A stretch of 64,000 nt of DNA. It comes from a virus. The notes under the pieces are model-generated. The model ran no database searches. It saw nothing but the letters and a program-made list of their open reading frames with translations, and was not told the origin of the DNA. The position numbers were made by a program, and so were the translations under genes. Below are positions 1 to 64,000 of this stretch, one piece after another (the first letter of the stretch is position 1; each line of letters starts with the position of its first letter). The stretch lies in IMG/VR virus record IMGVR_UViG_3300042259_000159. One strand, given 5' to 3'.

Positions 1-407
1 GTATGGGTGTTAAGTATCAACTCGTTCGCGTGAACAACACCGTTGCGCTTTTTCTGGGCCAATCCGCCGTCGTCCATGTACCAAATGGCGATGTGGATTG
101 CAGACAGCCTGTTCAGGAGTTTCCGGTTGTAGATGTTTTTATAGCCATCTTTGTATAATATCCTTCTCAGTGTTTTACCCCATTTAGTTGTGCTTATATA
201 AGTTCGGTAGCTATCAAATCCGTTATTATTTTTGTAGGTGATGTCAGAGCACTTCACCCCTTCGGAACGTAGATACGCGATTTTCCACAGCAAGTAATCT
301 TTTTGAGCTGCGCAGTGCAGTATCGATCCGCTCCCAGTTTTACCTAAGTGTCCGTCGCCCAAGATGACACTTAGTAATGCAGTTCGTGAACTTCTGTTAA
401 ACTTCAT
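1..407 (-). CDS. LAGLIDADG homing endonuclease (3' end cut by window edge)
   Basis: Minus-strand ORF with ATG at 405-407 and RBS (rc of aagcctcc 411-418). Hand translation MKFNRSSRTALLSVILGDGHLGK...IAIWYMDDGGL shows two LAGLIDADG-type motifs. Not in the ORF track because it runs off the window. Confidence 0.7.
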   Translation of the reverse strand, partial: MKFNRSSRTALLSVILGDGHLGKTGSGSILHCAAQKDYLLWKIAYLRSEGVKCSDITYKNNNGFDSYRTYISTTKWGKTLRRILYKDGYKNIYNRKLLNRLSAIHIAIWYMDDGGLAQKKRNGVVHANELILNTH

Positions 408-463
408 GTTAAGCCTCCAAGCACTGTTGTGCTGTTTAAGTCGACATTTAGTCGTTGCACCTT

Positions 464-955
464 CTACCATAAGTAGTTACGGGAGATGTCCTTATAAGAT
501 CTCCGACTACGGATGTCGTCGTAGATATGCTTAGGTATCCCCATAAGGTCTCGAATTTCCTTTGCAGAGTGTCTGCCATCGGCAATCATCTGGCAAATTC
601 TATGCACCTTGTCATCAGGGAGTGTGCTATGTGGACGCTTGCACAACTTGTTCTTGAATGCGTGCTTCCGATTTTCAGATGGCGTCACCCACTCAAGATT
701 GTTCTTGTGGTTATCAATCTTAATCCCATTCTTATGATTGACAACTTTGCCTTCTTCGTAGCCTTGCACATATGTGTAAGCCACAAGTTTATGCACAAAG
801 ATACGAAGAGTCTTTCCTTCAGAGGAGAGGGTTACTCGCTTGTAACCTGTTCTATTAAGGTCAGTGCGCAACACTCTTCCTGTTTCTGAATTTAAGACAA
901 CACCCTCTTCATTAACGAGGTACTTTTCAAAACCTTTTATTGCGACTGGTCTCAC
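464..955 (-). CDS. HNH homing endonuclease
   Basis: Track ORF 163 aa. N-terminal FEKYLVNEEGVV (NUMOD4-like) and HNH core VNHKNGIKIDNHKNNLEWVTPSEN. Confidence 0.8.
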   Translation of the reverse strand: MRPVAIKGFEKYLVNEEGVVLNSETGRVLRTDLNRTGYKRVTLSSEGKTLRIFVHKLVAYTYVQGYEEGKVVNHKNGIKIDNHKNNLEWVTPSENRKHAFKNKLCKRPHSTLPDDKVHRICQMIADGRHSAKEIRDLMGIPKHIYDDIRSRRSYKDISRNYLW

Positions 956-1023
956 ACCTAATCTCCTTATAGTAGCTTGGCTCAGGATTGTCTCTGAGAG
1001 AGTTCCCCTGAATTCACACAGTT

Positions 1024-2010
1024 TTACGCGGGCATCAATTTACCCGCCCCGAAGTAGAAGGTCTCTCCTAGTCTTCGTCCTCTTGTGGCTTTTGTCAGGC
1101 CAAGCCAAGGCCACGGCCTTCCGTATTCGGGCTTAGTTCTTGCTTTTTCTTTTAAGGTAGAACCCTTGACGATACGGGTGTTCTTTGGGACTACAGTCTT
1201 CCACTTGGTGGCTTGCAGACACTCCGCTACCTTCCCTTCGAGGAGACAGTCATTAACATCCTTACACGGAAGCTCAGCAACATGCCCTCCGGGGAAGATA
1301 CGAACAAACTCTTCTGCTGCTTTCTGACCGGGTTCGTCCATGTCAGGGACGTACACTACCTTCTCAAACAGCTGACGAATCTTGTTTGCATGTTGGAGAA
1401 CAGCCTTCTGCACACTTCCTGCTCCTGAAGGAAGGCTCACAACAGCAGGAATGAGATGTTTGTATTGGGTGTTTGCTACGCTATCCCTGAGCATTTGATA
1501 CAAAGACATTGCATCAATCTCACCTTCGGTGATGTACAGAGTCTTTGCTCCAGCTGTGATAGCTTGTTTCCAACCAAAGAACGAAGCCCCTTTCAAAGAG
1601 CCTATAGCCCACATCCTCTTATCTTTCAGGATTCGTGCTTTATAAGCAGTGAGCTGCCCTCCTTCATCCGTGTAAGGAAAGAATACGATGTCAGGAGTAG
1701 AGCCATCCATAGGTGAGACACCTACTTTGACATTGAAATGCTCAAGGGTTTCTTTCCTCAGCTTTCTTGAAGGAAGAGGATGAGAGAGAAGACTAATTAT
1801 GTGTTTAATTTCTTCGTCTATCTCTTCCTTCGTCTTTTTAGCCACTACAGGAGTGTAGCCTTCAGGTTTGTCCTTATAGGGGTCAGGGACATATTTTCCA
1901 CAAGAGAAACAGTAGCCATCATAGCTGCCATCTTCTTGTAAAAACACTTGTAAACCTGAAGCTGTTCCACAAGAGTGAGGCAATTTTTCTACGCATACTC
2001 CTCGTTTCAT
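1024..2010 (-). CDS. DNA primase (zinc-binding domain + TOPRIM)
   Basis: Track ORF 328 aa. Cys-rich N-terminus (CGTASG...CFSCGKY) and TOPRIM acidic motifs (EGEIDAMS, DMDEPGQKAA). Confidence 0.75.
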   Translation of the reverse strand: MKRGVCVEKLPHSCGTASGLQVFLQEDGSYDGYCFSCGKYVPDPYKDKPEGYTPVVAKKTKEEIDEEIKHIISLLSHPLPSRKLRKETLEHFNVKVGVSPMDGSTPDIVFFPYTDEGGQLTAYKARILKDKRMWAIGSLKGASFFGWKQAITAGAKTLYITEGEIDAMSLYQMLRDSVANTQYKHLIPAVVSLPSGAGSVQKAVLQHANKIRQLFEKVVYVPDMDEPGQKAAEEFVRIFPGGHVAELPCKDVNDCLLEGKVAECLQATKWKTVVPKNTRIVKGSTLKEKARTKPEYGRPWPWLGLTKATRGRRLGETFYFGAGKLMPA

Positions 2011-2093
2011 ACCTCCTCCATGTTAGAAGTTAAAGGGGGAATTAACTTCCCCCTATTTATATATACGTCACAGACGAGAGAATGTGACAATTT

Positions 2094-2879
2094 TTATTGC
2101 ATATAATTCCGAATTGCTCTAGCGTATGCTTCAAGAGCAGTGCCCATAATGCCCGGAGCAGTGTTCACTTCCAAGACGTAAGCCATATTCGCCCGCTGGT
2201 TGTAGATAACATCCACTGCTCCGAAGTCAAGCCCAAGAGCTTTAACAGCGAGGAGAGCCTGATTCTGAACTTGGAAGGGGCAGGTGTCATTTACGTCAGC
2301 TCCGTCTTTGTCAGTCCGAACAAAGATGAATCCCTTCTCATGGTTGCGGATACGCCAATCCACATTCTTAATATTCATTTCGGGATTGAGGGCTTTCCTC
2401 GTGATGTCGATGATTCTCCCGTTAAAGACATGGACACGATACTCCTGCTTTTTCTTGATGTAAGCAGTGTAGAGAGGAGCCTCAGGAACTTTGCCATGAG
2501 GCTCCACCAATTCAATTCCCTTTCCGCCATACCCAACGAGAGTGTGACGAACGACTACACAACCTCCGTTTTCCGCCCACAACTGAGCTCTGTCTCGGTC
2601 GATAGTGAAGGCGGGAAAATTGACATACTCTTCATCTTCAAACACTTCAAAAGTACGAAGCTTGTTGGAAGCAATTGCCACTGCCTCAAAGTCGTTAAGC
2701 ACACGACAATCCTCAGGGATGTGCTTAGGACGGGTAGAGCAGCCCCAGTTGAGCACCATTTTATCGGGGGTCCATTTCCACTTGCTGCGTTCAGCTCGAA
2801 TGCGGAGAACACCCAATTCAGTAGCAAGGGCTTTAGCGGACGTAGACTCCATTTTGTAAGGCAGAATAAACAGTTTCAT
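2094..2879 (-). CDS. ATP-grasp family ligase
   Basis: Track ORF 261 aa. Glycine-rich loop GYGGKGIE and C-terminal VLEVNTAPG typical of the ATP-grasp fold. First gene of a tightly packed minus-strand cluster. Confidence 0.75.
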   Translation of the reverse strand: MKLFILPYKMESTSAKALATELGVLRIRAERSKWKWTPDKMVLNWGCSTRPKHIPEDCRVLNDFEAVAIASNKLRTFEVFEDEEYVNFPAFTIDRDRAQLWAENGGCVVVRHTLVGYGGKGIELVEPHGKVPEAPLYTAYIKKKQEYRVHVFNGRIIDITRKALNPEMNIKNVDWRIRNHEKGFIFVRTDKDGADVNDTCPFQVQNQALLAVKALGLDFGAVDVIYNQRANMAYVLEVNTAPGIMGTALEAYARAIRNYMQ

Positions 2880-2889
2880 TTTTTGTCTC

Positions 2890-3714
2890 CTAGATGTCTA
2901 TTAAAGGTTCGTCGATAAACACTGCGTTCATAAAGTCAATGCCATTGACAATAGAGTAGCAGCGATAAAGCTGTCTTTTGAACGAAGCGTTAAAGTCTTC
3001 GTAGGCAAGAGCGAAGGGAAACACTTCCCTCGTAAAGGCTATTGCGTCTTTAGACGCTTCTTTCAGGAGGGCATGAGGGTCTTCAAAAGTACAAGCTTTC
3101 TCCCGAAGAGAGAGGAGAAGGCGGAGCCACTGCTCAATCACTGCGATGTCCACAGTCCCACGCATAGCTCTGAACTCAATCGAACCATACTGAGGCGTAG
3201 CCTTGATGTTCATGCTTGCATAACGAATGTCGTTGTCATCCAAGGCATTAAAGTTCATGCTTTTTGCAAGACCCTCCAGTTTGAAGATGAGTCCTTCCGC
3301 ATCAAAGGAAGAGAGGCAGAAGAGATTGCCTTTACGCGTTTCTCCACAAAACTCCAGAAGAGCGTCTTCATAAAGCAAGTAGAGTATAACAAAGTTGAAC
3401 CACTGGCCCACTGTCAATTTTTGAACGTTAATATGAACATGAACAGATGTTCTGTCCGAGAGGACAACATCCGCTCTCCTGAGATGTTCTCTCAGCATAC
3501 GGAGCCGACGACAAGCCCCCGGGAAGCTGATGGGTTGAGGAAGGACGTATTCCTTCGGGTCATGCCCCCCAATAGGACGAAGAGAAGGTTCGATATGTAC
3601 CTGCCACCCATTCACCTGACGGGGGAGGTCACGACCTTCCACCTCTATTTCAATGCCAATGTCCCCATTCTTAGGGACCAACCCCAGCATATCGGCAATA
3701 GTTATTTCAGCCAT
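2890..3714 (-). CDS. putative amidoligase (glutamine-synthetase-like COOH-NH2 ligase)
   Basis: Track ORF 274 aa. N-terminal GIEIEVEG motif resembles the E-x-E nucleotide/metal site of GS-like amidoligases. Assignment from motif recall only. Confidence 0.45.
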   Translation of the reverse strand: MAEITIADMLGLVPKNGDIGIEIEVEGRDLPRQVNGWQVHIEPSLRPIGGHDPKEYVLPQPISFPGACRRLRMLREHLRRADVVLSDRTSVHVHINVQKLTVGQWFNFVILYLLYEDALLEFCGETRKGNLFCLSSFDAEGLIFKLEGLAKSMNFNALDDNDIRYASMNIKATPQYGSIEFRAMRGTVDIAVIEQWLRLLLSLREKACTFEDPHALLKEASKDAIAFTREVFPFALAYEDFNASFKRQLYRCYSIVNGIDFMNAVFIDEPLIDI

Positions 3715-4268
3715 TCTTCTCCCACCACCTCTTTGATGTAGTTAGCATAGAAGTTGTCTGCCACAATAAACTTTTCTTCATCAATATCTGCCACAGGCAT
3801 AGTCCGATAGAAAAGACTCCGCTCCCCAATAGCGAATTCCCTATGGAAGGCTATGCTTCTTCTTCGAGAACGGTCTTTCTCAAAGCATTCTTCCACCGTA
3901 GGGTAGTCGGCTATAATGGTCTTTGCCAAGTCTCTTACATTGGGTTGAGCACTTATCCCTACATAGTTGGAACGAAGGTCCAGACGGTCAAGAACCAATC
4001 CTTGCTTCTGCTTCCGATGGGGCCAGCGAGCCACATACATTGAGACCCCAACTAGGGTGTTCACATAGCCCAAAGGAGGAGAGGCAAAGTCCCATCCCTC
4101 ATCCCTAATGTGGATGCGAGCATCTTCTCCTTCTTCATCAAGAATGTCATACCCATTAGCAAATCCATCTTCCACATGCCGGATGTAGAAGGGGCTGCCA
4201 TTATACCTCACTACCGTTCCTGCCAGACGCATATTAGCGTCATGGTCGTTATTAAATTTCAACAGCAT
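3702..4268 (-). CDS. hypothetical protein within amidoligase cluster
   Basis: Track ORF 188 aa; overlaps neighbours by a few codons, consistent with operon packing. Confidence 0.5.
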   Translation of the reverse strand: MLLKFNNDHDANMRLAGTVVRYNGSPFYIRHVEDGFANGYDILDEEGEDARIHIRDEGWDFASPPLGYVNTLVGVSMYVARWPHRKQKQGLVLDRLDLRSNYVGISAQPNVRDLAKTIIADYPTVEECFEKDRSRRRSIAFHREFAIGERSLFYRTMPVADIDEEKFIVADNFYANYIKEVVGEEWLK

Positions 4269-5043
4269 GGGGCACTCCCAGATTGTACTTCTTAATAAGA
4301 GCGACTGCCGAATCTACATCCGAAGTGTTGATGATGTTGGTGATGTCTCCCTCTTCCTCAGCCAAGTCTCTTCCTGCAAGCAAGTCAACAACAGCTTGTC
4401 GGGAAGCGGAGAACACCCAACGCATCAGACGCTCTTCTTTAAGCCAAGCATTGGACAGAGTGCGATATTCCATGCCGTAAGGCTTAACACGAAAAGCCCC
4501 TGCCTTCCCGTAGAGTTCTCTCCTTTTGGTGTCCTTGTCGAACAGAAGAGAAGGCAATCCAAGGTAGAAATCCAGCTGCCGTGCAAGCTGACACGAAGCA
4601 AGGAAAGCTCCGAAGTCGTTCACATCATGCTCCATATAGCCGATATGAACATGCCCAGCAGCAGTGCGGAAGTCTCGATTACCGTCAGGAGAAGGGTTGA
4701 TGTCCTGCGTCCACCCATTGTAGTCGGGGTCACACCCCAATTCAAGAGCGGCAGGAGGCTGAGTAGCCATATACTCCTTGCCAAAATGAGCCACAGGCTC
4801 AATGACAATTTCCTCCTTCACCATACGACGAAGCTGAGCGAATACATGCTCAATGTTGCTGACGAAGGTGTTTTCATCAGCTGCCGGCTCAATGTTAAAC
4901 TCAAGAGCCATACCATCCACCTGTACAGCCCCCTTCTCAACAGGGAAAGGGGCTTCCTTAGTCCCGGGAATGAGGCCGTAGCCGGAGATGAACTTCCCAT
5001 TGTCCTTCACAAACAGTTCGGGGTCGGTGCCAATGTATATCAT
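4252..5043 (-). CDS. hypothetical protein, possible second COOH-NH2 ligase-like enzyme
   Basis: Track ORF 263 aa (MIYIGTDPELFV...AAGHVHIGY). Sits between the amidoligase-like gene and the amidotransferases. Family assignment tentative. Confidence 0.4.
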   Translation of the reverse strand: MIYIGTDPELFVKDNGKFISGYGLIPGTKEAPFPVEKGAVQVDGMALEFNIEPAADENTFVSNIEHVFAQLRRMVKEEIVIEPVAHFGKEYMATQPPAALELGCDPDYNGWTQDINPSPDGNRDFRTAAGHVHIGYMEHDVNDFGAFLASCQLARQLDFYLGLPSLLFDKDTKRRELYGKAGAFRVKPYGMEYRTLSNAWLKEERLMRWVFSASRQAVVDLLAGRDLAEEEGDITNIINTSDVDSAVALIKKYNLGVPHAVEI

Positions 5044-5054
5044 GTTATTCCTCC

Positions 5055-6266
5055 TTAAAAGGGTATATTAGAGTCATACAGGGAGACAAAGTCTTTGTCT
5101 TTCAGGCATTCCAAACAAACAGAATCGTATTCCGAGATGATTGCGATTTTCTCATTCCTCTCATAGAACTTCCCGCACCAGTCGCAGGAGTGGTAAGGGT
5201 GATGCGGGTAGCTTATCTTATACTCAATCTTAGGGGCTTCTTCCTCCTTCTGATTGATGGGAATGATGGAACCCACAGTGAAATACGTCTTCTTGTCGAG
5301 CGTTTGCCCGATGAACAATATCTTTGCCCGAAGGGGGACGCCCACAGGAACATCCGAGTTGCCATATGCGAAGTGACGAGCTTCAATATCCTCTCCAATC
5401 ACCTCACCGAAGTAGTCGACATTCTTCCCATATGTGCTTTCCCTTTTGTGGAACTTCACAGTGGCATACTCATCTTCTCGATAGGTGCGAAGATTCCCCA
5501 CTGCTTTTCGTGTTGCCCTCTCCCAATTATTCCACCCTTGGTGGATGTACGTTGTCTTGACAGGAGGCGTGTACGAGCAAGGAGTGAGCTTCTTGGTAGT
5601 GAGTTTAAGGCCGTTGCTCAAGTTCCACGAGTAGAGAACATTTTCTTTCACTTCGCAAGCTTTCATGCAGGGTATTTTGTTTCTCCAACATGCCGCATGA
5701 ATGAAGAAAGGCTCAGAAGCCCAGAACACCACCTTCTTTTCTTTGTCAAGCATATAGTAGAGAGGCCGCTTATCGTTCCGCAGCATGTTGAGCGTGTCTT
5801 CGTTTTCGTCATACCAGACAAGAGCAGCTGCCCCGCAAAGATTCTGCCAAGTGTCTTCCACACCATGTATGGACATATGGTGGTAGATGTTGGAAGAATC
5901 AACATCGAATTTCTTGTAATCCGCCAGAAGATGTTGGGCTGTAAGTGTTCCGTTATGCACTCCTGTAATGTGCCCATGCTGAAACGGATGAGCGTTTTCC
6001 TCGATAATAGTTCCTTTCGTTGCTGCTCTATTATGCCCTATAAGGCATTTCAACACTTGTGAAAAGATAGGCTGTACTTTACCAATGGTGACAAAGTCAT
6101 AGGCTGCCAGAAGAGATTTTTCGATAGTGACTTTCTTCGTATGGCGATTTACTCCAGCGAGACCCACGGAATCAACTCCGCGTATTTCGTCAAAGATGAG
6201 CATATCCTTGACTGCCTTCTCCTCTTTCGTTGTAATCAGTCCAGCTGCTCCAATAATACCACACAT
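5055..6266 (-). CDS. class II (Ntn-type) glutamine amidotransferase domain protein
   Basis: Track ORF 403 aa. Starts MCGIIG, i.e. Cys immediately after Met as in Ntn amidotransferases. Confidence 0.7.
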   Translation of the reverse strand: MCGIIGAAGLITTKEEKAVKDMLIFDEIRGVDSVGLAGVNRHTKKVTIEKSLLAAYDFVTIGKVQPIFSQVLKCLIGHNRAATKGTIIEENAHPFQHGHITGVHNGTLTAQHLLADYKKFDVDSSNIYHHMSIHGVEDTWQNLCGAAALVWYDENEDTLNMLRNDKRPLYYMLDKEKKVVFWASEPFFIHAACWRNKIPCMKACEVKENVLYSWNLSNGLKLTTKKLTPCSYTPPVKTTYIHQGWNNWERATRKAVGNLRTYREDEYATVKFHKRESTYGKNVDYFGEVIGEDIEARHFAYGNSDVPVGVPLRAKILFIGQTLDKKTYFTVGSIIPINQKEEEAPKIEYKISYPHHPYHSCDWCGKFYERNEKIAIISEYDSVCLECLKDKDFVSLYDSNIPF

Positions 6267-6391
6267 AGAATACTCCTTTTTCGCACAGAAAAGGGGTTTT
6301 AAGCCCCGTTTATTTGTTTTGTGGACAATGAGATGTCATTGCATCTACCATCGCTTAGAACCAATTCTCGAAAGAATTGGCTCCAAGAGGG

Positions 6392-7006
6392 TTAGATGCC
6401 GAATACATCCTTCAGTACAGTGAAGAACAGCGTTCGAGTGTCATCCTTCCCACCATATTCAGGATGGGGTTGGAAGCACAGGCTCTTAGTCTTCGGGTAG
6501 ACGACAATTTCAGCTTGGTCGTCACGAAGAACAGAGCGCACCCTTCTTTCAGCCGAGAGAAGAGTGTTGTCGATGCAGTCTTCCACTTCTCCGAATCCTT
6601 CAAGACGACCATGACGGGCAGGAATCATCATCTGGTGGTGAGTGGAGGTGACTTTGTACTTTTCTCCCCTCCAATCGAGAGTGTGTGTGCCTCTGATGGC
6701 ATGACCCGTGACATCCTGCCGCATACTTCCACCATTCATCACATTGAGGAATTGCCCCCCACGGCATATTCCCACCAATGCTGCGTTGTGTTGTGTGGCA
6801 AAGAGGTAGTTGGTTATGTCAGCAATGTCTCGCTGAATACAATTATGGGAAGCCCTGTTGAGTTCACCATACAGAGAAGGGGTGACATCATATCCGCCAG
6901 AGAACACAAAGAGGTCAGCTTCCTCCATCTGTGTTGTCATCTGGTAGCCTGCATTGAGGAACATGGTGGACACAGCAATGTCTTGCGTAGACATAAAGAA
7001 TTTCAT
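6392..7006 (-). CDS. class I glutamine amidotransferase-like protein (gamma-glutamyl hydrolase type)
   Basis: Track ORF 204 aa. Nucleophile elbow GICRGGQ. Confidence 0.7.
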   Translation of the reverse strand: MKFFMSTQDIAVSTMFLNAGYQMTTQMEEADLFVFSGGYDVTPSLYGELNRASHNCIQRDIADITNYLFATQHNAALVGICRGGQFLNVMNGGSMRQDVTGHAIRGTHTLDWRGEKYKVTSTHHQMMIPARHGRLEGFGEVEDCIDNTLLSAERRVRSVLRDDQAEIVVYPKTKSLCFQPHPEYGGKDDTRTLFFTVLKDVFGI

Positions 7007-7815
7007 CGAAATCTCCTCAGGTTGTCTATTGTGTTGACGACAATTTCATCAGTGCCGGGAATATCTTTGTCGTATTCCAGCATGAGAGTATTGCCATTCC
7101 GTGTCACTCTTTTCCCGCTCTCTTTGAGAGCAGATTCAATAAGGTCTATGACAAGAGGCCGATTGGTGTAACGGTTCAGAGTTTTTTCTACTCCTCTGCC
7201 CCAGTCACCCCCATTAAACGGGTCATCCAAGTGCCTTTTTTCCAACTGCTCCCCGTATATGAAGGCGGACGCAGACCTCACCGTAAGACCAGTATCGAAG
7301 AGGGAATGAGGTCCTCTTCTCGACGCAATATATTTCTCCCCACGATAGAAGTAGGCACTAAGCAACGCCACGGGTGGAGACACTTCAAACTTCTTCATAT
7401 ACTCCACCATCTTTTCTATACGGAAATCCTCATGGACGTCCCACGGAAGACGAGCAAGAGTAGCTGCCGTCAGCAAGATGTTTCTGGGAGCGTCCAGAGA
7501 AATGTACACCCCTCCTTTCTTCTTGTTTGTGTTGTTCTCATAATAGCCCTTGAAGCCGCTTTTCTTGAACAGCCAAGGCCAGTAGTGTTCTTTCAAGAAC
7601 TCACCTTCAGACCTAATACCTCCTGCCGGCCCGGGGACACAGCAGAGGTGAGTATATCCATTTTTGAGGGTGTGCGAATTCTTGAGCCATGCAAGGCACA
7701 CTTCGTTCGGAAAAGATTCACACTCTCTCGTTTTTTCGTTCACGAGAAGGTAGGGTTGAGACCTTACGTTATCATCCTCCTGACATTTCTTCACTTCCTT
7801 AAAGAAACTCCTCAT
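7003..7815 (-). CDS. hypothetical protein (last gene of amidoligase cluster)
   Basis: Track ORF 270 aa; stop overlaps the start of the class I amidotransferase gene. Confidence 0.5.
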   Translation of the reverse strand: MRSFFKEVKKCQEDDNVRSQPYLLVNEKTRECESFPNEVCLAWLKNSHTLKNGYTHLCCVPGPAGGIRSEGEFLKEHYWPWLFKKSGFKGYYENNTNKKKGGVYISLDAPRNILLTAATLARLPWDVHEDFRIEKMVEYMKKFEVSPPVALLSAYFYRGEKYIASRRGPHSLFDTGLTVRSASAFIYGEQLEKRHLDDPFNGGDWGRGVEKTLNRYTNRPLVIDLIESALKESGKRVTRNGNTLMLEYDKDIPGTDEIVVNTIDNLRRFR

Positions 7816-8077
7816 GTTTCTCTCCTTTCTTCTCTCTGTATAATATATATATATATATTATATAATAATATATATTATACAGAAGTTAATAGTTTAGTTA
7901 AGAGCAGGAAATCCTGCCCTCTCTAAAGTATTAACAGTAAGGGTCTTCGTCCTCTATCGACCAGTCAATCGGCTCCTCAGGCATAATCGTCACCATTTAT
8001 TTGCGAGTAATCTATTCCTTGTTATTGAAAGTTTCTTGTCACATTTTCCATTTTCCAACGTATAATATATTAAGAGA

Positions 8078-8479
8078 CTAGTTCTTGCGACACCAGATTC
8101 CGTCACAAGACGGAGGCTTATTCATCTGGTCAACGTGGAGAGACACACTCTCAATAGGGTATACAATCATGTTATCGTCCCCTTCTTCTTCCACATTGAG
8201 GTAGTAGGACGACTGTTTTTCAAAGTCAAAGTACCTCACTGATGTAACTTTCAGACAAACATGAGCGTTCTCTTTGTAGAAGAAGTCCCCAACATCAAGG
8301 TCGGTGAAAGCCCTCTTCAGGCTAGTATGTCGGCTAACAACTGCAACTCTGGTCATACTCTCTTCTCCTTCGTTTTCTTCCTTACCTTTCAGATAGGGAA
8401 TTTTCAATATTGCAAACACGCTGATACCCATAGCCGCTACCAGAAAGAAAGCTTCACTCCATAACATAGGAGGCTCCAT
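8078..8479 (-). CDS. membrane protein
   Basis: Track ORF 133 aa with hydrophobic N-terminal helix (LWSEAFFLVAAMGISVFAIL). Confidence 0.45.
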   Translation of the reverse strand: MEPPMLWSEAFFLVAAMGISVFAILKIPYLKGKEENEGEESMTRVAVVSRHTSLKRAFTDLDVGDFFYKENAHVCLKVTSVRYFDFEKQSSYYLNVEEEGDDNMIVYPIESVSLHVDQMNKPPSCDGIWCRKN

Positions 8480-8481
8480 GA

Positions 8482-8718
8482 TTAGCGTTCAAGCCAAGAA
8501 TACTCTTCAGTAATACGGAAAAGTGAACAAAGTGGGTATTTATATACGACACGCTTCTTATCTTCCTCAACCAAAATACAGAAAAGACCGCCTTTTGTAT
8601 ATGTGTTGACGACATTCTCAAGCGTAATTGGTTGGCTGGATTCATTTCTATGTATTGAAATTTTCATACCTTTCTCAATAGCGTCAGTCATTGTACTACT
8701 CCTTTTAAGTATGCGCAC
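8482..8718 (-). CDS. hypothetical protein
   Basis: Track ORF 78 aa, co-directional and tightly packed with neighbours. Confidence 0.4.
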   Translation of the reverse strand: MRILKRSSTMTDAIEKGMKISIHRNESSQPITLENVVNTYTKGGLFCILVEEDKKRVVYKYPLCSLFRITEEYSWLER

Positions 8719-8963
8719 CCTACGTATATAGAGCCGATGTGGAATTTCGTACCCTTAAGTTCAGGCTGTTTCCTTCCAACTTTCTTCAGAAATCTTCTGA
8801 AAGCACGGAGGGTACGACAGGGAGGCCCATGACTGGAGAAGCCTTTCTCTGTCGTACACTCTTCAAGCGGAAGCCAGATGCCATCACAATACCAGAGACC
8901 ATCGGACGCAGGTCTCCAGAAGTAACGTCGCAAACGGGCACCTCGCGAGCTAAAAAGTTTCAT
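8688..8963 (-). CDS. hypothetical protein
   Basis: Track ORF 91 aa. Confidence 0.35.
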   Translation of the reverse strand: MKLFSSRGARLRRYFWRPASDGLWYCDGIWLPLEECTTEKGFSSHGPPCRTLRAFRRFLKKVGRKQPELKGTKFHIGSIYVGCAYLKGVVQ

Positions 8964-9028
8964 CAGTCTCCCCTACCTTGTAAATGGCACTATTTTTCAA
9001 AACCCTGTCTAGGCTTTTTGCAGACATC

Positions 9029-9274
9029 TTACTTCCTCCTCTCCATCCATATCTGACGTATCTCTTGGAAGAGACTAAGACCTTCATGAAGAATAAGTGC
9101 AAGCACCCCTACCCAAGACAACACCGCAACAATAGCACAAACGATGAGTGCCTCACCAAATGTGTTGACATAACATCCATACGTCCTTTGTAGGCCAATA
9201 AGGACTAGGCAGCCTATATATGCAACAACTACCCCGCTCAGGTAAGTGGAAACGACAAGCTCTATTCCCGTCAT
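9029..9274 (-). CDS. small membrane protein (two hydrophobic helices)
   Basis: Track ORF 81 aa, strongly hydrophobic. Confidence 0.45.
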   Translation of the reverse strand: MTGIELVVSTYLSGVVVAYIGCLVLIGLQRTYGCYVNTFGEALIVCAIVAVLSWVGVLALILHEGLSLFQEIRQIWMERRK

Positions 9275-9427
9275 TTTACTTCCTCCGTGCTTTGTCCAGC
9301 ATCATCCTCTGGTTTTCAGACAGTTGTCCCCAATACACTTGGGGATTGTACAAGGCTTTCCACGAGGGCAGACGCAGTTCCTTAGCCAGTGACTTTTCTA
9401 TTGCGTTAGGCATAACCTTCATCCTTG

Positions 9428-9766
9428 TTAATATTCATAGTATTCGCGTAAAGCGTCGTTGTTCCATGCCGGCTCATACACAGGCTTGTCATGTGCTTCT
9501 GCGAGCTTGTGAAGCACGTCGACAATGAAGGAAACGCCATTCTTTGCTTTCTTCGGATTGTTCTTCAGCTGGGCTTCAGCCGCAAGTCTCCCTACCCACT
9601 TCACATATCGGTCAGAGTTGGAACACTTCGCCACACCATACTCCACCTCTCCACTAGGGAGAGAACGGTATGCCACCGTAGCTCCACCGAAAGGATGATA
9701 AGGGTAGAAGTCACCGTTACGGTTGATGTAGCTGCGGCGGTAGTGAAAGAACGACACTTTATCCAT
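9428..9766 (-). CDS. hypothetical protein, PFGGATV-motif paralog family
   Basis: Track ORF 112 aa with HPFGGATVAYR...GVAKCSNSDRYVKWVGR; shares the motif with 9784-10050 and 28085-28573. Confidence 0.55.
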   Translation of the reverse strand: MDKVSFFHYRRSYINRNGDFYPYHPFGGATVAYRSLPSGEVEYGVAKCSNSDRYVKWVGRLAAEAQLKNNPKKAKNGVSFIVDVLHKLAEAHDKPVYEPAWNNDALREYYEY

Positions 9767-9783
9767 TTCTATTCTCCTTTGTC

Positions 9784-10050
9784 CTATTCCCAGCGACCAC
9801 GGTAGTCAGGTGTATTGTATGCTGCTCTTATGTACGCTACTATTCCATCGAACACGTCTTTTTTCATTGTTAAAGGGGCAGACAGAGCGTCTATGTATGC
9901 GAGGTTACGCCCGATGCGTTTCACATACTGTTCAGAGTTACAGCATCGGGCAAGGCCAAATGCTACAGCATCCCCTACCTTGCGGTAGAAAACAGTAGCG
10001 CCACCAAACGGATGAAGACGCAATTCACCTTTACGGCTTATGTAGGGCAT
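9784..10050 (-). CDS. hypothetical protein, PFGGATV-motif paralog family
   Basis: Track ORF 88 aa with HPFGGATVFYR...GLARCCNSEQYVKRIGR; tandem paralog of 9428-9766. Confidence 0.55.
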   Translation of the reverse strand: MPYISRKGELRLHPFGGATVFYRKVGDAVAFGLARCCNSEQYVKRIGRNLAYIDALSAPLTMKKDVFDGIVAYIRAAYNTPDYRGRWE

Positions 10051-10069
10051 TGCTCCCTTCTCTTAATTG

Positions 10070-10312
10070 CTACAACACATCACACACACGAGTCCCATTG
10101 TTATAGTAGTATCGGTATTCCCGCACCTTAACAAGTTGTCCTTCCTTGTTAGGTGACATTACACCAATGGAAATGGAAGGAAATATTCCTAGCTCCAATT
10201 CATGCAATGCTACCTTATAAGCGGCGTCGAATGTTGAAAACAATTGGTATCGGTAGGTGTATACGGACATTACACTGTCTTCCAGAATAATTTCATTCCG
10301 CAGACTTTTCAT
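10070..10312 (-). CDS. hypothetical protein
   Basis: Track ORF 80 aa. Confidence 0.4.
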   Translation of the reverse strand: MKSLRNEIILEDSVMSVYTYRYQLFSTFDAAYKVALHELELGIFPSISIGVMSPNKEGQLVKVREYRYYYNNGTRVCDVL

Positions 10313-10428
10313 ATTATTTCCTCACTTTCTTTCATCAATCGATTTGCAATCCCACCGAATGATGATAGTAGCTTATGCTACCAACAAGGGAAGGGGCGAC
10401 GCATAGACGCATCACCCCTTCCCTTGCT

Positions 10429-10797
10429 TTAGAACACCATATCGAGAACCGCCGACACGGCTTTGTTTAGTGTATGGAATCTTGCTTCTTCTTCCATCCT
10501 ATCGCCCGTGATATTCACGAGCACAATGCTATCGAGGTGCGGAAGGAGGGTATAGTCCTCCTCGTTGATAGAAAAGAAAAGCCCTTCCTCGCTTTCATAT
10601 GCGGCGATAAGGCGCTTGGCTACGTCCTGTTTATCCTTCTCCAGCCGGAGACGCTTTACGGCCTCGCTGTTTTCAACGTAGTCATGGCAATCCGTTCCAC
10701 CTTTACGGGCAACGAACGCACCACCGCCACAAGTCAGGGGCTTTCCTTCACCCCACCGGCAAGTCTGGCAATATTGTGTGTTTTGCATAGCAGTCAC
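10429..10797 (-). CDS. hypothetical Cys-rich protein
   Basis: Track ORF 122 aa (CQTCRWGEGKPLTCGG...C). Confidence 0.45.
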   Translation of the reverse strand: MTAMQNTQYCQTCRWGEGKPLTCGGGAFVARKGGTDCHDYVENSEAVKRLRLEKDKQDVAKRLIAAYESEEGLFFSINEEDYTLLPHLDSIVLVNITGDRMEEEARFHTLNKAVSAVLDMVF

Positions 10798-10866
10798 TAC
10801 TCCATTGGTTATGGTTCATCACATAATTGCAAGCCCTATTGCTAGGGCCTGCTATATGGGACGAAG

Positions 10867-11532
10867 CTAATCAAGGGAAATGCCGCAATCAAATGCGAGG
10901 CTTTTCACACGGTCGAGAAATTCTTTCATATTGTCCTCGGGAATGTATTGTCCCTCGGCCAGTTTTTTCAAGTCAGACTTGATTGCATTGACTGCTTTTC
11001 CCTTGTACGGTTTTTCAGGCTTGGCAGGATTAAAATCATACCATGACTGAGCCGCGAGGCGGGCTTTCACGCTCATGACATTAAAAGACTTGGCGATAAG
11101 CTTCCCTTTTTTGTACGGTTCGCCGTTCGGATCGAGAAGCGTTTCACCGTCCGCTTTCTCCTTCGCCGTTTCGAATTTCCCCTTTTTCATATTCCAGCGT
11201 ATAGCGGACGCGCTTGCGTCCAGAACCGGCTTGTTGTCCTTATCGTATTGTATGGGACCGTCGCAGAATACCCATAACATATAGTTTTGTACTGCCGTGA
11301 TGTTAATTGCCCGTGTGCCGCCGATACGTGTCATGAATTCGCTCATAAGGCGGCAACCTACTTCGCCGTCAGTATCTTCCGCCTTCGCCATTACAGCGTC
11401 GACGATAACCGCCTGGACGGCTTCGCGGAAGGACAATGCCATTGCCTCGATATCCGGCATGGCGGCTGCGAACCTTTCAGCATGCTGGCGGACAACAGGA
11501 TTACTAATCTTGCTTGCGTCGAAGTTGCTCAT
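10867..11532 (-). CDS. hypothetical protein
   Basis: Track ORF 10867-11592; start placed at the internal Met (MSNFDASK), so the 5' end is uncertain. Confidence 0.5.
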   Translation of the reverse strand: MSNFDASKISNPVVRQHAERFAAAMPDIEAMALSFREAVQAVIVDAVMAKAEDTDGEVGCRLMSEFMTRIGGTRAINITAVQNYMLWVFCDGPIQYDKDNKPVLDASASAIRWNMKKGKFETAKEKADGETLLDPNGEPYKKGKLIAKSFNVMSVKARLAAQSWYDFNPAKPEKPYKGKAVNAIKSDLKKLAEGQYIPEDNMKEFLDRVKSLAFDCGISLD

Positions 11533-11599
11533 GGTCTTTACCTCACTTACGTTATTTGTTTGTGGTATGAATGAACAAGCCACCTTGCGCATTCAAGCC

Positions 11600-13050
11600 C
11601 ACAAACAAACAAAACCTTGCTAGGGCTTGTTTGTCTATGGCGCACAAAGCGTCTATCCTACTTTTCGCCATAGTCCATGATGCGCGTTCCCCGATAGCCT
11701 AGGAATAATTTGTCCTTTCTAAGCGAAGAAATACGCGGAACCATGCTACTTTTCGAATATCCGCTTTGCTTTTCGGAGCGGTGGCCCGCTGCAACCACTT
11801 AAGGAGTCTAGACCACGTCACGCCGCTGAATTCTATCAACGGTCTGCGATGTAAGACGGTACGGAACCTATATAGGACGGTTACCTATCGGTGTCAACCG
11901 GTTTTTTCGTCCGCTTGCCGTACCGTGCCGGTATGCCGCTGATATAGCATACGCCGTGCCAACGTGTGCAACATGTTGAAATATCAGCACTATTTTTTGT
12001 GCCCTGAAACGCTATGCCCTAACCGCTTTATGTAAACCGTTGAAATGACTAGCTTTTCATATAATGCCGGTTAAAAATTTTGTACCGCTTTTCTGCTAGT
12101 GAATGAAAACTATGGCAATGCCGTAATGTAAGCGCCTGATATAATTGGCGGTTTAAAAAATTATACCATTTCAGGCAAAAGTATAAAAAATTGAACCGAC
12201 CATTTTCTTGTATAATGAGACGCGATTGCAATTATTATGCCAAACTGAATGGAACGCCTTGTGCTTATGCAATTGCCATGCCAATTGATATGGCACAATA
12301 AGTGCATAAGCAAGCATTGTGCCAACAAAGTTATCAGCCAGTTTAGCATGAAGCGTGCCATAATGTCATAAGTGAATGATAGCAGCATGATAGCATGGTT
12401 CAGCAATCTGAATATAGAATGTTATGTCTCGTTTATTGATCATTGCATATAAGCAAAATGATCAATAAGAGAGACAATATTATATAATAAGTATATACTT
12501 GTGTCGAGCGTAAGCGAGACGATATAATACTATATAGAATACACGTAAGTGCCCATAATGATTGGACTATAGGTGAATGAGTAGTTGAAACATGATAGCA
12601 GTAGGGTAATGACCTATATATGCCGTAGGCGATATAGGATACCAGATAAATATGCCGTAGGCGATATAATATTCCCTAACCGATATAGATTTACAGGGGG
12701 GTAGTAGGGGGTGAGGGGGTGTCCTTTTGGATGCACTACCCCTTAAAAATTTCTCATAGAAATTATCGCCCCAGCCAAAAATATTTTCTCCAATTCCCCC
12801 GCACATTTACACACAAATATGTCGAGCGTAGCGAGACGATATAAAAATATTTTGTCACACTTTTGATTTTCTTACGTATATACATATAGGGGGATAAGGG
12901 GGGAAGAGGAATAAGTATTATAACGAAAGAAGAAGAAGAAGAAATAAGATGGTAGATATATAAAGGGGAGGGCTCTGCTAAGAAAGCAGCCCTCCCCTTA
13001 TAAGAAATAGATGAGGAAGAGAGAGGCTAACATAACAAAGGAAAAGTAGG
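11600..13050. repeat. 1.4 kb non-coding region with short direct repeats separating leftward early genes from the rightward tail-fiber gene
   Basis: No convincing ORFs. Repeated units include atatgccgtaggcgatata (x2), gtcgagcgta(a)gcgagacgatata (two copies), cggtt(t)aaaaa(a)tt-type units, and G-rich gggggtagtagggggtgaggggg. Confidence 0.4.
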
Positions 13051-13057
13051 AGAGAAG

Positions 13058-14956
13058 ATGGCTAAGATAAACATTCCTAATATTTCTTCTCCTTATGCGT
13101 CTCAGAATGCTTTGAATGAAAGATTCAAGATGATTGAGGACGTATTGAATGACAAGGTGTTGTGGAGAGACAACCCTATCGGAGAAGTGAACACGTTAAA
13201 GAATGACATAGACCTAGGCAACAACGACCTGCTTAATGTAGGCTTAGTTAGTGCTTCGTCTATTATGGTGCAGGGGCAGGGGCTAGAAGAAGGCATTACA
13301 GAAGCCTTGTCTCGTTGTACTGAAAAGGCTGACGAGGCTGAGGCTTCTGCTAATGCAGCTGCTGCTAATGCAGCCAGTGCTGAGGCTTCTGCTATTAGGG
13401 CGGAGGCTGCTGCGTCTCAAGTTGACCTGCCTGCCGTCTCCCCCGGAGATGAGGGGAAAGTTCTTACAGTTTCTCCTTCGTTAGAGAAGGAGTGGGCAGA
13501 GGTGCCTGAGGAGCTCCCTCCTTACAGCGTTGCAGACGAAGGGAAGGTTCTTAAGGTTTCTTCGTTGGGGGAGACAGAGTGGGGGATGGAAGAGAAAGAG
13601 CTTCCTTCCTACACACCGTTGGATGCTGGAAAGACCCTGTCTGTTAACGAAACAGGAAACGCAGTAGAGTGGACAGAGCCTCCTAAAGGGAGTGTTAATA
13701 TTGCTCCACAAACGATAGTGAGGGCTCAAGTGGGTCCTCGTCCCGACGGCTGGACGGCTGCTGACTGTGACGCCCCCGTGCAGAGTATGTCTGCGGAAAG
13801 CGCAGTCATCGTGAATAACGATGTACTCCCGGTGTTCTCTAGCTCTAACAGCAGCGGTGGGATGACGGTGTCAGCGCAGTCCATTTACAGTAGCACCTAC
13901 CCTGTATGGAAAGCGTTCAACAAGCAGGCCGTGAATTATACGGATAGTTGGCAATCAGGAAATGACTTCGCAAGTGACACCGGAGTTGGTAGCAGTTGGA
14001 TTCAAGTTGACATGGGCAGTCAGTTCAATGTGGCGCGTATCGTCCTGTATCCTCGAAATGAAGACGGGACGTTCAACACAAATTTCCCGTATGACTTCGA
14101 TATTGTCATAGACGGCGTGAAGGTGAAAGAGGTCAGAAATGCTATCCCGCCAAGCAGCACTGCGCGAATGGAGTTCGACCTAGATTCTCCGGTAACTGGG
14201 CAGATAGTCCGGTTGGACATTACGAGGACAGGCGGGGCCAGTGTGACTTCACTAGGCCAGTTTTATGTCTATGATGCGGAGGTAGTAAGTGGGAGCGCTC
14301 TTGTACAGATAGCCGCAGGGCTTCAAGTCGCTTACGCAGATGAGGGCAGGGTACAGTTGTCTGATGTTTTAGATTCAGCACATGCAGTTGACCTGTCGGC
14401 AGCGGCGGACGGGACGAGCTACATTTACGCGGATCTCTCGGAGGATGGGGCTTTCTCCGGTTTCGGTGCGACTGCCGTTGCGCCTGAGGTCGGGGCGGAA
14501 AAGGCCGACACATTGGCCGACCACTTCAACCCCGCAGAGGTTGTAATGTACAACGTCGCGGGTTCACCAGTCCGCCGCGTCTACATCGGCACGGCTGAAA
14601 AAGCGTCCGGAGCGATTACGAGTGTTCACTGCTATAGCCTTGGAACAGTAGTCACTATGCCCATAAACAGCGGCAACCCTGTGGCTACGCAGTCCCTTGT
14701 TCTTGATGAACTTCCTTATGCCTACAGCAGGATGATGCAGGTTGAACCGCAGTTGTACGGTGAAGGCATATGGGGCAAAGCTGGATGGATTTATACGTCT
14801 GCTGGCCTCGGTGTGTCGGCCACCGTGCGAAAAGAGGCAATCCGTGTTGTGACAGGCACTGGTCTTACTGCACAGTATGCGTCTATTGGTGGTGACTTTA
14901 ATGCAAACATACCGAGTCCGGCAAAAATCCGCGTCACGGTGCACAGGGGGTACTAA
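13058..14956 (+). CDS. tail fiber / receptor-binding protein with C-terminal discoidin-like carbohydrate-binding domain
   Basis: Track ORF 632 aa with RBS. N-terminus MAKINIPNISSPYASQ, Ala-rich coiled-coil stretch, and C-terminal SWQSGNDFASDTGVGSSWIQVDMG resembling an F5/8 type C domain. Confidence 0.7.
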   Translation: MAKINIPNISSPYASQNALNERFKMIEDVLNDKVLWRDNPIGEVNTLKNDIDLGNNDLLNVGLVSASSIMVQGQGLEEGITEALSRCTEKADEAEASANAAAANAASAEASAIRAEAAASQVDLPAVSPGDEGKVLTVSPSLEKEWAEVPEELPPYSVADEGKVLKVSSLGETEWGMEEKELPSYTPLDAGKTLSVNETGNAVEWTEPPKGSVNIAPQTIVRAQVGPRPDGWTAADCDAPVQSMSAESAVIVNNDVLPVFSSSNSSGGMTVSAQSIYSSTYPVWKAFNKQAVNYTDSWQSGNDFASDTGVGSSWIQVDMGSQFNVARIVLYPRNEDGTFNTNFPYDFDIVIDGVKVKEVRNAIPPSSTARMEFDLDSPVTGQIVRLDITRTGGASVTSLGQFYVYDAEVVSGSALVQIAAGLQVAYADEGRVQLSDVLDSAHAVDLSAAADGTSYIYADLSEDGAFSGFGATAVAPEVGAEKADTLADHFNPAEVVMYNVAGSPVRRVYIGTAEKASGAITSVHCYSLGTVVTMPINSGNPVATQSLVLDELPYAYSRMMQVEPQLYGEGIWGKAGWIYTSAGLGVSATVRKEAIRVVTGTGLTAQYASIGGDFNANIPSPAKIRVTVHRGY

Positions 14957-15306
14957 TGGCAATTTACGCAAAAGTAGGCGAGAGCGTGCAATATGTAATG
15001 ACAGAGGCTCAGGCACGGAAAATGCCTGACTTGGTTTTGATGTCAGGGGAGAGACCCTCCCTAGGACATATTGCTCAAGCAGATGGAACATGGTTGGGTC
15101 CAGACAGCATACAAAAACAAATAGAAGCCATCGAAAAAAAGTATAAGACAAAAGAAGATGCTATAAAAGAACGCCTCCTGAATATACGATTATCTGATGG
15201 AACTTCAGAAGAGGCAAGAACCCTTGAAATACAAACGGCGTGGGCAGGAATACAGGCTGCAAAAACACAGGAAATAGAAACAATTTTACTAGGAGGTTTA
15301 GAGTAG
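14956..15306 (+). CDS. hypothetical protein downstream of tail fiber
   Basis: Track ORF 116 aa; start overlaps the tail-fiber stop (ATGG/TAATGG context). Confidence 0.5.
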   Translation: MAIYAKVGESVQYVMTEAQARKMPDLVLMSGERPSLGHIAQADGTWLGPDSIQKQIEAIEKKYKTKEDAIKERLLNIRLSDGTSEEARTLEIQTAWAGIQAAKTQEIETILLGGLE

Positions 15307-15461
15307 TGCCTACACTTCATTGTTCGGCTTGTGATAGTAAGAATCTTACACAGGAAGGCTTACCAGCTTCAGCCATCAAGTATGGCTATTATAGGTGTTT
15401 AGATTGCGGAAACCTCGTAAGACCTATTGTTATGCCAGACCTTGTAAACGAACCACTATAG
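15306..15461 (+). CDS. small zinc-ribbon protein
   Basis: GTG at 15306 after aggagg; CSACDS...CLDCGN Cys pairs. Start trimmed from the track ORF 15240-15461. Confidence 0.35.
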   Translation: MPTLHCSACDSKNLTQEGLPASAIKYGYYRCLDCGNLVRPIVMPDLVNEPL

Positions 15462-15470
15462 GGGGTAATT

Positions 15471-15752
15471 ATGTCTCTTGGTTACGTTCCACTACGTGCA
15501 GGAGACAGCAGTGATTGGTTGGGGAGAGATATTGTTATTAATATCTCTTCCTCATTAGACCTCACTGGCTGGTCTGCAAAGTTCAAATTGCAAGAAGTCA
15601 CTAAAGACTTCCCTGATATTTCTTCTAAACAAATATCTATTGCACTAACAAAGGAGGATACCTCCGGCCTTACTAAGGGCTTCCATTACGGGTATCTTAA
15701 AATATATGACAATGATGGTGGAAGCATAAAATCAGTTGGAGGGTTTATCTAG
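15471..15752 (+). CDS. hypothetical protein
   Basis: Track ORF 93 aa with RBS-like gggggtaatt ATG. Confidence 0.45.
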   Translation: MSLGYVPLRAGDSSDWLGRDIVINISSSLDLTGWSAKFKLQEVTKDFPDISSKQISIALTKEDTSGLTKGFHYGYLKIYDNDGGSIKSVGGFI

Positions 15753-15964
15753 TGTTAGATTCTATTTTGAGGCTCTTGCTGCTTCTTGTCGATTTAATTA
15801 AAACATCTGTGAGGAAGCAGGAGGTAGAGAATGTTAAAAAAGAATATAAGGATATTAGTTCTGATAGTAGTGATGAGTGGTCTTCTTGTTTCGGGGTGTC
15901 TATCGACAGGAAGCCAACAAAGCATGATAAAGAGCCTGCCTCCAAAACCAGTTCTGGAAAATAG
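15752..15964 (+). CDS. small protein with N-terminal transmembrane helix (possible i-spanin-like)
   Basis: Track ORF 70 aa (SILRLLLLLVDLI helix); overlaps the lipoprotein gene in another frame. Confidence 0.3.
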   Translation: MLDSILRLLLLLVDLIKTSVRKQEVENVKKEYKDISSDSSDEWSSCFGVSIDRKPTKHDKEPASKTSSGK

Positions 15965-16064
15965 TTGGATAGATGAAGAGGGAACGCTTCATATCCCAAA
16001 AGGAGATAAAGAAGAACTAATGCTCTATATAAAACAACTTGAAAATATATGTTCAGGATATTGA
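15831..16064 (+). CDS. lipoprotein (possible o-spanin-like)
   Basis: ATG preceded by AGGAGG; signal peptide with lipobox LVSGC. Confidence 0.5.
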   Translation: MLKKNIRILVLIVVMSGLLVSGCLSTGSQQSMIKSLPPKPVLENSWIDEEGTLHIPKGDKEELMLYIKQLENICSGY

Positions 16065-16489
16065 CTTTCGGTGGTAAAATGATTATCTTATAGGTAACAC
16101 ACCATAAGCCGGTCTATTTAACATAGAAACAAAAACTCTTGGAACAAGAGGGTTAGCTCGGTCCGTTTTCGTTGGCTAGTAAAAGCAACGATAAGCCGAG
16201 AAGCCCCCCACTTCAATTAGACCGCAAGGTCAATAAGTGGTGGGCAGTTCACAAAATTCCTATACAACACGTCACAACCCTACAACACACCATACAAGAG
16301 AATGCTTGCAAGACATGGCAAACTTCTGTCATGTAAACATGTATACATATGACAGGAATTTGAACCAGTGGCGAAGCATGGGTTTTCAGGAAATGCAGCA
16401 AATAATGATGGGGAATGGTATACCACAAAGTATGATACAATCCCTTATGTACGGAACAAGAATTTAAAACCCCCTAGGAGGACAACACA

Positions 16490-16711
16490 ATGGAAGCAAT
16501 TATTACATATCTGGTAGCTAATGGAGGAACAATCCTCGCTGCCCTATCCGCCATTATTGGTGGATTTTCTATTATAGCAACGCTAACACCGAACCAAACA
16601 GATAACAAGGTTATTAATGCTTTATTGAAGGTTATTAACTTTCTTGCTGCTAACTTCGGTAATGCTAAAAATGACCCGAATGTTGGAGTTATAAAAAAGA
16701 GCGAAAAATGA
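16490..16711 (+). CDS. small membrane protein (holin-like)
   Basis: Track ORF 73 aa; hydrophobic N-terminal half, charged C-terminus; RBS ctaggagg. Confidence 0.4.
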   Translation: MEAIITYLVANGGTILAALSAIIGGFSIIATLTPNQTDNKVINALLKVINFLAANFGNAKNDPNVGVIKKSEK

Positions 16712-16953
16712 CGCTCATATTTAGGCTGTGAGCGTTTCTAATATCAACACAACCCTTACATCATAATACTGGAAAAAGTGTCTGATAAGGCATGTTCTGT
16801 TAAAAAGAGCCTGCATACGGCCCATAGTGTGTGGGCATACACATAGTGTATATGCACACATTTGTGTGCACATCTTTCCGGTTGTGTTGTATGGGTGTTG
16901 CTATTTCTTGGTAGAAACGGCGAGAGGCGGTAAGGTTTCCCTACCGCCTCTTT

Positions 16954-17502
16954 TCATATCATGCTTGTATCTTTTATAAACCGCCAAGTATATCCAGCAC
17001 TTTTACCCTTTTTGTTTTTGCAGCACTTGGTTATACCCGACCCACTCTTAAGCCCTACCGCTTTTGCAGCCTCCTTATCATCACTAAATATTTTTCCTGT
17101 CTCTAGACATACAATAAACTCCCCCCTTCTCCTCCTTCCATGTATGGTTCTCTGTCTGCGTTGTTCAGCGGTAACAGATTTATGACACGCTTTGCAAAGA
17201 ACCCTTAATTTGCTCTCATCACAAAACATCCTCTCCATTACCTCAGACCAATCCATTTCATAAATAGTCTTCTCAAGAGGTATTACAGGGACAATATGGT
17301 CTACCTCAACACCGGATGCTCCATAGGGCTTTCCACATATACTGCAAATAAAGACCCTCCCCCCTCTCGGTCCACGAAGTGTTGGATGTGTGGCCTTATT
17401 CAGCACATTGCGTACAATGGGCGAGCGCGAAAAAGTTCTCCGCATACAAGACATGATGGCATTGTGTGGTTTCCATGTTTTTTTATCCTTCTTCGTTTTC
17501 AT
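16954..17502 (-). CDS. HNH endonuclease
   Basis: Track ORF 182 aa; HNH core VDHIVP...LCKACH with extra Cys pairs. Confidence 0.7.
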   Translation of the reverse strand: MKTKKDKKTWKPHNAIMSCMRRTFSRSPIVRNVLNKATHPTLRGPRGGRVFICSICGKPYGASGVEVDHIVPVIPLEKTIYEMDWSEVMERMFCDESKLRVLCKACHKSVTAEQRRQRTIHGRRRRGEFIVCLETGKIFSDDKEAAKAVGLKSGSGITKCCKNKKGKSAGYTWRFIKDTSMI

Positions 17503-18064
17503 ATATCTCCATAAAACTCTTTACCACCTCCAAACTGTCATAAGGGTAGAAGTTTCTACCAAACATTTTTACAGAGATGTTATACGGTTTTCTAGGCATC
17601 ATTATTCTTATCCTAGAATCATCAAACATCTGAACTGTGTGTGGATGGTCATCAACAAAGACAAGGACATTATTCTCTTCACAAAAAGGGTGTTTCTCAT
17701 CCCAGTCACGGTTGAATATTCTAAAAACAATATCATCGCCGTATATCTGGTGTAACATACCCTGTGTGTCTGCGTTTGTTTCTCTTTTACGTGCAGTGAG
17801 AATATCAACACTACCAAAAAGTTTCATGCTTTTACCAACCACATTAACAGAATAATCAACAGGTTTGCTGTGTTCCGCATACTTAAAAACATAGTCACAA
17901 AGAAGAGAATGTGTCTCCTTCTCACTCATATTTCCAACAGTTTTAATATACTCATTTCCTGTAGTATGAATACCATGCTCCATCTTTAGTCCATAAACAA
18001 TACATGGAAAGGTTTCAACAAGGGTATTATCAAGATCAAAAACAAAAGGGTTTAGTGCCTTCAT
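17483..18064 (-). CDS. HAD-superfamily phosphatase (probable nucleotidase)
   Basis: Track ORF 193 aa; motif I FDLDNTL near the N-terminus and a later VDDH-type acidic motif. Confidence 0.65.
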   Translation of the reverse strand: MKALNPFVFDLDNTLVETFPCIVYGLKMEHGIHTTGNEYIKTVGNMSEKETHSLLCDYVFKYAEHSKPVDYSVNVVGKSMKLFGSVDILTARKRETNADTQGMLHQIYGDDIVFRIFNRDWDEKHPFCEENNVLVFVDDHPHTVQMFDDSRIRIMMPRKPYNISVKMFGRNFYPYDSLEVVKSFMEIYENEEG

Positions 18065-19104
18065 TAGAACCGCTCCTCATACTCATAAAGGGTTGTTATA
18101 TGGCCTCTCTTCTCAAGCATTCGCAGAAGAATGAAATTTTCATTCATCATCTCTTTCCAGTTACGGGTTATCTCATCACCTCTCCAACCGGTGTATGTGT
18201 AATTATCTCCATAATAATCTTTGTAAGCTTCTGACACGGCTACATACATATCCCTTTCAGTGTTACATCCTTCGAGGTACTTCTCTGCGCCTTTGGGACC
18301 AACGCCTTTGGATTTTCTAATTCCAAACTCTTTCCTTATTTCATCTGTGAAATTATGCAGGCCAAGGATGTTGTCGGTAGCATCTCCTGTCAACATCTGT
18401 GTCCAAAACCGTCTTGCAGCAATATCAATACCAACCCACTCTGGAATAATCTCTTTGTCTAGATAATTAAGGTGATAGCCTGCAACCTGATAAAGATCCT
18501 TATCACAGGCACATATAGTGATGGGTGATGCATCCATATTTCCAGCCTTAACGGCCTTATGATATCCCCACCAACCAAGGACGGAAACAACATCATCAGC
18601 TTCAAATCCGTCTTCCCACACAACCTTGTCTTTGTATGCATCTTTAACAAAATCTTTAACAGCATCAAATCTAAGCGGTTTATCTATCCTGTTCCCTTTG
18701 TATTTCTGTATTGTAGCAATGTCATCACGAAAATTACCACAGCCGCCTATAACTATTTTATAATCTTTGCATAAGGGGTGCTTAATAATCCTCTCAAGGC
18801 TTGCTTCAAATCTGCCGAAGGCGACAAAATCTTCATTTGTTATTTCCACAAGAGGTTCTATCTCAAAGCACTCCGGTGTGAAGGGTGGTTTTCCGTTAGC
18901 CTCCCGTTCTGCATTTAAGTCCGCTAGCCACCCCCCGTCTTTTTTTGAGAAGTTACCTCCCCAGAAGGCTGTTCTGTTTTTAAATATTTTTTTCTTATCA
19001 CTACCTTTGTGCTTCACAACAACACGTTCTTCTTGGCAAGCCAGTGCAGATCTAACAAGGAGTGTATCGGCATCAATAGCAAAAAGCTTTTTATTTTTCT
19101 TCAC
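18064..19104 (-). CDS. 5'-3' exonuclease / flap endonuclease (T7 gene 6-like)
   Basis: Track ORF 346 aa; FAIDADTLL, GFEADDVV and GDATDNILG acidic motifs. Confidence 0.8.
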   Translation of the reverse strand: MKKNKKLFAIDADTLLVRSALACQEERVVVKHKGSDKKKIFKNRTAFWGGNFSKKDGGWLADLNAEREANGKPPFTPECFEIEPLVEITNEDFVAFGRFEASLERIIKHPLCKDYKIVIGGCGNFRDDIATIQKYKGNRIDKPLRFDAVKDFVKDAYKDKVVWEDGFEADDVVSVLGWWGYHKAVKAGNMDASPITICACDKDLYQVAGYHLNYLDKEIIPEWVGIDIAARRFWTQMLTGDATDNILGLHNFTDEIRKEFGIRKSKGVGPKGAEKYLEGCNTERDMYVAVSEAYKDYYGDNYTYTGWRGDEITRNWKEMMNENFILLRMLEKRGHITTLYEYEERF

Positions 19105-19158
19105 TATCCCTCCACAAGTGAAAGGGGTTACATTGTAACCCCTTGGAATATAACAGAA

Positions 19159-20031
19159 CTAGAACGGAATATCATCCATTTCGAAGTCTTCTTCACCGCC
19201 ACCAACACTGTCGTCATTAACATATTCATCAGGTTCAAAAGGAGGTTCATCAGGGAGTACAGGTGTTTCAGGTTCTTTTGTCTTCTCCTCCGCTACAGGG
19301 ATTTTACCCTCTTTGACATATTCTGTAACCGGCTTAACCAGTTGAAGAACCCAGATAGCTTTTTCCTGAATCTCATCCTCTTTCTTAGCAATATCACAAG
19401 CATTAAGAATGGCGTGACCCACGGCAGCACCAACATCATAGTCACTCATATCGGGGTGCTTCTTTGCATAAGCGGCCTTAAGCTTGGTTGTCAGGTCATG
19501 AATGAAGCAAGCCGTCTTAATGACAACGCTGTCATCTGCAACCTTTCCACCCTTAAGGAAACGGAATGCTCCGTTGAGTGCGTGACCGACACTAACCCCT
19601 GTCATATCTTTTTTGAAAGACTGCTTTTGCTGCCCACCGCCGGTCTGCTTGCTTTTTGCAGCAGCCTGCTTAAGCTTTATGCTTTTGCCGTTGTAGTAGG
19701 TAACACCGTTGGCACCTGTGTTTGTGGTTAGCGTGAAAGTAATTTCATCTCCTTCTTTCAGATCATGAAATCCTGCACCAAGCTTGATGGCAAACCTCTT
19801 ATCTTTTCTTCCTCCAATATTTACTTTAATACCATCAAAGGATACAGTCTCCATTTTATCCATATCCATACCCTTGACTTCACCATCAAACTGTGCCACC
19901 ACTCTTACCGTGTTTCCATAGTTATCAGGTTGCTTAAGCTCATTAAACCAAAGCTTGCTAATAACACCATTTACAACCATACTCATATCTTTCCTCCTTT
20001 TATCTAAAGCTTTAATATTTAAACTAACCAA
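19159..20031 (-). CDS. single-stranded DNA-binding protein with acidic C-terminal tail
   Basis: Track ORF 290 aa; C-terminus EEDFEMDDIPF as in SSB/gp2.5-type proteins. Confidence 0.6.
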   Translation of the reverse strand: MVSLNIKALDKRRKDMSMVVNGVISKLWFNELKQPDNYGNTVRVVAQFDGEVKGMDMDKMETVSFDGIKVNIGGRKDKRFAIKLGAGFHDLKEGDEITFTLTTNTGANGVTYYNGKSIKLKQAAAKSKQTGGGQQKQSFKKDMTGVSVGHALNGAFRFLKGGKVADDSVVIKTACFIHDLTTKLKAAYAKKHPDMSDYDVGAAVGHAILNACDIAKKEDEIQEKAIWVLQLVKPVTEYVKEGKIPVAEEKTKEPETPVLPDEPPFEPDEYVNDDSVGGGEEDFEMDDIPF

Positions 20032-20607
20032 CTTAAAAATAGACTATACATATTTTCTAAGTATAAGTCAAGAGTTTATTTATTTTATTATTATTTATCT
20101 TAATATTTCATATCTCTACACCTGAAAGGGATTCGATGGGTTTGAAGAGGTTTGGATAGACCACCCCCTATATACCAAGTATTAATACTTAGCTAGAGGG
20201 TCTTTCTATCCATTGATTCGATTGGGAATCAGATGGTCATATCCACAGACTTGATTGCAATCCTTGATTATAATCAGTCGTACCTTTCTCAGTACGGGAT
20301 ATGGGGAGTATATACACGTTGTGCTAGACATATATACCCTACTGGAATCATAACGAAGGATAGCTCCTCCGGCAGCACCCACACCAGTATTAGACCTAGG
20401 CTCTTGCTTCGCTGCGTCCCTCAAGTAACAAGTTCACCACATTTTGCGGCTTATACCCTGCTGGCCCTTGTTGGGGGTCGTCACAACCAACAGGCAGGAG
20501 TCTTGACAAAAGACCTCCTGTCACATACAGTATATGAAAGTGGGCGAACCAAAATCTTTTTGCATGTGAAAAATAAATATACAACAGAGTTTTCAAAAAG
20601 TCAAGAC

Positions 20608-20635
20608 TTGACTTAAACAAAAAATAGTGTATAGT
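20608..20635 (+). promoter_or_regulatory. sigma70-like promoter for the rightward replication operon
   Basis: TTGACT (20608-20613), 16 nt spacer, TATAGT (20630-20635). Confidence 0.4.
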
Positions 20636-20667
20636 CTTAAGATAATCAAAAGGGAGGTAAAATATAC

Positions 20668-21051
20668 ATGAGAACACTGGATAAACAAATAGGCGGGAGT
20701 CATTATACAAAACAAAAAATACAACCAATACAGGGGTATGCGCTCATTGGAATTGAAAAGCAAGCCTTTATGTCAAACATTATCAAGTACATTACGAGGT
20801 TTAAAGACAAGAACGGTCTTCAGGATATCCAAAAAGCAGACGACTATCTTGACCTTATGAAGCTGGGATTTGAAGGTGGTCTTGAGACAGATATGCTAAG
20901 CCTTAGAGAGTATTGTGAAGCAAATAAATTTACAGAAGATCAAACCTCTGTGGTATGCCTCTCTTGGCTCTACATGTTGACAGGAAGAGATGAATACTAC
21001 ACCTATGCAAAGCAGAAGATAGCGAATATACTCAAGGGGTTGGAAGATTAA
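20668..21051 (+). CDS. hypothetical protein
   Basis: Track ORF 127 aa with RBS aaagggaggt. Confidence 0.5.
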   Translation: MRTLDKQIGGSHYTKQKIQPIQGYALIGIEKQAFMSNIIKYITRFKDKNGLQDIQKADDYLDLMKLGFEGGLETDMLSLREYCEANKFTEDQTSVVCLSWLYMLTGRDEYYTYAKQKIANILKGLED

Positions 21052-22685
21052 TGGCAATAGGAGGTTATACAAATATGCGGAAAAGGTCTTTTGAGTATAC
21101 CCCGACAGAGACGGTTGAAGAGGTTAATAAGTACCCTTTTGCCATATGGGATGAGAGAGGAATTAGACCAGAAACATTCAAACGTTTTGGTGTAAGAATG
21201 GCCCGTTCCAGCGACGGTCTTTCTGTTTCAGCTATATATTACCCCTTTTATTCTCAGGACAAGAAGGTTTGTGGATATAAGAAGCGCGACCTGACAAAAG
21301 ACAAGCATGAGAGAGGCCACTTCACTGTGATAGGGCATGTCGGGGTAGATTGCATGCTGTTCGGGCAGAACCTTGCAAAAAAATCAAAGAAGGTTTTTAT
21401 TGTTGAGGGAGAAAACGATGTACTGGCTTCATATCAGGCCATGAAGGACTTCATCCTTAAAGGCAAGCCAGAATACAGAAACATGGAACCACCTGTGGTA
21501 GGCTTGTCATGTGGAACAGCAAATGCAGCAGCTGCTGTTGCAACAAACATAAGTTTTATAAACAGTTTTGATGAGGTCGTTCTTGGTCTTGACAATGATG
21601 AAGCAAACCTTGTCGAAAAAAGAAAAGGGGTGAAGAAGGGGAAAGAGGCTACGGAGGATGTTGCAGGCATCCTTATGCGCGACAATATCTTTGTGGCGCA
21701 CTACGAGGATGGATTTAAAGATCCAAACGATTATCTCATGCAAGGTAAGAGCACTCTTCTTGCAAACACGCTCATGTTTACAAAAAACAGGTATGTTGCA
21801 GAGAAGGTGGTGGGTGCCTCAAGCTTTTCTTTTGAGGAGATTATTGCTGAAAAAGAAAAAGGTGTTTATGTAGAGTCTTTCCCGAAAGTTATGGACATGA
21901 TATATGGGATAAGAAAAAGGGAGATGATTGTTATTACCTCAATGTCCGGTGTTGGTAAAAGCTATTTTACATCAGAAATAGGTTACAGTCTTCTGGAGAA
22001 AGGTGCCACAGTGGGAGCAATTTTCCTTGAAGAAGAGGGTAAAGAGACAGTGCAGAGGATTGTGGCAAGAAAGGCCAAGATAAACTTCAACAAGTTCAGA
22101 TTTGCTTGCAAGAGCCTTGCCTCTATTGAGCAGTTGAGGCAGGCATACGATTGGACAACGGGGAAAGATATAGGGAAAGAAAGGCTTTATACCCTTAACC
22201 ATTTTGGTTCCTTGCGTATTAATGACTTGATGAATAAGATAAAGTATTTGACATATGTTTGTAAATGTGACTATATCCTTCTTGACCATTTAAGTGCTGT
22301 TTTGTCTGGACAAGATAGTAAAGATGAACGCAAGGAATTTGATATCCTTATGACCGAGCTTGCTGCTTTTGTATCCTCAAACGATGTTGGCATCATTGCC
22401 GTGTCACATCTTAATAGAAATGCAGCAGAGGAGATTAGAGGTCTTTCAAACCTTAAAGAACCTAAATGGATATGCACCAAGAAGGAAGACCTCAGGGGTT
22501 CAGCGAGCCTTGAGCAGTTCTCATGGATAATTCTTGGGATTGACTTTGAGGTTAGACCTGATAGAACCAGAGGAAGAGCACGGATTACCGTTCTTAAAAA
22601 TAGACCTCTGGGAACAATCGGTGTTGGTGATGTTTTTATATTGGACAATGATACTGGCCTCTTTATTAACGCAGATATTGTATAG
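21051..22685 (+). CDS. primase-helicase (TOPRIM + DnaB-like helicase, T7 gp4-like)
   Basis: Track ORF 544 aa; TOPRIM VEGENDVLAS, Walker A ITSMSGVGKS, Walker B region CDYILLDHLS. Confidence 0.85.
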   Translation: MAIGGYTNMRKRSFEYTPTETVEEVNKYPFAIWDERGIRPETFKRFGVRMARSSDGLSVSAIYYPFYSQDKKVCGYKKRDLTKDKHERGHFTVIGHVGVDCMLFGQNLAKKSKKVFIVEGENDVLASYQAMKDFILKGKPEYRNMEPPVVGLSCGTANAAAAVATNISFINSFDEVVLGLDNDEANLVEKRKGVKKGKEATEDVAGILMRDNIFVAHYEDGFKDPNDYLMQGKSTLLANTLMFTKNRYVAEKVVGASSFSFEEIIAEKEKGVYVESFPKVMDMIYGIRKREMIVITSMSGVGKSYFTSEIGYSLLEKGATVGAIFLEEEGKETVQRIVARKAKINFNKFRFACKSLASIEQLRQAYDWTTGKDIGKERLYTLNHFGSLRINDLMNKIKYLTYVCKCDYILLDHLSAVLSGQDSKDERKEFDILMTELAAFVSSNDVGIIAVSHLNRNAAEEIRGLSNLKEPKWICTKKEDLRGSASLEQFSWIILGIDFEVRPDRTRGRARITVLKNRPLGTIGVGDVFILDNDTGLFINADIV

Positions 22686-22698
22686 AAGGAGTAGTGAA

Positions 22699-25119
22699 AT
22701 GAGATTCTTTACAATGGACTCTGAAGGAGATGGACTTGTAGATGAAATAACTAAGTTCCACTGTATTGTCTTCAAGGAGTATAAAAAGGAAAACATTTTT
22801 GTGTTTGTCGACAAAGAAAGAATGACAAAAGACATCTCAAAAGGTATAGAAAATGTATTCTCTAAATACCGTTTTACTTGGGGGTATATAGAGGATTTTC
22901 CCAGATTCCTTAAGAGTGATATTGTTGACGGATTTCATTGTCATAACTTCTTCGGATTTGATCAGAAGGCCATTGAGAAACTGATACCGGAAATAAAGTT
23001 TAACCCCTTCATCAGACGTGAGGGGGTTCCGAGTACTGTTAATGTTGGTGGTTTTGAAAGAGACATACACATTTATGACACCCTTCCAATGAGCAGAACG
23101 CTGCACCCAGACAGACCCCTACCTTCTGGGTGTCCTGCTAGGATTAAGAACCCTATAACAGGGAAGATGCAAAATGTTGGCCCCCACGGTTTTCAGGCTT
23201 GGGGATACCGTGTTGCAAGAGCAAAGCCGCAGATCGATGATTGGATAAATGACACACTTTTTAACTATATACAACGGTGTGTTGCAGATACTGAAATCGG
23301 TGAAAAGGTTTGGGATGCCCTAAGGGTGGAGGCTCAAGACATAGCCACGGGTGGGGATTGGAAAAAACCGCTTAAGACATCAATGATAGATTTTTTTCTG
23401 TTTTGTGGTCAAGAGCAGGAAGGTGCCTTGTTGGATAAAGAGAAAGCGAAGACCCTTTGGGAAAGTATAAATAAAATGATGAAGGAGATAGCAGATGATG
23501 TAAATGCCTATCTTCTTGAGAAGAATGTTAGAAGGCCCCTTCCAAAAACAAAACAACCTAAATATCCTGCACAAACGTTTAAAAAAGACGGCACTCTAAC
23601 AAATAATGCACTCAAGTGGTGTGATAGGGTTGGTATACCAGAAAAAGACGCTGAGAAGGCCATTCTGTGCATAAATAAGGCACTTAAAGAAGGGGATGAG
23701 AGTGTCCTTGAAAGGTATGTTTTGACGGAACAAGTCACTATTGCACACGATGCAGCCATTAAGGAGTATCTTGTGGAAGAGGGTTGGGTTCCTACTCTTT
23801 GGAATATAAAAAACGCTTTTGTGAATCAGAAGAAAAAGGACTACACTCCTGAAGAGGTAGATGCAAACATTGCAAAGTATATCAGTGAACTGAAGACAAG
23901 CCCTTATAAAAGATTTATTCTTAAAGAGTTGGATTGGGAAGGCATGGACACTGATAGAGCTTTAAGTACCGAATCCTTCAGGAAGCATGTAAAAAGTAAA
24001 GGTAGGCAGCTTCCCACAACACCTAAAATAAAGGATGCCGCCACGGGTCGTATATGTCACAACCTTGAAGAGATGGATGGTGATTTTGCAAAGAAGGTTG
24101 TGAAATATGGTAGTTTGGAAAACAGACGTAATGTAATTCTTAGTGATAATGGAACTGGTTGGCTAACACACCCTAGACTTGAAAGGGACGGAAGAATACC
24201 TGCCAGCCATACAGGAACCACAAATACACACAGAGTTAAGCATTCAAACATCGTTAATATACCCAAGCCCGATCCTAAGGTTCTTTTGGGGTATGAGATG
24301 CGTGATCTTTTTGTTGCTCCTGAAGGGTGGATGTGTGTTGGGTGGGATAGTGCCGCTCTTGAAAACAGGGTTGCGGGGAGTGCTGCATACCCCTATGATG
24401 GGGGCAGATATGCAGATATTCTTCTCTTAGCGGACAGCCATACCCTTAATGCCCAAGCTTATTCTAAAGCAGCGGGGAAGGAAATCACAAGAAATAATGG
24501 CAAGTCTGTGACGTATGGAATTTTATACGGAGCACAGGCAAAAAAGGTTGCAAAAATGCTTGACATTTCCGTGGAAAAAGCACAAGATGTTATCAATGCT
24601 TTTTGGGATTCCAACGATGGTTTGAAGAAGTTTAAAGAGCATCTTGAGGCTTATTGGGAGAGCACAGGGAAAAAATACATCCTCGGACTAGATGGTAGGA
24701 AGGTTTATACAAGAAGTAAGCACAGCCTTGTAAATGCAGCCTTCCAATCCTGCGGTGCCATTCTTATGTCGCACACTATGGTGGAGATTGAGTATAGAAG
24801 GAGAGAGCAGGGTCTTATTGCTCCTCGTTGGGGATTTTATCATGATGAGGGGCAGTATTATATTCCTTTTACAAAAGATAAAAGTCTTTTTGATTTTGTG
24901 ATTCAGGATGAAAAGGATACCCCAAAACCAGATGACAGGATGTGGACAAAAGCAAGAGAGATAAAAGAAGGCAAGGCGGCAGGCAAGTTTGTGAGGTATT
25001 ACAGCCGTTTTGGAGAGTTGTGTGTTGAAACCCATAGGGATGTAGGTGTAATGCTTGGTATGAATATTCCTCTTGACGGGGAATACATGGTTGGTAAGAG
25101 TTGGGCACAAACACATTAA
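22699..25119 (+). CDS. DNA polymerase, family A, with 3'-5' exonuclease domain
   Basis: ATG at 22699 after aaggag; Exo motif MDSEGDGL; polymerase motifs VGWDSAALENRV and K...YG (YGAQAKK). Track ORF extended upstream in-frame from an alternative start. Confidence 0.85.
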   Translation: MRFFTMDSEGDGLVDEITKFHCIVFKEYKKENIFVFVDKERMTKDISKGIENVFSKYRFTWGYIEDFPRFLKSDIVDGFHCHNFFGFDQKAIEKLIPEIKFNPFIRREGVPSTVNVGGFERDIHIYDTLPMSRTLHPDRPLPSGCPARIKNPITGKMQNVGPHGFQAWGYRVARAKPQIDDWINDTLFNYIQRCVADTEIGEKVWDALRVEAQDIATGGDWKKPLKTSMIDFFLFCGQEQEGALLDKEKAKTLWESINKMMKEIADDVNAYLLEKNVRRPLPKTKQPKYPAQTFKKDGTLTNNALKWCDRVGIPEKDAEKAILCINKALKEGDESVLERYVLTEQVTIAHDAAIKEYLVEEGWVPTLWNIKNAFVNQKKKDYTPEEVDANIAKYISELKTSPYKRFILKELDWEGMDTDRALSTESFRKHVKSKGRQLPTTPKIKDAATGRICHNLEEMDGDFAKKVVKYGSLENRRNVILSDNGTGWLTHPRLERDGRIPASHTGTTNTHRVKHSNIVNIPKPDPKVLLGYEMRDLFVAPEGWMCVGWDSAALENRVAGSAAYPYDGGRYADILLLADSHTLNAQAYSKAAGKEITRNNGKSVTYGILYGAQAKKVAKMLDISVEKAQDVINAFWDSNDGLKKFKEHLEAYWESTGKKYILGLDGRKVYTRSKHSLVNAAFQSCGAILMSHTMVEIEYRRREQGLIAPRWGFYHDEGQYYIPFTKDKSLFDFVIQDEKDTPKPDDRMWTKAREIKEGKAAGKFVRYYSRFGELCVETHRDVGVMLGMNIPLDGEYMVGKSWAQTH

Positions 25120-25145
25120 AAACTTTTAGTAAAGAAGGAGAATGT

Positions 25146-25394
25146 ATGAATCTTTATGTAGTAGAAACACCTGTTATGCCTAAGAATGATTGGGATACCT
25201 ATCACAGAGCCTTTACGAGGGTAGAGGCTGTTGATCCCCTCCATGCGGTTAAGATAATTCTGTCTCAGCTTGACGATAAGGAAAAATACCGTGATTACAT
25301 TGTGAGCTGTGATGGTATGTGTGATGACAAGGGTGTTTCTTGTCAAACCCTTATTAGGGTTGATACAGCAGGAATTTCAACATATTATATTTAG
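25146..25394 (+). CDS. hypothetical protein
   Basis: Internal ATG after aaggagaatgt within track ORF 25101-25394. Confidence 0.4.
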   Translation: MNLYVVETPVMPKNDWDTYHRAFTRVEAVDPLHAVKIILSQLDDKEKYRDYIVSCDGMCDDKGVSCQTLIRVDTAGISTYYI

Positions 25395-25402
25395 GAAACA
25401 AT

Positions 25403-25753
25403 ATGAACATCTTTAACAAAACAGATAAAGAAACGGCAGACGACCCAGAAAACGAAGGCATGTTCTTTACCCTAGCCAAAAACTTTGATGATGACTTTGA
25501 TTCACAAGAACAAAAAGAAAAACATAGTGGGTGGGTAAAAATTGCGGTAGGGGAATTGGGGTGTAATGCCGTTCTTGATTATGAAAAAGGCATTTCAGAC
25601 TTTGCACTTGAAATGCTCAAAGAAGATATAAAGGATCAGAATGTTGATCTTGGAGAGGTTGGTGTGTACACGTTTAACATAAATGTGGACTGTGAATCAG
25701 ATTACTATGGTGACTATGATTGTTACCTTGAATATGAGAAAATTGAAGACTAA
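25403..25753 (+). CDS. hypothetical acidic protein
   Basis: Track ORF 116 aa. Confidence 0.4.
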   Translation: MNIFNKTDKETADDPENEGMFFTLAKNFDDDFDSQEQKEKHSGWVKIAVGELGCNAVLDYEKGISDFALEMLKEDIKDQNVDLGEVGVYTFNINVDCESDYYGDYDCYLEYEKIED

Positions 25754-25793
25754 ACACTACTGACCGAATTAAACAAAAAGGAGAGTTGATCAT

Positions 25794-26186
25794 ATGAATT
25801 ATAAAGAACACCTTATTGCAAACATGAAAGTTGCTGCCAACTCATTTAAAATGATGGTATTTCATGCCTTGCACGGTATCATTCCTTGCAAATACACAAG
25901 TCATGATTATTGGGCTGTCAACGACAATTCAAAGGATATCAAAACATCGGAGTTTATTCCCTGCAAAGAGCGATTGCCGGAAAACAAAGGATATTATTGG
26001 GCTACTGTTAAAGAATCGGGTAGCCCGTATAGTGAAACCGGCACTAGTTACTATATAGAAACAGTTTGGTACAGCCCTGAAAATGGAAATGGCTGGTACA
26101 TTGCGAATTGCCGCAAAGATAATCCTGATTGGACATTTGAAGTTACTGCGTGGATGGAACGCGCCAAGCCTTATAAAGGAGATTGA
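25794..26186 (+). CDS. hypothetical protein
   Basis: Track ORF 130 aa with RBS aaggagag. Confidence 0.45.
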   Translation: MNYKEHLIANMKVAANSFKMMVFHALHGIIPCKYTSHDYWAVNDNSKDIKTSEFIPCKERLPENKGYYWATVKESGSPYSETGTSYYIETVWYSPENGNGWYIANCRKDNPDWTFEVTAWMERAKPYKGD

Positions 26187-26288
26187 TAGTGCCCAAGAAC
26201 TACATACCTGTTTGGACGGGTTGGGGAGGGCAAGCCCTACTTGTAGATAAAGCGTGAAACGCTTTGTTTCTAAAACCTATATTTTCTA

Positions 26289-26317
26289 TTGACAAAAGTG
26301 TTCGGTCTTGATAGGTT
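26289..26317 (+). promoter_or_regulatory. sigma70-like promoter (cTATTGACAaaa...gTTGTATTTAAC family)
   Basis: TTGACA 26289-26294, 17 nt spacer, TAGGTT; the same extended motif recurs at 32236-32264. Confidence 0.4.
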
Positions 26318-26356
26318 GTATTTAACGAAACAACATAAACAAACAAAAGGTTCAGA

Positions 26357-26768
26357 CATGCGTAAAACTCTTTTTATTATTCGGGGTGCTTCCGGTTCCG
26401 GTAAAAGCACTCTTGCTGATGAGATTGATAACATTTTGCAGGTTTGGGAAGCAGATATGTATTTTACAGATGCCATTACTCAGGAATATAACTTCATCCC
26501 TAAACTCCTCCCGCTGGCTCATAAGTGGTGTCAAAATCAGATCCGTAAGTGTATGGAGCGCGGTGACAAGAGAATTGCTGTGGCAAATACCTTTACAAAA
26601 AACTGGGAAATGAAACCATATCTTGACATGTGTGAAGATTTTGGTTACACTCCTTTCGTAATTCGCTGTGAGAATGCTTTTGACAATATCCACGATGTAC
26701 CTGAAGATGTTGTCAAGAAACAACGCGAACGTTTTGAAGATTATGGAGTAACTAAAGATGTCTCGTAG
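26357..26768 (+). CDS. P-loop kinase (polynucleotide/nucleotide kinase-like)
   Basis: ATG at 26357; Walker A GASGSGKST. Track ORF 26289-26768 begins upstream from an alternative start. Confidence 0.6.
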
Positions 26769-26988
26769 GGTATACACAAAAACTATCAAGACAGAAAAGG
26801 AAGTCGCATTTACCGAATTAACATGTGACGAGTGTGGCAGAAAAGAAGAAACAAGCGCAGACGAATTGTTCGGATGGGATGCTATGACGTATGGTGGTAA
26901 GGTATACGATATATGCCCCTCGTGTGCTGAGGCTTTGGCTACTATTGTACAATCTATGAAAATAGAAAAGCAAGAAAATCTATACTAA
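26758..26988 (+). CDS. small zinc-ribbon protein
   Basis: Track ORF 76 aa; CDECG...CPSC. Confidence 0.4.
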   Translation: MSRRVYTKTIKTEKEVAFTELTCDECGRKEETSADELFGWDAMTYGGKVYDICPSCAEALATIVQSMKIEKQENLY

Positions 26989-27011
26989 CCTGTTATAAGA
27001 AAAGGCTAACT

Positions 27012-27545
27012 TTGGACATCTTCTTTATAACTTTTATTCTGTGGTTTGGAGGGGAGACTATTCCCGATGATCTCCTGCACGATACAATCAGTGAGGTTGT
27101 CGATATTGTATGTTCTCAGCACCACATACCGGACAAGGAAAGTTTTAAAAGGCTTTTATATGAGACTGCTCAATATGAAAGTGAGGGTGGAATATATATA
27201 GAACAGCTTTCCGGAGGAGGAGCAAAAGGTATCTATCAGATAGAGCCTTTCACAGCGGAGTGCATAAAAAGCAATTGGATGAAATATAACGCTTCCAGCG
27301 GTGTTGAGACACTTTATAAAAATGCCTATGAAAGCGGCATGGGCTTGGAGTGGAATCTAGAGGTTAATCTGGGGTTTCAAACACTTATAGCCTCTTTGAT
27401 TTACATTTCAAGAATGAATAAAAAAGACCATGCCCTAATAAAAACCTTGACAGGAAGGGCAAAAGTGTATAAGAAGTATTTTAATACACCACTTGGAAAA
27501 GGAACAGTTCAAGGGTATATAACCAAAAACAAAAAGGAGAAATGA
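27012..27545 (+). CDS. hypothetical protein, possibly lysozyme-like/transglycosylase
   Basis: Track ORF 177 aa (TTG start in track); ESEGG...GGGAKGIYQ vaguely SLT-like. Weak. Confidence 0.3.
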   Translation: MDIFFITFILWFGGETIPDDLLHDTISEVVDIVCSQHHIPDKESFKRLLYETAQYESEGGIYIEQLSGGGAKGIYQIEPFTAECIKSNWMKYNASSGVETLYKNAYESGMGLEWNLEVNLGFQTLIASLIYISRMNKKDHALIKTLTGRAKVYKKYFNTPLGKGTVQGYITKNKKEK

Positions 27546-27802
27546 TGAGTATTTACACACCGAAAGAGGTAGCAAATGTAGCAATGGATATCGTTCTGAA
27601 GGAGGGCATTGCACGTCTTGAGTATGATAAAGATTTTATCCGAAAGATTGAAAACACCCTTCAAGAAGCAGGGTACTTTAAGGTAAACATTACCGATGCA
27701 CAGAAGCGTCACATTGCAAAAGCAATGCTTAAGGATGTGACACGATGGCATGAAAGTCGCCGTAAATATATGGCAGAAAGCCGTGGACATAAGAACTGGT
27801 AA
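27542..27802 (+). CDS. hypothetical protein
   Basis: Track ORF 86 aa with RBS aaggagaa. Confidence 0.4.
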   Translation: MMSIYTPKEVANVAMDIVLKEGIARLEYDKDFIRKIENTLQEAGYFKVNITDAQKRHIAKAMLKDVTRWHESRRKYMAESRGHKNW

Positions 27803-28084
27803 GTCTTAATTCCTCGACTGGCCAGTCCCATTCAGACGTTTAAGGAGTACAAATGCTTGCTTTTTGTTCGCAAGACGAGTTTGATTTTTCAGAGGAAAAA
27901 CAGGAAAGACGTGTAAACCGTATGAAGAAGGGAAGTAAACGGCTTACTAAAGAAGATCGTAAGAAGATAGTTAAACAAAGGCGTATACTTAAGAACAAAG
28001 AGGGCTTCAGGGATGAAGAGCATGATGGTGAGTATATCTAGCGCACCACACTCAAAATGCCTGAGAAAAAATAAGGAGAACACT

Positions 28085-28573
28085 GTGGAAAAGATGAGTG
28101 AAAATATGAGCCTCTATGATTTTATTCTTGAGGATCTTGCAAAACTTAAAGGTACTACGAAATACGGGCACTACCGTCACAAAATGTTAAAGCTGCTTCC
28201 ACGTATAGGCTTTTTGGGTGATGCCGGTTACTACCCCTTTGGAGGATGTACTGTAGCACTTGAGTTCACTAATGTAGGTGTTGCTATAAAATACGGAGTA
28301 TGCAACGAGGTCGATCGCTTTGTTAAAAGCCTCGGAAGGGCTTGTGCAAGATCAAAAAAGCCCTCACAATTTTATCCGTATGAGAAACTTCTAGAAGACA
28401 TCCTTCAGGATGAAGAATGCCTTACGGATGACAGCCTTGCATGTAAGCTTGATATCGCACTGACAACCCTAGATACCTTTAGACGCATGATCATACAAAG
28501 AGCCTACCAGAAAGCCGAGGAAGGTCTTAAGAAGGCAGGATTTAAAGAGAAAACATTCTACATTCTGAAATAG
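28085..28573 (+). CDS. hypothetical protein, third member of PFGGxTV-motif paralog family
   Basis: YYPFGGCTVALEF...GVCNEVDRFVKSLGR shares the motif with 9428-9766 and 9784-10050. Start placed at GTG after aaggaga; start uncertain. Confidence 0.45.
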   Translation: MEKMSENMSLYDFILEDLAKLKGTTKYGHYRHKMLKLLPRIGFLGDAGYYPFGGCTVALEFTNVGVAIKYGVCNEVDRFVKSLGRACARSKKPSQFYPYEKLLEDILQDEECLTDDSLACKLDIALTTLDTFRRMIIQRAYQKAEEGLKKAGFKEKTFYILK

Positions 28574-28647
28574 GCATTTATCACCTTGACAAGCATCTTA
28601 TCTTAGGATAGGGTGCTTTTATTATTTTCAATTACAAGGAGGATGCT

Positions 28648-30024
28648 ATGGAGATGTTTTTTAGCAACAAAGAGGTTATCAGGGCTTGGGAAAATGTTGT
28701 GAAAAAACTTAACGCCAGCGGTTTTAAAGGTGCCATTGTTGGCGGTGCAGTTAGGGATGTTTTTATGGGAAAGACTCCCACAGATATAGACATTGCTACA
28801 AATGCAACACCAGAGGAGGTTTGTAGCATCTTTAAAGGTGCTAAACTTGTTGGTGAAAGCTTTGGTGTTTGCCGTTGGAATGGCTATGAAATTGCTACTT
28901 ATCGAAACGATGTCCACAACGGTATTGGTGATACTTGTTGCACCGTGAGGTATACAGACGATCTCATTGAAGACCTTAGGCGTAGAGACTTCACAATGAA
29001 TGCTTGTGCATATGAGAGGCATCCTGACGGGACAACGCATTTTGTTATGGCACAGGCAGGTTGTCTGGATGACATCGAGAATAAGCGTCTTGATTTTGTA
29101 GGCAATGCTGAAGATAGAATCAGGGAAGATCCCAACCGCAGCTTCAGAGCATACCGCATGATTTGCAAAACAGGCTTTCTGCCGTCATATGCTACAGCAA
29201 AGATAATATACAACAGAGGTATTGTTGAAAAATATCTTCCGTACATTGCACCTGAGAGGATAGGTAAAGAGCTTATAAAATCTATGGAGGAGCCTTTCTC
29301 TTGGAATTTTTTTAGGTGTCTTTACAGGTCTGGTATTATGTACACTCTCATCCCTGAGATGGCACAGGCTTGGAATATTTGGGGAGGAAAATACCATGCA
29401 GAGTACGTTGGTGAACACCTTATGGCTGTTGGTATGGGTATCTCTGCAAAATTCCCCTTGCTGAGGCTTGCAGGGTATCTGCATGATGTTGGTAAGGGGG
29501 TAACACACGAGGATGGCAGCTTCATCCGGCATGAAAAAGAGGGCGTGCATATTGCGCGGAGGTTTCTTAAAAGCCTTAAGTTCTCTACAAAAGATACAGA
29601 GAAGGTTTGCAATATAATTCGTTGCCATATGCGTAGATTTGGTGAGAATGAAACGCCTGCTACAAACAGGCGAACCCTTGCATATCTTGCAAAACACAAT
29701 GTCTGCACATACGATTTCATCCGTTTGCGGATTGCGGATCACAACGGCAACTTTGCATGCAAGAAGATGAAATTCAGAGATATTAAGTCCCTTGTCAGAT
29801 GTTGGGACACCTATCAGTTTGAAAAACAAGCTGCCCATAGTAGGAAAATGCTTGCCATTAATGGCAGGGATATTATGAAAGAGTTTAATATCCCTCCGTC
29901 AAGACTTGTTGGGGAGATGATTGAATTTGCCCATAATATTGTTCTTGACAATGTTGATAAAAACGAATATAGTATCCTTATCAATGAAATTAAAAAGCGG
30001 TTCGGAGGTAGCAATGGCGAATGA
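28648..30024 (+). CDS. cca: tRNA nucleotidyltransferase (CCA-adding enzyme) with HD domain
   Basis: Track ORF 458 aa with RBS caaggagg. Polymerase-beta head motif GGAVRD...DIDIAT and HD motif LHDVGK. Confidence 0.8.
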   Translation: MEMFFSNKEVIRAWENVVKKLNASGFKGAIVGGAVRDVFMGKTPTDIDIATNATPEEVCSIFKGAKLVGESFGVCRWNGYEIATYRNDVHNGIGDTCCTVRYTDDLIEDLRRRDFTMNACAYERHPDGTTHFVMAQAGCLDDIENKRLDFVGNAEDRIREDPNRSFRAYRMICKTGFLPSYATAKIIYNRGIVEKYLPYIAPERIGKELIKSMEEPFSWNFFRCLYRSGIMYTLIPEMAQAWNIWGGKYHAEYVGEHLMAVGMGISAKFPLLRLAGYLHDVGKGVTHEDGSFIRHEKEGVHIARRFLKSLKFSTKDTEKVCNIIRCHMRRFGENETPATNRRTLAYLAKHNVCTYDFIRLRIADHNGNFACKKMKFRDIKSLVRCWDTYQFEKQAAHSRKMLAINGRDIMKEFNIPPSRLVGEMIEFAHNIVLDNVDKNEYSILINEIKKRFGGSNGE

Positions 30025-30202
30025 ACTTAATCTAAGGCTTAAGCTTAACGATGTGGAGAGGGAGGCAGCCACCTACAGGGCGGTATGCAAGATGTTGTTT
30101 AATAGAATGTCTTCAGCAGGAGACCTTGCATTCATCCACAAAAAGGATCTTCAAAAAGCACTTGACAAATATAAGGAGGTATCACAAGATGCAAATATAT
30201 AA
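30014..30202 (+). CDS. hypothetical small protein
   Basis: Internal ATG (MANELNLRLK) within track ORF 29921-30202. Confidence 0.3.
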   Translation: MANELNLRLKLNDVEREAATYRAVCKMLFNRMSSAGDLAFIHKKDLQKALDKYKEVSQDANI

Positions 30203-30608
30203 ACCGAGCCACTTCAGGATTGAAGAACTTGTTGACAAAAAAACTTTCAACGACAGAGGCGAGAAGGCTTGGCAACTTTTGGATGACAGGGCTTTGTTTG
30301 TTCTTCAGCTTCTCAGAAAGCGTTATGGACCCATTACAGTTAACAACTGGCTGTGGGGAGGGGACAGACAGTGGAGCGGCCTTAGAACAAAAGAGTGCAG
30401 TATTGGTGCAACATATTCTCAGCACAGGTTCGGAAGAGCCTTTGACTGTCTTATTAAAAACGCCACTGCCGAAGAAGTTAGAAAAGATATGCTTGACTTC
30501 TGGCCAAAACAGATGTATAACTTCCCTATCACGATGGAAGACGATGTAAGCTGGTTCCATTTTGATACGCGGCAACAGGAAAATCCAGTAACCATTTTTA
30601 AACCGTAA
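30189..30608 (+). CDS. peptidase M15-like (L-alanyl-D-glutamate / D,D-peptidase type, endolysin-like)
   Basis: ATG at 30189; SQHRFGRAFD matches the H-x6-D zinc-binding motif of M15 peptidases. Confidence 0.55.
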   Translation: MQIYKPSHFRIEELVDKKTFNDRGEKAWQLLDDRALFVLQLLRKRYGPITVNNWLWGGDRQWSGLRTKECSIGATYSQHRFGRAFDCLIKNATAEEVRKDMLDFWPKQMYNFPITMEDDVSWFHFDTRQQENPVTIFKP

Positions 30609-31051
30609 AGGCGAATATCTGCCTAGCGTAACTCATAGGATACATGGACTTCGCAAGTACAAGAATCAAATTAAAAAGGAACTTTAACTATGGATATAGC
30701 GGTATCACACAAGATACGACTGCCGTGGTTCCCCTCCAAATCCTTCTGTGCTAAATCTTAACGCCTGTGGACAGAATGACCTCTGTATCTACCAACCAAT
30801 GGAAGATATAAGTCAGCTGGTTGAAGCAGGAATTAAGTCCGGATTAATAGAAATTAATAGGAATTAAGGAGCAGATGAATATGTTGATTACGAACAATAA
30901 AGAACACCTTCGCTCATACCATGATATCATGCGTCTTTGGAAGATTGGTATCTTCACAGACAAGGCAAAGGATAAGTATTTGAATAAGCTTTATATTCGT
31001 GCTATGCACGACGGTAGGGTTCTTACAGAAAAAGAACATTGAGGGATAGCA

Positions 31052-31393
31052 GTGGACAATGTACCTTTTCTTGACCTTAATAGGGTCTCTGTAAATATGC
31101 TTATCAAAGCACCTGAATTACTTGTTAAAACAGATGCACAGATACATTCCGTAAAACACATTATAGAGGATCTGAATCTAGATGCTGTTAAACTTGTAAA
31201 GATGGCCGTCCTTCTACGTACTCTTTTGAGGCAGAGGAGGTATTATAAAGAGATCACGGCCTTGCATAATTCAATGTGTGTTGATAGTGAAAGGGTACTG
31301 AACTGGAAAAAGAAAAGCGATAGGCGGTTGATGGGGTATAAAGATCAATCCGAGCAACAGCTTGAATACTATGAGAAGAAATACAATCTCTGA
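31052..31393 (+). CDS. hypothetical protein
   Basis: Track ORF 113 aa (GTG start). Confidence 0.35.
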   Translation: MDNVPFLDLNRVSVNMLIKAPELLVKTDAQIHSVKHIIEDLNLDAVKLVKMAVLLRTLLRQRRYYKEITALHNSMCVDSERVLNWKKKSDRRLMGYKDQSEQQLEYYEKKYNL

Positions 31394-31408
31394 TACAGGA
31401 GGAGAAAG

Positions 31409-31600
31409 ATGAAGATGGGTTTTATGACTATTCTGGGTCTTATCTTTATTACGCTGAAACTTACAGGGCATATCCTGTGGTCTTGGTGGTGGGTATTGGC
31501 ACCTTTCTGGGGTCCAGCAGTAATTGCACTGATTTGCTTGATTTGTTTTGTAGCAAGCAACCTGCTGTTTAATACGAACAAAGGCAAAAATAGACTTTAA
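31409..31600 (+). CDS. small membrane protein
   Basis: ATG after aggagg; two hydrophobic helices, Trp-rich. Confidence 0.4.
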   Translation: MKMGFMTILGLIFITLKLTGHILWSWWWVLAPFWGPAVIALICLICFVASNLLFNTNKGKNRL

Positions 31601-31610
31601 GATTAATTTA

Positions 31611-31647
31611 AAAACCGCTTGACAAAATCAGGCGGTTTTTCTATTGT
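31611..31647 (+). promoter_or_regulatory. composite terminator-promoter element
   Basis: Hairpin aaccgc-ttgacaaaatcag-gcggtt followed by ttttt; TTGACA (31619-31624) in the loop and TATTGT 17 nt downstream. Near-identical copy at 38081-38116. Confidence 0.45.
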
Positions 31648-31785
31648 GTTCCTACGGCAACGAGGAAAAGAACACAAATACGCAACAAACAAAAGGGGAA
31701 ATAAAGATGAAATGGTTGGAACAGTTTGAACCTATCAGTAACACCACAAATGTAAAAGCAATTTATGAAGTTGCAGGTATCGTAG

Positions 31786-32058
31786 ATGGTCTTGGGGGAT
31801 CTTTCTGACGAAACATTCAGTAGCTGGCAGGATGTTTTCAAGAAGTGCACGCCTCTTTATGCAGACTGCGTAGGAAGGAGTACATATCAGGTTGTCACCT
31901 ATCTTAGAGAAATTAATGAAATGACCTACCAAGAAGCTGTTTCCTACATGTTACAGGAGATGCTCCCTTTATTTGGAAAGCCCATCTTCTGGCACAGTAA
32001 ACATATACAGCTTTGGGATTATCTCTCAAAGCACGGTGTTAGTAAGAAGAAGGCGTAA
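31786..32058 (+). CDS. hypothetical protein
   Basis: Track ORF 90 aa. Confidence 0.3.
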   Translation: MVLGDLSDETFSSWQDVFKKCTPLYADCVGRSTYQVVTYLREINEMTYQEAVSYMLQEMLPLFGKPIFWHSKHIQLWDYLSKHGVSKKKA

Positions 32059-32235
32059 GGCTCCTATAGACTTTTCAAAGAACTAGTTGGGGCATCAACT
32101 AGTGGAGTAGGGCATGTCAGACTGGAGAAATCTAGCAATGCCTGTTGATACCAGAATCCCAAGAACTTTAGCCTTGGGAGTATGTCAAGGACAAGTTGTG
32201 AATCGATTTGTTTTTTACAAAAAACACAAATTTCT

Positions 32236-32264
32236 ATTGACAAAACTTCTTAGCTTGGATATGT
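32236..32264 (+). promoter_or_regulatory. sigma70-like promoter (same family as 26289)
   Basis: TTGACA, 17 nt spacer, TATGTT, followed by gtatttaac. Confidence 0.4.
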
Positions 32265-32493
32265 TGTATTTAACAAAAACATTTTTTACATCAGAAAAAG
32301 AGAGAAGATCATGATGTATAAAGAAATGACAATCATGCAGTTTTTGGCAAAACTGGCAAATGCCTCTGGAGATGAGGCACTTGACCTTGTTGGGGAATGG
32401 CAATGTGGAGGTCTTGTTGTTGGTGGAATCAGTCTTGATGATGCTGAAGAATTTGAAGCTAAATAAAACACATTTAATAAAAAAGGATTGACA

Positions 32494-32928
32494 ATGACCG
32501 AAAACAATTGTACAAAGTTTCTTGCACGTGAGAAGTACGAGGAAGCATGGATTTGCATGATAACAGCACTGGAACATATTGAGAGTGCAAAATACCTTAT
32601 CGGGCTTTGTAACAGTGTGCATGTCGGCGATGCAACCTATAACCTGAATCGTGCCACCGATGATATGCAAACGGCACACAGTTTCTACAAAGAATTCTTC
32701 GATACTCTGACGATTGGTTGTGATGACGAGGATGAACAAAATGTTTATCAAAGTGAGGAAGAAATTAACGAGGCACTGTGTGACCTAGACATAATGGGGA
32801 TAGACAGTAAAACTGTATGCATTTCTTGTTTTTATTGTGGGGGTATTTGCCCCAAAGACCCCGTTAGTTGCAATCAAGCAACACATTTTTATAAGTTCCT
32901 TCACAAGGATACAGGAGAGCGAGCATGA
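32494..32928 (+). CDS. hypothetical Cys-rich protein
   Basis: ATG at 32494 within track ORF 32488-32928. Confidence 0.4.
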   Translation: MTENNCTKFLAREKYEEAWICMITALEHIESAKYLIGLCNSVHVGDATYNLNRATDDMQTAHSFYKEFFDTLTIGCDDEDEQNVYQSEEEINEALCDLDIMGIDSKTVCISCFYCGGICPKDPVSCNQATHFYKFLHKDTGERA

Positions 32929-33263
32929 ACAAGTGTCAAGAAGAAATCCTTACTTTTGTTGTTGGGGTGGTTGCGGAGATGGAGCGTGAAACAGGAGCGG
33001 ATATTTTTGTAAGTTACTCTCCCCACGTGTCTTGCATCAATGTTAATTTCCACGCTAATAAGTGGATAAGTGGACATGGATCAGATTTTGATGTGGTGTT
33101 TTATCTTGATTCTGAAGAGTATGATGATATAGCTGAAAGTTTCCTGTCTCTGGAGAATGCTAGGGATTTGATTGAAAAGCATCAACAAGATACCCTGCTT
33201 AGAAAGCAAAAAGCCATTAAGGAACTTGAAGAGCAGCTTAAACGCCTGAAAGAAGAGCAGTAA
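32925..33263 (+). CDS. hypothetical protein with C-terminal coiled coil
   Basis: Track ORF 112 aa; start overlaps upstream stop. Confidence 0.45.
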   Translation: MNKCQEEILTFVVGVVAEMERETGADIFVSYSPHVSCINVNFHANKWISGHGSDFDVVFYLDSEEYDDIAESFLSLENARDLIEKHQQDTLLRKQKAIKELEEQLKRLKEEQ

Positions 33264-33270
33264 GTATTGA

Positions 33271-33296
33271 GGCCGGAAATAATCCGGCCTTTTTTA
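33271..33296 (+). terminator. rho-independent terminator
   Basis: ggccggaaataatccggcc hairpin followed by tttttt. Confidence 0.55.
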
Positions 33297-33446
33297 CGTC
33301 TAAATCCAGAGGACTTTTTCATTTTAAAAGGTCTAGAGAGGTTTTTCATTTTGGGAGGTCTAAAGAACATTTTCAATTTACAACCAAAAGTAAAAAGTCT
33401 AGAGAACATTTTTAATTTGAGGTCTAAAGAGGATTTTCATTTTCAG
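33297..33446. repeat. iteron-like array (about five degenerate 27-nt units)
   Basis: Units of the form (a)ggtctaRaga(N)ttttcatttt; the first ~80 nt are identical to 37871-37951. Confidence 0.6.
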
Positions 33447-33460
33447 ATTTTTGTATGAAA

Positions 33461-33600
33461 ATGATACTCATTATCACCGATAATGGTCGTTGAAAACGAC
33501 ATTCATTATCAACGATATTGATAATCATTTTCAATGATATTGAGTTTCATTATCAATCTAAATAGTAACTATTACTAATAATAAAAATTGTGCAGGGGCG
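33461..33600. repeat. cluster of ATTATCA-containing palindromes
   Basis: attatcaccgataat, cattatcaacgatattgataatca, ttcattatcaatc. Confidence 0.45.
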
Positions 33601-34555
33601 GTTTATAATGGATCTTAACCATGTGCCGGAATGCCTTTGATTTTTTCCTCGCTGGCAAAGACAGAATATTAAAAATGCAAACGGCGGTCAAGCGGAAAAT
33701 GAAAAAATATTAAAAATATTTTTTCGGCTTGCCATATCATTATATAGACGCTATATCCATCCCATACCACAGACAATGAATGGAACGCGGAGGAATGGAG
33801 TTTTTATTAAAAATCGTCTGAAAAACACTTGACAGTGATTCCGCTTTGTGTTTAGTTTTTCACCTACAAGAACACAAAAAAGAGGTAAAGAAAATGCCAA
33901 CCATGTATCAATTTGCTAGTGCAACGCCCTACATCATTATTATTGTATCCATGCTGATCTGTGTCGGGATCGGATCAACCCTTTCCAGTAAAAAAGATAG
34001 TAAGCACGCTTGGAACACAACATACAACGGTAAAAATATCTAGGAGGCTAAAAATGTCTGATTTTCTTACTCTTTTCAAGAGCATTGCGGCGGAGGTACT
34101 GGCCGAAGAGGAAACATCCCGCGCAGCTGCTACTACACTTGACGCTTGGCAATGGGCAACGGATGAAACGGACGGATTGCCCGAACAGGTATGCAAACAT
34201 ATAGGTCTGTGGGAGGAACAGGAAAATGAAAGATAAGCAGGTTTTGATTGATCTTGTCACGGCTTGCGGATACATTTGCATTCTTTTTGCTATCCTTTAT
34301 ATATGCCTTTTTATACATGCAGCCTAGTCGGGAGGTGTGAAATGCTTTTTTCAGATTTTTGTAGGGCGCTCCAGTGCACGCCGCTTGCCGGTATCCGGAT
34401 TATTGAGGAGTGGGCAGAAAAGCACAGTACAGTCACCTGTAAAAATATTGTACCGTTCCGGCCTTGGCGGGCTGGACAAATATATGTTAATGAATTGTGC
34501 CCTGAAATATTTGACACCGTATATAAATGGTTTATCGGCAGGGGGGTAGTAAATA

Positions 34556-34843
34556 ATGAAGACAAAGAGTGAAAAAGATTTTTTCATGAAAAACTTTTGT
34601 TCCTATGGTTTTACACGCAAAAGCGTTTTGGCACTATATGACGCTGTACAGGAGTGGGAAGGCAAAGAACAGGATACATACAATTTAGACGGTATACACG
34701 GCTACATACAGGAATGGCTTGCAATTAATCCGCCGGAGGTATTAGCATGCAAAATAACGTTACGCCGTGCCCGTGCCGATGATATTAACGCCGATCCAGA
34801 ACAAATAACACTGTGGAGGAGGAATGCCGGTAAAAATACTTAA
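34556..34843 (+). CDS. hypothetical protein
   Basis: Track ORF 95 aa. Confidence 0.35.
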   Translation: MKTKSEKDFFMKNFCSYGFTRKSVLALYDAVQEWEGKEQDTYNLDGIHGYIQEWLAINPPEVLACKITLRRARADDINADPEQITLWRRNAGKNT

Positions 34844-35174
34844 AAATTGCATGGATGGATATAAAGATGCTATATTTTTTACCGAGGAGGATAAAAACGG
34901 CTGGACAGGAAACGAAACATTTAGTATGGAAGCGGAGGAGGTGATTTTCAAAGACTGCTCGCACTTTGTGGATACCATTATAGGCTATTTACCTATTGAT
35001 TTTTGTGAATATGATCAACTAGGCTTTGATTTTTGGCTTACACGCAACGGGCAAAACGCTTTTGCAAAGCGTATAATGCTTTACAATGGTGCAGCAAAAA
35101 TACTAACACAGGTATCTGAAGTTTTTGGCACTGTTTATGCCTACGCTGAAAATGATGAAATATTTTTGAAATAA
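34824..35174 (+). CDS. hypothetical protein
   Basis: Track ORF 116 aa. Confidence 0.35.
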   Translation: MPVKILKNCMDGYKDAIFFTEEDKNGWTGNETFSMEAEEVIFKDCSHFVDTIIGYLPIDFCEYDQLGFDFWLTRNGQNAFAKRIMLYNGAAKILTQVSEVFGTVYAYAENDEIFLK

Positions 35175-35232
35175 CGCTTGACAATGCTAAAAGTACAGAT
35201 TAGAACAAGACAAACAACAGCAAAAAAGGAGC

Positions 35233-35829
35233 ATGGAAATGAAAATTATCGAAGCTTTTGAAATGTGGGAAAATGAAGTGCAGCCCTTCATCGTTGAAAA
35301 ATACGGTGAAAATGACTTTCCGGCACTTGCGGAAAGCTGGAATGACTTCACAGACATTCTTTGCAAGGACGGAGAATTGACGTCCTTGCAGTATCACTAT
35401 GCACCGGCATATGATGAAGGTATGCCCGACGATGATCTGGAGTACATCCTTGACCAGCTTGGCATTGAGTTCCATTGCGAGACCATACCTGCACGTACAG
35501 ACGGGCTTATGTCTGATATGCCTGCCGGTACGCGGCACTTTGAGTGCACATTCTATCAGGGCAACACTCCGGCTCTTGTTGTGCAGTACTCGCAAGGTCC
35601 TGCACACATGGGCATGCCCACTCGCGAGGAGGTTTTGCAAAGCATCATGCAAGATATCGCCTATGCCGATTACGATTTTGAGGAGTTTTGCAACGAAATG
35701 GGCTACGATACTGACAGCAGGACGGCAGAAAGTATCTATAATGCAGTAGTGGAACAAAACGAAATTGTCCAAGCCATGTTTACGGCGGATGAAATTGCCG
35801 ATCTTCAGCAGCTTTTTTACGATTTTTAA
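35233..35829 (+). CDS. hypothetical protein
   Basis: Track ORF 198 aa with RBS aaaaggagc. Confidence 0.45.
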   Translation: MEMKIIEAFEMWENEVQPFIVEKYGENDFPALAESWNDFTDILCKDGELTSLQYHYAPAYDEGMPDDDLEYILDQLGIEFHCETIPARTDGLMSDMPAGTRHFECTFYQGNTPALVVQYSQGPAHMGMPTREEVLQSIMQDIAYADYDFEEFCNEMGYDTDSRTAESIYNAVVEQNEIVQAMFTADEIADLQQLFYDF

Positions 35830-35839
35830 CGAATAGTGC

Positions 35840-35866
35840 TTGACAGGTGCTGTATTAACCTATAAT
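35840..35866 (+). promoter_or_regulatory. sigma70-like promoter
   Basis: TTGACA, 15 nt spacer, TATAAT. Confidence 0.4.
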
Positions 35867-35907
35867 ACAGTACCTACTCAACCACTATTAAAAACGGAGT
35901 AAAAGCC

Positions 35908-36492
35908 ATGCGTGAAATTATTACGAAAATTTACCGCTTTGAGGAATTGTCTGAAAAATCCCAAGCCCGTGCACTTGAAAAATATCGTGACATTTTTGTG
36001 TCTGATAGCCTTTGGTATGAGGATTTGCTTGAGGAATACAAGGCATGCCTCGAAAAATGTGGGTTCTATGATGCAGAAATACTTTTTTCTGGCTTTTTCT
36101 CGCAAGGGGATGGAGCCTGTTTTGACGCACAACACATTGACGTTGCGGAAGTGCTCAATGCAATAATTATGACTGATCAGGCATGCATTGACCGCGAATT
36201 TATCCGCTTTTACACACTGGCGAATCATGATGCAATCGAGTGCGACATTCTTCAGCGGTCATCCCTTTATGTTCATGAGCATACCAGATACATAGGCGCG
36301 GATAGCCCGTTTTTGACTGAAATGGAAACAAAACGCCTTGAGGAAATTATTGAAAATTTTCGCCTTGATCTGTGCTATACCATATACAACCGCCTTGAGG
36401 CGGAGTATCAATATCAGACCAGTGATGAAGTTTTGCGTGAGTTTTTCATTGATATGGAATGCGAGTTCTATGAAAGCGGGAAGATGGTATAA
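35908..36492 (+). CDS. hypothetical protein
   Basis: Track ORF 194 aa. Confidence 0.45.
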   Translation: MREIITKIYRFEELSEKSQARALEKYRDIFVSDSLWYEDLLEEYKACLEKCGFYDAEILFSGFFSQGDGACFDAQHIDVAEVLNAIIMTDQACIDREFIRFYTLANHDAIECDILQRSSLYVHEHTRYIGADSPFLTEMETKRLEEIIENFRLDLCYTIYNRLEAEYQYQTSDEVLREFFIDMECEFYESGKMV

Positions 36493-36552
36493 CTATCAAA
36501 AATAGTTAGCAATGTTTGAGAGGAAAGAAAAATAATTTTTTATAAAAACCGC

Positions 36553-36581
36553 TTGACAGGTGTAGGGCATATTTGTATGGT
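36553..36581 (+). promoter_or_regulatory. sigma70-like promoter
   Basis: aaaaccgcTTGACA, 17 nt spacer, TATGGT. Confidence 0.4.
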
Positions 36582-36614
36582 TGCCCTACAGACAACAAAA
36601 AAGGACGGTTAAAA

Positions 36615-36890
36615 ATGACAAAGCTTGAAAAACAGAACGCTAAAAAATGGGATGAAATTTGCAACCTCCTCCGCGCCCACGGCTATGAAATGGACCGTTA
36701 TGGCAATATGGTCAAGGGCGAAAAGGGTAGTGCCGTGAGATATAAGAAGATGGCTCGCAATGTGCGCAAAGAGCGTGATTTTTATACGGAAGGGTATGAC
36801 GGGAAAATGGAAAGGCTTTGGCGTAAAGTGTGGTCCATACCGCTTAAGCAGCTTGCCATTGTGGATGGAAAAATAACAAAAAATAAGTGA
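36615..36890 (+). CDS. hypothetical basic protein
   Basis: ATG after aaaaggacgg within track ORF 36573-36890. Confidence 0.4.
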   Translation: MTKLEKQNAKKWDEICNLLRAHGYEMDRYGNMVKGEKGSAVRYKKMARNVRKERDFYTEGYDGKMERLWRKVWSIPLKQLAIVDGKITKNK

Positions 36891-36978
36891 TTTGGTGCAT
36901 TGCGGGGAATCCTGAAAATAATCCTGACAGGATTCCCTGCCCCAGCGTGTCAAAAAACAAAACAGATTGGAGGATACA

Positions 36979-37206
36979 ATGATAGATGAAAATATCCGCT
37001 TCATTAGCATAGAACACGATTATCAGAATAGTGCGGTTCGAAGCTGGTTTAATGTTGACGGTCAGGATTGGTGTATTCACCTTTCCACTATGACAGGGGA
37101 GCGAACTATGCTTGACAGTGAGGGCTATCCAGTTTATCCGCGCAATAGACGTGAAGATGCTATCTGGCGTAGGCTTTTGCAACACGTATATAGGGAGCAG
37201 GTATGA
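36979..37206 (+). CDS. hypothetical protein
   Basis: ATG after ggagga within track ORF 36967-37206. Confidence 0.35.
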   Translation: MIDENIRFISIEHDYQNSAVRSWFNVDGQDWCIHLSTMTGERTMLDSEGYPVYPRNRREDAIWRRLLQHVYREQV

Positions 37207-37460
37207 AAAATATAAAAGCAGTGGATAGAAAAAAGGACCTTTCCACAGGAACCATTGAGTTGATTCATTGGTTTCAGGATCAAGCGCACTGGCAAAAGGA
37301 TCCGTGTTTCAATAGGATGTGCATTCATGTCGCTGATTGCCTTGAGTGTGGGACAATTACACCGATGGAGGGTTATGATATACAGGCATATGTACATCTA
37401 TACGGATTATTCCCGGAGTGGCCGAAGGCGCGGGCGTCAAACTACTCACATACCATCTAG
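37203..37460 (+). CDS. hypothetical protein
   Basis: Track ORF 85 aa. Confidence 0.35.
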   Translation: MKNIKAVDRKKDLSTGTIELIHWFQDQAHWQKDPCFNRMCIHVADCLECGTITPMEGYDIQAYVHLYGLFPEWPKARASNYSHTI

Positions 37461-37478
37461 TACACCAAGGAGCATATT

Positions 37479-37808
37479 ATGACCACAGTGAAAAGATTAC
37501 AGAAGCTGGTTGAAGACATTGCAAGAGACATTGAAAACGGCGTAATTGATTGCGAACCCGTGGACGGTGAAGAGCCTACGGCATTTGATTACCTACAAAA
37601 CGCACTTGCTATTGAGTACATTGTCAGCAGCAGGAAAGAATATCTTGGCGCACGCATCATGGTTGCATGTGGCGGACCTGATATCTGGATTAATACACGC
37701 ACAAACACTGTGGAAGGCTACTGGGGCTCTAATGCAGCCGTGGCCATGGCCTCGGCATTGTTCCGCCGTCACGGAAAAGCGCTGGAGGAATTATACTTGT
37801 GTAGTTAG
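37479..37808 (+). CDS. hypothetical protein
   Basis: Track ORF 109 aa with RBS aaggag. Confidence 0.4.
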   Translation: MTTVKRLQKLVEDIARDIENGVIDCEPVDGEEPTAFDYLQNALAIEYIVSSRKEYLGARIMVACGGPDIWINTRTNTVEGYWGSNAAVAMASALFRRHGKALEELYLCS

Positions 37809-37843
37809 GGGCTACGTTAAAATTAGCAAAAACTTCAAAAAAG

Positions 37844-37871
37844 GCGTTGACAAGGTTGACGCCTTTTTTAC
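37844..37871 (+). terminator. rho-independent terminator
   Basis: ggcgttgacaaggttgacgcc hairpin followed by tttttt. Confidence 0.5.
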
Positions 37872-37951
37872 GTCTAAATCCAGAGGACTTTTTCATTTTA
37901 AAAGGTCTAGAGAGGTTTTTCATTTTGGGAGGTCTAAAGAACATTTTCAAT
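37871..37951. repeat. second copy of iteron-like array
   Basis: acgtctaaatccagaggactttttcattttaaaaggtctagagaggtttttcattttgggaggtctaaagaacattttcaat, identical to the start of 33297-33446. Confidence 0.6.
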
Positions 37952-38080
37952 CCGATGCAGCCTTTGCCGCGTATAGCCGTGACCGCATTGGTTTGGATGG
38001 AGAACTGGAGGGATTGTATGCGTGTAAGCCTCCGCTAACACACATAAGGCTGCTTACAGTAAAAATAGAAAAACTATTCA

Positions 38081-38116
38081 AAACCGCTTGACAAAACCGG
38101 GCGGTTCTTCTATTGT
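38081..38116 (+). promoter_or_regulatory. composite terminator-promoter element (copy 2)
   Basis: aaaccgcTTGACAaaaccgggcggttcttcTATTGTgttcct; near-identical to 31611-31647. Confidence 0.45.
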
Positions 38117-38157
38117 GTTCCTAACGAACACAAACACTCAACAAAGAGAGGTAAAGA

Positions 38158-38502
38158 ATGTTTCCTATCAAGATGAATGTCAAGCATTTTTATGCCGCCA
38201 GAAAAGCGTTCCTGCATGCATTTATGCGCCACAACAACCCCGACAGTATATTCGACGAGACAGATTGCGCGATCAATGCCGTAAATCGTGAAAGAATCTA
38301 TAAAAAAAGAGAAAAGGACGCGTTTGTTGTTGGATTTCTTGCGTTTTTGTCTGATATTGACAATATCAAAGAGCTGTACAGACAGCACGGGGAAGATGCT
38401 GTTATGAAGACTTGGCTAGTAGACAAAAAACTGGTGCTTACCGGTGACGAAGATATGATAGACGATGTTCTGTATAGGGTAGGGCTCAAGGTAGCTAAAT
38501 AA
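38158..38502 (+). CDS. hypothetical protein
   Basis: Track ORF 114 aa with RBS agagaggt. Confidence 0.4.
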   Translation: MFPIKMNVKHFYAARKAFLHAFMRHNNPDSIFDETDCAINAVNRERIYKKREKDAFVVGFLAFLSDIDNIKELYRQHGEDAVMKTWLVDKKLVLTGDEDMIDDVLYRVGLKVAK

Positions 38503-39119
38503 TCAAAAAACCTCAAAACAACATAAATAACAGGAGCACACTATAACTGACCGCACATTCTTTATCCACCTTATATCCGGCCACGTTGCTACGCTCGAAG
38601 AGTGGAGGGCAGACTATAAGTCAATGGATGCAGAACTATGGCACGGCAAGCCCGCTGAAGAGTGCAACCCTGATGAATGGCTTAAAGACGGCCTCCTTGA
38701 GGAATATGAAGCGGATCCCAACGAATAAAGCAGTTACACCACAGAGGCACCTATGAGGTGCCTCTTCTTATGCCTACTAGCGCCGTTATCAGGGTAACGG
38801 CAGGAATCAGCGGGAAACATGTATATAAGGAAAGAAAAACTAAAAGATAACCTAGGACATACGTAAGAGGTAAAAAGCATTAGAAGGCGCATAAGGGGCA
38901 CTAAATATGCCCCTTATTTGTTTGTGTGTCTAATAGGCTTTGTGTGTGCAAAAAGGCTTGTATAGCGGCTTTATCATGGAAGCCGCGCATACAGGCAAGG
39001 CTTTTAGCACTATATATGCACAGATACGGTGTATCCGTGAATATGGTTAATAATCTCTAAATACCTGCCCGAAAGATATGAAATATCTTGAGGGGGGAAA
39101 CACACAATAATCCTCCTGT

Positions 39120-39370
39120 CAAGTGTTACTGATTTTGAATATCATTATCAATGGAGATATTGTCATTGAACAGCATAACGCTGTTATACACACGGATCAA
39201 TTAATTCCCATCGATCAGCATTTCGCTGGTGCTGCTGGAATCAACACTTGTTGAGATAATGACATCCATTATCAATGCTGTTCAATGGCCGTTTTCAACG
39301 GCAATGTTTCACGTGAAACATTCCTGATCAGAATACTGGCAAGAAACATTGATAACGACAATCTTTATCA
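39120..39370. repeat. palindrome/repeat cluster in large non-coding region
   Basis: Repeated cattatcaatg units, palindrome gtttcacgtgaaac, and gttgataacgacaatctttatcaac inverted repeat. Confidence 0.4.
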
Positions 39371-39442
39371 ACGTATCTGGCGATCCTTTCAGGTTAACAC
39401 AAATCTGGAAGAAAGTAAAGTAATATAAATTTTAATAAGGGG

Positions 39443-39471
39443 TTGACATCTTCCTGATATTTTGATATTAT
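39443..39471 (+). promoter_or_regulatory. sigma70-like promoter
   Basis: TTGACA, 17 nt spacer, TATTAT. Confidence 0.35.
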
Positions 39472-39967
39472 AGAAAGAGAGGCGTATGGGGAGGGGGGAG
39501 GCCTTAAGCACCGGTATACTTATATACCAAGTACCCCTATAGGTTCATGCCGGATATTTGCCCAAGTACCCCTATAATGGTATACCGATATACTTATACA
39601 CACCATATCTGCACACAGAAGGTATAGGGGGATATTTCCTGCTAGGATATTTCCACACAAAAAGGGGGAGTATATGGGAGGGATATTCCTGAAGGGAATA
39701 GATATTTTAGACAGGTATATATATATTATCTCTATGCTATATATACTCTATATATGTATATTCCATATATACATATTTCTTCTTATTCTATTCTTCTATT
39801 TCTACTAATGAGATATATACATATTAGGACAGCATATGCATGTGTCTACATCACATGTAGACACATATATACACATTCCCTTTCCTAACGGACAGCCGTA
39901 TTATAACATATTTTTTGGATTTTGTCAAGAACTTTTTTGTATTTCACATGGAAAATATTTCATACCG

Positions 39968-40085
39968 GCTATTCCTTTTGGGAATAGCCTATTCCATTTT
40001 GGAATAACCATTCCTAGGGGAATAGCCTGTTCCCAGAGGGAACAGACATACCCGAAGGGAATAGATATGCCCATTGGAAATAGCA
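39968..40085. repeat. array of GGAATAG-containing direct and inverted repeats
   Basis: gggaatagcc, ggaatagcctattcc, gaatagcctgttccc, gggaatagatatgccc, ggaaatagc within about 120 nt. Confidence 0.45.
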
Positions 40086-40414
40086 AAAGCCCACACACCT
40101 GTAAAGATATGTGGGCTGATAACATTAACAGTGTTAATAACATTAGCGAAGCTAATAATATTTTATCCTATCAATCAATACCTGTAGCTACGTGATCGAG
40201 GCAGAGCACCTGTGGTCGAGGTAGAACACCTTGCCAATGCAGAAGGTATGCCCTTCCTTCATAATGCGGAATGTTGCTTGCATGGGCACATTTACCTCCA
40301 CTACCCACTGGATGCCTTGTTCAGGCCAGAAACTCAAGCTGCCGTTAAACTCAAAAGGCTTTGCTTCACAACCCTTCACAGCGGTATTTATCTCTTCCAT
40401 ACCATCTTCACCAG

Positions 40415-41269
40415 TCATGACTCCACGGAATCAAGCAAACTTGGCTGCTTATTTCTACGGCTAATAGCCTCGGCGTCTAGCCGCTTAGCGATTATCTCGC
40501 AGTACTTTTCTTCGCGCTCTATCAGGATCCAGCGGCGGCTAGCACGCTCGGCTGCAACTGCTGTTGTGCCGCTGCCCGCGCAGAAATCAAGCACTGTTTC
40601 ACCTTCGTTGGTGTAGGTTTTGATGAGGTATTCCATTAGGGCAACAGGTTTTTGGGTTGGATGGAGTGCTTCAGAGTCTTGGCTAAATTTAATAACACCG
40701 CGAGGGTAGTTTGTAAATTCTTGTTTATAGCTTTCAGATTTGGTCAGATCATTATGTACACTTGTCCTATCCCCATTCTCTTTTAGAGAATCCTTCCGTG
40801 TCTTTGTCCCCGTGTTTTTTACCACCTTGTCCACCTTTACAAGCCCCTGCGCGTTATAAGTTGGCTGCTTGCGGTAGAATACAAGCACGTCCTCAAATCC
40901 TTTTAGCGGCATCCTTTTGGCATTGGGGAAATTTGTTGGACGACCTTTCTCCCAGACCCATGTGTATTTAAGCATTTTGAGATTACTAGCCCCCAAAAGA
41001 CTTGTAAACGGCTGGCTAGCAGTCATAACAACAGCCCCACTAGGCTTGATAGCCCGCTTCAACTGCTCCCACATTGGCTCTAGCGGAATAATGCTATCCC
41101 ACTTACACGCCGTCATTCCAATTCAGCCGTAGGGTGGATCGCATAACACCAGGTCTATAGAGCCGTCTGGGATATATTTCATAACCTCAAGACAATCTCC
41201 ATGAACCAACGTGTTAGGCAATACGCACCCTACGTGCTGTATCTCCTTTTCGTTAGTTATAGTAAACAT
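40415..41269 (-). pseudogene. beta-class N6-adenine/N4-cytosine DNA methyltransferase interrupted by an in-frame TGA
   Basis: Upstream segment MFTITNEKEIQHVGCVLPNTLVHGDCLEVMKYIPDGSIDLVLCDPPYG ends at TGA (41123-41125), then continues in the same frame as track ORF 40415-41116 (HPTQKP, DFCAGSGTT). Confidence 0.6.
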
Positions 41270-41811
41270 TAAATAAAATACTCCTGTATGTTTAGTTTCA
41301 AATTATTCCAATCTGTTTGTGTCATATCATTTTTGCACCTATTTTCAAACCACGACAAAAACTGCAAGTTTTCTATGTCATTAGTTCCTCCTTTTGCTTT
41401 TGGTGTTATGTGGTCTATTGATGGCTTTTTGTATTTTTCTTTACCGCCGCTAACCCATCTTTCATAAATCCTATTAAATTGATCGTCATAGTAAAACCTA
41501 CTTATATAACTTTTGTACCATTCAGTTGATATGTCCCATCTGCCTGAACGATTCGTAATTACATCATTTAACAGCTTTAATTTATCAAAATCCTTAAACT
41601 GCATTAACCAATCAGTCGTTACGTCAAACCTCAAGTGTGTTGCCATGTTGTTATAATTGCGCTCAATATCACAATTAAATTTTTTAACACCTCTTAGATT
41701 CTTGGGCTTTCTGGTCTGTACCCCATTTCTCTTCAGGATTCTTGATATTAGTTTGTGATTAGTACCTAGCTTATCCGCTATAGAGCGCATTGAATCGCCA
41801 CTTTTGTACAA
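41269..41811 (-). CDS. HNH homing endonuclease with N-terminal helix-turn-helix
   Basis: Track ORF 180 aa; HNH core SIDHITPKAKGGTNDIENLQFLSWFENRCK; lies between the two methyltransferase genes. Confidence 0.7.
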   Translation of the reverse strand: MYKSGDSMRSIADKLGTNHKLISRILKRNGVQTRKPKNLRGVKKFNCDIERNYNNMATHLRFDVTTDWLMQFKDFDKLKLLNDVITNRSGRWDISTEWYKSYISRFYYDDQFNRIYERWVSGGKEKYKKPSIDHITPKAKGGTNDIENLQFLSWFENRCKNDMTQTDWNNLKLNIQEYFI

Positions 41812-41816
41812 TTCAA

Positions 41817-42218
41817 CTAATGGATAAATAGGTAATCCCCAATCTCCTCGGGGCGTTTAGCATTTTTTACCTGCTCATTATAAGGAAGAACCAAGAGTTC
41901 ACCAACAGCATCCCTTTTGGATACAGGCAGTTTTTCTTCCAGCCGTTTTTGCATAGACTCGGAGTCCATTCCCATCAACAGCTCAAAAATCTCCAAATCT
42001 TTTAGACGATTATCGGTGGCAGGTAGAAGCGATCCAAGTATACAGGCTTTATTGAGTATCAGGGGTTTGCGCCCTTTCCAGTAACTGCCAAGAGCGGTCA
42101 ATGTTTTGCTCTGAACAGCGCTCTGTTCTTTAAAACTTTCAGCGGATATTTTTTGCACTGGAAAGAGATGTTCAATCAGTGCCGGTTTATCTTTCCATTC
42201 GAACGGTTTCAGTGCCAT
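41817..42218 (-). CDS. hypothetical protein
   Basis: Internal Met (MALKPFEW) of track ORF 41817-42293; overlapping ORF 42218-42448 in another frame leaves the start unclear. Confidence 0.35.
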   Translation of the reverse strand: MALKPFEWKDKPALIEHLFPVQKISAESFKEQSAVQSKTLTALGSYWKGRKPLILNKACILGSLLPATDNRLKDLEIFELLMGMDSESMQKRLEEKLPVSKRDAVGELLVLPYNEQVKNAKRPEEIGDYLFIH

Positions 42219-42592
42219 CAGATATCTCCCTTTTCTATAAATCCAACAAGAGGAAGGACTTCTTGTTTTGCTTGTATATTGTACATCTGGCAAAGATCAG
42301 TAAGATTGTCAGAAGATGTAACCCACTTACCAACCTGATTTTTGACATCGAAAAAGGTAACACCCTTATTGTGATTGCATGGTAAGAGGTTTTCAAAAAG
42401 ATTATGGCACCCCCTTAAGGAGGGCTTTTGTATCATAACACCTTCCACAGGTGGGACAAAATATTAAACTGGTTAGTTCTGTTTGGTGTATAGTCATCAA
42501 CACACCCTCCCATCACTTGTCATTTGCTTGCTCCTCTGTGTTTTTTGTATGGTTTTATAGCCTCGGCATCGCCCCTGCTTTCTGCCCATTGC

Positions 42593-43417
42593 TTAGATGA
42601 TTGCTTTATTCTCATGTGCACTCTCAATGCGCCGCTTGGCAATGTTGAAATAGCCTTGGTCTAGCTCAATACCGATAAAGCAGCGGTTCAGCAGCTTGGC
42701 CATCTTGCCAGTCGTACCGCTGCCCATGAAGGGGTCGAAAATCGTATCGCCTTCGTTTGACCAGCTTGATATATGTCTTTGCGCTAATTTTTCAGGAAAA
42801 ATTGCAGGGTGCTTAAACGCCTCACTATCCATTGTTGAGTGACCTTTACCTGTCGTTATGTACCATATATTTCCATCTATCTTATCTAATCCAACTGGTT
42901 TCCTTTTCTTGCCACTTCTGGCACTGCGCATTTTTTCAGTTGTAGATGAAAAATAACTGTTCTGACGTGAAGTTTCTTTTTCCGGATATTTTGTCGGAAC
43001 TCGAATGGCGTTAAAGGTTTTAGGTCTACCCTTACTAAAAACAAACATATACTCAAAATCTTGTTCGTATCTGTTGTGGTTTTTCGGTAGTGCGTTTTTA
43101 TGGTATATCATCGTATCATGCAGCCGGAAGCCGCACTCCATAGCCCACAATGCTTGCTTAAAGCTAGTACCTGTCTCACTACCCTTAATCGTGGCGTCAC
43201 CAACAACCCAAACAACAACCCCACCATCTTTAGTAACACGGTATAGGTCTTTAATAACCGCCTTCCAAACATGCTCTCCCCACAACGCATTATTGCCGTT
43301 ATAAGTGCGCAGATTATCGTATGGTGGGCTTGTTACCGTTAAATCAACAATACCATCAGGTATTTCTTTCATCCGCTCAAGGCAATCGCCTAGCATCAGC
43401 TTAATCATCATCACCAC
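42593..43417 (-). CDS. beta-class N6-adenine/N4-cytosine DNA methyltransferase
   Basis: Track ORF 274 aa; motif IV SPPY near the N-terminus, HPAIFP, motif I DPFMGSGTT near the C-terminus. Confidence 0.8.
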   Translation of the reverse strand: MVMMIKLMLGDCLERMKEIPDGIVDLTVTSPPYDNLRTYNGNNALWGEHVWKAVIKDLYRVTKDGGVVVWVVGDATIKGSETGTSFKQALWAMECGFRLHDTMIYHKNALPKNHNRYEQDFEYMFVFSKGRPKTFNAIRVPTKYPEKETSRQNSYFSSTTEKMRSARSGKKRKPVGLDKIDGNIWYITTGKGHSTMDSEAFKHPAIFPEKLAQRHISSWSNEGDTIFDPFMGSGTTGKMAKLLNRCFIGIELDQGYFNIAKRRIESAHENKAII

Positions 43418-43634
43418 CCATCAGCCCGTCAAACAAATCATCGGTATATCCTTCAATTTTCCCTTCAATATGCCCATCAATCCATGCCCCACCGTATGTT
43501 TTAGGGTAGGGGCTAGTAACACCTTCTAGCTTGTTACGGCTATCCTGTTCACAACACAAGGGGATGTACTTGTTCTGTTCATTTTCACAATCCACCTCAA
43601 TCACATATCTCATGATTTCTCCTTTTATTCGCTC

Positions 43635-44351
43635 TTATATTTCCGAAAGACGCTTGTTTCCCCTGAACCTTTTACCTTCCGAGTAATTTATTCTCTCCTC
43701 AAGATCAAGCATCCTCGCCCACAATTCCGGCTTATTATTTTTAACAGCCAAAAGGCTGTCCAAGGGTTGAAGGGGGCAGCAATAGCAGGATACCCTATTC
43801 ATGTGTTTGTAGAGGCCCCCCCAATCAAAGCCCCTATCATAGCAGTATTCAAGGGCTGATTTTTCGTCCATATCCCACTCTATCAAAGGAAAACGAAGAA
43901 TCCATCCATGTTTTTCAGCATTAGCATTCATTGTTCTAGAGAGCGCCCTCTCTGATTCATCTTTTGCAAAGCCAATACACTTAACAATGTTACCATCTAT
44001 TTTTTTATAGCTCATCCCCCTCAAATAGTAATCAAAAGCTTTTATCTTTTCTCTTGTACACCACCTTCTAGACGGTGATGGCCATCCAACACCACGGCAC
44101 CTTACTTCTTTAGTCCCCCTAGAGACCACTTCGTGCTCCGTAAGCCAATAATCAAAGGGTTTGTTTGGTTTGAGTATGGTGATTTTGCGAGAAATATAGT
44201 CTTCAACCTTTTTGATATGATCATACATCTCGGGAAATTCCCAACCTGTGTCAAACATAACAATGTCTTCAATCTTTTCTCCACATTCAATGGCCTTCAA
44301 AAGCATTGCTGTAGAATCCTTTCCCCCGCTAAAACTAAAAAATTGTCGCAT
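43635..44351 (-). CDS. PAPS reductase-like / PP-loop ATP pyrophosphatase family protein
   Basis: Track ORF 238 aa; PP-loop FSGGKDS at N-terminus and C-terminal Cys cluster CYCCP. Confidence 0.65.
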   Translation of the reverse strand: MRQFFSFSGGKDSTAMLLKAIECGEKIEDIVMFDTGWEFPEMYDHIKKVEDYISRKITILKPNKPFDYWLTEHEVVSRGTKEVRCRGVGWPSPSRRWCTREKIKAFDYYLRGMSYKKIDGNIVKCIGFAKDESERALSRTMNANAEKHGWILRFPLIEWDMDEKSALEYCYDRGFDWGGLYKHMNRVSCYCCPLQPLDSLLAVKNNKPELWARMLDLEERINYSEGKRFRGNKRLSEI

Positions 44352-44631
44352 ATACTACTCCTTTTTGCAATCTAACGTTTATTAACATATTTTCCTCTGA
44401 CAGGTACTCCCCTGTAAAGCACAGGTGTATCAAAATAGTACTCTTCTGTCAACCTGTTTAGAGGAGTATAATGCCAAGTTTGGTTTTTATTTGATGTCCA
44501 TGAAAAATGAGGAAAGGGGAATATCTTTTCACAATTAACCCTCCCTCCACATGTAATTTGTTTCCAGATTGCCCAGATAAGACAGTTACCGTACCGCATA
44601 AACTTACCACGTATAAAAGAGGATATAAAAG

Positions 44632-44943
44632 TTAAAGTTTGTCATCCAACCCCTTTATCCACCGACTATACTCTGTATCTGAGAGGCCAAAATATTCTTG
44701 AAGGGTAACACCTTCACATTCATCGCCACCATACCGCTTATCGATCATGTTGTCAACAATTTTCCTGTTTATCTTTTGAGGCTTATTTAATGTTGATGCC
44801 ACATACTTAACATCTAGAACGTGGTATACATACAGGAGAACAATCCAAATAAACGGAGTCATCCCACTAAAGGTGGCATAAAGGGTCGCTACAAACAAGG
44901 TAGCAATAGTGGCAAAGTAAGAAACAATAAAAACAGGGTACAC
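44632..44943 (-). CDS. membrane protein
   Basis: Track ORF 103 aa; two N-terminal hydrophobic helices. Confidence 0.4.
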   Translation of the reverse strand: MYPVFIVSYFATIATLFVATLYATFSGMTPFIWIVLLYVYHVLDVKYVASTLNKPQKINRKIVDNMIDKRYGGDECEGVTLQEYFGLSDTEYSRWIKGLDDKL

Positions 44944-45138
44944 GGCAACACCTCCTAAATATGTTCTTCTATAAGATTCTTTGTACTTATAACACAGAAC
45001 CTGATGGAGCTATACAGCCCAAGGAGCAAACCTGTGGTAATGAAGCCGCTAACAACTATGCTTCCTGACAAAGCCATAACCAGAAGATAGGCAAAGAAGA
45101 GACAACCACACAACGATCCTGCAAAATCAAGCAGTGTT

Positions 45139-45693
45139 TTAAAGCCTTTCATGTTGTTCTTTCTCCATAATATATTGACAAATAACTTTTGCTGCTTTTT
45201 CGTCACTTACTAGGTTTATAAAAGGTATATTATACTCTATAAGAAAGTTTTTTATCTTAATATCTACCTCTTCAGCCTCTTTTACATCCTTTTGGGTGCG
45301 TCCCTTTGAATCATAGGGGAACTTTTTATTTCTTTCCAAGAGGATGTTAACGTTGTCATATGCATTGAAAGTTTCAACAACAAGGTGTTGAAATGCGTTT
45401 TTAGGAACAAAACCATCAACCTTGCAATAGATGGCTGATAGGAGTATAGGGCTGTCTGTAACCACGAAGTCTGCCTGCCCATAGATACTTTTCTGTTGCA
45501 GTAGCTGTTTTGCGAAAATGTAGAGTTGCTCTTCTTGGAGAATCTTCTCTCTGCCCTGATATACCAAGCTTTTAGCATACTCTGTTACCAGTTCAGTGCT
45601 CAGATGTCTCCTTTTCATTACTGAGAAAAGATCCGCAGCGACAGTGCTTTTACCGGCACAAGGCCCACCAAAGATGTTGATTATTTTAGTCAT
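45139..45693 (-). CDS. P-loop nucleotide kinase-like protein
   Basis: Track ORF 184 aa; Walker A GGPCAGKST at the N-terminus. Confidence 0.6.
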   Translation of the reverse strand: MTKIINIFGGPCAGKSTVAADLFSVMKRRHLSTELVTEYAKSLVYQGREKILQEEQLYIFAKQLLQQKSIYGQADFVVTDSPILLSAIYCKVDGFVPKNAFQHLVVETFNAYDNVNILLERNKKFPYDSKGRTQKDVKEAEEVDIKIKNFLIEYNIPFINLVSDEKAAKVICQYIMEKEQHERL

Positions 45694-46211
45694 TATCCCT
45701 CCAAACCTTCTTCAACAATCCACCAATTCTTTACAAGGAGTGTGTGGTATACACTCCCGTCCTCCAAAGACACCACACACGCAAGAGGGATTCCATCATA
45801 TATACCAATAACCTCTTGAATAATAAAAACACACCCCTCCTCTACCTGACACGGCTCATACTCCTCAACAAAATAATCATAGAGATTACCATCCTTGAGA
45901 ACAATAACGGCAAGCATCCCCACCAAAACCTCTTTAGTTTGTGTAACAACGGCTGTACCGTTTGAGGTGGCCTTGCTACCAATCAGAGAAGCTGCGCTAC
46001 TATCTCTTACAAGGCTCAGGAGAAATACCATCCCCACAAGCAGATAAATTATTAGTAAAGTCTTCTTCTTCAACAAAATACTCCTTTTTTTGTATTCTTG
46101 CTTTATATTCTTCCCCACAATCCAAACAAACAACGGATCCCGCTGTGTAGACACCGTCCGGTTGTTCTTCAAACTGAAAAACACATCTCCCTGAGCACTT
46201 CGGGCAAACCA

Positions 46212-46439
46212 TCATACCGAATCCTCCTTTTCATTCATCTCTTTTAGGCATTGTAAACAGATATGCTCCCAATCTTCATCAAACTTAACCTTCTTTGATT
46301 CCACGATGGAAGCGATGGGGTATATGACCTCGTAATCATCTGTTACCCCGCAGCAGTCACAAAGGAAAGCCTCTTTCAAATACTTCATAACAACCTCCAT
46401 GAAAAGAATATACACATAACAAAGAAGAAAGTCAAGCAA
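46212..46439 (-). CDS. small zinc-finger protein
   Basis: Track ORF 75 aa; CDCCG...CLQC. Confidence 0.35.
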   Translation of the reverse strand: MLDFLLCYVYILFMEVVMKYLKEAFLCDCCGVTDDYEVIYPIASIVESKKVKFDEDWEHICLQCLKEMNEKEDSV

Positions 46440-46471
46440 AAAAAAAAGGAGAGCCGAAGCTCTCCGTAAAT

Positions 46472-46870
46472 CTACCCTTTCTGACTTCTCTCAATGTAGT
46501 CATCAATGAGGGCATCTTTCTTTTTAATCCTTCCATCCAGATCGACACCTTCTTTGAAGGCTTTTGACTTAATCTCCTCAATGGAGAGATTCTCAAGCTC
46601 CTCCCGCAAGGTGTTTTCCGCTCCTGTGGCAACCTCCTGCATCTTCTCTTCCTCTTTTACCGTTGTCTCAACCACAACACTCTCTGGGTCATTGATAGCC
46701 TCTCCCGCACTTTTAGGTACGGTTACAGAATATTGACTGCCAAAACGGTTCATTTTTACACCCGCAAGAGACACACCAGCAACGCCAAGACAGTAGGCAA
46801 TACGTGCATAATCACGATGGTTGAACGCACTGTAAACATAAAAATCAATAAGCTCTTTTGTATAAAACAC
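46472..46870 (-). CDS. hypothetical protein
   Basis: Track ORF 132 aa. Confidence 0.45.
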   Translation of the reverse strand: MFYTKELIDFYVYSAFNHRDYARIAYCLGVAGVSLAGVKMNRFGSQYSVTVPKSAGEAINDPESVVVETTVKEEEKMQEVATGAENTLREELENLSIEEIKSKAFKEGVDLDGRIKKKDALIDDYIERSQKG

Positions 46871-46871
46871 C

Positions 46872-47999
46872 TTAATCCTCCCTGATATATTGTCCTACAG
46901 TATTCCCTTGCGGAATACCATCTTTCGAAAACTCCTGAAACTTAACATTAAGCCACTTGCCAATATAGCTGTCTTTGTACTTTATAATTTGCTCTCTATA
47001 GGCATCCTCCCCCATAGGTCTAACTTCAAAAATCTTTTTATTCTGGGTTTCACAGACAAACATACCTTGGCGGTATGCAACACACCCGTCTGTATTATAG
47101 ATTGGTTTTGTTTCCACCACATCTACAATTTTAAACTCATTATCCATAAAGCTTTTATATTTCCACAGGTGAGGAGACCTAGTACATTCATAGGGGGCAT
47201 CTATTCTTATTATTATGCCCTCAAATCCTTGCTGAACACGTTCGTTACATATCTTCTCCAAGGAATCACAGGAAGGCAGTCTCATATCCTTCTGCTGGAG
47301 GAGGGTGTTTGGGGTAAGAAAGGCAGTTCTTTCCCTATAAGTAAGATGCTCCATCCCCTTAATATAAACATCAAATACTACAAAGTCAATATCATATATT
47401 TCAGCATTACCTGTCTTTACAAATGAGTTGATATCTTGTAAGGGCATCCCGTGCTTATAAAACTCCCCATCAAGTATTACATTCTCCTCCTTGGCCTTCA
47501 TCCCTCTTGCAATCCTTGATATAAGAGCCTCTGACTGGTAATACGCACGGCATTGTAAAGGCACCTTGGAATATTCTACATTTTTACGTGAGAAAAACAG
47601 CCTTCTCCTGTCAACTTCTTGGAAGGTGGCTCGTAACCCGTTTAACTTATTTTGAAGCACCACAGACCCGCCCACGGCCATTTTTTCCATACGTCTATAG
47701 TTTTTCCTTCCGTCCTGCGCCTTCATAGGGTAGAAGGTGGAACCCCACTGTTCAATATCTTCGACATACCCTTTACGCTCTATCTGCTTCCTGTGCAGGG
47801 CGGCAGCTTCAAGACGTGCCTGTTCCTCTGCTGTTGTCTCATTTGCTTTCCCTATATTCTTACCGTTGCAAACCGTTTTTCTTTTTGTTTGTTTACCGCC
47901 CTGTGTTCCGTGGATAACAGTGAAGGAATCTCCCTCAACAAAGATCCTCCACTCCCTGATTTTGCCTTTTCTATCTTTAGCATATAGTGTGGAAAACAC
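46872..47999 (-). CDS. ATP-dependent DNA ligase
   Basis: Track ORF 375 aa; motif I KLNGLR, motif III ILDGEFY, motif IV EGIIIR, motif V LWKYK. Confidence 0.8.
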   Translation of the reverse strand: MFSTLYAKDRKGKIREWRIFVEGDSFTVIHGTQGGKQTKRKTVCNGKNIGKANETTAEEQARLEAAALHRKQIERKGYVEDIEQWGSTFYPMKAQDGRKNYRRMEKMAVGGSVVLQNKLNGLRATFQEVDRRRLFFSRKNVEYSKVPLQCRAYYQSEALISRIARGMKAKEENVILDGEFYKHGMPLQDINSFVKTGNAEIYDIDFVVFDVYIKGMEHLTYRERTAFLTPNTLLQQKDMRLPSCDSLEKICNERVQQGFEGIIIRIDAPYECTRSPHLWKYKSFMDNEFKIVDVVETKPIYNTDGCVAYRQGMFVCETQNKKIFEVRPMGEDAYREQIIKYKDSYIGKWLNVKFQEFSKDGIPQGNTVGQYIRED

Positions 48000-48053
48000 A
48001 AAGAACCCCTGTACATAAAAAGTTTTCTGGAATAAAACAAAGGAAATACATAA

Positions 48054-48287
48054 TTAACCTTTATTCAGAAGAGATGTTAGCATTTCTGTAAAAGCCGCTA
48101 CCTCGTCCATCTCGTCTGAGAAGTTTTGTTTGTGAACAACCTTAACCACCCTATTGAACAAAGCAGGCTTGATATCAAACTCCTCTTTGGCAGTTTTTGC
48201 CAACTCTTTGCGCTGCTCTTTTATTTGATTTTCTTCTTCCATAAGTACTGCTGCCGATTCAATCATGTTCTTAAGCTTCTGTTCCAT
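48054..48287 (-). CDS. hypothetical protein
   Basis: Track ORF 77 aa. Confidence 0.4.
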   Translation of the reverse strand: MEQKLKNMIESAAVLMEEENQIKEQRKELAKTAKEEFDIKPALFNRVVKVVHKQNFSDEMDEVAAFTEMLTSLLNKG

Positions 48288-48296
48288 AATTCCTCC

Positions 48297-48848
48297 TTAT
48301 TTAACTCCTGTGCTTCCGTGACCACCACGATTTTTACCACTGAGGCTATCAACCTGTTTCAAAACAAAACCCTCACTGCGCATCGTGGATGTTACCCTGA
48401 ATTGGCAAACCCTATCATTTTTTGCTACTCTCCCATCACGCATAGCTATGACAGGGAAAAGCCACTCATCCCCCTCACCGCAGTAGGTGTTATCAATAAT
48501 GCCCATACTATTAGTGAGAAGAAATCCATAGTTTTTAAAGGTGGAAGATCGGGGAACAACATGTGCCTCGCTTCCCTCTGGTAGCTGCACTGCTATGCCA
48601 AGGCGGATTCTTAAATAATCGTTAGGATAATAATACCAATATTGTCCAGTATTTACCAAGGGCTTAAAAATAATCTCCCCTGTGCTTTTACACATATACC
48701 CTTTCTCAATGCTAGAAACACGAAGGTCAATCCAATCCCCGATATCAATTACCTCCGGCGGGATAAGGTCTTTATCCAAAACCTTAAAACAAATCTCCTT
48801 TCTCAAAACTACCTCCTTTTTAGGGGGTCGTAACCCCCTTTTTTTCAA
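48297..48848 (-). CDS. dut: dUTP diphosphatase (dUTPase)
   Basis: Track ORF 183 aa; trimeric dUTPase motifs (DLRVSS, RSS, GIIDNTYCGE, RVCQ, RGGHGSTG). Confidence 0.8.
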   Translation of the reverse strand: MKKRGLRPPKKEVVLRKEICFKVLDKDLIPPEVIDIGDWIDLRVSSIEKGYMCKSTGEIIFKPLVNTGQYWYYYPNDYLRIRLGIAVQLPEGSEAHVVPRSSTFKNYGFLLTNSMGIIDNTYCGEGDEWLFPVIAMRDGRVAKNDRVCQFRVTSTMRSEGFVLKQVDSLSGKNRGGHGSTGVK

Positions 48849-51800
48849 CTAAATGCTTTTATCTACAAACTTTCTCTGTGGAAAATCAAATTCCCGCCTT
48901 GTTTTATTCCAAGCTTTTACGGGTGTAAAAAACCCAACAACCCTTGTCAGCTGTGTACTTATATCTTCCGAACATATGGGGCATGTACTGAAGGAACCCA
49001 TAGAGACATGGGAGTTGATACACTCAGAGTATACGGTATTAATGGCAAAATGTTCACATCCACAACCCAAAGCAAAACAGATAATTTTCTTGGCCTGCTC
49101 TCTTGTCAGCCTCTGCCCGACAGTGGCATGAACAATCCCCCCGCCTGTTAGGTTTTTAGTATATTCTCCGTCAATTCTGAGCCTGTCCCACAGAGATGCC
49201 TCTTCCCACAAAGGAACAAACTGGTTTGCATAGAGAGGGTATTCTATAAAAGTATCGCCGTGAATGATCTTATCTGCGCTGCAAACTTTTACAGCCATAC
49301 TCTCTGCTGGGATTTGCTCAATGTTGAAGACATATCCTGCGTTCTTCTTGGTATACAATCTAGCTTTTCTGTTAAGAAATGTCAAGATCTTTTTCTTCAA
49401 ATCCCCCTCAACACCGAACCTTTGTTTAAGAACCTTTTCACACTCGTAAAGACCAAGAATACCAAACGTTGAAAAGAGCCTGTTGAGGTCTATCCACCCA
49501 CGCGTTATAAAAGGCTGAAGACCTATTTGTTCAAGGACATGAATCAAGACCTTATGAGCAATCAGAATATCTTTAGCAGCCTCTACACGGTACGTGTATA
49601 TTTTCCAAAAATCATCAATACTCTCGGCCTCAATTGCCATCTTGTTGAAATTAAGAGTAACAACTCTATGGCTCCCGATGCTGGAAAGAACACCGGCACC
49701 GAAAGAATTGGAGGTGGATGCCACATCTAACATCTCTTCATCATTGATCAATCGGCAACAGCTAGCGATCTTTGTGCTCTCAGATGTGAAAATATTGTAG
49801 CGCGAAATGTCTCTATTAAGAAATATTTCCAAACTCTCTTCGTCTGCAAGGATGTAATCATCGCCGTCCTTAGTTTTTGAAATGTTCATCGTGCAAACAG
49901 GGAACCTGTAAGGCATCCCGTTATTTGAGGGATCTCCTTTATCAAAGATGTCTAGGAATATTTCCTGCAATTCAAAAACATAGTCAACACACTCTTCTAT
50001 ATCTACAACACCACCATCTGAAAACATCCACAAAAGATGTTCCTTTATGATGTACCTGAGTTTGTGTTTATCAAACACCGATACATTGGTAAAGGGACTC
50101 TCAACTCCGTCACGACTCAAATGGTTTACGCTGTGAATAAGCTGTTGAAACTCGTTTTCTATCTCTTTCCTCACAGCCTTATCGTTTTTAAGCACATCAA
50201 GGGGAACCTTATTCTTTATCATGAGAAGGTGAGCAACATCTATAAATACAGTACCTATGGCTAGAGCACCAGCAACATGCGATGACATTTGGTGGATTGT
50301 CTCACACAGGGCGGCAATATAACTATTAACTCTTTTTGCCGGTTTAGAGGGCAATACTCCAAAAGTTCTTCCTTCTGTAATGAGATTTGTTGCGTTTAAA
50401 GAATAACAATTATGTTGCACCATTCCGTTTGCATAAAAACGGCCCGTTGCTGTTGTCAAATCATATACGTCTTGAAGCTCCTCTCTAAGCTTTCTTGTAC
50501 TAGGAATGTCTTCAAGATTAAACCTGATGATTTTTACAACCCTGTTGCTTTCGCCCTTGGTGTTTGCTTTTTCATTATACTTATCATAGTCTTCTTTATG
50601 CATCTTCATCTTATCAGAAAGATCAACCATCTTATTCGTACTTGACGGGACAAAGGAAAGGGCATAAATCGAATTAGAAATATCACTCCCTTTTATCCTT
50701 TTTCTAAGGCATCGAATACCTTCAATGCCTCTAAGGACGTCATAAAGTGTGTTTATTACTGCCATAGACTGCAAACAAATCTCCACCCTGCCATTCTTTT
50801 TGTAGGTATATCCGTCCGCGTCTACAAGCCCCGCAACAAGTGCCTCTACAGAATCATTTGTCCAAGAGAGGATGTTCTTAGGAAGAACCTTTGTGAAGCT
50901 ATTTTCTTTGTTCCCGAAACCAAAAAAGGCACTTACAAGAAAATTCATATCATAAGAAGACCAATTAATCTGTCTCTCGACTTTATCACTGGGCTTAAAA
51001 AGATTCGCATCAGGAAACAAGTCTTTTATGATACTATAAATTCTTGAGTTATCAATATCGTTTTGATAAACACTGCAAAGCGTTCCCCCTCTTGTAAATC
51101 TGAAAGAGCCTTTTATGTCCTTACCGTTCATTACGCCATCATCAACACAATACCCTTCAAAGTTCCCATCACCAAGCATAAAGCCAAGAAGGTAGGCCAG
51201 CTTTTCTGGAACAATTATTGTTTTTTCCACGGAGGGCAAACAAGTCTCTGTCAAAACAGCATCCCCAACAGAAAGTTCTGAGGCTATTTTTTCAGTTCCA
51301 TCTTCCATATAGATTGGGTGGTTGTCTGTTACCAAAGCAAAGTGCCCTGCCTCTGTCTGATACAAAGAGAATCCTGTATCCGTTTTATGCTTGATAATAC
51401 GTTGTACAGCAACCCATCCATTGTTTGTATCCCAAACCTCTATATTAACTTTTTCACTCACATTGCAGGCCAACTTACCGGAACGACCTTTTGCGGTGTT
51501 CTTGTTAGTGATGTTCGCACTCACATTATTACGCAGCATTGCTGTTGTAATCTCTAGATCTCTTGTAAGGCCTTTTGTGTTAATTTCCTCATGCGTACCC
51601 CTATTTTCGGAGTGTATTGCAAACATATTGAAAAGCTTTTTAAGAGGAATACAAATAATCTCTCCGTTAATTCTGACAAAAACAGGCGTGTTTCCATAAT
51701 ACGAATATGGAAGGTTTAGCTTCGTGCTGTCGGAGATGGGAAGACTGAAATCCAACATTTCTCCTATAAGCCTTTTAGCCCTCTTCTTGCCGTAGAGTTC

Positions 51801-52151
51801 CTTCATAACACGGTAGAGGAAATCGTACCCTGCAATTTTTTTCTGGGGGGCACTTGCCTCACTCTGTATTCCGGCAATTGTCTTCTCATTCTTATTAGCA
51901 TTGTCATCAATAGAGACATCATTAATGTTTGCATTTAATTGTTTTTGAAACATCTTGAGAAAGTCTGTATTGTCCTGCGAAAGACCATGCAGACGCATAA
52001 GTTTTTCAGCTTTTGTATCAATCTCTTCTTGAGAAAGGGTTGTTTTACGAGAAAGATTCCTTTTCAAAGCCTTAAGCATCTGTTTCCGTGTGTATTCAAT
52101 CTCAGCATCATTTGTAAAAGATGAAGAAAAACCTTTAGCTATGCTATTCAA
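48849..52151 (-). CDS. nrdD: anaerobic ribonucleoside-triphosphate reductase (class III) carrying an intein
   Basis: C-terminus has four-Cys zinc ribbon (CINSH...CPIC) and glycyl-radical motif TRVVGF...WNKTRREF. Start uncertain: track begins at TTG 52220; TTG at 52151 after AAGGAG is preferred here. Confidence 0.8.
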   Translation of the reverse strand: MNSIAKGFSSSFTNDAEIEYTRKQMLKALKRNLSRKTTLSQEEIDTKAEKLMRLHGLSQDNTDFLKMFQKQLNANINDVSIDDNANKNEKTIAGIQSEASAPQKKIAGYDFLYRVMKELYGKKRAKRLIGEMLDFSLPISDSTKLNLPYSYYGNTPVFVRINGEIICIPLKKLFNMFAIHSENRGTHEEINTKGLTRDLEITTAMLRNNVSANITNKNTAKGRSGKLACNVSEKVNIEVWDTNNGWVAVQRIIKHKTDTGFSLYQTEAGHFALVTDNHPIYMEDGTEKIASELSVGDAVLTETCLPSVEKTIIVPEKLAYLLGFMLGDGNFEGYCVDDGVMNGKDIKGSFRFTRGGTLCSVYQNDIDNSRIYSIIKDLFPDANLFKPSDKVERQINWSSYDMNFLVSAFFGFGNKENSFTKVLPKNILSWTNDSVEALVAGLVDADGYTYKKNGRVEICLQSMAVINTLYDVLRGIEGIRCLRKRIKGSDISNSIYALSFVPSSTNKMVDLSDKMKMHKEDYDKYNEKANTKGESNRVVKIIRFNLEDIPSTRKLREELQDVYDLTTATGRFYANGMVQHNCYSLNATNLITEGRTFGVLPSKPAKRVNSYIAALCETIHQMSSHVAGALAIGTVFIDVAHLLMIKNKVPLDVLKNDKAVRKEIENEFQQLIHSVNHLSRDGVESPFTNVSVFDKHKLRYIIKEHLLWMFSDGGVVDIEECVDYVFELQEIFLDIFDKGDPSNNGMPYRFPVCTMNISKTKDGDDYILADEESLEIFLNRDISRYNIFTSESTKIASCCRLINDEEMLDVASTSNSFGAGVLSSIGSHRVVTLNFNKMAIEAESIDDFWKIYTYRVEAAKDILIAHKVLIHVLEQIGLQPFITRGWIDLNRLFSTFGILGLYECEKVLKQRFGVEGDLKKKILTFLNRKARLYTKKNAGYVFNIEQIPAESMAVKVCSADKIIHGDTFIEYPLYANQFVPLWEEASLWDRLRIDGEYTKNLTGGGIVHATVGQRLTREQAKKIICFALGCGCEHFAINTVYSECINSHVSMGSFSTCPICSEDISTQLTRVVGFFTPVKAWNKTRREFDFPQRKFVDKSI
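50409..51467 (-). mobile_element. intein with LAGLIDADG homing-endonuclease domain inside nrdD
   Basis: In-frame insert with block B GHFALVTDNH, two LAGLIDADG motifs (LLGFMLGDGNF, LVAGLVDADGY), C-terminal block VYDLTTATGRFYANGMVQHN followed by Cys. N-terminal boundary (CNVSEK vs earlier Cys) uncertain. Confidence 0.6.
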
Positions 52152-52659
52152 AGCAGTAAACTCCTTCTTTTGTAAGTTTAACATAATTATTATTATAAAG
52201 TTCTTGGTTAGACGAACCAAGTACGAGTTTTGTCCTTTGCCCTTTTGTTGTATCTGACTGGTGCAGTTCTTTTATATACTCTCCTGTTTTTATAAATTTG
52301 AAACCGTTAAGATTAAGGTATTTAACAGTGTCAATATCGTATCCAGTATAAATACATATGTTAAAACACCCACCGTATTGTTCTAAGAACTGTGCTGTAA
52401 ACCCTCTGTTGCAGGAGGCTAGCGGATCTCCACCAAGAAGTACAATATTATTTGTGCGGTATTTTAAGGTCTCCTGTTTACAATGGTTGTAGAAGTCTTC
52501 AATGGAAAATTCCACACCACCCTGATATTCAGGGTTTTGCAGGGAGGGGTTATGACACCCCTTACAGGAAAAATCACACCCACACATAAAAAGACTTACT
52601 GCCCACCCATCCTTTGAGGGGTAGTCTGTAAATGTCATCTCAGAACCTGCAAATCTCAT
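52144..52659 (-). CDS. nrdG: anaerobic RNR activating enzyme (radical SAM)
   Basis: Track ORF 171 aa; radical-SAM Cys motif CDFSCKGC (C-x3-C-x2-C) near the N-terminus. Confidence 0.8.
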   Translation of the reverse strand: MRFAGSEMTFTDYPSKDGWAVSLFMCGCDFSCKGCHNPSLQNPEYQGGVEFSIEDFYNHCKQETLKYRTNNIVLLGGDPLASCNRGFTAQFLEQYGGCFNICIYTGYDIDTVKYLNLNGFKFIKTGEYIKELHQSDTTKGQRTKLVLGSSNQELYNNNYVKLTKEGVYCFE

Positions 52660-52661
52660 TT

Positions 52662-53258
52662 TTATCCTTCTCTTTCCAGAGCAACATCTATAAGGGATTG
52701 GAACTCCGGCGGGAGGCTGTTATACATTTTTTGTGCCATTTCCCTTATTTCCCACTGTGCGTCTTTTGCCATACGGAGTTTTAGAAAATTGATTAATGCT
52801 CTTAGATTCATTGTTACCATAATTTTTGTGGTAGTTGCGTTCGGGAACACAAAACGTGCATCCTCTTTTTTAACCCCAGCATCAAGCAGGCGATTGTATG
52901 TGTCCCATATAACCTCCATTGTATCTTCATAAAGATCACGAATATAGCCATCCTCGTGCTCTGATATGCTTGGTGGAGTGACATAAGAAGGCTCTTCTGT
53001 CTTTACATACCTTTGACTTGCCTGTGTATATGATGCAATACGGTGTCTTACCTGTTGATGTGTTAGTGCGCGGGATACCCCTGTAATTTCAAAACAAAAA
53101 GCAGAATGCTCCACAACACTTTCGTGTCCTTTCTTAATACACTTTTTAACAAGCGCTGTATCACTCGCACCCCCATTGTCAGAAACACTTTCATAGGGTA
53201 TTCTGGCAGCACGACAAATAGTTGTGTATTTCAAACAATCAACAAGTTCTACTTTCAT
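52662..53258 (-). CDS. thyX: flavin-dependent thymidylate synthase
   Basis: ThyX signature RHRIASYTQASQRY. Start set at MKVELV after AAGGAGG; track ORF extends 7 codons upstream. Confidence 0.85.
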   Translation of the reverse strand: MKVELVDCLKYTTICRAARIPYESVSDNGGASDTALVKKCIKKGHESVVEHSAFCFEITGVSRALTHQQVRHRIASYTQASQRYVKTEEPSYVTPPSISEHEDGYIRDLYEDTMEVIWDTYNRLLDAGVKKEDARFVFPNATTTKIMVTMNLRALINFLKLRMAKDAQWEIREMAQKMYNSLPPEFQSLIDVALEREG

Positions 53259-53422
53259 TACGCCTCCTTTTTTACCCAAGATGTGGGCTTATAATCATTG
53301 CCTATTCGGCAGTTTTTACACTCTACCTTCCTGTGGTGTCTATAGGGGCCACTTGCACAGCTTATGCATGTAAGATTTGTCTCAACATGCCCACGGTTTT
53401 TCCTCTCTACAAAGACATTCAT
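53258..53422 (-). CDS. small zinc-ribbon protein
   Basis: Hand-translated 54 aa ORF (MNVFVERKNRGHVETNLTCISCASGPYRHHRKVECKNCRIG...); its TAA overlaps the thyX ATG. Below the track size cutoff. Confidence 0.35.
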   Translation of the reverse strand: MNVFVERKNRGHVETNLTCISCASGPYRHHRKVECKNCRIGNDYKPTSWVKKEA

Positions 53423-53590
53423 CGTTTCTCCTTTTTGCGTTGATAGGTGAATTTAATATTCCCAACCCTTGCAGGTATAACACTCTTTTCAATAACACGC
53501 CCACATGCCTTTTCAGGAATGGAGAAGGTATCTATAATTTCCCCATTACTATTAAACACCACTATAGTATCCACAAAACCCCCTAAAGGC

Positions 53591-53612
53591 TGAAAAAGCC
53601 GCTTTTAGCGGC
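53591..53612 (-). terminator. rho-independent terminator
   Basis: Minus-sense hairpin gccgctaaaagcggc followed by ttttt, at the 3' end of the phosphoesterase gene. Confidence 0.5.
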
Positions 53613-54579
53613 AAAAATAAATGTCTGGTGAGAAGGTTAGAAGATCTTTTGTATGCACTGAGTATGAGATATCGTTCAAATCCTGTGCTTCGTGTAAAAT
53701 ATCAAACACAAGGAACCCGAAATCTACTGTTCCAGAACATTTCCTCTCTCCGAAAATTGTCTTTGGACCTTGAAGAGATGGACAAGACATCGCCATATAT
53801 TTTGTTGTACTGTTTGCAATGTGGTAGTGAACATGCCCACGGAGAATTACATCGCTTTTAGGCTGCATCTTTTTCTCTTCCCATAGGCGATTCCAGACAT
53901 ATTCTTTCGAAAGCTGTGTTGCCCTCCCGTGAGGGATTCCACTACTTCCAATGGCATGTCTGAGGTCAAAAAGAATCCCATTAATATCTACCCACAACCT
54001 ACCATCAAAAATAGCACCTATCTCTTTAGCTAGAACCTCTTCAAAATCCTCACCACCGGCATATGTATGGTAACCTGTCCCACCAACTAGAAAAATATTC
54101 TTACACGGGATTGAATCGAAGACTTGAACAGCTATATCTACTTGCTCGTTGAGGGATGAGGTTATCAGTCCATTTCCACCATCCTTAGATGCCTTGCCAT
54201 CAATTGCATCGCCTATGTGAAAAAGTGCATCGATATGGCCTAAGGATGAAACCCCTGTAGAGAAAAAGTCCCACATCTCTTCTTGCATAGAGGCAATCTT
54301 CTTTCTTTCCTCTTTGCTTCCTCCTTGAACGTTAAACATCCAGTCTGGAGGTGTCAAACCAACCTTACTTCCGCAGTGGGTATCCGAGATAACCAAAACC
54401 CTTGAGAAATCCCTTTTACACCTTTCCTCCTCTTTTTCCCACTTTGTGAGACCCTTATACTTATCCTTAAGAAAGTCGTGAACAGAAGATTTTGGAACCC
54501 CTGTTGCGGCAGAAATCTGCCTTATAGACTTCCCAGCCTTTTGCATTATAAGAGCAACCTCTTTCTGATATTCCTCCAT
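53605..54579 (-). CDS. calcineurin-like metallophosphoesterase with N-terminal HTH
   Basis: Track ORF 324 aa; metallophosphoesterase motifs DTHCG, GDAIDG, GHVH. Confidence 0.7.
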   Translation of the reverse strand: MEEYQKEVALIMQKAGKSIRQISAATGVPKSSVHDFLKDKYKGLTKWEKEEERCKRDFSRVLVISDTHCGSKVGLTPPDWMFNVQGGSKEERKKIASMQEEMWDFFSTGVSSLGHIDALFHIGDAIDGKASKDGGNGLITSSLNEQVDIAVQVFDSIPCKNIFLVGGTGYHTYAGGEDFEEVLAKEIGAIFDGRLWVDINGILFDLRHAIGSSGIPHGRATQLSKEYVWNRLWEEKKMQPKSDVILRGHVHYHIANSTTKYMAMSCPSLQGPKTIFGERKCSGTVDFGFLVFDILHEAQDLNDISYSVHTKDLLTFSPDIYFCR

Positions 54580-54616
54580 CTAACCTCCTTTACTCCTGTT
54601 TTTGGGAATAGAAATA

Positions 54617-54644
54617 TGGTACTGGCAGCGGGATTCGAACCCAC
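54617..54644 (-). pseudogene. orphan tRNA 3' fragment (T-arm + acceptor 3' strand + CCA)
   Basis: Minus-sense GTGGGTTCGAATCCCGC TGCCAGT A CCA with no matching 5' half nearby; its acceptor 3' strand pairs perfectly with the 5' acceptor strand of the aberrant tRNA at 55246-55323. Confidence 0.4.
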
Positions 54645-54658
54645 ACTGAAGGGGGGAT

Positions 54659-55108
54659 TTACTTATCTCTCTGGTAGTAGTGCTTTGATATTGCACTTCT
54701 TTCCATTTTTTGAATTTTTTTATTCTGAACGTCGGACCCATAACGTCCAGAACACGTTCTGGAACAAAAGGGCCCAGCTTTATTTTTAATGTTTCTCTGT
54801 GTCACCGTTGGCGTAAAAAGAGAATCGCAATATGGACACTTTACTTCTTCCACTCTCACCCTTACCACATCAAGCGAAGCATGGGAGGATCTACACAAAA
54901 CTTGTAAATTTTCAATTTTGTTGTTCAGTGGATTTCTATCAATGTGGTCAACTGTCTCAGATGGATCTAAAACTCTGCCCAGATGCACTTCCATTATAAT
55001 TCTGGAAGCCTGTTTAGCAGTTCTTTTAATTCCATCATATAAAACAATGACCAGTCTACCGTCTTTCCTTAAATATGGCCCATAAATTTTTTTACACTCT
55101 GGGTACAA
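54659..55108 (-). CDS. HNH homing endonuclease inserted in tRNA array
   Basis: HNH core HIDRNPLNNKIENLQVLCRSSH. Track ORF 54659-55192 would overlap tRNA-Leu, so the start is placed at TTG near 55108. Confidence 0.7.
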   Translation of the reverse strand: MYPECKKIYGPYLRKDGRLVIVLYDGIKRTAKQASRIIMEVHLGRVLDPSETVDHIDRNPLNNKIENLQVLCRSSHASLDVVRVRVEEVKCPYCDSLFTPTVTQRNIKNKAGPFCSRTCSGRYGSDVQNKKIQKMERSAISKHYYQRDK

Positions 55109-55122
55109 TTTTTGAATGTGTT

Positions 55123-55206
55123 TGGTAGGAGAAGAGAGATTCGAACTCTCAAGGAATAATCCGTCGAGGCTTAAACTCGATGTGTTTACCATTTCACCAT
55201 TCTCCC
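55123..55206 (-). tRNA. tRNA-Leu (anticodon TAA), type II, CCA encoded
   Basis: Hand-folded cloverleaf: acceptor GGGAGAA/TTCTCCT, anticodon stem TCGAG/CTCGA with loop TTTAAGC, long variable arm, T-arm GAGAG-TTCGAAT-CTCTC. Confidence 0.7.
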
Positions 55207-55245
55207 GTATTTTTTATCTACCATTCCGCCATTCCCGCATTTATT

Positions 55246-55323
55246 TGGTACCCACTGTGAGATTCGAACCCACACTAATCAGTTTCTAAGACTGATGCCT
55301 CTGCCAAGTTGGGCTATACCAGT
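55246..55323 (-). tRNA. aberrant tRNA-like gene (anticodon TAG, type I architecture, poorly paired acceptor stem)
   Basis: Good D-, anticodon (TCAGT-CTTAGAA-ACTGA) and T-arms, but 5' acceptor ACTGGTA mispairs with the adjacent 3' strand AGTGGGT. Confidence 0.4.
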
Positions 55324-55581
55324 ATTATGCTTATTATTTTATTTTGAAAGGCCATATGTATACACATATATATATATACATATATATATGTATAGAGCAA
55401 CCAAAATGGTTAAATAAAAAGGTGTTTTGTGGAGACACCAAACTCCTCCAGTTTTAGTGATCTGGAAACAATAAGCGGCGCAGGTGCTCTTTAAAACACG
55501 TGCTACCAAGCGTATAAATTGTCTAGGGGATTTCACCAAACACATTATGTTATTGGAGGGATCTTTCCCTAGACTCAGTAA

Positions 55582-55654
55582 AGCTCCTGACAGGACTTGA
55601 ACCCGCAACCGGCTGATTACAAATCAGCTGCTCTGCCAGTTGAGCTACAGGAGC
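55582..55654 (-). tRNA. tRNA-Thr (anticodon TGT), no encoded CCA
   Basis: Acceptor GCTCCTG/CAGGAGC, D-arm GCTC...GAGC, anticodon loop TTTGTAA, T-loop TTCAAGT. Confidence 0.7.
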
Positions 55655-55658
55655 AGAA

Positions 55659-55730
55659 CAGAGGGAGAAGGATTCGAACCTTCGAATGACGGGACCAAAA
55701 CCCGTTGCCTTACCGCTTGGCTACCCCTCT
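55659..55730 (-). tRNA. tRNA-Gln (anticodon TTG), no encoded CCA
   Basis: Acceptor AGAGGGG/TCCCTCT, anticodon stem ACGGG/CCCGT with loop TTTTGGT, T-arm GAAGG-TTCGAAT-CCTTC. Confidence 0.7.
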
Positions 55731-55738
55731 AAATTTTT

Positions 55739-55815
55739 TGGCTCCGGCGGCAGGATTTGAACCTACATTCGCAATGGTTAACAGCCATTTGCCTTACCAA
55801 TTCGGCGACACCGGA
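55739..55815 (-). tRNA. tRNA-Asn (anticodon GTT), CCA encoded
   Basis: Acceptor TCCGGTG/CGCCGGA, anticodon stem AATGG/CCATT with loop CTGTTAA, T-arm GTAGG-TTCAAAT-CCTGC. Confidence 0.7.
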
Positions 55816-55860
55816 ATGAACTTTTTATTTGTTATCAGCATTGTTTTGCTTTATTTTAAA

Positions 55861-55939
55861 TGGTCTCGGTGATTAGATTTGAACTAATGATTATTCCTGC
55901 TCCCAAAGCAGGTGCCATACCAAGCTAGGCGACACCGAG
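55861..55939 (-). tRNA. tRNA-Pro (anticodon TGG), CCA encoded
   Basis: Acceptor CTCGGTG/CACCGAG, anticodon stem CCTGC/GCAGG with loop TTTGGGA, T-arm ATTAG-TTCAAAT-CTAAT. Confidence 0.65.
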
Positions 55940-56416
55940 ATCAGGTGTGGTACCAAACTCCACTATGGGCAGAGGTTATAAGAAGGTCCGTACATGATAT
56001 AGACAGATATTCTTCCATAACAGCGGTACGGACGCTGTCTCATTTTTATATCTTTCAGTGTGCTATTACGCCAAAGGGAAATTAAGCCTTACCAGTTACG
56101 GGGTGCCCTTTTACTATCCACAAAGAATTTCAAATCGCGTGCATTCTAAGTATCGGAAAATTCTACAACCACTTAAAGTACACCTCGTTTAAGAGATAGC
56201 GACCTGTGCTTCGTCCCACTCTTTAAAGGATGGCTGCCTCAAAGCCCACCTCCTGAAAAATGCATGAAGGATTATCCCTCCTTCGCTAAATACAACCTAT
56301 CAATTTTAAGGGTTCTTGTCAAGAACATTTTAAGGTTTTTGAAATTTTTGTTGAACGCTGATTTGCTACGCGGGTACAGCGTTCGAAACCTCGATAGCAT
56401 CCTTGCCGTTGGCAAA

Positions 56417-56506
56417 GCTGTCAGGAGCCGCAGGAGGAGAATTGAACTCCTCTGGCATCAACACGCAGTCACCACAACTACATCTACCGTTACGGGTATG
56501 GCTCCC
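56417..56506 (-). other. tRNA-like element (T-arm and acceptor helix, non-canonical D/anticodon region)
   Basis: Minus-sense GGAGCCA...GAGGAG-TTCAATT-CTCCTC...CGGCTCC; lies just outside the right-end hairpin of the tnpB element. Confidence 0.3.
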
Positions 56507-56574
56507 CATCCTAGTCACCTGTTGATACCTTATAGGTTCAGCCCTACCAAGGGCACTGCGGCTTAAGTGGGTTG

Positions 56575-56860
56575 GTTGGTGCAGATTGTGAACGTACCCC
56601 CGCCTATAGAGGCGGAAGCTTCCTGCTTCAGCGAGAACAGCACCAGTAACTCCGAAGAGTTGTGGCGAATTACACTCTCTCCACAGGCGTAAATTCCCGT
56701 GCGACCCACGGTACTTTATGAGTTACGCTAGGCAGATATTCGCCCAGCTTCTTCTCTAATATTTATTGCAGCGTTCTTGTCACGGTTATGATGACTGCCA
56801 CACTTAAGGCAATCCCATTCCCGCACAGACAAGTCTTTGGTATCCTTGTTCTGGTAGCCA
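56575..56860 (-). ncRNA. candidate TnpB guide RNA (omega/reRNA) region at the element right end
   Basis: By analogy with IS200/IS605 TnpB systems the guide RNA overlaps the tnpB 3' end and runs to the right-end hairpin (56600-56615). Not folded or aligned. Confidence 0.3.
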
Positions 56861-57965
56861 CAGACATGGCATAGCTGACTGCTTGGATACCATTTGTCTA
56901 TCTTGATAAGTTGCTTACCCTGCCATGCAAGTTTGTATTTCAGCATACTTGTGAACATGCTCCAGCCGTTGTCGGATATGGATTTACCAAAGTTGAACTT
57001 GCCACCCTTCTTTCGCTTCGCCATGTCCTTTACGCTAATGTCCTCTATGCCAATCACATCATAGCGGTCTGCAAGATAACGAGCTTTCTTATGCAGGAAG
57101 TCGCGGCGTTGATTAGCAATTTTCTCATGGAGTACAGCCAAACGTAGTCTTTGTTTATTCCTATTACGGCTCCCTTTTTGTCTCTTGGAGAGTTTTCTTT
57201 GTGCCTTGATCAATCTCTTTTCGGCTTCCCGTAAGAAATTTGGATAATCGGCGTTGTCCTCATCGGAAGCAACATACATCCCGTGCATAGCAAAATCCAA
57301 TCCAAGAAAATTCTTCGGTATGATGGGAAGTATTTGGTTTTCATACTCCACCAAAATACTAATATAGTATTTTCCTGACGGTGTTTTACTTATGGTTACA
57401 GTCTTTATGGTGCTATTCTCCATCAATGGACGATGCAGACACAGCTTTACCCAACCTATTTTCGGCAGCTTGACTTTGTTTCCCTCGATTCTTACAGAGC
57501 CATGTTGGTTGTTCGTAGAATATGAAGCATGACCCGCTTTCTTCGACTTGAAGCGTGGCTTGCAAAAATGCTTCCTATTGCTCCAAAAGTTGTTATACGC
57601 CTTGTTCAGGTTTATTTGGGCATTGGCGAGAGCAAGGCTGTCAACCTCTTTCAGCCAAGGAAACTCTTTCTTGTACTGTGCAGGTGTGTTGTTCAGCCTC
57701 TCTCCTGTTTCCTTATAGTGATCAAGACGATCTCCAAGCATCTTGTTATAGATGAATCTGGCACTGCCGAAAGTCTTGGCAAACATAATCTTCTGTTCAA
57801 TTGTCGGGTAGAGTCTATATCGGTATGCCTTATTCACTATAATCACCTGCCTTGATTTTCTATGTATTTACGAATTGTCTCAAACGGAGCAATTATCTGG
57901 CTCAACTACTTACGTAAATTCGCTAGACACACCTTCATCCCCCACCTTAGAGGTGGAGGGCTTCT
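56590..57965 (-). mobile_element. IS200/IS605-family insertion element carrying tnpB only
   Basis: tnpB flanked by similar imperfect palindromes: cccgcctatagaggcgg (56600-56615) and ccaccttagaggtgg (57942-57956). No Y1 tnpA. Inserted between tandem tRNA-Leu genes and the rest of the tRNA array. Confidence 0.65.
56728..57846 (-). CDS. tnpB: TnpB (RuvC-like RNA-guided endonuclease, IS605 OrfB family)
   Basis: Track ORF 372 aa; N-terminal YRYRLYPT, RuvC-like region, C-terminal zinc finger CHVCGY...CLKCG. Confidence 0.85.
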   Translation of the reverse strand: MIIVNKAYRYRLYPTIEQKIMFAKTFGSARFIYNKMLGDRLDHYKETGERLNNTPAQYKKEFPWLKEVDSLALANAQINLNKAYNNFWSNRKHFCKPRFKSKKAGHASYSTNNQHGSVRIEGNKVKLPKIGWVKLCLHRPLMENSTIKTVTISKTPSGKYYISILVEYENQILPIIPKNFLGLDFAMHGMYVASDEDNADYPNFLREAEKRLIKAQRKLSKRQKGSRNRNKQRLRLAVLHEKIANQRRDFLHKKARYLADRYDVIGIEDISVKDMAKRKKGGKFNFGKSISDNGWSMFTSMLKYKLAWQGKQLIKIDKWYPSSQLCHVCGYQNKDTKDLSVREWDCLKCGSHHNRDKNAAINIREEAGRISA

Positions 57966-57987
57966 GGCGGGTTAGGTTAAATCCCTT

Positions 57988-58012
57988 GTGTCTACTAATT
58001 CCACCAATCGGG
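57988..58012 (-). pseudogene. truncated tRNA 5' fragment (acceptor + D-arm) adjacent to the tnpB element left end
   Basis: Minus-sense GCCCGATTGGTGGAATTAGTAGACAC duplicates the 5' 26 nt of tRNA-Leu(TAA) at 58023-58109, including the aaagatttt spacer, but has no anticodon or T-arm. Confidence 0.45.
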
Positions 58013-58022
58013 CTAAAATCTT

Positions 58023-58109
58023 TGGTGCCCAATGCAGGACTCGAACCTGCACGCCATTTCAGGCAGGAGGGCTTAAACCTCGTGTGTCTACCAATTCCAC
58101 CAATCGGGC
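58023..58109 (-). tRNA. tRNA-Leu (anticodon TAA), type II, CCA encoded
   Basis: Acceptor GCCCGAT/ATTGGGC, anticodon loop TTTAAGC, long variable arm, T-arm GCAGG-TTCGAGT-CCTGC. Confidence 0.65.
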
Positions 58110-58118
58110 TAAAATCTT

Positions 58119-58202
58119 TGGTGCCTCAGACAGGATTCGAACCTGCACGGATCTCTCCACTTGGTCCTAAGCCAAGCGTGTCTGCCATTCCACCACTGAG
58201 GC
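58119..58202 (-). tRNA. tRNA-Leu (anticodon TAG), type II, CCA encoded
   Basis: Acceptor GCCTCAG/CTGAGGC, anticodon stem CTTGG/CCAAG with loop CTTAGGA, long variable arm, T-arm GCAGG-TTCGAAT-CCTGT. Confidence 0.7.
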
Positions 58203-58229
58203 TGAAATTTTAATTAAAGTTTGACATAC

Positions 58230-58640
58230 TCCCCACGGATAAATCCGGGGGATTCTGGATTCAAACAGCAACGGCGGGTGCAAGCACCCTTCTGTCTGTC
58301 ATTGAGGCAGTCGCCTTAGAACCAGCCGCTGCACCGAACTCGCTACCGCTGGGCGCTCTGCAAGAACACACTCCCAGATATGTATGCCAATAGCAATTTT
58401 TGTCATGTTTCATGTTTACCTCCGCTCGCAGGTGAGCTATTCGTTATATGTCGTAAAATTCATGGCTCGTGTATTTGCACGGGATTACCCCATGCAAAAC
58501 GTGCAGGAAGGCAAGCACAGCCTGACGCACGGCCTCCCTTAATGCCTTTTTTGCTACGGCAAAATTCGCCATCATGTGCTTAAAATAGATCATCATATAA
58601 CCAGTCAATCAACCGGATTTGCTATGCTCTCCGGTTATTT
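58230..58640 (+). other. non-coding region with tmRNA-5'-like motif (candidate structured RNA)
   Basis: Plus-strand GGGGGATTCTGGATTCAAAC (about 58247-58266) resembles the conserved 5' end of tmRNA, but no 3' T-arm/CCA partner was found in the next 400 nt. Confidence 0.25.
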
Positions 58641-58646
58641 CGGTCG

Positions 58647-59057
58647 TTAGCCTTCCATCGCCAGCTTGATTGCCCGGCGAACTTTCCCAAAATCGTGAAT
58701 CGAAAACAGGCATCCGCCGAAATTATACCGGCAGACCATCTCCGCATCCAGCCAGCGCAACACCTCCAGCATTTCAGGGGCGGCTGCAATAAGTTTGGCG
58801 TTGGCCTCCATGATTGGCACGCGTCCTTGCACGCCACGGGCAGAGGTTGCACATACCGGGTTGCCGTTGCAATCCTCTACTATCAACCGGCCTTTTCGGT
58901 CCGGCACAACTCCGGCAGTAACCGACCACGGGCCGGGACTATGCACAGGATAATCTTCCCTGTTGTAGGCTGTTTTCCCATCCGTTATAATTGTCGGCGT
59001 TTCGCTATCTTTGCAAACCTTTCCCCGATATGTATTTCCGTCACCGTAGCTATTCAT
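58647..59057 (-). CDS. hypothetical protein
   Basis: Track ORF 136 aa. Confidence 0.45.
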   Translation of the reverse strand: MNSYGDGNTYRGKVCKDSETPTIITDGKTAYNREDYPVHSPGPWSVTAGVVPDRKGRLIVEDCNGNPVCATSARGVQGRVPIMEANAKLIAAAPEMLEVLRWLDAEMVCRYNFGGCLFSIHDFGKVRRAIKLAMEG

Positions 59058-59284
59058 TGGTGTTATCTCCTTCTTCGGCCATTATTCTTAAAAATTCTTC
59101 AAAGTTGTATGCGGCCTTATTCGTCATCTCTATACACCTCCACTTGCTCATGTGATTGTCGGAAACTTTCGGCAACTTTTTCGGCGACATCTTTTGTCAT
59201 TAGGCCAGTCCTATACCACTCTCCGGCTTGTTCGTTAATCCATCTCCAGTATTTCACTCGATAATTAACATTTTTTGGCATTGT

Positions 59285-59551
59285 CTATCTCCTCCGCAAG
59301 TTGCGCTCTCTGGTCAAGCCACCATTTTTTTCTGACACGTCTTTGTCTCTTTCAATCGTGTAGAGAAGGTTTTCGGATTTGTCTATCAATTCCTGTAATT
59401 GATGATATATTTTCCGGTATTCGTCGTGCGAAATATCCAAAAGTTCCCGCATTCCGTCTCTGGTATTCTTAAACAACAAGCAATCTGCATCACCACGAGA
59501 AAGGCCAAGGTTTGCTTCCATATAATTAAACGGGCAAACAGGCTTTTTCAT
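59285..59551 (-). CDS. hypothetical protein
   Basis: Track ORF 88 aa in a run of small co-directional minus-strand ORFs. Confidence 0.35.
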   Translation of the reverse strand: MKKPVCPFNYMEANLGLSRGDADCLLFKNTRDGMRELLDISHDEYRKIYHQLQELIDKSENLLYTIERDKDVSEKNGGLTRERNLRRR

Positions 59552-59808
59552 GTTGTCTCCTTTATTTCTTCAATAAGTGTTTCCAGGTCTGAACACTCCT
59601 GCTCAAGTGCCTTGTGCAGTGCTTTATTCTCATGAGCACCTTGCATTTCCGAGTACAGCCGCCCGAGCAACGATGCTTCCAAGTATGGCAAAACCCTTTT
59701 CAACAGTTCACCTCGCAACAAATTTTCAGTAACCTGCTTTTCTTGGTGGTTCTTCATCAGGCAAGAACCGCAAATAATATTCTCGCTGTGGTTACAGGAC
59801 GTTATCAT
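59548..59808 (-). CDS. hypothetical protein
   Basis: Track ORF 86 aa; start/stop overlap with neighbours. Confidence 0.35.
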   Translation of the reverse strand: MITSCNHSENIICGSCLMKNHQEKQVTENLLRGELLKRVLPYLEASLLGRLYSEMQGAHENKALHKALEQECSDLETLIEEIKETT

Positions 59809-60047
59809 ACAAACCCCTCAAAATAGCATAACGGCAGCCAACCCCGAATAAGGTGCGTGTCGTGACCATCTATCAAGAACCTATCTTCACAACATATCCA
59901 ATCATACTCGCCGTCGTCTTTCGCGTCGTTCTCCGGAGCAACATTAGAAAACCACGCACTACAAACTGTTCCGTCATGCAAAAACAACAATATCTGCTGA
60001 CCGTTTGTCGGTAGTGTTTCCGGGCCATTCAATCGTATTTGATTCAT
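59805..60047 (-). CDS. hypothetical protein
   Basis: Track ORF 80 aa. Confidence 0.35.
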   Translation of the reverse strand: MNQIRLNGPETLPTNGQQILLFLHDGTVCSAWFSNVAPENDAKDDGEYDWICCEDRFLIDGHDTHLIRGWLPLCYFEGFV

Positions 60048-60257
60048 TTACAGTCCTCCAAATGTATTTTCCATTGCCGTAAACCCGCAGCCTTTTCCAT
60101 CTGCAAGCGTTTCAACTGCGGCATTAAAACCACGGACGAACGCCGGTGGCGGGTCCGGTATGTCGTCATCGTCAGTACCCCAATACTTACGCCAGCTATC
60201 CATCATCGTTTTGTTAATCATTTCACTCATCTTCAAAGCCCTCCACGTGCAAATCAT
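60048..60257 (-). CDS. hypothetical protein
   Basis: Track ORF 69 aa. Confidence 0.3.
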   Translation of the reverse strand: MICTWRALKMSEMINKTMMDSWRKYWGTDDDDIPDPPPAFVRGFNAAVETLADGKGCGFTAMENTFGGL

Positions 60258-60713
60258 TGCTCAGATCCAAGTCAACAAACACCTGCGCCGGTTCCTCTTC
60301 CTCGCCGTAATTACCCGATTGCCTGACGGGGCCGGTGAGTATTCTGATGTCTCTTATCATGCATAACAACTGTGATCCGTCGAAAGAGAGATTAAACAGC
60401 TGAGACAGTTATGCAGGCGTTAACGTTCTTATTATATAGCACAGGAGAAACACTTTGTCAAGCTTTTTATAAAACTATTTTAAAAAAGAACTGTTTCGCT
60501 GTACATAATTCTGACTTAAGGCCTAGAACAAATAGTAAAACCGGAGGAGGAGCTTCTTTTCATCTAGGATGTGACTTCCATGTCTGATAGGCTTTCCGGC
60601 GTGTTAAGAAGAATATAACAAACAACACAGGCCTTGTCAAGTGTTTTCTTACATCCCTTATGAGACTCCTTATTGTTTATATCACAACACCCTGCTGTCA
60701 TTGCTTCTTCCTC

Positions 60714-61423
60714 TTAGATAGTAAACAGTTTTTCAACACCTTTCTTGCTTCCCGTGTTCTTTGTCAGGCTGCTTACAATTTCTTTTTTCCAAATGCAAGT
60801 AAAATCTTCTGGAGCATTATATTCTGAAACAAACACCTTATGTCCCTCATTAGCCTTATCTCTGCACCACTGCCAAAACAACTCATGGTCAAAATCATTA
60901 GAGTACTTTGTTGTCCCTGAATAGGGCGGATCACAGTAGATTAAGCTGTTACTGGGGATATGTAGCTCATCATAAGGACAACACAAAAATTCTACATTTT
61001 GAATTAGCGAGGACTGTTTTATTGCTGATTGCTTACTACGTTTTGTTTGTATTATCATGTTTTCAATATCACCTTTTGTTCCTGCTTTGTCCCGCCTATA
61101 CCCCCCAAAAAATTTACCACCAAAAGACATTGAAAATGCTGTAAATCCAGTTAAACCATCAATATTTTTGTGTTTTTTCATTGAATTGTACATATCTTCT
61201 GTAATAATTTCAGGAATACTTTTTGGTGCATCGCGTATAAGTTTTAATGCTTCTATTACATACGGGCTGCAATGGCGGCCCCAATACGATTCCCATCAAC
61301 CTTATCAATCATGTTTCCACCTCCAACAAACGGTTCAACCCACCACTGGTCAGGTTTTCTTTCTGCAAGCATAATTGGGAGGATATACTTTGCTATTCTG
61401 TTTTTACTTCCCATGTATTTCAT
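60714..61423 (-). pseudogene. Dam-like N6-adenine DNA methyltransferase requiring a -1 frameshift
   Basis: N-terminal piece MKYMGSKNRIAKY...EPFVGGGNMIDKV (ATG 61421-61423 after AGGAGG) stops at 61256; the DPPY-containing C-terminal part (track ORF 60714-61193) continues in the -1 frame as ...PYVIEALKLIRD. Frames diverge near a GGGGCC run around 61255-61270. Confidence 0.55.
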
Positions 61424-61772
61424 ACTTACCTCCTGTTTTTGTTTTAGTTGTAAGGTGCTTTTACCTGTCAATATCAAACTACCCCTATTCCCCCTGTTTG
61501 TCAATACCTTATTCTTATCTAAACATAAGATATATATATTATATATATATTCTTTATATAATATAAATATATATACTTTATATATAGTATATTTATATAA
61601 TATATATATGTATATAATATATATACTCCTACTCACTACGAGACACATACATAATATATACATTAACCCTTCCTGCAAAGGAAGCCGTAGGATACCATAA
61701 AAAAGAGATTTTGTCAAGCATTATTTTAAGAAATGTTAAAAATAATTTCCTAACCTAATCTCTATTTTTTAC

Positions 61773-61801
61773 TTGACAAAAAGACTTTATTGTGTTATAA
61801 C
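61773..61801 (+). promoter_or_regulatory. sigma70-like promoter
   Basis: TTGACA, 17 nt spacer, TATAAC; upstream of 61822-62016. Confidence 0.45.
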
Positions 61802-61821
61802 ATAATAGAGGCTAATTTTAT

Positions 61822-62016
61822 ATGGAGGAAAATATGATATACACATACAGGTGTTCAATCTGCAACAAGCTTTTTACCTCGCACGAGGATGTATACGATG
61901 TATACTTAGAAAGCTTTGTTTGTCCTGAATGTCTGCGTGAGGGAAATATCTCCGCTGTCTATGGCGAGGATTTCTTAGATTCGCTGGACATGTTCGACAA
62001 CCCAGAAGATCTTTAA
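61822..62016 (+). CDS. small zinc-ribbon protein
   Basis: Track ORF 64 aa; CSICN...CPEC. Confidence 0.45.
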   Translation: MEENMIYTYRCSICNKLFTSHEDVYDVYLESFVCPECLREGNISAVYGEDFLDSLDMFDNPEDL

Positions 62017-62051
62017 TAAAGTATTTTATCAAAAAATAATTAAATAAAGAC

Positions 62052-62080
62052 TTGACAAATGGTTAAAAGTGTGTTATAAT
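62052..62080 (+). promoter_or_regulatory. sigma70 consensus promoter
   Basis: TTGACA, 17 nt spacer, TATAAT; upstream of 62220-62540. Confidence 0.5.
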
Positions 62081-62219
62081 AGGTTTTGAATTAATAATTA
62101 AAAATGATAATGAATTTCATTGTCTTTTGTAATCTTCTAAGATGTCTTAGATAGGCATCCGAAAAGTATAGGGGAGTTTCCCTCCTTTTCTCCCCTATAA
62201 AATATTAACAGGAGGTAAT

Positions 62220-62540
62220 ATGGCTAGGCCGAAAGGTACAACAAAAGAGGTTCTTATGAACAGGAAGCTTCTTGCACAACTAGACATTATCAAAGAGAAG
62301 GTGTCTGATGATGTTGTAGAGGCTTATGAAACACTGGCCTTCTTGATGAGGGATAAGGCATCCTCTTCAAGTGTAAGAAAGGGTTCAGCGGAACAAATCA
62401 TTGGTCTCCACAAATCTTTTTGCAAGGAAGCAAGCGGTGATGTTGAGGATGTAGAGGAGGTAATGGAAGACGGTAGGACTTCTGGCGGGGGTATGGGTAA
62501 AATACTCAGCCTGAAAATGGTAGGAGGAGGCAATGACTAA
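62220..62540 (+). CDS. hypothetical protein (possible small terminase subunit or first terminase exon)
   Basis: Track ORF 106 aa with RBS aacaggaggt; lies directly upstream of the intron-interrupted large terminase segments. Confidence 0.4.
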   Translation: MARPKGTTKEVLMNRKLLAQLDIIKEKVSDDVVEAYETLAFLMRDKASSSSVRKGSAEQIIGLHKSFCKEASGDVEDVEEVMEDGRTSGGGMGKILSLKMVGGGND

Positions 62541-62759
62541 ACTCGCACCTGCATCAAGAAAGCAAGAAATGATGCTGGGTGCTGATGCCCAAATGACGGT
62601 AATTGGTAGATAACTGCCCTGTACACAGGAAACTGTGTATGTGTATCTCATTAAAACGGGGAACCCTAAGTGTACACGCATAAGGGAATCCCGTGACTAC
62701 GCAAGCCGAAAAAGGAGTAGGCATGAAAAATTTAGGATTTATGGGTTTTGATAAGTGTG

Positions 62760-63037
62760 CGGATATGTTCTGACCTAGAGAAGGGTTTTTCATGCTCTTC
62801 TACTGTAAGGAGGAATAAGGTTGGAACAAGCACGGTACATAGGATCTATAGAAGAAAAACGCATACTTCCATATCTAAGAATTTTTCTTGGGAGTAGTTG
62901 TAACGACTAGTTCATAAGAACGTAAGACACAAGTAGTCCTTAAGTGCAAGGACAAGGTGTTTGAAACATGAGACACTCTAACAAGTAATGTTGAGGGTGA
63001 AGAGATAGTCTGAACTGTATAGAAATATACAGCAGGA
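62760..63037 (+). mobile_element. group I intron core (candidate), copy 1
   Basis: R-like element gtaacgactagttc (62899-62914), S-like element gaagagatagtctgaac (about 62999-63016), P9-like hairpin ctgtatagaaatatacag (63015-63032). Boundaries not determined. Confidence 0.5.
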
Positions 63038-63350
63038 GAACATTTTAATGTTTTTCCGGCAGATGCCTTACGAACATCTGTGAACATTTTGGGTGCCGCA
63101 GGTTCGGGAAAGTCATACATAATGAATATGATACCTTTGAGGTATGTCGATTGCCCCAACTTTAGGGGGATTGTCTTCCGAAGGGAAACGACACAGCTTA
63201 CAGGTGAAGGGGGGATGTGGGATACAGCAACGGAGATATACTCTGAGCTGCCTAAAAATATCAGGCCCAAAATATTGAAACATAACCTGAGAATGATTTT
63301 TCCGAATGGGGCAAAAATTAAGTTTTCACACATGGAAAATGATAATGATT
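63038..63350 (+). CDS. terL: terminase large subunit, exon with Walker A
   Basis: Frame opens after the intron core; Walker A GAAGSGKSY. Exon ends are approximate because the reading frame stays open into the flanking intron sequence. Confidence 0.5.
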
Positions 63351-63585
63351 TCAGGAAACATCAAGGGTTAATTAGTAGCCCCTTGTGTTGGTGACAGCGC
63401 AAGCAAACTAACCTAATTCGGTGGAAGCCCAAACATGTAGGATGTGGGTGATACCGAGCAAGCCACGGCGTGTGTAACGACTAGTTCTTAGGAACGTAGG
63501 CCCAAGCGGGTCGAAACGGTTAGCATCTTATTAAGATGAAGATATAGTCTACTCTGCATGGAAACATGCAGCGGACACTTTATGT
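63350..63585 (+). mobile_element. group I intron core (candidate), copy 2
   Basis: R-like gtaacgactagttc (63474-63487), S-like gaagatatagtctac (about 63537-63551), P9-like hairpin ctgcatggaaacatgcag (63553-63570). Confidence 0.5.
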
Positions 63586-63594
63586 GTCGGGCAG

Positions 63595-63860
63595 ATGTTA
63601 GCGCCATCTGTTGAATATTATGTACAATATACCCTGATATGCTTTGATGAGGCAACACATTTCACTTTCCAACAAGTTGAATACTTAATGTCACGTATGA
63701 GAAGTAAAAGTAAGTATGCTTCTCGTATGGTTCTGTCGTGGATTACGCGACATGTATGGCGAAAGCTGTACTGGCAACTGTGTGAACTCAGGGAAACCTT
63801 AGCTGCTGCAATTGGGCAGAGGAAGAAGGCAATCCTGAGCGAAGCCTTCCCACCGGGAAG
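63595..63860 (+). CDS. terL: terminase large subunit, exon with Walker B
   Basis: Walker B ICFDEATHF shortly after the start of track ORF 63595-63888; 3' boundary approximate. Confidence 0.5.
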
Positions 63861-64000
63861 GAACGTGCAACGACCATCGAAAGCGTAACACCTGTTACAG
63901 TGAGTAGAGTACACCACACATGTGTGGTGGAAGCGCACAGCCCCTAACATGTAACGATGAGGGTGAAGATATGGTCTGAACCTACAGAAATGTAGAAAAA
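63860..64000 (+). mobile_element. group I intron core (candidate), copy 3, running off the window
   Basis: R-like gtgcaacgaccatcga (63864-63879), S-like gaagatatggtctgaac (63965-63981), P9-like hairpin ctacagaaatgtag (63982-63995). Confidence 0.45.

Follow-up and report, generated by a model that had tools for sequence, protein, structure and literature searches.

The window, a 64-kb stretch of a phage genome of at least 117 kb, holds two genes for predicted RNA-end enzymes, both within one long run of rightward genes that follows the phage DNA polymerase (Table 1). The original prediction had joined these genes, a 458-aa tRNA nucleotidyltransferase and a P-loop kinase, with a distant metallophosphoesterase and the phage tRNAs in a toolkit for tRNA maturation or repair. 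The GGAVRD...DIDIAT head and the HD motif LHDVGK of the nucleotidyltransferase are both present, with coordinates and motifs exactly as claimed. The GASGSGKST kinase ORF is also real, although its ATG lies at 26358 and not at 26357. The distance between the two genes, given as about 2 kb, was measured as 1.88 kb from the kinase stop to the start of the CCA gene, and it is filled by four or five unrelated ORFs on the same strand. The first of these is a zinc-ribbon ORF whose counterpart in the sibling phage L002 is broken by an IS remnant. The terminator-like hairpin hints weakly at separate transcription of the CCA gene, and no more than that, since such sites are not above chance in the region (7 found, 7.1 expected).

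Table 1. Features of the window that bear on the kinase and the CCA enzyme
Feature	Position	Strand	Basis or remark
Stand-alone minimal polynucleotide-5'-kinase-like P-loop kinase (AAA_33 / PHROG 2071), 136 aa	26358..26768	+	Pfam, PHROG, AF2/Foldseek, profile alignment
Kinase 3' end and start of next ORF; site of the 1.3-kb RNA-ligase insert of L002	26706..26840	+	Alignment to L002
76-aa CxxC...CxxC zinc-ribbon ORF	26758..26988	+	Pfam matches sub-threshold only
Three to four further ORFs between the two genes, with no relation to RNA repair	27012..28573	+	Pfam, PHROG; conserved in L002 and L011
Intervening ORF, PHROG 3108	27012-27545	+	
Intervening ORF	27542-27802	+	
Intervening ORF	27853-28041	+	
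Intervening ORF, PFGG-motif paralogue	28013-28573	+	
Terminator-like hairpin, 12-bp stem and T-rich tail	28591..28618	+	In 75-bp gap upstream of CCA gene
Predicted class II CCA-adding tRNA nucleotidyltransferase with C-terminal HD phosphohydrolase domain, 458 aa	28648..30024	+	Pfam, PHROG, NCBIfam, family alignment
Pol-beta NTase head (aa 30-148)	28735..29091	+	PF01743, E 6e-22
HD domain metal site (aa 250-364)	29395..29739	+	PF01966, TIGR00277 HDIG
HTH and metallophosphoesterase ORF	53605..54579	-	AF2/Foldseek; Pfam Metallophos below threshold
tRNA-Thr(UGU), CCA not encoded, likely substrate	55582..55654	-	ARAGORN; Rfam 66.3 bits; 3' end read directly
tRNA-Gln(UUG), CCA not encoded, likely substrate	55658..55731	-	ARAGORN, Rfam, 3' end; 3 nt upstream of tRNA-Thr

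Domains and catalytic residues of the nucleotidyltransferase

The 458-aa protein matched PolyA_pol (PF01743), PolyA_pol_RNAbd, HD (PF01966; E 1e-12) and tRNA_NucTran2_2 with all Pfam domain thresholds passed, and it matched PHROG 2244, 'tRNA nucleotidyltransferase', with an E of 3e-56. Every catalytic residue, including the Asp residues on which the original prediction hung, is kept on alignment. Residues G32, G33, R36, D37, D46 and D48 of motif A (D46xD48), R112, R113 and D114 of motif B, and E160, D161 and R164 of motif D (EDxxR), just downstream of the head, are invariant among 39 family members. The HD site is complete as well: the domain scored 48.7 bits with PF01966 (threshold 22) and 33.5 bits with TIGR00277 HDIG (threshold 27.6), and the metal-site residues H250, H279-D280, K283, H295, H327 and D364 are invariant across the family.

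Comparison with profiles of bacterial CCA enzymes gave a CCA-type family match, although none of the NCBIfam CCA equivalog cut-offs was reached (NF009814, 164 of 290 bits; TIGR02692, 150 of 438.8 bits; NF008137, 86 of 451 bits). The actinobacterial profile TIGR02692 nevertheless covers the protein over its full length (residues 15-436). Apart from its own strain variants, no relative exceeds about 35-43% identity. The closest ones are viral or metagenomic, and among the source-named cellular relatives are members of candidate phyla, for example Glassbacteria and Shapirobacteria. Judged by these profiles and alignments, the ORF is predicted to encode a divergent member of the class II CCA-adding enzymes in which the head and the C-terminal HD domain are both intact.

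The domain order (Pol-beta head, RNA-binding neck/body, HD) is that of the bacterial HD-containing class II enzymes, represented by E. coli Cca ('multifunctional CCA addition/repair protein'), M. tuberculosis Rv3907c and TIGR02692, and none of that group's catalytic motifs or HD metal ligands is missing; the protein differs from the group in being encoded by a phage and in scoring under the curated cut-offs. The M. tuberculosis enzyme, which has the same three-domain architecture, is a proven CCA enzyme with HD phosphatase activity (PMC10673834), and the HD domain of the E. coli enzyme has been shown to be a 2',3'-cyclic phosphodiesterase / phosphatase (Yakunin 2004, as cited in PMC10673834 and PMC2190708). 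We infer that the Pol-beta head would add C, C and A to tRNA 3' ends without a template, the EDxxR pocket selecting CTP or ATP, and that the HD domain, a metal-dependent phosphohydrolase, could remove a 2',3'-cyclic or 3'-phosphate before re-addition, as the enzymes of E. coli and M. tuberculosis can.

Candidate substrates are present in the window. The original prediction spoke of several tRNAs lacking an encoded CCA; such tRNAs exist, but they are just two (Thr and Gln) of the eight phage tRNAs. Finishing these two tRNAs during infection would be the most likely task of the CCA enzyme, and it would probably also maintain the 3' ends of phage and host tRNAs after trimming or damage.

Fold and active site of the 136-aa kinase

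The kinase passed the Pfam threshold for AAA_33 (E 1.6e-9) and matched PHROG 2071 (E 4e-32) and, more distantly, PHROG 505, 'polynucleotide kinase' (E 1.7e-5). Structure and profile comparison of the AF2 model (pLDDT 91) placed it closest to Pnkp-type kinases: the best Foldseek matches were structures of the CthPnkp kinase domain (4jt2, 4gp6 and 4gp7; TM 0.72-0.74, E about 4e-7 to 4e-6), and T4 Pnk (1ly1) matched with a TM of 0.69. The P-loop spans G10-T18. In the profile alignment, the invariant D33 corresponds to the general-base Asp after strand 2 (T4 D35 / Cth D38), and T78 retains the Thr found in T4 as T86. In contrast to the Cth and T4 domains, the Arg that contacts the acceptor phosphate (T4 R38 / Cth R41) is absent from the profile alignment and is replaced by F36, which is nearly invariant across the family; the family has in addition an invariant R9 just before the P-loop. 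No alignment of the lid Arg to polynucleotide kinases was obtained. The family further differs from the two Pnkp enzymes in that its members, of about 130 aa, stand alone without a fused phosphatase or ligase.

Collectively, the modelled fold and the aligned catalytic Asp point to the polynucleotide 5'-kinases (C. thermocellum Pnkp, T4 Pnk) and not to the dNMP kinases. The protein could act as a stripped-down polynucleotide 5'-OH kinase, which, with D33 serving as general base, would transfer the gamma-phosphate of ATP to the 5'-OH at breaks in RNA or DNA.

Given that it lies in a block rich in replication genes, behind the DNA polymerase, the kinase might instead serve replication and nucleotide metabolism, as a nucleotide or nucleoside kinase or as a DNA-end kinase, and have no part in RNA repair. 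The missing acceptor-contacting Arg is in keeping with such a role, and so are the generic source names of family members ('predicted kinase', 'deoxyadenosine/deoxycytidine kinase') and the absence of an RNA-repair partner from the sequence scanned in its own genome. T4-type Pnk enzymes, moreover, also phosphorylate DNA 5'-OH ends. We nevertheless consider this role improbable. The best fold and profile matches were polynucleotide kinases and the tRNA-bound PSTK, and no dNMP kinase occurred among the 50 Foldseek matches listed, which argues against the possibility, raised with the original prediction, of a dNMP kinase only. In other contigs, moreover, the family is closely associated with Metallophos, with RNA ligases and with HAD_SAK_2, and a separate AAA_28 protein of the same genome (45139-45693) matches the thymidylate-kinase PHROG. 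Since neither a ligase nor a repair-type phosphatase was detected in the genome sequence scanned, the substrate of a polynucleotide kinase could still be DNA 5'-OH ends or another end.

RNA-repair genes in this genome and in other viral contigs

A search of the window and its 25-kb flanks, about 89 kb of the genome, gave no match to Rnl1, PF09414-type ligases or RtcB, and neither RlaP nor a repair-type phosphatase was found in the same sequence. No 2',3'/3'-phosphoesterase of the HAD, Metallophos or HD type is adjacent to the kinase or fused with it; three proteins come into question, the CCA enzyme with its HD domain at 1.9 kb, an unassignable DxDxT protein (17483-18064) and, at 27 kb, an Mre11-like Metallophos protein. 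Because ligase, RtcB and RlaP were not found in these 89 kb, no phage enzyme of a known kind encoded there could rejoin the halves of a cleaved tRNA.

In phage T4, healing and sealing of tRNA by Pnkp and Rnl1/Rnl2 counters the anticodon nuclease PrrC. The present phage has the kinase superfamily in common with that pathway, and its sibling L002 has overlapping kinase and RNA ligase genes, whereas an RNA ligase and an assignable 3'-phosphatase are absent from the scanned sequence here. Without these two activities, healing and sealing of the T4 type would not be completable with the phage genes scanned. L002 is 90-96% identical to the window. Window positions 26358-26745 correspond to L002 10001-10388 and positions 26706-26840 to L002 11723-11858. 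Between the matched blocks, L002 carries a 423-aa ligase (PF21189 OB and PF09414 RNA_ligase). The ligase start overlaps the stop codon of the kinase gene, and behind the ligase lies a second, frameshifted copy of the kinase 3' end. A third sibling, L011, is without the ligase, like the window.

The calcineurin-like metallophosphoesterase of the original prediction has the fold assigned to it. The ORF fell below the Pfam Metallophos threshold (17.6 bits, threshold 21.5) and matched the kinase-linked Metallophos profile weakly (E 8e-4, filters off), but its AF2 model (pLDDT 93) found a metallophosphoesterase fold in all 50 Foldseek matches listed, and the motifs D66-x-H68, D124, H171, H208 and H249-x-H251 are invariant. 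Its membership in an RNA-repair set is not supported. The model fits Mre11 and the PolD DP1 exonuclease best and so resembles DNA nucleases, and the neighbours ThyX, NrdG, NrdD and DNA ligase form a DNA-metabolism block. On these grounds we rejected the ORF as an RNA end-healing phosphoesterase of the lambda-Pase or CthPnkp phosphatase kind; it probably lies outside any RNA-repair set.

Elsewhere, each of the two families is strongly tied to RNA-repair genes. Among 78 viral loci of the kinase family, Metallophos was near the kinase in 33 (median distance 552 bp, both gene orders), an RNA ligase in 21 and HAD_SAK_2 in 10, with at least one partner in 46; around the CCA family, RlaP was present in 46 of 79 viral loci, a HAD-like protein in 23 and a ligase or RtcB in 10. 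These counts, from metagenomic viral contigs that are phylogenetically non-independent, are far above the 0-1 of 149 seen at control loci, which come from different phage types. The kinase, metallophosphoesterase and RNA ligase of other contigs correspond to the functional trio of Pnkp or T4 Pnkp/Rnl (PMC2190708). The kinase and the CCA enzyme, by contrast, are no conserved pair: the kinase was found at none of the 79 other CCA loci, and 4 of the 78 kinase loci contain no more than a short NTase or an isolated HD protein.

The explanation that we favour, and hold to be reasonably probable, is that the window carries two accessory genes for the maintenance of RNA ends, separate from each other and both of known kinds: a bacterial-type CCA enzyme and an orphan polynucleotide 5'-OH kinase. 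The kinase family normally occurs alongside a metallophosphoesterase and an RNA ligase, which would make up a split bacterial Pnkp or a T4 Pnkp/Rnl healing-and-sealing module, and in this phage the module would be reduced to the kinase only.

A coordinated anti-defence toolkit, in which the kinase, the CCA-HD enzyme and the metallophosphoesterase jointly heal tRNAs cut by host defence nucleases, is a published idea for jumbo phages where tRNA repair by such genes is concerned (PMC7824862), and 3'-end healing, which is missing from the kinase, could come from the HD domain. Both families are embedded in RNA-repair clusters of other contigs, a few of which (e.g. L086) unite a CCA-type NTase, Rnl1, Metallophos and this kinase in a single cluster, and in L046 a stand-alone HD protein abuts the kinase. 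We regard such a toolkit as unlikely here, given the absence of the kinase from all other CCA loci, the lack of ligase, RtcB and RlaP in the sequence scanned, the unrelated genes and terminator-like hairpin that part the two genes, and the position of the Mre11/DP1-like metallophosphoesterase 24 kb from the CCA gene among DNA-metabolism genes. What survives of the original proposal is an apparently intact CCA-type enzyme, a Pnk-like kinase, RNA-repair neighbourhoods in other contigs and two CCA-less tRNAs; a conserved pairing, a partner ligase or repair phosphatase in the sequence scanned, and the metallophosphoesterase as a third member are unsupported.

Nucleotide specificity and phage relatives of the nucleotidyltransferase

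It is very unlikely that the 458-aa enzyme is a PcnB-like poly(A) polymerase or an A-only or CC-only adding enzyme, even though its best single-sequence PDB match was E. coli PAP I (E 6e-27; Bacillus CCA enzyme, E 5e-25) and TIGR01942 pcnB scored 128 bits: PAP I is without the HD domain, the PAP signature LVGRRFRLAHV is missing (the protein reads LVGESFGVCRW there), and the family profile ranks CCA enzymes at the top (1miv, 206 bits; 6ibp, 204 bits), about 20 bits above E. coli PAP (186 bits). The flexible loop between motifs A and B, which is shorter in CC-adding enzymes, aligns without gaps to that of the Geobacillus CCA enzyme 1miv and thus has the CCA length, whereas E. coli PAP requires a 10-aa insertion. 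Its closest source-named cellular homologues carry the name CCA tRNA nucleotidyltransferase. The protein is predicted to be of the CCA-adding type and not a poly(A) polymerase; CCA-, CC- and A-adding enzymes are not fully separable from sequence alone. The M. tuberculosis protein with the same architecture was mis-annotated as a PAP and proved to be a CCA enzyme (PMC10673834).

CCA enzymes are already annotated in hundreds of phage genomes. Homologues of the 458-aa protein occurred in 435 phage records, mostly annotated as tRNA nucleotidyltransferase, and annotation of the PHROG 2244 type was found in Vibrio, Klebsiella, Erwinia, Aeromonas, Caulobacter, mycobacterial and jumbo phages. Phage-encoded enzymes of this family were discussed by Iyer et al. 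2021 (PMC7824862), where the anti-defence role of such genes is a printed hypothesis. With these proteins the 458-aa enzyme shares its family and its presumed role, the addition or restoration of CCA on tRNAs in a tRNA-encoding phage. It differs from them in its surroundings, since RlaP, a neighbour in 58% of viral relatives, is absent beside it, and in its length, since most homologues among the matches listed align over the N-terminal half to two-thirds only. The homologue of Nitratidesulfovibrio phage SRB7757 (43% identity) is, like the 458-aa protein, full length with an HD domain.

The predicted CCA-adding enzyme and its tRNA substrates

Both open reading frames named in the original prediction exist, the 458-aa nucleotidyltransferase and the 136-aa P-loop protein; the latter had been placed from 26357, whereas its true ATG is at 26358 and it ends at 26768. 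They lie in a plus-strand gene block that opens with a family A DNA polymerase and are separated by 4-5 short ORFs, none of them tied to RNA metabolism. A 75-bp gap directly upstream of the nucleotidyltransferase gene holds a terminator-like hairpin. Promoter and terminator counts in the region were at or below the shuffled-sequence expectation and gave no support for an operon structure, and the position of this one hairpin is the sole suggestive hint.

The nucleotidyltransferase matched the Pfam models PolyA_pol, PolyA_pol_RNAbd, HD and tRNA_NucTran2_2, each above threshold, as well as PHROG 2244 "tRNA nucleotidyltransferase" (E 3e-56). It covered the actinobacterial CCA model TIGR02692 end to end but scored below every NCBIfam equivalog cut-off, and is therefore a divergent member. 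The catalytic residues were checked by alignment with 38 relatives (35-41% identity). All catalytic positions were kept, in motifs A, B and D and in the HD domain.

Since the top PDB match in a single-sequence search was E. coli poly(A) polymerase (PAP), scoring slightly above the Geobacillus CCA enzyme, poly(A) polymerase identity was tested and rejected. The family profile placed true CCA enzymes at the top (1miv, 206 bits; 6ibp, 204 bits; PAP, 186 bits). Between motifs A and B, the flexible loop aligned with 1miv without a gap, whereas PAP required a 10-residue insertion, and the phage protein reads LVGESFGVCRW where the PAP-specific signature is LVGRRFRLAHV. PAP I has no HD domain; the phage protein has one. 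M. tuberculosis Rv3907c, which shares the three-domain layout of the phage protein, was first annotated as a PAP and then found experimentally to be CCA-adding with HD-dependent phosphatase activity (PMC10673834). Given the profile ranking, the loop, the missing PAP signature, the HD domain and the parallel with Rv3907c, the nucleotidyltransferase was therefore filed as a predicted CCA-adding enzyme of the HD-bearing bacterial type.

CCA is encoded in six of the eight tRNAs and is missing only in tRNA-Thr and tRNA-Gln, neighbours 3 nt apart. Phage tRNAs lacking CCA thus do occur, but the "several" originally claimed was too many; these two are plausible substrates of the CCA enzyme. One tRNA-Leu(UAG) is structurally atypical or mistyped: it measures only 69 nt, has its anticodon at position 27 and scores lowest of all the tRNAs against Rfam (37.8 bits). 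A second tRNA-Leu(UAA)/tRNA-Leu(UAG) pair lies past the TnpB element in a higher-GC stretch; it differs in sequence from the first pair, and an identical AAGATTTTAG stands 3' of each of its tRNAs.

Features of the window (coordinates on the 64,000-nt stretch; residues numbered in the nucleotidyltransferase, from the 38-relative alignment)
Feature	Position	Strand	Remark
Contig _000152	1-59584		contig match
Contig _000191, reverse-complemented	from 59458 onward		contig match
Contig overlap	59458-59584		127 bp
Possible modification genes (two glutamine amidotransferase, two apparent methyltransferase, one PAPS-reductase-like)	5055-7006, 40415-41116, 42593-43417, 43635-44351	-	
PFGG-motif paralogues	9428-9766, 9784-10050	-	
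PFGG-motif paralogue	28013-28573	+	directly upstream of CCA gene
DxDxT ORF	17483-18064		
Family A DNA polymerase	22534-25119	+	
P-loop kinase	26358-26768	+	136 aa
Zinc-ribbon ORF	between kinase and CCA gene	+	76 aa; ORF reading
PHROG 3108 protein	between kinase and CCA gene	+	function unknown; PHROG match
Nucleotidyltransferase (predicted CCA enzyme)	28648-30024	+	458 aa
Motif A	G32 G33, R36 D37, D46 x D48		
Motif B	R112 R113 D114		
Motif D	E160 D161 .. R164		
HD domain ligands	H250, H279-D280, H295, H327, D364		
ATP-dependent ligase	46872-47999		
NrdD	48849-52220	-	1123 aa; intein at residues 258-604
Metallophosphoesterase	53605-54579	-	
tRNA-Leu(UAG)	55246-55314	-	
TnpB, IS200/605-type	56728-57846	-	PHROG 506, E 2.5e-119
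TnpB 3' flank	56587-56803		
Second tRNA-Leu(UAA)/tRNA-Leu(UAG) pair	58023-58202	-	
Group I introns	63359-63571, 63728-63997	+	RF00028, 76 and 78 bits

A small polynucleotide-kinase-like protein and its neighbourhoods

The kinase belongs to Pfam AAA_33; its PHROG (2071) is labelled merely "ATPase", and a "polynucleotide kinase" PHROG matched more weakly. Since a single-sequence search against solved structures returned P-loop noise only, a family profile and structure prediction were needed. The closest folds to the AlphaFold model (pLDDT 91) were the kinase domain of Clostridium thermocellum Pnkp (TM 0.74) and T4 polynucleotide kinase, followed by the tRNA-bound kinase PSTK and mammalian PNKP. 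The comparison called for in the original prediction, Pnkp versus dNMP kinase, thus gave a Pnk-like fold, with no dNMP kinase among the 50 matches listed. A profile of 48 family members recovered the same polynucleotide kinases by sequence. In the alignment the invariant D33 fell on the Asp that acts as general base (D35 in T4, D38 in Cth) and T78 on T4 T86, whereas the Arg that T4 and Cth Pnk carry three residues past the Asp is replaced in the family by a conserved Phe; an invariant Arg (R9) directly precedes the P-loop. The protein is best described as a putative minimal stand-alone polynucleotide-kinase-like enzyme with a probably altered acceptor site. Relatives were encoded in at least 555 of at least 600 pattern-matched viral-contig stretches. 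This is a large, experimentally uncharacterised family of stand-alone Pnk-like proteins of ~130 aa.

To define the neighbourhoods, all ORFs within ±5 kb of 78 non-redundant viral kinase loci were clustered and recurrent clusters named with Pfam; 79 CCA-enzyme loci were treated likewise. The kinase was accompanied by Metallophos in 33 of 78 loci (median distance 552 bp, on either side), an RNA ligase in 21 (16 T4 Rnl1-type, ~6 PF09414-type), NUDIX in 16 and HAD_SAK_2, the "Swiss Army Knife RNA repair" HAD, in 10; at least one of Metallophos, Rnl1 and HAD_SAK_2 was present in 46. Around the CCA enzyme, RlaP nucleotidyltransferase recurred in 46 of 79 loci, a HAD-like protein in 23, an RNA ligase or RtcB in 10 and Metallophos in 8, with any of these in 57. 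RlaP was recently demonstrated to add nucleotides to cleaved tRNAs prior to ligation (PMC12776372). In 149 control loci (1.25 Mb) anchored on unrelated phage genes, the kinase-linked type of Metallophos occurred 0 times, the ligase once and RlaP 0 times. Fisher p-values against these controls were ~1e-10 to 1e-27, which overstate the enrichment because phage loci are not independent; the focal proteins in both sets were diverse (median pairwise identity 42-53%).

Collectively, both families live in RNA-repair neighbourhoods, the kinase family being tied statistically to metallophosphoesterases and RNA ligases as if a bacterial Pnkp were split into separate genes. They are not linked to each other: the kinase was found in 0 of 79 other CCA loci, and a CCA-profile match in just 4 of 78 kinase loci, where it was a short HD-less nucleotidyltransferase or a lone HD protein. 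In one viral contig (L046, 4486-5390) a mini-kinase overlaps a stand-alone HD protein, and in another (L086, 91-5399) a CCA-type nucleotidyltransferase, Rnl1, Metallophos and a mini-kinase form a cluster; both show, in nature, the full repair cassette that the window lacks.

Partner genes were sought in the window plus 25 kb of extra flanks of the ~117-kb genome, using HMMs built from the neighbour clusters and phmmer seeds with filters off. No Rnl1, PF09414-type ligase, RtcB, RlaP, HAD_SAK_2, CCA-linked HAD or Nudix was found in this range, and the sole signal was one weak Metallophos echo; the positive controls were strong (E 3e-52 and 4e-130). This echo is the metallophosphoesterase that the original prediction had counted in an RNA-end toolkit. 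The protein is real, with invariant metal ligands, a model of pLDDT 93 and an N-terminal HTH, but the structures it most resembles are Mre11 and the PolD DP1 proofreading exonuclease, and it has ThyX, NrdG, NrdD and DNA ligase as neighbours; it therefore looks like a DNA-metabolism enzyme and probably not an RNA end-healing phosphatase. Its family is widespread (111 matches) and mostly unannotated, most members being ~240-290 aa without the HTH. A HAD-like ORF with a DxDxT motif was considered as a Pnkp-type 3'-phosphatase and left unassigned; it had a weak PHROG 415 match only (E 9e-5), while Pfam gave nothing usable and the PDB no match at all.

A ligase indel and the reading of the two genes

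The metagenomic sibling phage L002 is syntenic with the window at 90-96% DNA identity and encodes a 423-aa RNA ligase (OB domain plus PF09414); the start of the ligase gene and the stop codon of the kinase overlap. Behind the ligase come first a degenerate, frameshifted duplicate of the kinase 3' end and then what is left of the IS element that the window carries at 56.6-57.8 kb. A second sibling, L011, is like the window in that the kinase runs directly into the zinc-ribbon ORF without a ligase; in the window it stands alone. The simplest reading is that L002 gained a segment of kinase 3' end plus ligase from a phage that has both genes in one operon. Three phages 90-96% identical, one with a ligase behind the kinase and two without, offer a natural comparison for the ligase's contribution.

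The TnpB 3' flank recurs in L002 (11850-12065, 97.7% identity) directly past the ligase insert, where it splits the zinc-ribbon ORF, and the IS200/605-type element appears active or recently active in this lineage. L002 also carries two additional short genes (136 and 85 aa; 9253-9996) between a DUF551 gene and the kinase, where the window has 172 bp; the kinase is bordered here by a second hotspot of indels.

We consider it fairly probable that the CCA enzyme completes and maintains tRNA 3' ends while the mini-kinase is a leftover or optional half-module. The CCA enzyme would finish the two CCA-less phage tRNAs and provide upkeep of tRNA 3' ends, and its HD domain would clear those that are phosphorylated. 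The mini-kinase would phosphorylate 5'-OH polynucleotide ends as the remnant, or optional half, of a healing-and-sealing module. A genuinely coordinated toolkit, as originally proposed, is unlikely: its spirit is supported, because both families occupy RNA-repair neighbourhoods, but the mutual linkage is missing. We give a similarly low probability to a non-RNA role for the kinase. It is quite improbable that end-healing is split and has no RNA ligase dedicated to it, with the CCA enzyme's HD domain serving in trans as the 2',3'-phosphoesterase partner of the mini-Pnk. Sealing would then fall to the phage ATP-dependent ligase, itself a match to Pfam RNA_ligase as well, or to a host ligase, and acceptor-end damage would require no sealing because the CCA head rebuilds the end; the siblings would differ in the ligase because they are still adapting to hosts whose tRNA-targeting defences differ. 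That the nucleotidyltransferase is a poly(A)- or partial-adding enzyme is highly improbable, in view of its profile ranking and CCA-type loop, E. coli PAP being its best single-sequence match notwithstanding.

If the predicted completion and maintenance of tRNA 3' ends and the kinase activity hold, the phage would secure its own tRNA supply through 3'-end finishing and repair and would retain one piece of a broken-RNA healing pathway. This is relevant to the ways in which phages with tRNA genes withstand tRNA trimming or cutting in their hosts, a concept already published: work on jumbo phages (PMC7824862) sets out a part in RNA repair for their CCA enzymes, polynucleotide kinases and calcineurin-like or HD phosphatases. 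The nucleotidyltransferase has homologues in 435 phage records, annotated as such in most. In the literature searched, we found no experimental test of a phage-encoded CCA enzyme, including as counter-defence; in a 2026 Mom paper, a CCA enzyme figures as a laboratory reagent only. Both proteins belong to known kinds, and the additions are modest: a family of stand-alone Pnk-like proteins that is still uncharacterised, and sibling phages with and without the ligase, by-products that are perhaps more useful than the main finding.

Genome context and other features

The window joins two IMG/VR contigs of one metagenome (3300042267) through an overlap of the kind that assembly-graph joins leave. 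A 117,169-bp JGI contig encodes an identical protein, and the extra flank covered on the shorter contig is structural-looking. A megablast search with the region found no near-identical annotated phage among 50,697 phage records; the best protein-level relative, Nitratidesulfovibrio phage SRB7757 (a record without annotation), has only the CCA gene in common within ±10 kb.

The window is phage-like overall, with an anaerobic ribonucleotide reductase with intein, ThyX, an ATP-dependent DNA ligase, HNH endonucleases, TnpB and the tRNA genes. The NrdD gene is split by the intein (Pfam Intein_splicing), and an NrdG-like activase was called beside it in the source contig; this suggests an anaerobic host. 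The glutamine amidotransferase, PAPS-reductase-like and apparent methyltransferase genes, the last recognised by sequence inspection, may be DNA-modification genes. Three small paralogues share a PFGG(A/C)TV...G(L/V)A.C motif and have no match in Pfam or PHROG. Two full-length group I introns lie ~160 bp apart.

Follow-up and report, generated by a model that had tools for sequence, protein, structure and literature searches.

A conserved five-unit direct-repeat array adjoining tandem Fur-box-like sites in the early region of an uncultivated lytic-type phage

The window, i.e. the whole 64,000-nt stretch of DNA analysed here, belongs to an uncultivated phage of lytic type which encodes a primase-helicase, PolA, a CCA-adding enzyme, NrdD, a ligase and eight tRNAs. 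It is 100% identical to the IMG/VR contig 3300042267_000152 and to contigs from two sister JGI samples; no phage of the INPHARED collection matches it at the DNA level, and the best PolA identity (40%) is to the Vibrio phages PWH3a-P1 and ICP1. From ca. 20 kb to 39.5 kb all genes lie on the plus strand and are mostly small ORFans with TTGACA promoters of their own. In other parts of the window, a tRNA-Leu(taa)/tRNA-Leu(tag) pair occurs twice (55123–55314 and 58023–58202), flanking an IS-type transposase gene (phrog_506, 56728–57846). A 20-nt tandem repeat of 3.4 copies (CTATTCCTTTGGGAATAGC, internally palindromic) is located at 39969–40042 inside a called 119-aa ORF (39836–40195), and a weak Rfam OmrA-B look-alike at 40082–40188 on the minus strand (26 bits versus a gathering score of 40).

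The locus described here occupies a 630-nt non-coding gap (33264–33893, 33% GC) between two rightward transcription units. The gene upstream of the gap (32925–33263, plus strand, stop codon TAA) codes for an acidic protein of 112 residues and is followed by an intrinsic terminator (33269 to 33295/33296, plus strand; −17.6 kcal/mol, z = −4.5), which consists of GAGGCCGGAAATAATCCGGCCTT and T6 with the stem-loop at 33269–33291. The 112-aa protein was considered as a binder of the array described below and set aside because its AF2 model is of low confidence (pLDDT 68) and matches no fold, and because none of the 10 proteins sampled from its 43 remote homologues has an informative Pfam family. A search for its locus by alignment in viral contigs and genomes retrieved nothing new.

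An array of five repeat units, all non-coding and in the same orientation, opens at the T-tract of this terminator, which forms its first T-rich block, and extends over 147 nt (33297–33443, plus strand). The units share the motif GTCTARAG-N4-TTTTYMWTTT, each core thus being bipartite with two conserved blocks around four variable bases. The cores occupy positions 33304–33325, 33331–33352, 33358–33379, 33397–33418 and 33422–33443, all on the plus strand, and are arranged as three units, a spacer of 12–13 nt and two further units, with start-to-start distances of 27, 27, 39 and 25 nt. Unit 1 (ATCCAGAG...) is the most divergent one, deviating from the motif at two positions and preceded by an extra GTCTAAA (33298–33304). 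Two sub-types can be distinguished, characterized by ...AGAGG.TTTTCATTTT in units 1, 2 and 5 and by ...AGAACATTTTYAATTT in units 3 and 4. The original prediction had described about five degenerate 27-nt units behind a terminator; this description is borne out, TRF reporting a period of 27 both here and at the second locus discussed below.

The motif GTCTARAGRNNNTTTTYMWTTT matches the 64-kb window eight times at up to two mismatches, always within these two loci, compared to 0.06 matches in shuffled sequences. A general promoter motif of the phage could be ruled out, since GTCTARAG and the full motif are absent upstream of the other genes. Comparison by eye with the motifs of sigma-E/ECF, sigma-54, CRP, MetJ, OmpR, ToxR/ToxT and Ter, taken from general knowledge and not computed, revealed none fitting all units. 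The locus has no match among 50,697 phage records (megablast, blastn) and 72,556 plasmids (blastn), and a scan of 185,579 bacterial and archaeal genomes gave no match to the motif; the corresponding scans detected only the source contig and single chance matches in viral contigs, and only the contig of L059, one of the relatives introduced below, in JGI metagenomes.

A linker of 12 nt (CAGATTTTTGTA, 33444–33455, plus strand), which is invariant in the relatives covering it, connects the array to a second one (33456–33560) composed of four tandem 19-mers that resemble Fur boxes, starting at 33457, 33492, 33514 and 33536 with a period of 22 nt, as also detected by TRF. The Fur-box consensus, reportedly established by de Lorenzo, Escolar, and Baichoo and Helmann, is GATAATGATAATCATTATC. 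The 19-mers in the window deviate from it at two to four positions (15–17 of 19 matching); sites with at most three mismatches did not occur in any of 30 shuffles. When the relatives are included, this array comprises four to six sites with 15–18 of 19 matches, the relatives having more regular arrays in which four or five units are exactly 22 nt long and the best sites reach 18/19. The number of units differs between lineages and the positions specifying G or C are kept in every unit; G1, A2, G7, A8, C13, A14, T15, T16, T18 and C19 are retained. By its sequence, with several sites matching the 19-bp consensus, the 22-nt array qualifies as a Fur-box cluster. The second of its units bears a 13-nt hairpin insertion (GTCGTTGAAAACGAC, 33480–33500) present in the window and L058 and absent from L057, L060 and L061.

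Altogether, the window contains seven such sites with two to four mismatches in two clusters and an additional one at 62106. Those outside the array, with three or four mismatches, are found at 39131–39149, 39255–39273 and 39351–39369, upstream of the strongest promoter of that region (39443–39471, TTGACA-17-TATTAT with TG), and at 62106–62124, where a consensus TTGACA-17-TATAAT promoter (62052–62080) lies ca. 25 nt upstream and a gene start (62221) follows; a weaker one is positioned at 45679–45697. Clusters of two to five Fur-box-like sites, with as few as one mismatch, were also observed in non-coding DNA of viral contigs unrelated to this phage (L070–L075, sharing one short tblastx match only), e.g. 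at 9939–9969 of L070 and 2748–2914 of L072, where they adjoin long AT palindromes and G-rich motifs. No second repeat array was found beside the clusters in these contigs. Fur boxes thus seem to be a recurrent feature of uncultivated phages, and their presence in unrelated contigs makes Fur, as a host factor common to these phages, a more plausible ligand of the sites than a phage-specific protein.

The remaining part of the gap is conserved as well. The stretch 33561–33690 contains an invariant TATAAT (33604–33609), shows zero to five differences per 40 nt among the relatives and has no significant RNA structure. Its end overlaps a predicted leftward promoter (33663–33691, minus strand; CCGCTTGACC-17-TATTCT, 9 of 12 consensus positions), a reverse-oriented member of the CGCTTGAC early-promoter family of the phage, which is aimed at the Fur-box-like sites and the array and is kept in L058, L060 and L061. 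The next gene block is preceded by a rightward early promoter (33829–33857, plus strand) with a TTGACA −35 and a weak −10 element, the first ATG being at 33894. A clearly positioned conserved promoter for the array to regulate was not found, the candidates being weak consensus matches. Two tiny ORFs between the invariant TATAAT and the leftward promoter-like site, MDLNHVPECL (33609–33641, plus strand) and M[VI]KIHYKPPLH[ND]F[YH]Y (33626–33579, minus strand), are open in all relatives and are too short to judge.

Six relative contigs (L057–L062) from ENA and JGI metagenome samples, representing at least four variant lineages, were available for comparison; among them the 112-aa protein forms three variant clusters with 96%, 86% and 87% amino-acid identity. 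The protein is always linked to the array, a linkage that is subject to ascertainment bias as all relatives were located via its gene. The CCA-adding enzyme was of no use as an alternative route to non-coding comparisons, its next relatives being 43% identical and not syntenic. A few kb upstream of the array, L057 encodes a protein of 649 aa (880–2829) that belongs to the RlaP family; it shows a faint match to LAGLIDADG, possibly an intein or homing endonuclease insertion.

The terminator and the five-unit array are present in all six relative contigs and the downstream region in all five that are long enough. In the three diverged lineages, the 112-aa gene is 87.6–87.9% identical to the window at the DNA level, with pS values of 0.32–0.34 (dS 0.42–0.46) and pN values of 0.064–0.077, and the terminator 84%, its stem being retained and its loop variable; the corresponding values are 96.6–98.6% for the array and 100% for the 12-nt linker. 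The divergence falls at ca. 33285, at the same point in all three lineages, and the two to six differences per 147 nt of the array contrast significantly with the divergence of the adjacent gene (Fisher p = 3.5e-5 to 4e-3). Number and spacing of the units are constant, with the sole exception of L060 and L061, where the long spacer has lost 1 nt and the third distance is 38 instead of 39 nt. Of seven variable sites, five fall into the 37 nt of linkers and spacer and two into the 110 nt of the cores (p = 0.011), both of the latter affecting the already degenerate R of GTCTARAG. As the deletion in L060 and L061 also shifts the frame of the only ORFs spanning the array (33267–33458, plus strand; 33182–33409, minus strand) and alters nothing but the long spacer, a protein-coding repeat can be ruled out.

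The original prediction had named the absence of the repeats from related phages as the finding that would speak against it; at the first locus they are present in all six relative contigs, and the sequence comparison indicates that they are under purifying selection there. Conservation, core-sparing variation, broken reading frames and the lack of an RNA structure signal (see below) together point to the array as a constrained non-coding element, of which the unit cores are the selected part. Part of the high identity could be due not to constraint but to the block having spread recently by recombination; mosaicism is evident from jumps in identity between segments and from neighbouring genes that differ among the relatives.

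A part of the array recurs at a distance of ca. 4.5 kb. The identical recurrence behind a terminator hairpin had been predicted correctly, whereas its length had been underestimated at about 80 nt: 91 nt (33287–33377) are 100% identical to 37861–37951 on the plus strand, comprising the T-tract and units 1–3. The left end of the duplicate falls within the 3′ arm and T-tract of both hairpins (GCCTTTTTTACG...), and at its right end the last 3 nt of unit 3 are lacking. The second hairpin (37837–37869, plus strand; −17.3 kcal/mol, z = −4.4) carries a TTGACA in its 5′ arm (37847–37852). The same arrangement is found in three JGI assemblies (L051, L067 and L068), and L052, a Logan contig, breaks off at position 33316 of the window, after exactly the first 30 nt of the repeat. 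Logan contigs are presumably built with k = 31, and a k = 31 graph would branch where L052 ends. The three assemblies and the end point in another data set show the duplication to be real and not an artefact of assembly.

Orthologues of the gene preceding the second hairpin (37479–37808; 79–80% amino-acid identity) were detected in the same two samples as the array-bearing relatives, and in both contigs concerned (L064 and L065) no array units follow the gene. In L064 the orthologue is succeeded by a hairpin with a complete promoter GGCATTGACAAGGTTGGTGCCTTTTTCTATTAT (TTGACA-17-TATTAT, the −35 being in the stem) and then by other genes, in L065 directly by other genes. Compared to L064, the hairpin of the window shows compensatory stem changes and its −10 element is replaced from the T-tract on by the 91-nt fragment. 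This fragment runs straight into a remnant of 84 nt (37952–38035, plus strand) derived from the 3′ end of a gene homologous to 37479–37808. The remnant is 83% identical to the gene end of the relatives and only 60% to that of the resident copy, and it marks the right-hand recombination junction; a second hairpin-promoter cassette follows at 38082–38116. Within the resident gene, the stretch 37735–37808 differs from L064 and L065 by a −4/+4 indel pair, a compensated frameshift resulting in a different C-terminal peptide, and the displaced remnant retains the orthologue-like sequence, unlike the resident 3′ end. Neither this gene nor the gene for a 144-aa protein has relatives in the PDB.

The replacement of the −10 element of a hairpin-embedded promoter and the abutting gene remnant indicate that the second copy is a strain-specific recombination scar truncated to units 1–3. 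It is probably not required, and the notion of the 4.5-kb duplicate as a second functional site had to be given up, as the copy is absent in two relatives and lies within the scar. We read the second copy as a side product of a recombination event at a hairpin cassette that combines terminator and promoter, with the crossover having taken place in the GCCTTTTT(T) shared by the two terminators. The 100% identity of the copies implies that the event is recent or that the copies are maintained by gene conversion. A block of early genes of 4.57 kb is enclosed by the two 91-nt direct repeats, which might serve as a substrate for deletion or mini-circle formation.

For the array at the first locus we tentatively propose a role as a multi-site protein-binding platform in a control region linked to Fur, a reading to which we attach somewhat less than even confidence. 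A single sequence-specific DNA-binding protein, of the host or the early phage repertoire, would dock on the array in several copies. The five head-to-tail sites of the array, of ca. 22 bp and grouped as three and two, would each offer the blocks GTCTARAG and TTTTYMWTTT about one helical turn apart. Iteron-binding initiators and factors of the AraC or response-regulator type likewise line up as monomers on head-to-tail bipartite sites. The proposal of protein docking is based on this arrangement and on the freedom of the linkers and the inter-block spacer to vary. A protein-binding array, as originally suggested, is the reading that accords best with the fixed five-unit architecture and the invariant cores; the initiator or partition identity given to it is taken up below. 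A domain search of the roughly 30 neighbouring small ORFs gave no binding partner and no DNA-binding, Rep or Par domain. Array, 12-nt linker, Fur-box-like array and counter-oriented early-type promoter might constitute a conserved control region of ca. 400 nt separating the two rightward transcription units, in which the two arrays appear to be associated as judged from adjacency and co-conservation. Its likeliest job would be transcriptional control or insulation of this boundary, possibly tied to the iron status of the host via Fur.

The most serious competitor is a replication origin, which we regard as unlikely. The 27-nt units would be the iterons of a phage initiator and the AT-rich Fur-box-like array would melt or recruit host factors; alternatively, initiation might be transcription-primed in the manner of T4 or T7, the transcript starting at the leftward promoter (33691) and entering the AT-rich repeats. 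The presence of direct repeats whose bipartite core measures ca. 22 bp in a 630-nt non-coding gap of 33% GC, their distance of ca. 8–10 kb from the primase-helicase and PolA genes, which lie upstream, the early-type promoter directed into the repeats and the strong conservation of the array all fit such a function. The 105-nt stretch adjoining the repeats is AT-rich (27.6% GC); however, it is organised as Fur-box-like sites, and the window has other tracts of far higher AT content. The array fails in three of four testable origin features. Iterons are expected as at least three direct repeats of 17–22 bp with a period of ca. 22 bp, whereas the 22-bp cores found here are spaced by 27, 27, 39 and 25 nt and are not helically phased. 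No Rep, O or initiator-like domain was found in the approximately 30 neighbouring ORFs, although proteins of unknown function could hide one, and no DnaA box with up to one mismatch exists in 33200–33950. The GC skew stays positive across the site, with genes on the same strand on both sides.

Non-coding regions at two strand switches (61504–61623 and 39.1–39.9 kb), which are far more AT-rich and rich in repeats, are better origin candidates than the array. The first belongs to an extreme AT tract (61504–61665; 8% GC over the 120 nt from 61504 to 61623) with TATATA-type palindromic repeats, which adjoins a divergent strand switch and the minimum of the cumulative GC skew and lies inside a probably spurious 153-aa ORF (61256–61717, minus strand, TTG start). 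The second contains an odd non-coding stretch (39480–39900) downstream of a strong promoter at a plus-to-minus strand switch, with CCAAGTACCCCTATA present twice (39527 and 39562), GGATATTTCC-like repeats, TATATA-rich tracts and only 20% GC at 39707–39826; perfect DnaA boxes occur at 39184 and 39594. It could be an origin or a terminus, or give rise to a non-coding RNA. Because of the unphased spacing, the lack of an initiator-like gene, DnaA box and skew change, the better candidates at the strand switches and the connection of the array to Fur boxes, which elsewhere in the window are placed at promoters, transcriptional control or insulation is preferred, with due reserve, over the doubtful origin, and the replication-initiator sites of the original prediction find no support.

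A second competitor, which appears quite improbable to us, operates at the RNA level. A non-coding transcript would start leftward at ca. 33656, run through the Fur boxes, which would serve as a roadblock under iron-replete conditions, and the array, and end near the terminator hairpin; its five AAAAUGAAAAWCCUCUYUAGAC repeats would act as a sponge or as antisense. The leftward promoter-like site belongs to the early-promoter family of the phage and is kept in relatives, all units have a single orientation, a conserved ORF is lacking and the hairpin 33269–33291 also folds in the reverse transcript owing to its sequence symmetry. On the other hand, the promoter matches the consensus at only 9 of 12 positions, the reverse hairpin is devoid of a U-tract and hence no terminator on the minus strand, the fold z-scores are +0.23 (plus strand) and +0.34 (minus strand) for the array and +0.8 for the 5′ part, and Rfam gave no match at E ≤ 1. 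A small regulatory RNA on the plus strand, also considered originally, is discounted by the same fold values and Rfam result and by the start of the array at the terminator T-tract, which leaves no room for a promoter.

It is likewise improbable, in our judgement, that the array has no function of its own and arose by slippage or recombination around a terminator/promoter cassette, comparable to degraded promoter-early stem-loops (PeSLs), the apparent conservation being due to a recent spread of the block among closely related phages. The mosaic character of the region and the active cassette recombination evident from the second copy in the same phage would be compatible with that origin, and pairs of units read on the minus strand as weak −35/−10 look-alikes, a pattern described for degraded PeSLs (PMC4122927). 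But the divergence drops with the same sharpness exactly at the array in at least three independent lineages, the variation is concentrated in the linkers and spares the cores, and the units keep their number and spacing, in contrast to the neighbouring Fur-box-like array with its changing copy number. Partition-protein sites are not supported, as the flanking ORFs contain no Par-like domains, parA/parB-type neighbours expected beside a centromere (parS/parC) are missing and the gene content is of lytic type.

The idea of a duplicated origin-like site does not hold; the array itself is real and selectively maintained. It ranks among the most conserved stretches of a fast-evolving early region in a phage lineage without cultured relatives, and something presumably binds or uses it, since it evolves many times more slowly than the synonymous sites next door. 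That the array is physically joined to Fur boxes in a row suggests a phage that reads the iron status of its host, a kind of sensing little documented for virulent phages. A more daring version of the protein-binding proposal, for which we see little probability at present, is that a lytic-type phage wires the Fur protein of its host into a control or initiation region, with the tandem 22-bp Fur-box array coupled via the invariant 12-nt linker to the five-site 27-bp array, such that iron status gates early transcription or the start of replication. If the array acts as a switch or an origin, its 147 bp would provide a short and well-defined handle for finding the cognate protein. The locus furthermore illustrates clearly, for a phage that is not of the T4 group, how hairpin cassettes of terminator and promoter act as recombination joints.

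Iterons of theta-type replicons are known from lambda ori, P1 oriR, R6K gamma and F oriS, and two clusters of initiator sites kilobases apart from P4 (ori/crr) and SPP1 (oriL/oriR). The phage array shares with theta-replicon iterons several non-coding, AT-rich repeats of ca. 20 bp in the same orientation with a conserved core and variable linkers. In contrast to iterons with their period of ca. 22, the units are spaced by 27, 27, 39 and 25 nt and start at a terminator T-tract, and the cognate initiator gene, the DnaA/IHF sites and the skew change of iteron origins were not found here. The second cluster 4.5 kb away superficially resembles P4 ori/crr; unlike the second clusters of P4 and SPP1, it is strain-specific and truncated.

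That Fur sites occur in clusters is nothing unusual in bacteria, where matches to the consensus can also be non-binding (PMC2189734). The neighbouring array resembles these clusters in its multiple sites with 15–18 of 19 consensus matches, but belongs to a lytic-type phage, does not clearly overlap a promoter and consists of non-overlapping sites with a 22-nt period instead of the 6-nt offsets typical of E. coli.

PeSL terminator/promoter cassettes of T4-type phages act as recombination joints (PMC2839356, PMC4122927). The hairpin before the second copy has the defining features of such a cassette, a stem-loop combined with a sigma70 early promoter, flanking variable ORFans and a position at indel junctions. 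Hairpins with a sigma70 promoter, whose −35 forms part of the loop or of the 5′ arm and whose −10 follows the stem, are seen at 37837–37875 (in L064; cf. 1970–2006 of that contig) and 38082–38116 (in the window). As in the PeSL systems, the hairpins flank small early ORFan genes, the 91-nt duplication has its left junction in a hairpin 3′ arm and T-tract, and the two direct repeats around early genes correspond to the substrate described for mini-circle deletion (PMC2839356, PMC4122927). In contrast to the PeSL-bearing phages, this phage is not T4-like, having a PolA and primase-helicase of the T7/ICP1 type, and the 27-nt units themselves are not PeSLs, which explain the duplication and not the array. 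To our knowledge, and as far as literature searches reach, the architecture of a Fur-box array combined with a 27-bp array is undescribed for phages. What is new compared to all these systems is a direct-repeat array with a 27-nt period that starts in a terminator T-tract and is coupled to a tandem Fur-box array.

Follow-up and report, generated by a model that had tools for sequence, protein, structure and literature searches.

A gene-free stretch with facing promoters, a TA-rich tract and tandem palindromes as a possible transcription-primed replication origin in an uncultivated phage

Replication origins have been mapped in very few phages, none of which is close to the lineage considered here. 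At the lambda origin, tandem dyad-symmetric repeats of ~19 bp with a period of ~20 bp lie beside an AT-rich region, and firing needs nearby transcription. Strong promoters that face each other and produce overlapping transcripts, as in coliphage 186 (pR/pL), P22 (ant/sar) and Enterococcus pCF10 (prgQ/prgX), allow transcriptional interference or antisense control. At the T4 origins oriF (uvsY) and oriG (gene 34), the transcript is retained in a persistent R-loop and serves as primer for the leading strand (PMC4412123), and at ColE1-type origins G-rich stretches of the RNA help to form a persistent hybrid (PMC4412123, and general knowledge). Iterons combined with an AT-rich region are described as the general hallmark of origins (Rajewska et al. 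2012, as cited in PMC7145576). The closest characterised genomes to the phage studied here are those of the Vibrio phages PWH3a-P1 and ICP1, which give the best matches to its PolA at 38–40% amino-acid identity (38% for ICP1). ICP1 uses a theta origin first and then a second, rolling-circle origin near its pac site (PMC7145576).

Our phage is uncultivated and has a genome of ~117 kb, of which a stretch of 64 kb (the window, to which all coordinates refer) was examined. Positions 38729–40187, ~1.46 kb, are free of genes, the left limit being the stop codon of the last rightward gene (38726–38728). A preliminary description had placed this region where rightward genes, to its left, meet leftward genes, to its right, and had seen no credible ORF in it. 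Both statements hold: the flanking operons are convergent, with replication or early genes on one side and nucleotide-metabolism or methylase genes on the other, and the ORFs inside the region fail tests of codon usage and conservation. The elements it named are all present at or near where it had put them; the array units and the limits needed correction, and the leftward promoter, the hairpin downstream of it and the leftward terminator at 38997–38950 had been overlooked (Table 1). Its suggestion of a regulatory hub fits all findings. Its suggestion of a candidate origin is the best single reading, on the anatomy (iteron-like palindromes, an AT-rich tract, promoters) and on conservation in one relative; we tentatively regard the stretch as a non-coding control region that possibly works as a transcription-activated or transcription-primed replication origin.

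Table 1. Features of the gene-free stretch and of the related module, in window coordinates
Feature	Position	Strand	Description
Hairpin	38743-38765	+	Weak U tail; read from the sequence; just 3' of the last rightward gene
Intrinsic-terminator-like site	38891-38917	+	10-bp stem, then TTGTTTGTGT; second terminator for rightward transcripts
Strong hairpin	38997-38950	-	About -19 kcal/mol, then TTTTTG; candidate terminator of the P(-) transcript
31-codon ORF	39010-39117 (ORF 39105-39010)	-	AGGAGG-N6-GTG start; from ORF list and translation; candidate micro-gene
105-codon frame	39111-39425		One in-frame TGA
Inverted-repeat cluster	39130-39381		Built on TTATCAAYG/CATTGATAA
P(+)	39443-39471	+	TTGACA-17-TATTAT with TG extension, 11/12; predicted start near 39478
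G-run-rich segment	39478-39682	+	GGGGAGGGGGGAGG at 39488-39501; G5 at 39627 and 39664
u0	39683-39701		Isolated palindrome ATATTCC-TGAAG-GGAATAG at left edge of TA tract
TA-rich tract	39701-39835		22% GC; candidate DNA unwinding element
119-aa ORF	39836-40195	+	Annotated by the JGI and Logan gene callers in several assemblies
Perfect inverted repeat	39840-39866		12-bp stem, 3-nt loop: ATGTGTCTACAT-CAC-ATGTAGACACAT
P(-)	39928-39900	-	TTGACA-17-TATAAT with TG extension, 12/12; predicted start near 39893
Palindrome array, u1-u6	39969-40083		Six head-to-tail 19-bp palindromes, consensus CTATTCC-N4/5-GGAATAG
Intrinsic terminator of leftward operon	40088-40117	-	13-bp stem, then TTTTGCTATTT; promoter/terminator scan
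Paralogous module	61480-61721	-	TTGACAAAATC...TGgTATCCT-ACGGCT promoter, TA tract, GGAATAG half-site

P(+) and P(-) face each other across the TA-rich tract, with start sites ~415 bp apart. P(+) is the near-consensus promoter of the preliminary description; P(-) is preceded by A/T-rich DNA (39929–39968). Only four sites in the window reach at least 11 of 12 consensus positions with a TG extension, and P(+) and P(-), both aimed at the tract, are two of these strongest sigma-70 promoters. Judged by consensus matches, a predicted promoter reads into the TA tract, as expected of an R-loop-primed origin. The hairpin just behind the last rightward gene is likely the first terminator of the rightward cluster; the terminator scan is silent on it because its tail has only 4 T. 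The leftward hairpin at 38997–38950, found by a relaxed scan and absent from a stricter one, would end the P(-) transcript after ~940 nt, and the minus-strand fold of 38940–39130 has a z score of -4.7.

The TATATA-rich tracts noted previously correspond to the TA-rich tract, and positions 39681–39830 are among the five 150-bp windows of lowest GC in the 64 kb. On base composition, a candidate unwinding element is found directly downstream of a promoter. ATATATACAYATT occurs three times in this part of the region (39765, 39813 and 39865), a purine-rich run of the minus strand (39777–39806) lies inside the tract, and the perfect inverted repeat is situated 27–53 nt downstream of the P(-) start. 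The G-run-rich segment has a GC skew of +0.15, ties with 12.65–12.9 kb as the densest G-run cluster of the window and carries several short repeat families (CCAAGTACCCCTATA twice, GGTATAC-type units three times and GGATATT(T)CC three times). Repeated short units had indeed been remarked upon, and we find CCAAGTACCCCTATA twice, GGATATTTCC twice and, in addition, GGATATTTGC.

What had been described as a palindrome cluster (39120–39370) is a set of inverted repeats, including a perfect 20-bp palindrome (AATGTTTCAC-GTGAAACATT, 39303–39322) and a perfect 13-nt inverted pair (39164/39275), and folds far better than shuffled sequences on both strands (z about -5). Its TTATCAAYG family is shared with the intergenic stretch 33440–33560, including a 25-nt match of 88%, and TTATCAAYG motifs recur near other promoters or intergenic stretches (29976, 33504–33558 and 62285). 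Four GATC sites make it the densest GATC cluster of a window that is otherwise GATC-depleted. The DnaA-box consensus TTATNCACA has two of its five window matches in the gene-free stretch (39184 and 39594); the window total of five is not above the 3.5 expected by chance. The GATC cluster and the two DnaA-box matches are weak additional points for an origin.

The preliminary description spoke of about six GGAATAG motifs at 39968–40085. An array is present there and is non-random, its units being 19-bp palindromes and not simple heptamer repeats; they start at 39969, 39989, 40008, 40027, 40046 and 40065, a period of 19–20 bp. Exact GGAATAG heptamers fall in 39695–40064 in 6 of 13 cases; with up to three mismatches, CTATTCC-N5-GGAATAG has six of its seven matches here, compared with 2.9 expected across the whole window. 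Of 85 GGAA(A)TA half-sites, 12 fall in 39633–40082, the maximum in 200 shuffles being 6 per 600 bp. Relative to the P(-) start, GGAATAG sites are placed upstream at -41 to -160 and also ~200 nt downstream. Iterons comprise at least 3–4 tandem repeats of ~17–22 bp near an AT-rich region; here there are six units, with the AT tract 135 bp off, beyond P(-). Among ~45 neighbouring ORFs, Pfam and PHROG scans, and Pfam on the JGI gene calls, recognised no DNA-binding protein or initiator (Rep, O or DnaA-like) that might be the cognate of such repeats; an unrecognised small protein is possible.

The array does not resemble a CRISPR array or solitary repeat unit (repeats of ~28–37 bp with unique spacers), as its 19-bp units abut with 0–1 nt between them. 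A CsrA-type sponge or tandem-hairpin RNA is unsupported: the GGA motifs are part of stems, and wobble pairs in the imperfect units follow no strand-specific pattern. This lack of a consistent G-U bias towards either strand argues for a role at the level of DNA rather than RNA. A scan of IMG/VR with the array pattern returned only the contig of the window itself, and in GTDB genomes the pattern gave 36 scattered, unrelated matches, mostly a Dactylosporangium repeat, with no clue to the host or to a binding protein.

Promoter, TA tract and GGAATAG half-site occur together a second time, in a paralogous module that leads a leftward operon. Its promoter, the paralog of P(-), lies at 61717–61689, its TA tract at 61530–61627 (13% GC) and its half-site at 61485–61491. 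The module and the P(-) region are identical at 41 of 65 ungapped positions, the best non-self match in the window, compared with a background of 17 +/- 3.7. An ortholog is present in the relative L104, where the TA tract varies in length and stays AT-rich, the behaviour expected of an unwinding element constrained by composition.

Four contigs of relatives are informative: L098 for the right half, L093 and L094 for the right edge and L101 for the left edge; none reaches 38876–39692, the part with the palindrome cluster, P(+) and the G-run segment. Absence of conservation in relatives had been proposed as grounds for refutation, and the opposite is seen in L098, the one relative that covers the core. 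Over the TA tract and P(-) it differs by three substitutions in ~242 nt (~99% identity); between 39693 and 39834 there is none, only indels of 2 and 16 nt, and the -35, -10 and TG elements of P(-) are identical. Both arms of the hairpin downstream of P(-) are 4 nt longer and differ in sequence, and yet the hairpin persists (-10.8 versus -10.1 kcal/mol). The array is reduced to ~3.5 units, which keep ATTCC/GGAAT cores and change symmetrically at outer positions, and the genes on the right flank are unrelated to those of the window. Recent recombination, and not constraint, might account for this high identity. The terminator at 40088–40117 retains its stem with a variable loop in L098 and L093, and the hairpin at 38743–38765 likewise in L101, which lacks the 61-aa gene. 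L095, found via the 114-aa protein, was set aside as a mosaic relative whose downstream region differs and lacks the array.

Five other assemblies of the same phage are 100% identical across the region and so have no variation to show. IMG/VR scans with the flanking proteins recovered only the source contig; the methyltransferase proved promiscuous and not syntenic. Scans of metagenome_contigs, a collection from which the source samples themselves are absent, gave no match, nor did a DNA search of 38700–40250 against 50,697 phage records. The conserved P(-) leader pattern was not found in GTDB genomes. Rfam 15 gave no match at gathering thresholds and, at E-values up to 5, only sub-threshold matches at chance level. 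The region matches no known phage, Rfam or Pfam entry.

If the stretch is an origin, it may be imagined to work as follows. A dimeric putative DNA-binding protein would occupy GGAATAG-type palindromes on both sides of the core, at four half-sites (39630–39701) and at the six tandem sites of the array. Host RNA polymerase would fire from the very strong P(-), and from the facing P(+), into the TA tract, which would melt easily so that the nascent RNA could stay hybridised as an R-loop, favoured by the purine-rich run in the P(-) transcript and by the non-template-strand G runs downstream of P(+). The 3' end of the RNA might be extended by the phage family-A DNA polymerase, while the displaced strand would let the T7-gp4-like primase-helicase load. 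The copy of promoter, TA tract and GGAATAG at 61.5–61.7 kb would be a second such site. The co-occurrence of repeats, AT-rich tract and promoters speaks for an origin, as do the absence of a conserved ORF downstream of either promoter and the duplication of the promoter–TA module. In addition, L098 keeps the TA tract, P(-) and the hairpin symmetry while array copy number changes and the neighbouring genes are unrelated. The phage also encodes a gp4-like primase-helicase, a family-A polymerase and a 5'-3' exonuclease with no recognisable initiator, a replisome that suits RNA-primed initiation. A rolling-circle double-strand origin (dso) was dropped, as no HUH Rep gene was found.

Several observations speak against an origin. 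The region lies at the maximum, not the minimum, of the cumulative GC skew; skew tracks gene orientation here and cannot locate an origin. A site between convergent operons is not a usual origin position, and forks leaving it would run against the transcription of both operons. Also to be weighed against an origin are the failure of the scans of ~45 neighbouring ORFs to recognise an initiator or DNA-binding protein, the coverage of the core by a single relative, and ICP1, which offers no comparable region near its mapped origin. Intergenic stretches of still higher AT content exist at divergent switch points, namely 19971–20120, which adjoins replication genes, and 61511–61660, in the paralogous module. 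Finally, P(-) may be an ordinary promoter, and the module a promoter class and not an origin, because P(-) has its own plausible terminator ~940 nt downstream and its paralog is an ordinary operon promoter with a leader.

These last points lead to the main rival, which we consider rather doubtful, that the stretch is purely a regulatory non-coding RNA locus with a sense/antisense unit and an operator array. P(-) would drive a leader or non-coding RNA (39893 to ~38950), which might end in the 31-aa micro-ORF, again a somewhat unlikely proposition. With the same reserve, an antisense RNA from P(+) would overlap it by ~415 nt and run into the array, interference arising from polymerase collision or double-stranded RNA. 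The palindromes and half-sites would be operators through which a phage regulator silences or insulates P(-) and keeps P(+) from sending antisense transcription into the leftward operon, a role about which we are equally sceptical. Strong facing promoters are what such a locus would have, and the minus-strand terminator lies directly 3' of the AGGAGG-N6-GTG ORF, which ends 13 nt ahead of it. The long TA-rich leader of the paralogous operon promoter, the GGAATAG sites on either side of the P(-) start, so placed that looping could bring about repression, and the distribution of TTATCAAYG motifs, as expected of operators for a shared regulator, all point the same way. Array unit u1 was scored as terminator-like for transcripts from P(+), but the T run behind it is lost in L098. 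Moreover, no Rfam family is found even at permissive thresholds, shuffled sequences fold as well as the P(+) leader does (z -0.56), the array units lack the G-U bias of an RNA element, and a 135-nt leader of TA repeats would be odd for an mRNA. The codon score of the 31-aa ORF (-0.04) is not coding-like, although the ORF is too short for judgement, and it has no homolog. A type I toxin–antitoxin system was rejected, the 31-aa peptide not being hydrophobic.

Alternatively, and improbably, the stretch may be a mosaic junction or decayed remnant, that is, a recombination boundary between gene modules without dedicated function. It would contain, on this account of little likelihood, an orphaned copy of the promoter at 61.7 kb, the remains of a gene (39111–39425) and slippage-prone repeats. 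Flanking genes do differ among relatives, both on the right in L098 and through the missing 61-aa gene in L101, and array copy number varies. The frame 39111–39425 has a borderline codon score of 0.116 and one in-frame TGA, which is a stop codon in this phage; recoding of TGA to rescue the frame was rejected, TGA being the stop codon of 5 of 40 genes. Decay would not, however, preserve a perfect P(-) (12/12 with TG) unchanged in L098, a hairpin whose symmetry is kept through insertions in both arms, and a half-site cluster far above chance, which counts against the remnant.

The packaging site of the preliminary description, with the palindromes as sites for the small terminase subunit or as physical genome ends, is poorly supported and very improbable. 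Some terminases use short-repeat arrays with a ~20-bp period, which would speak for it, as does ICP1, in which the pac site adjoins the second, rolling-circle origin (PMC7145576). Against this, the scanned ORFs of the 64-kb window yielded no terminase or other head-packaging gene, and no long assembly ends here: contigs of 70, 91.6 and 117 kb continue across the region without a break, and only short Logan unitigs break at the repeats.

The "hypothetical protein" of 119 aa that public gene calls list here almost certainly does not correspond to a gene. Its codon score (0.055) is below those of all 37 training genes (real genes, 0.07–0.45), Pfam matches neither it nor the other two ORFs of the region, and an exhaustive HMMER search against 1.84 billion representative proteins returned only the ORF itself and one related ORF, P0037. 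The latter is the same locus in L098, with a different start and 67% identity over 61 residues; it reads the conserved terminator in another frame, and all three substitutions in the alignable part are non-synonymous. That the ORF would be a real gene expressed from P(+) is thus extremely unlikely in spite of its being called in several assemblies, an AGGA 6 nt ahead of its ATG and its single homolog, since it also spans a 12/12 promoter and an intrinsic terminator of the opposite strand.

Were the region an origin, it would show, on a short piece of DNA open to experiment, how host RNA polymerase can drive initiation in a phage whose replisome is of the T7 type, and the promoter–TA–GGAATAG module would serve as a sequence handle for origins in related metagenomic phages. 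Were it a sense/antisense RNA unit, its promoters would be unusually strong for a non-coding locus of a lytic phage. Either way, the public annotation of the 119-aa protein is affected.

Comparison with known systems reveals partial likenesses. The two origins of ICP1 are a precedent for two origin-type sites, but neither ICP1 nor PWH3a-P1 shares DNA similarity or gene order with our phage, and around its mapped theta origin ICP1 lacks a gene-free stretch comparable to these 1.4 kb. As at T4 oriF and oriG, a promoter is directly followed by an easily melted element and more than one module exists per genome; here, the 135-bp tract of 22% GC comes within ~60 nt of P(-), and the module occurs twice. 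T4, however, relies on MotA-dependent middle promoters where our phage has consensus sigma-70 promoters with an extended -10, and its origins have neither a facing second promoter nor flanking palindrome arrays, nor any sequence similarity to this region. The array recalls the lambda origin in its tandem, dyad-symmetric repeats of ~19 bp with a ~20-bp period. Lambda has four iterons inside the initiator gene O, whereas ours number six (~3.5 in L098), are intergenic and have a promoter between them and the AT tract; their sequence bears no relation to that of the lambda repeats, and no O-like or other initiator gene was found. As with RNA II and the antisense RNA I of ColE1, the host polymerase would supply the RNA primer for a family-A DNA polymerase, and a transcript of the opposite strand would overlap that RNA. 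ColE1 has no iterons, however, its antisense RNA is ~108 nt long and structured, and its geometry is different; the P(+) leader has no special fold. Two strong convergent promoters with overlapping transcripts are also found in the 186, P22 and pCF10 switches, in which each promoter expresses genes and the two are 60–230 bp apart; here neither has a credible gene, and the overlap of ~415 nt crosses a tract of TA repeats. It is tempting, although quite unlikely to be correct, to see in these likenesses a bidirectional origin of undescribed design in a lytic phage with a T7-type replisome, having two facing host-polymerase promoters, a shared TA unwinding element, palindromic iterons for a putative initiator and a second promoter–unwinding module 22 kb away. 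Such an origin would, with no better prospects, unite in a single element the RNA priming of T4, iterons like those of lambda and antisense control of the ColE1 type.

The gene-free span at 38729-40187 coincides with the maximum of cumulative GC skew and lies between convergent operons, since the genes to its left are read rightward (a gp4-like primase-helicase, a family-A polymerase, a CCA-adding enzyme and many small ORFs) and those to its right leftward (a 76-aa ORF, two N6/N4 methyltransferases, an HNH nuclease, DUF1156, a PAPS-reductase-like protein, a ligase, NrdD with an intein (48849-52220), ThyX and eight tRNA genes (55126-58202), among them a gene for TnpB (IS605 OrfB; 56728-57846)). 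The window, which joins IMG/VR contigs 3300042267_000152 and _000191, comes from an uncultivated phage that is also represented by a 117-kb JGI contig. Because the window spans the junction of the two overlapping IMG/VR records (59458-59584; overlap of 127 bp), the genome is at least ~117 kb long, not 91.6 kb. No DNA match to deposited phages was found; the nearest characterised relatives, Vibrio phages PWH3a-P1 and ICP1, share only 38-40% amino-acid identity in PolA.

The preliminary description had found no credible gene here. Indeed, none of the ORFs of the region has a Pfam match or stands up as a conserved protein gene, with a small reservation for a 31-codon ORF (start signal AGGAGG-N6-GTG; codon score -0.04) that is too short for judgement. 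The 119-aa ORF annotated by gene callers (39836-40195) was rejected: its codon-usage log-odds is 0.055, versus 0.07-0.45 for 37 training genes (null 95th percentile, 0.088), it has no match in Pfam, and a comparison with 1.84 billion representative proteins gave a single relative, the corresponding ORF on a related contig. This relative has a different start, shows 67% identity across 61 residues and passes through the shared terminator in another frame. On its opposite strand, the 119-aa ORF also carries a consensus promoter and a terminator. The frame at 39111-39425, of borderline codon score (0.116), has no start signal, is interrupted by TGA, a stop codon in this phage, and coincides with the inverted-repeat cluster. 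The last rightward gene (38543-38728; 61 codons, codon score 0.35, good AGGAG) carries ATA at 38543 and no ATG, GTG or TTG where a start is expected; gene callers give only a 34-aa version, and it is missing in one relative (L101).

Features of the gene-free region, in window coordinates
Feature	Coordinates	Strand	Remarks
Terminator closing the rightward operon	38891-38917	plus	
Strong hairpin, then TTTTTG	38997-38950	minus	
Inverted-repeat cluster	39130-39381		
P(+), predicted rightward promoter	39443-39471		
u0, seventh palindrome unit	39683-39701		across the TA tract from the array
TA tract, candidate unwinding element	39702-39835		22% GC
Hairpin	39840-39866		perfect 12-bp stem
P(-), predicted leftward promoter	39928-39900	minus	perfect TTGACA-17-TATAAT with TG extension; faces P(+)
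Array u1-u6	39969-40083		six 19-bp palindromes
Terminator closing the leftward operon	40117-40088	minus	

All elements listed in the preliminary description are present; it had missed P(-), both hairpins and the two operon terminators. The GGAATAG array is statistically solid. The region holds six of the 13 exact heptamers in the 64 kb, six of the seven matches to CTATTCC-N5-GGAATAG (up to three mismatches) and, within 450 bp, 12 of the 85 GGAA(A)TA half-sites, with shuffles never exceeding six per 600 bp. Its units run head to tail with a period of 19-20 bp. Three copies of GGATATT(T)CC lie beyond the TA tract on the same side as u0, so that a candidate family of binding sites would bracket the core. 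Only six promoter-like sites in the window score at least 11/12, four of them with the TG extension, and P(+) and P(-) are two of these four. A transcript from P(-) would terminate at the TTTTTG hairpin after ~940 nt, just beyond the 31-codon ORF. The elements are, in order, palindromic sites, strong promoter, hairpin and TA tract, then further palindromic sites; a second strong promoter points at the same tract from the opposite side. By this anatomy the region appears to be a protein-bound, transcribed and easily melted DNA element. GATC is strongly under-represented across the window (97 observed, 238 expected; O/E 0.41), and the sole 200-bp interval with four sites falls within the inverted-repeat cluster (39195-39385).

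Five other assemblies are 100% identical over the whole region. Contigs of relatives touching it number four, and their coverage leaves out 38876-39692. In L098 (JGI 3300043122; spanning 39693-40120), the TA tract shows no substitution over 142 nt and only indels of 2 and 16 nt, and the 100 nt across P(-) contain three substitutions, with -35, -10 and TG all intact. The hairpin next to the TA tract differs in sequence, both arms being 4 nt longer, and folds equally well. The array has only ~3.5 units, which retain their ATTCC/GGAAT cores, and the first shows three compensating outer-stem changes (GGCT...AGCC to AACC...GGTT). The leftward-operon terminator stem is retained; gene content further right is unrelated. 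The right edge is confirmed by L093 and L094, and L101 (ENA) spans the left edge up to ~38875 at ~92% identity, with a 45-nt invariant block. Constraint on the core would be argued from one relative of unestablished overall distance, which is thin support.

A single site in the window (61721-61657, minus strand) is clearly paralogous to the P(-) region, with 41 of 65 ungapped identities (next best, 35; background, 17 +/- 3.7) and the common blocks TTGACAAAATC, TATGnTAT, TACGGCT and GGAAGGG. It is followed by a TA tract (61530-61627) whose 13% GC is the lowest in the window, and then by a GGAATAG half-site (61485-61491). This module is located where gene orientation diverges, at the head of a leftward operon that opens with a split Dam-like methylase gene; in the related contig L104, promoter and flanks are ~94% identical and the TA tract varies in length. 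The D12-class adenine methyltransferase (60714-61420, minus strand) consists of two ORFs in different frames, 61420-61256 (N-terminus, FVGGGN motif) and 61193-60714 (DPPY motif); a frameshift, small insertion or intron could be the cause.

Several features were observed elsewhere in the window. A second gene-free stretch (11600-13057, ~1.46 kb; GC-rich, ORF-free part 11620-11960) carries the 27-nt repeat TGTCGAGCGTAAGCGAGACGATATAATA at 12502 and 12821, two copies of GCCGTAGGCGATATA, G-run clusters (12696-12720, 12889-12903) and a (GAA)n purine tract; 'TATAGGGGGATA' and the purine-tract flavour are common to it and 38729-40187. An otherwise identical 70-kb JGI contig has structural genes in place of everything left of 14315, and all 59 mismatches to it fall in 14317-14863, a 550-bp part of an F5/8-type-C (tail-fibre-like) gene, which marks it as a receptor-binding segment that is swapped or hypervariable. 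A 91-bp direct repeat with identical copies (33287-33377, 37861-37951) has two TTTCATTTT-N4-GGTCTARAGA units per copy, with further degenerate copies continuing up to 33440; it may represent a phage-specific class of promoters or operators. Intergenic 33440-33560 contains a 22-bp tandem repeat, ATTCATTATCAAYGATATTGAG, and TTATCA palindromes of the same motif family as 39130-39381 (33490-33514 matches 39349-39373 at 88% over 25 nt), single copies of which occur at 29976 (directly following a promoter -10), 61128 and 62285. An amidoligase, phiEco32-like COOH-NH2 ligase, glutamine amidotransferase and peptidase C26 module occupies 2890-7006 (minus strand), and two group I introns (63359-63571, 63728-63997) lie 150 bp apart.

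The reading that we favour, albeit tentatively, is a transcription-activated replication origin. It is suggested by the fact that both promoters lack a gene to drive, that the most conserved part is promoter and TA tract rather than any ORF, that the replisome comprises a primase-helicase and PolA without a recognisable initiator, and that the module is present twice. Our confidence is limited because origins do not typically lie between convergent operons, because more AT-rich divergent intergenic stretches adjoin replication genes, because a search of some 45 neighbouring ORFs for a protein binding the palindromes identified no candidate, and because the comparative support comes from that single relative. 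It is further lowered by the observations that the paralog serves its operon as an ordinary promoter, that P(-) carries its own terminator, and that TTATCAAYG motifs like those of 39130-39381 are found again at 33440-33560 and close to other promoters, pointing to a shared transcription regulator. The first two of these speak for the main rival, a non-coding unit transcribed in sense and antisense with the array as operators, which explains the same anatomy and which we rate only slightly less likely than an origin. A packaging site, also proposed in the preliminary description, is unlikely, because the ORFs scanned in the window include no terminase and none of the long contigs ends in the region. 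A perfect promoter and the maintained symmetry of the hairpin are difficult to reconcile with a decayed remnant.

The region is real and well defined, and its function as an origin is a proposal. Under this proposal, R-loop RNA from a promoter reading into the TA tract would prime replication, as in T4 oriF and oriG, where a promoter and a downstream unwinding element give rise to an R-loop primer (PMC4412123). We infer only that two features, a purine-rich run of the P(-) transcript (39806-39777) and the G runs that the non-template strand carries downstream of P(+), would favour a stable hybrid. No known sequence family matches the region, whose components (iteron-like palindromes, AT tract, promoters) are of a well-known kind, and the face-to-face promoter pair over a single TA tract is its unusual trait. 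It resembles T4 oriF/oriG in having a promoter with a candidate unwinding element downstream, and lambda in its dyad-symmetric, iteron-like repeats.
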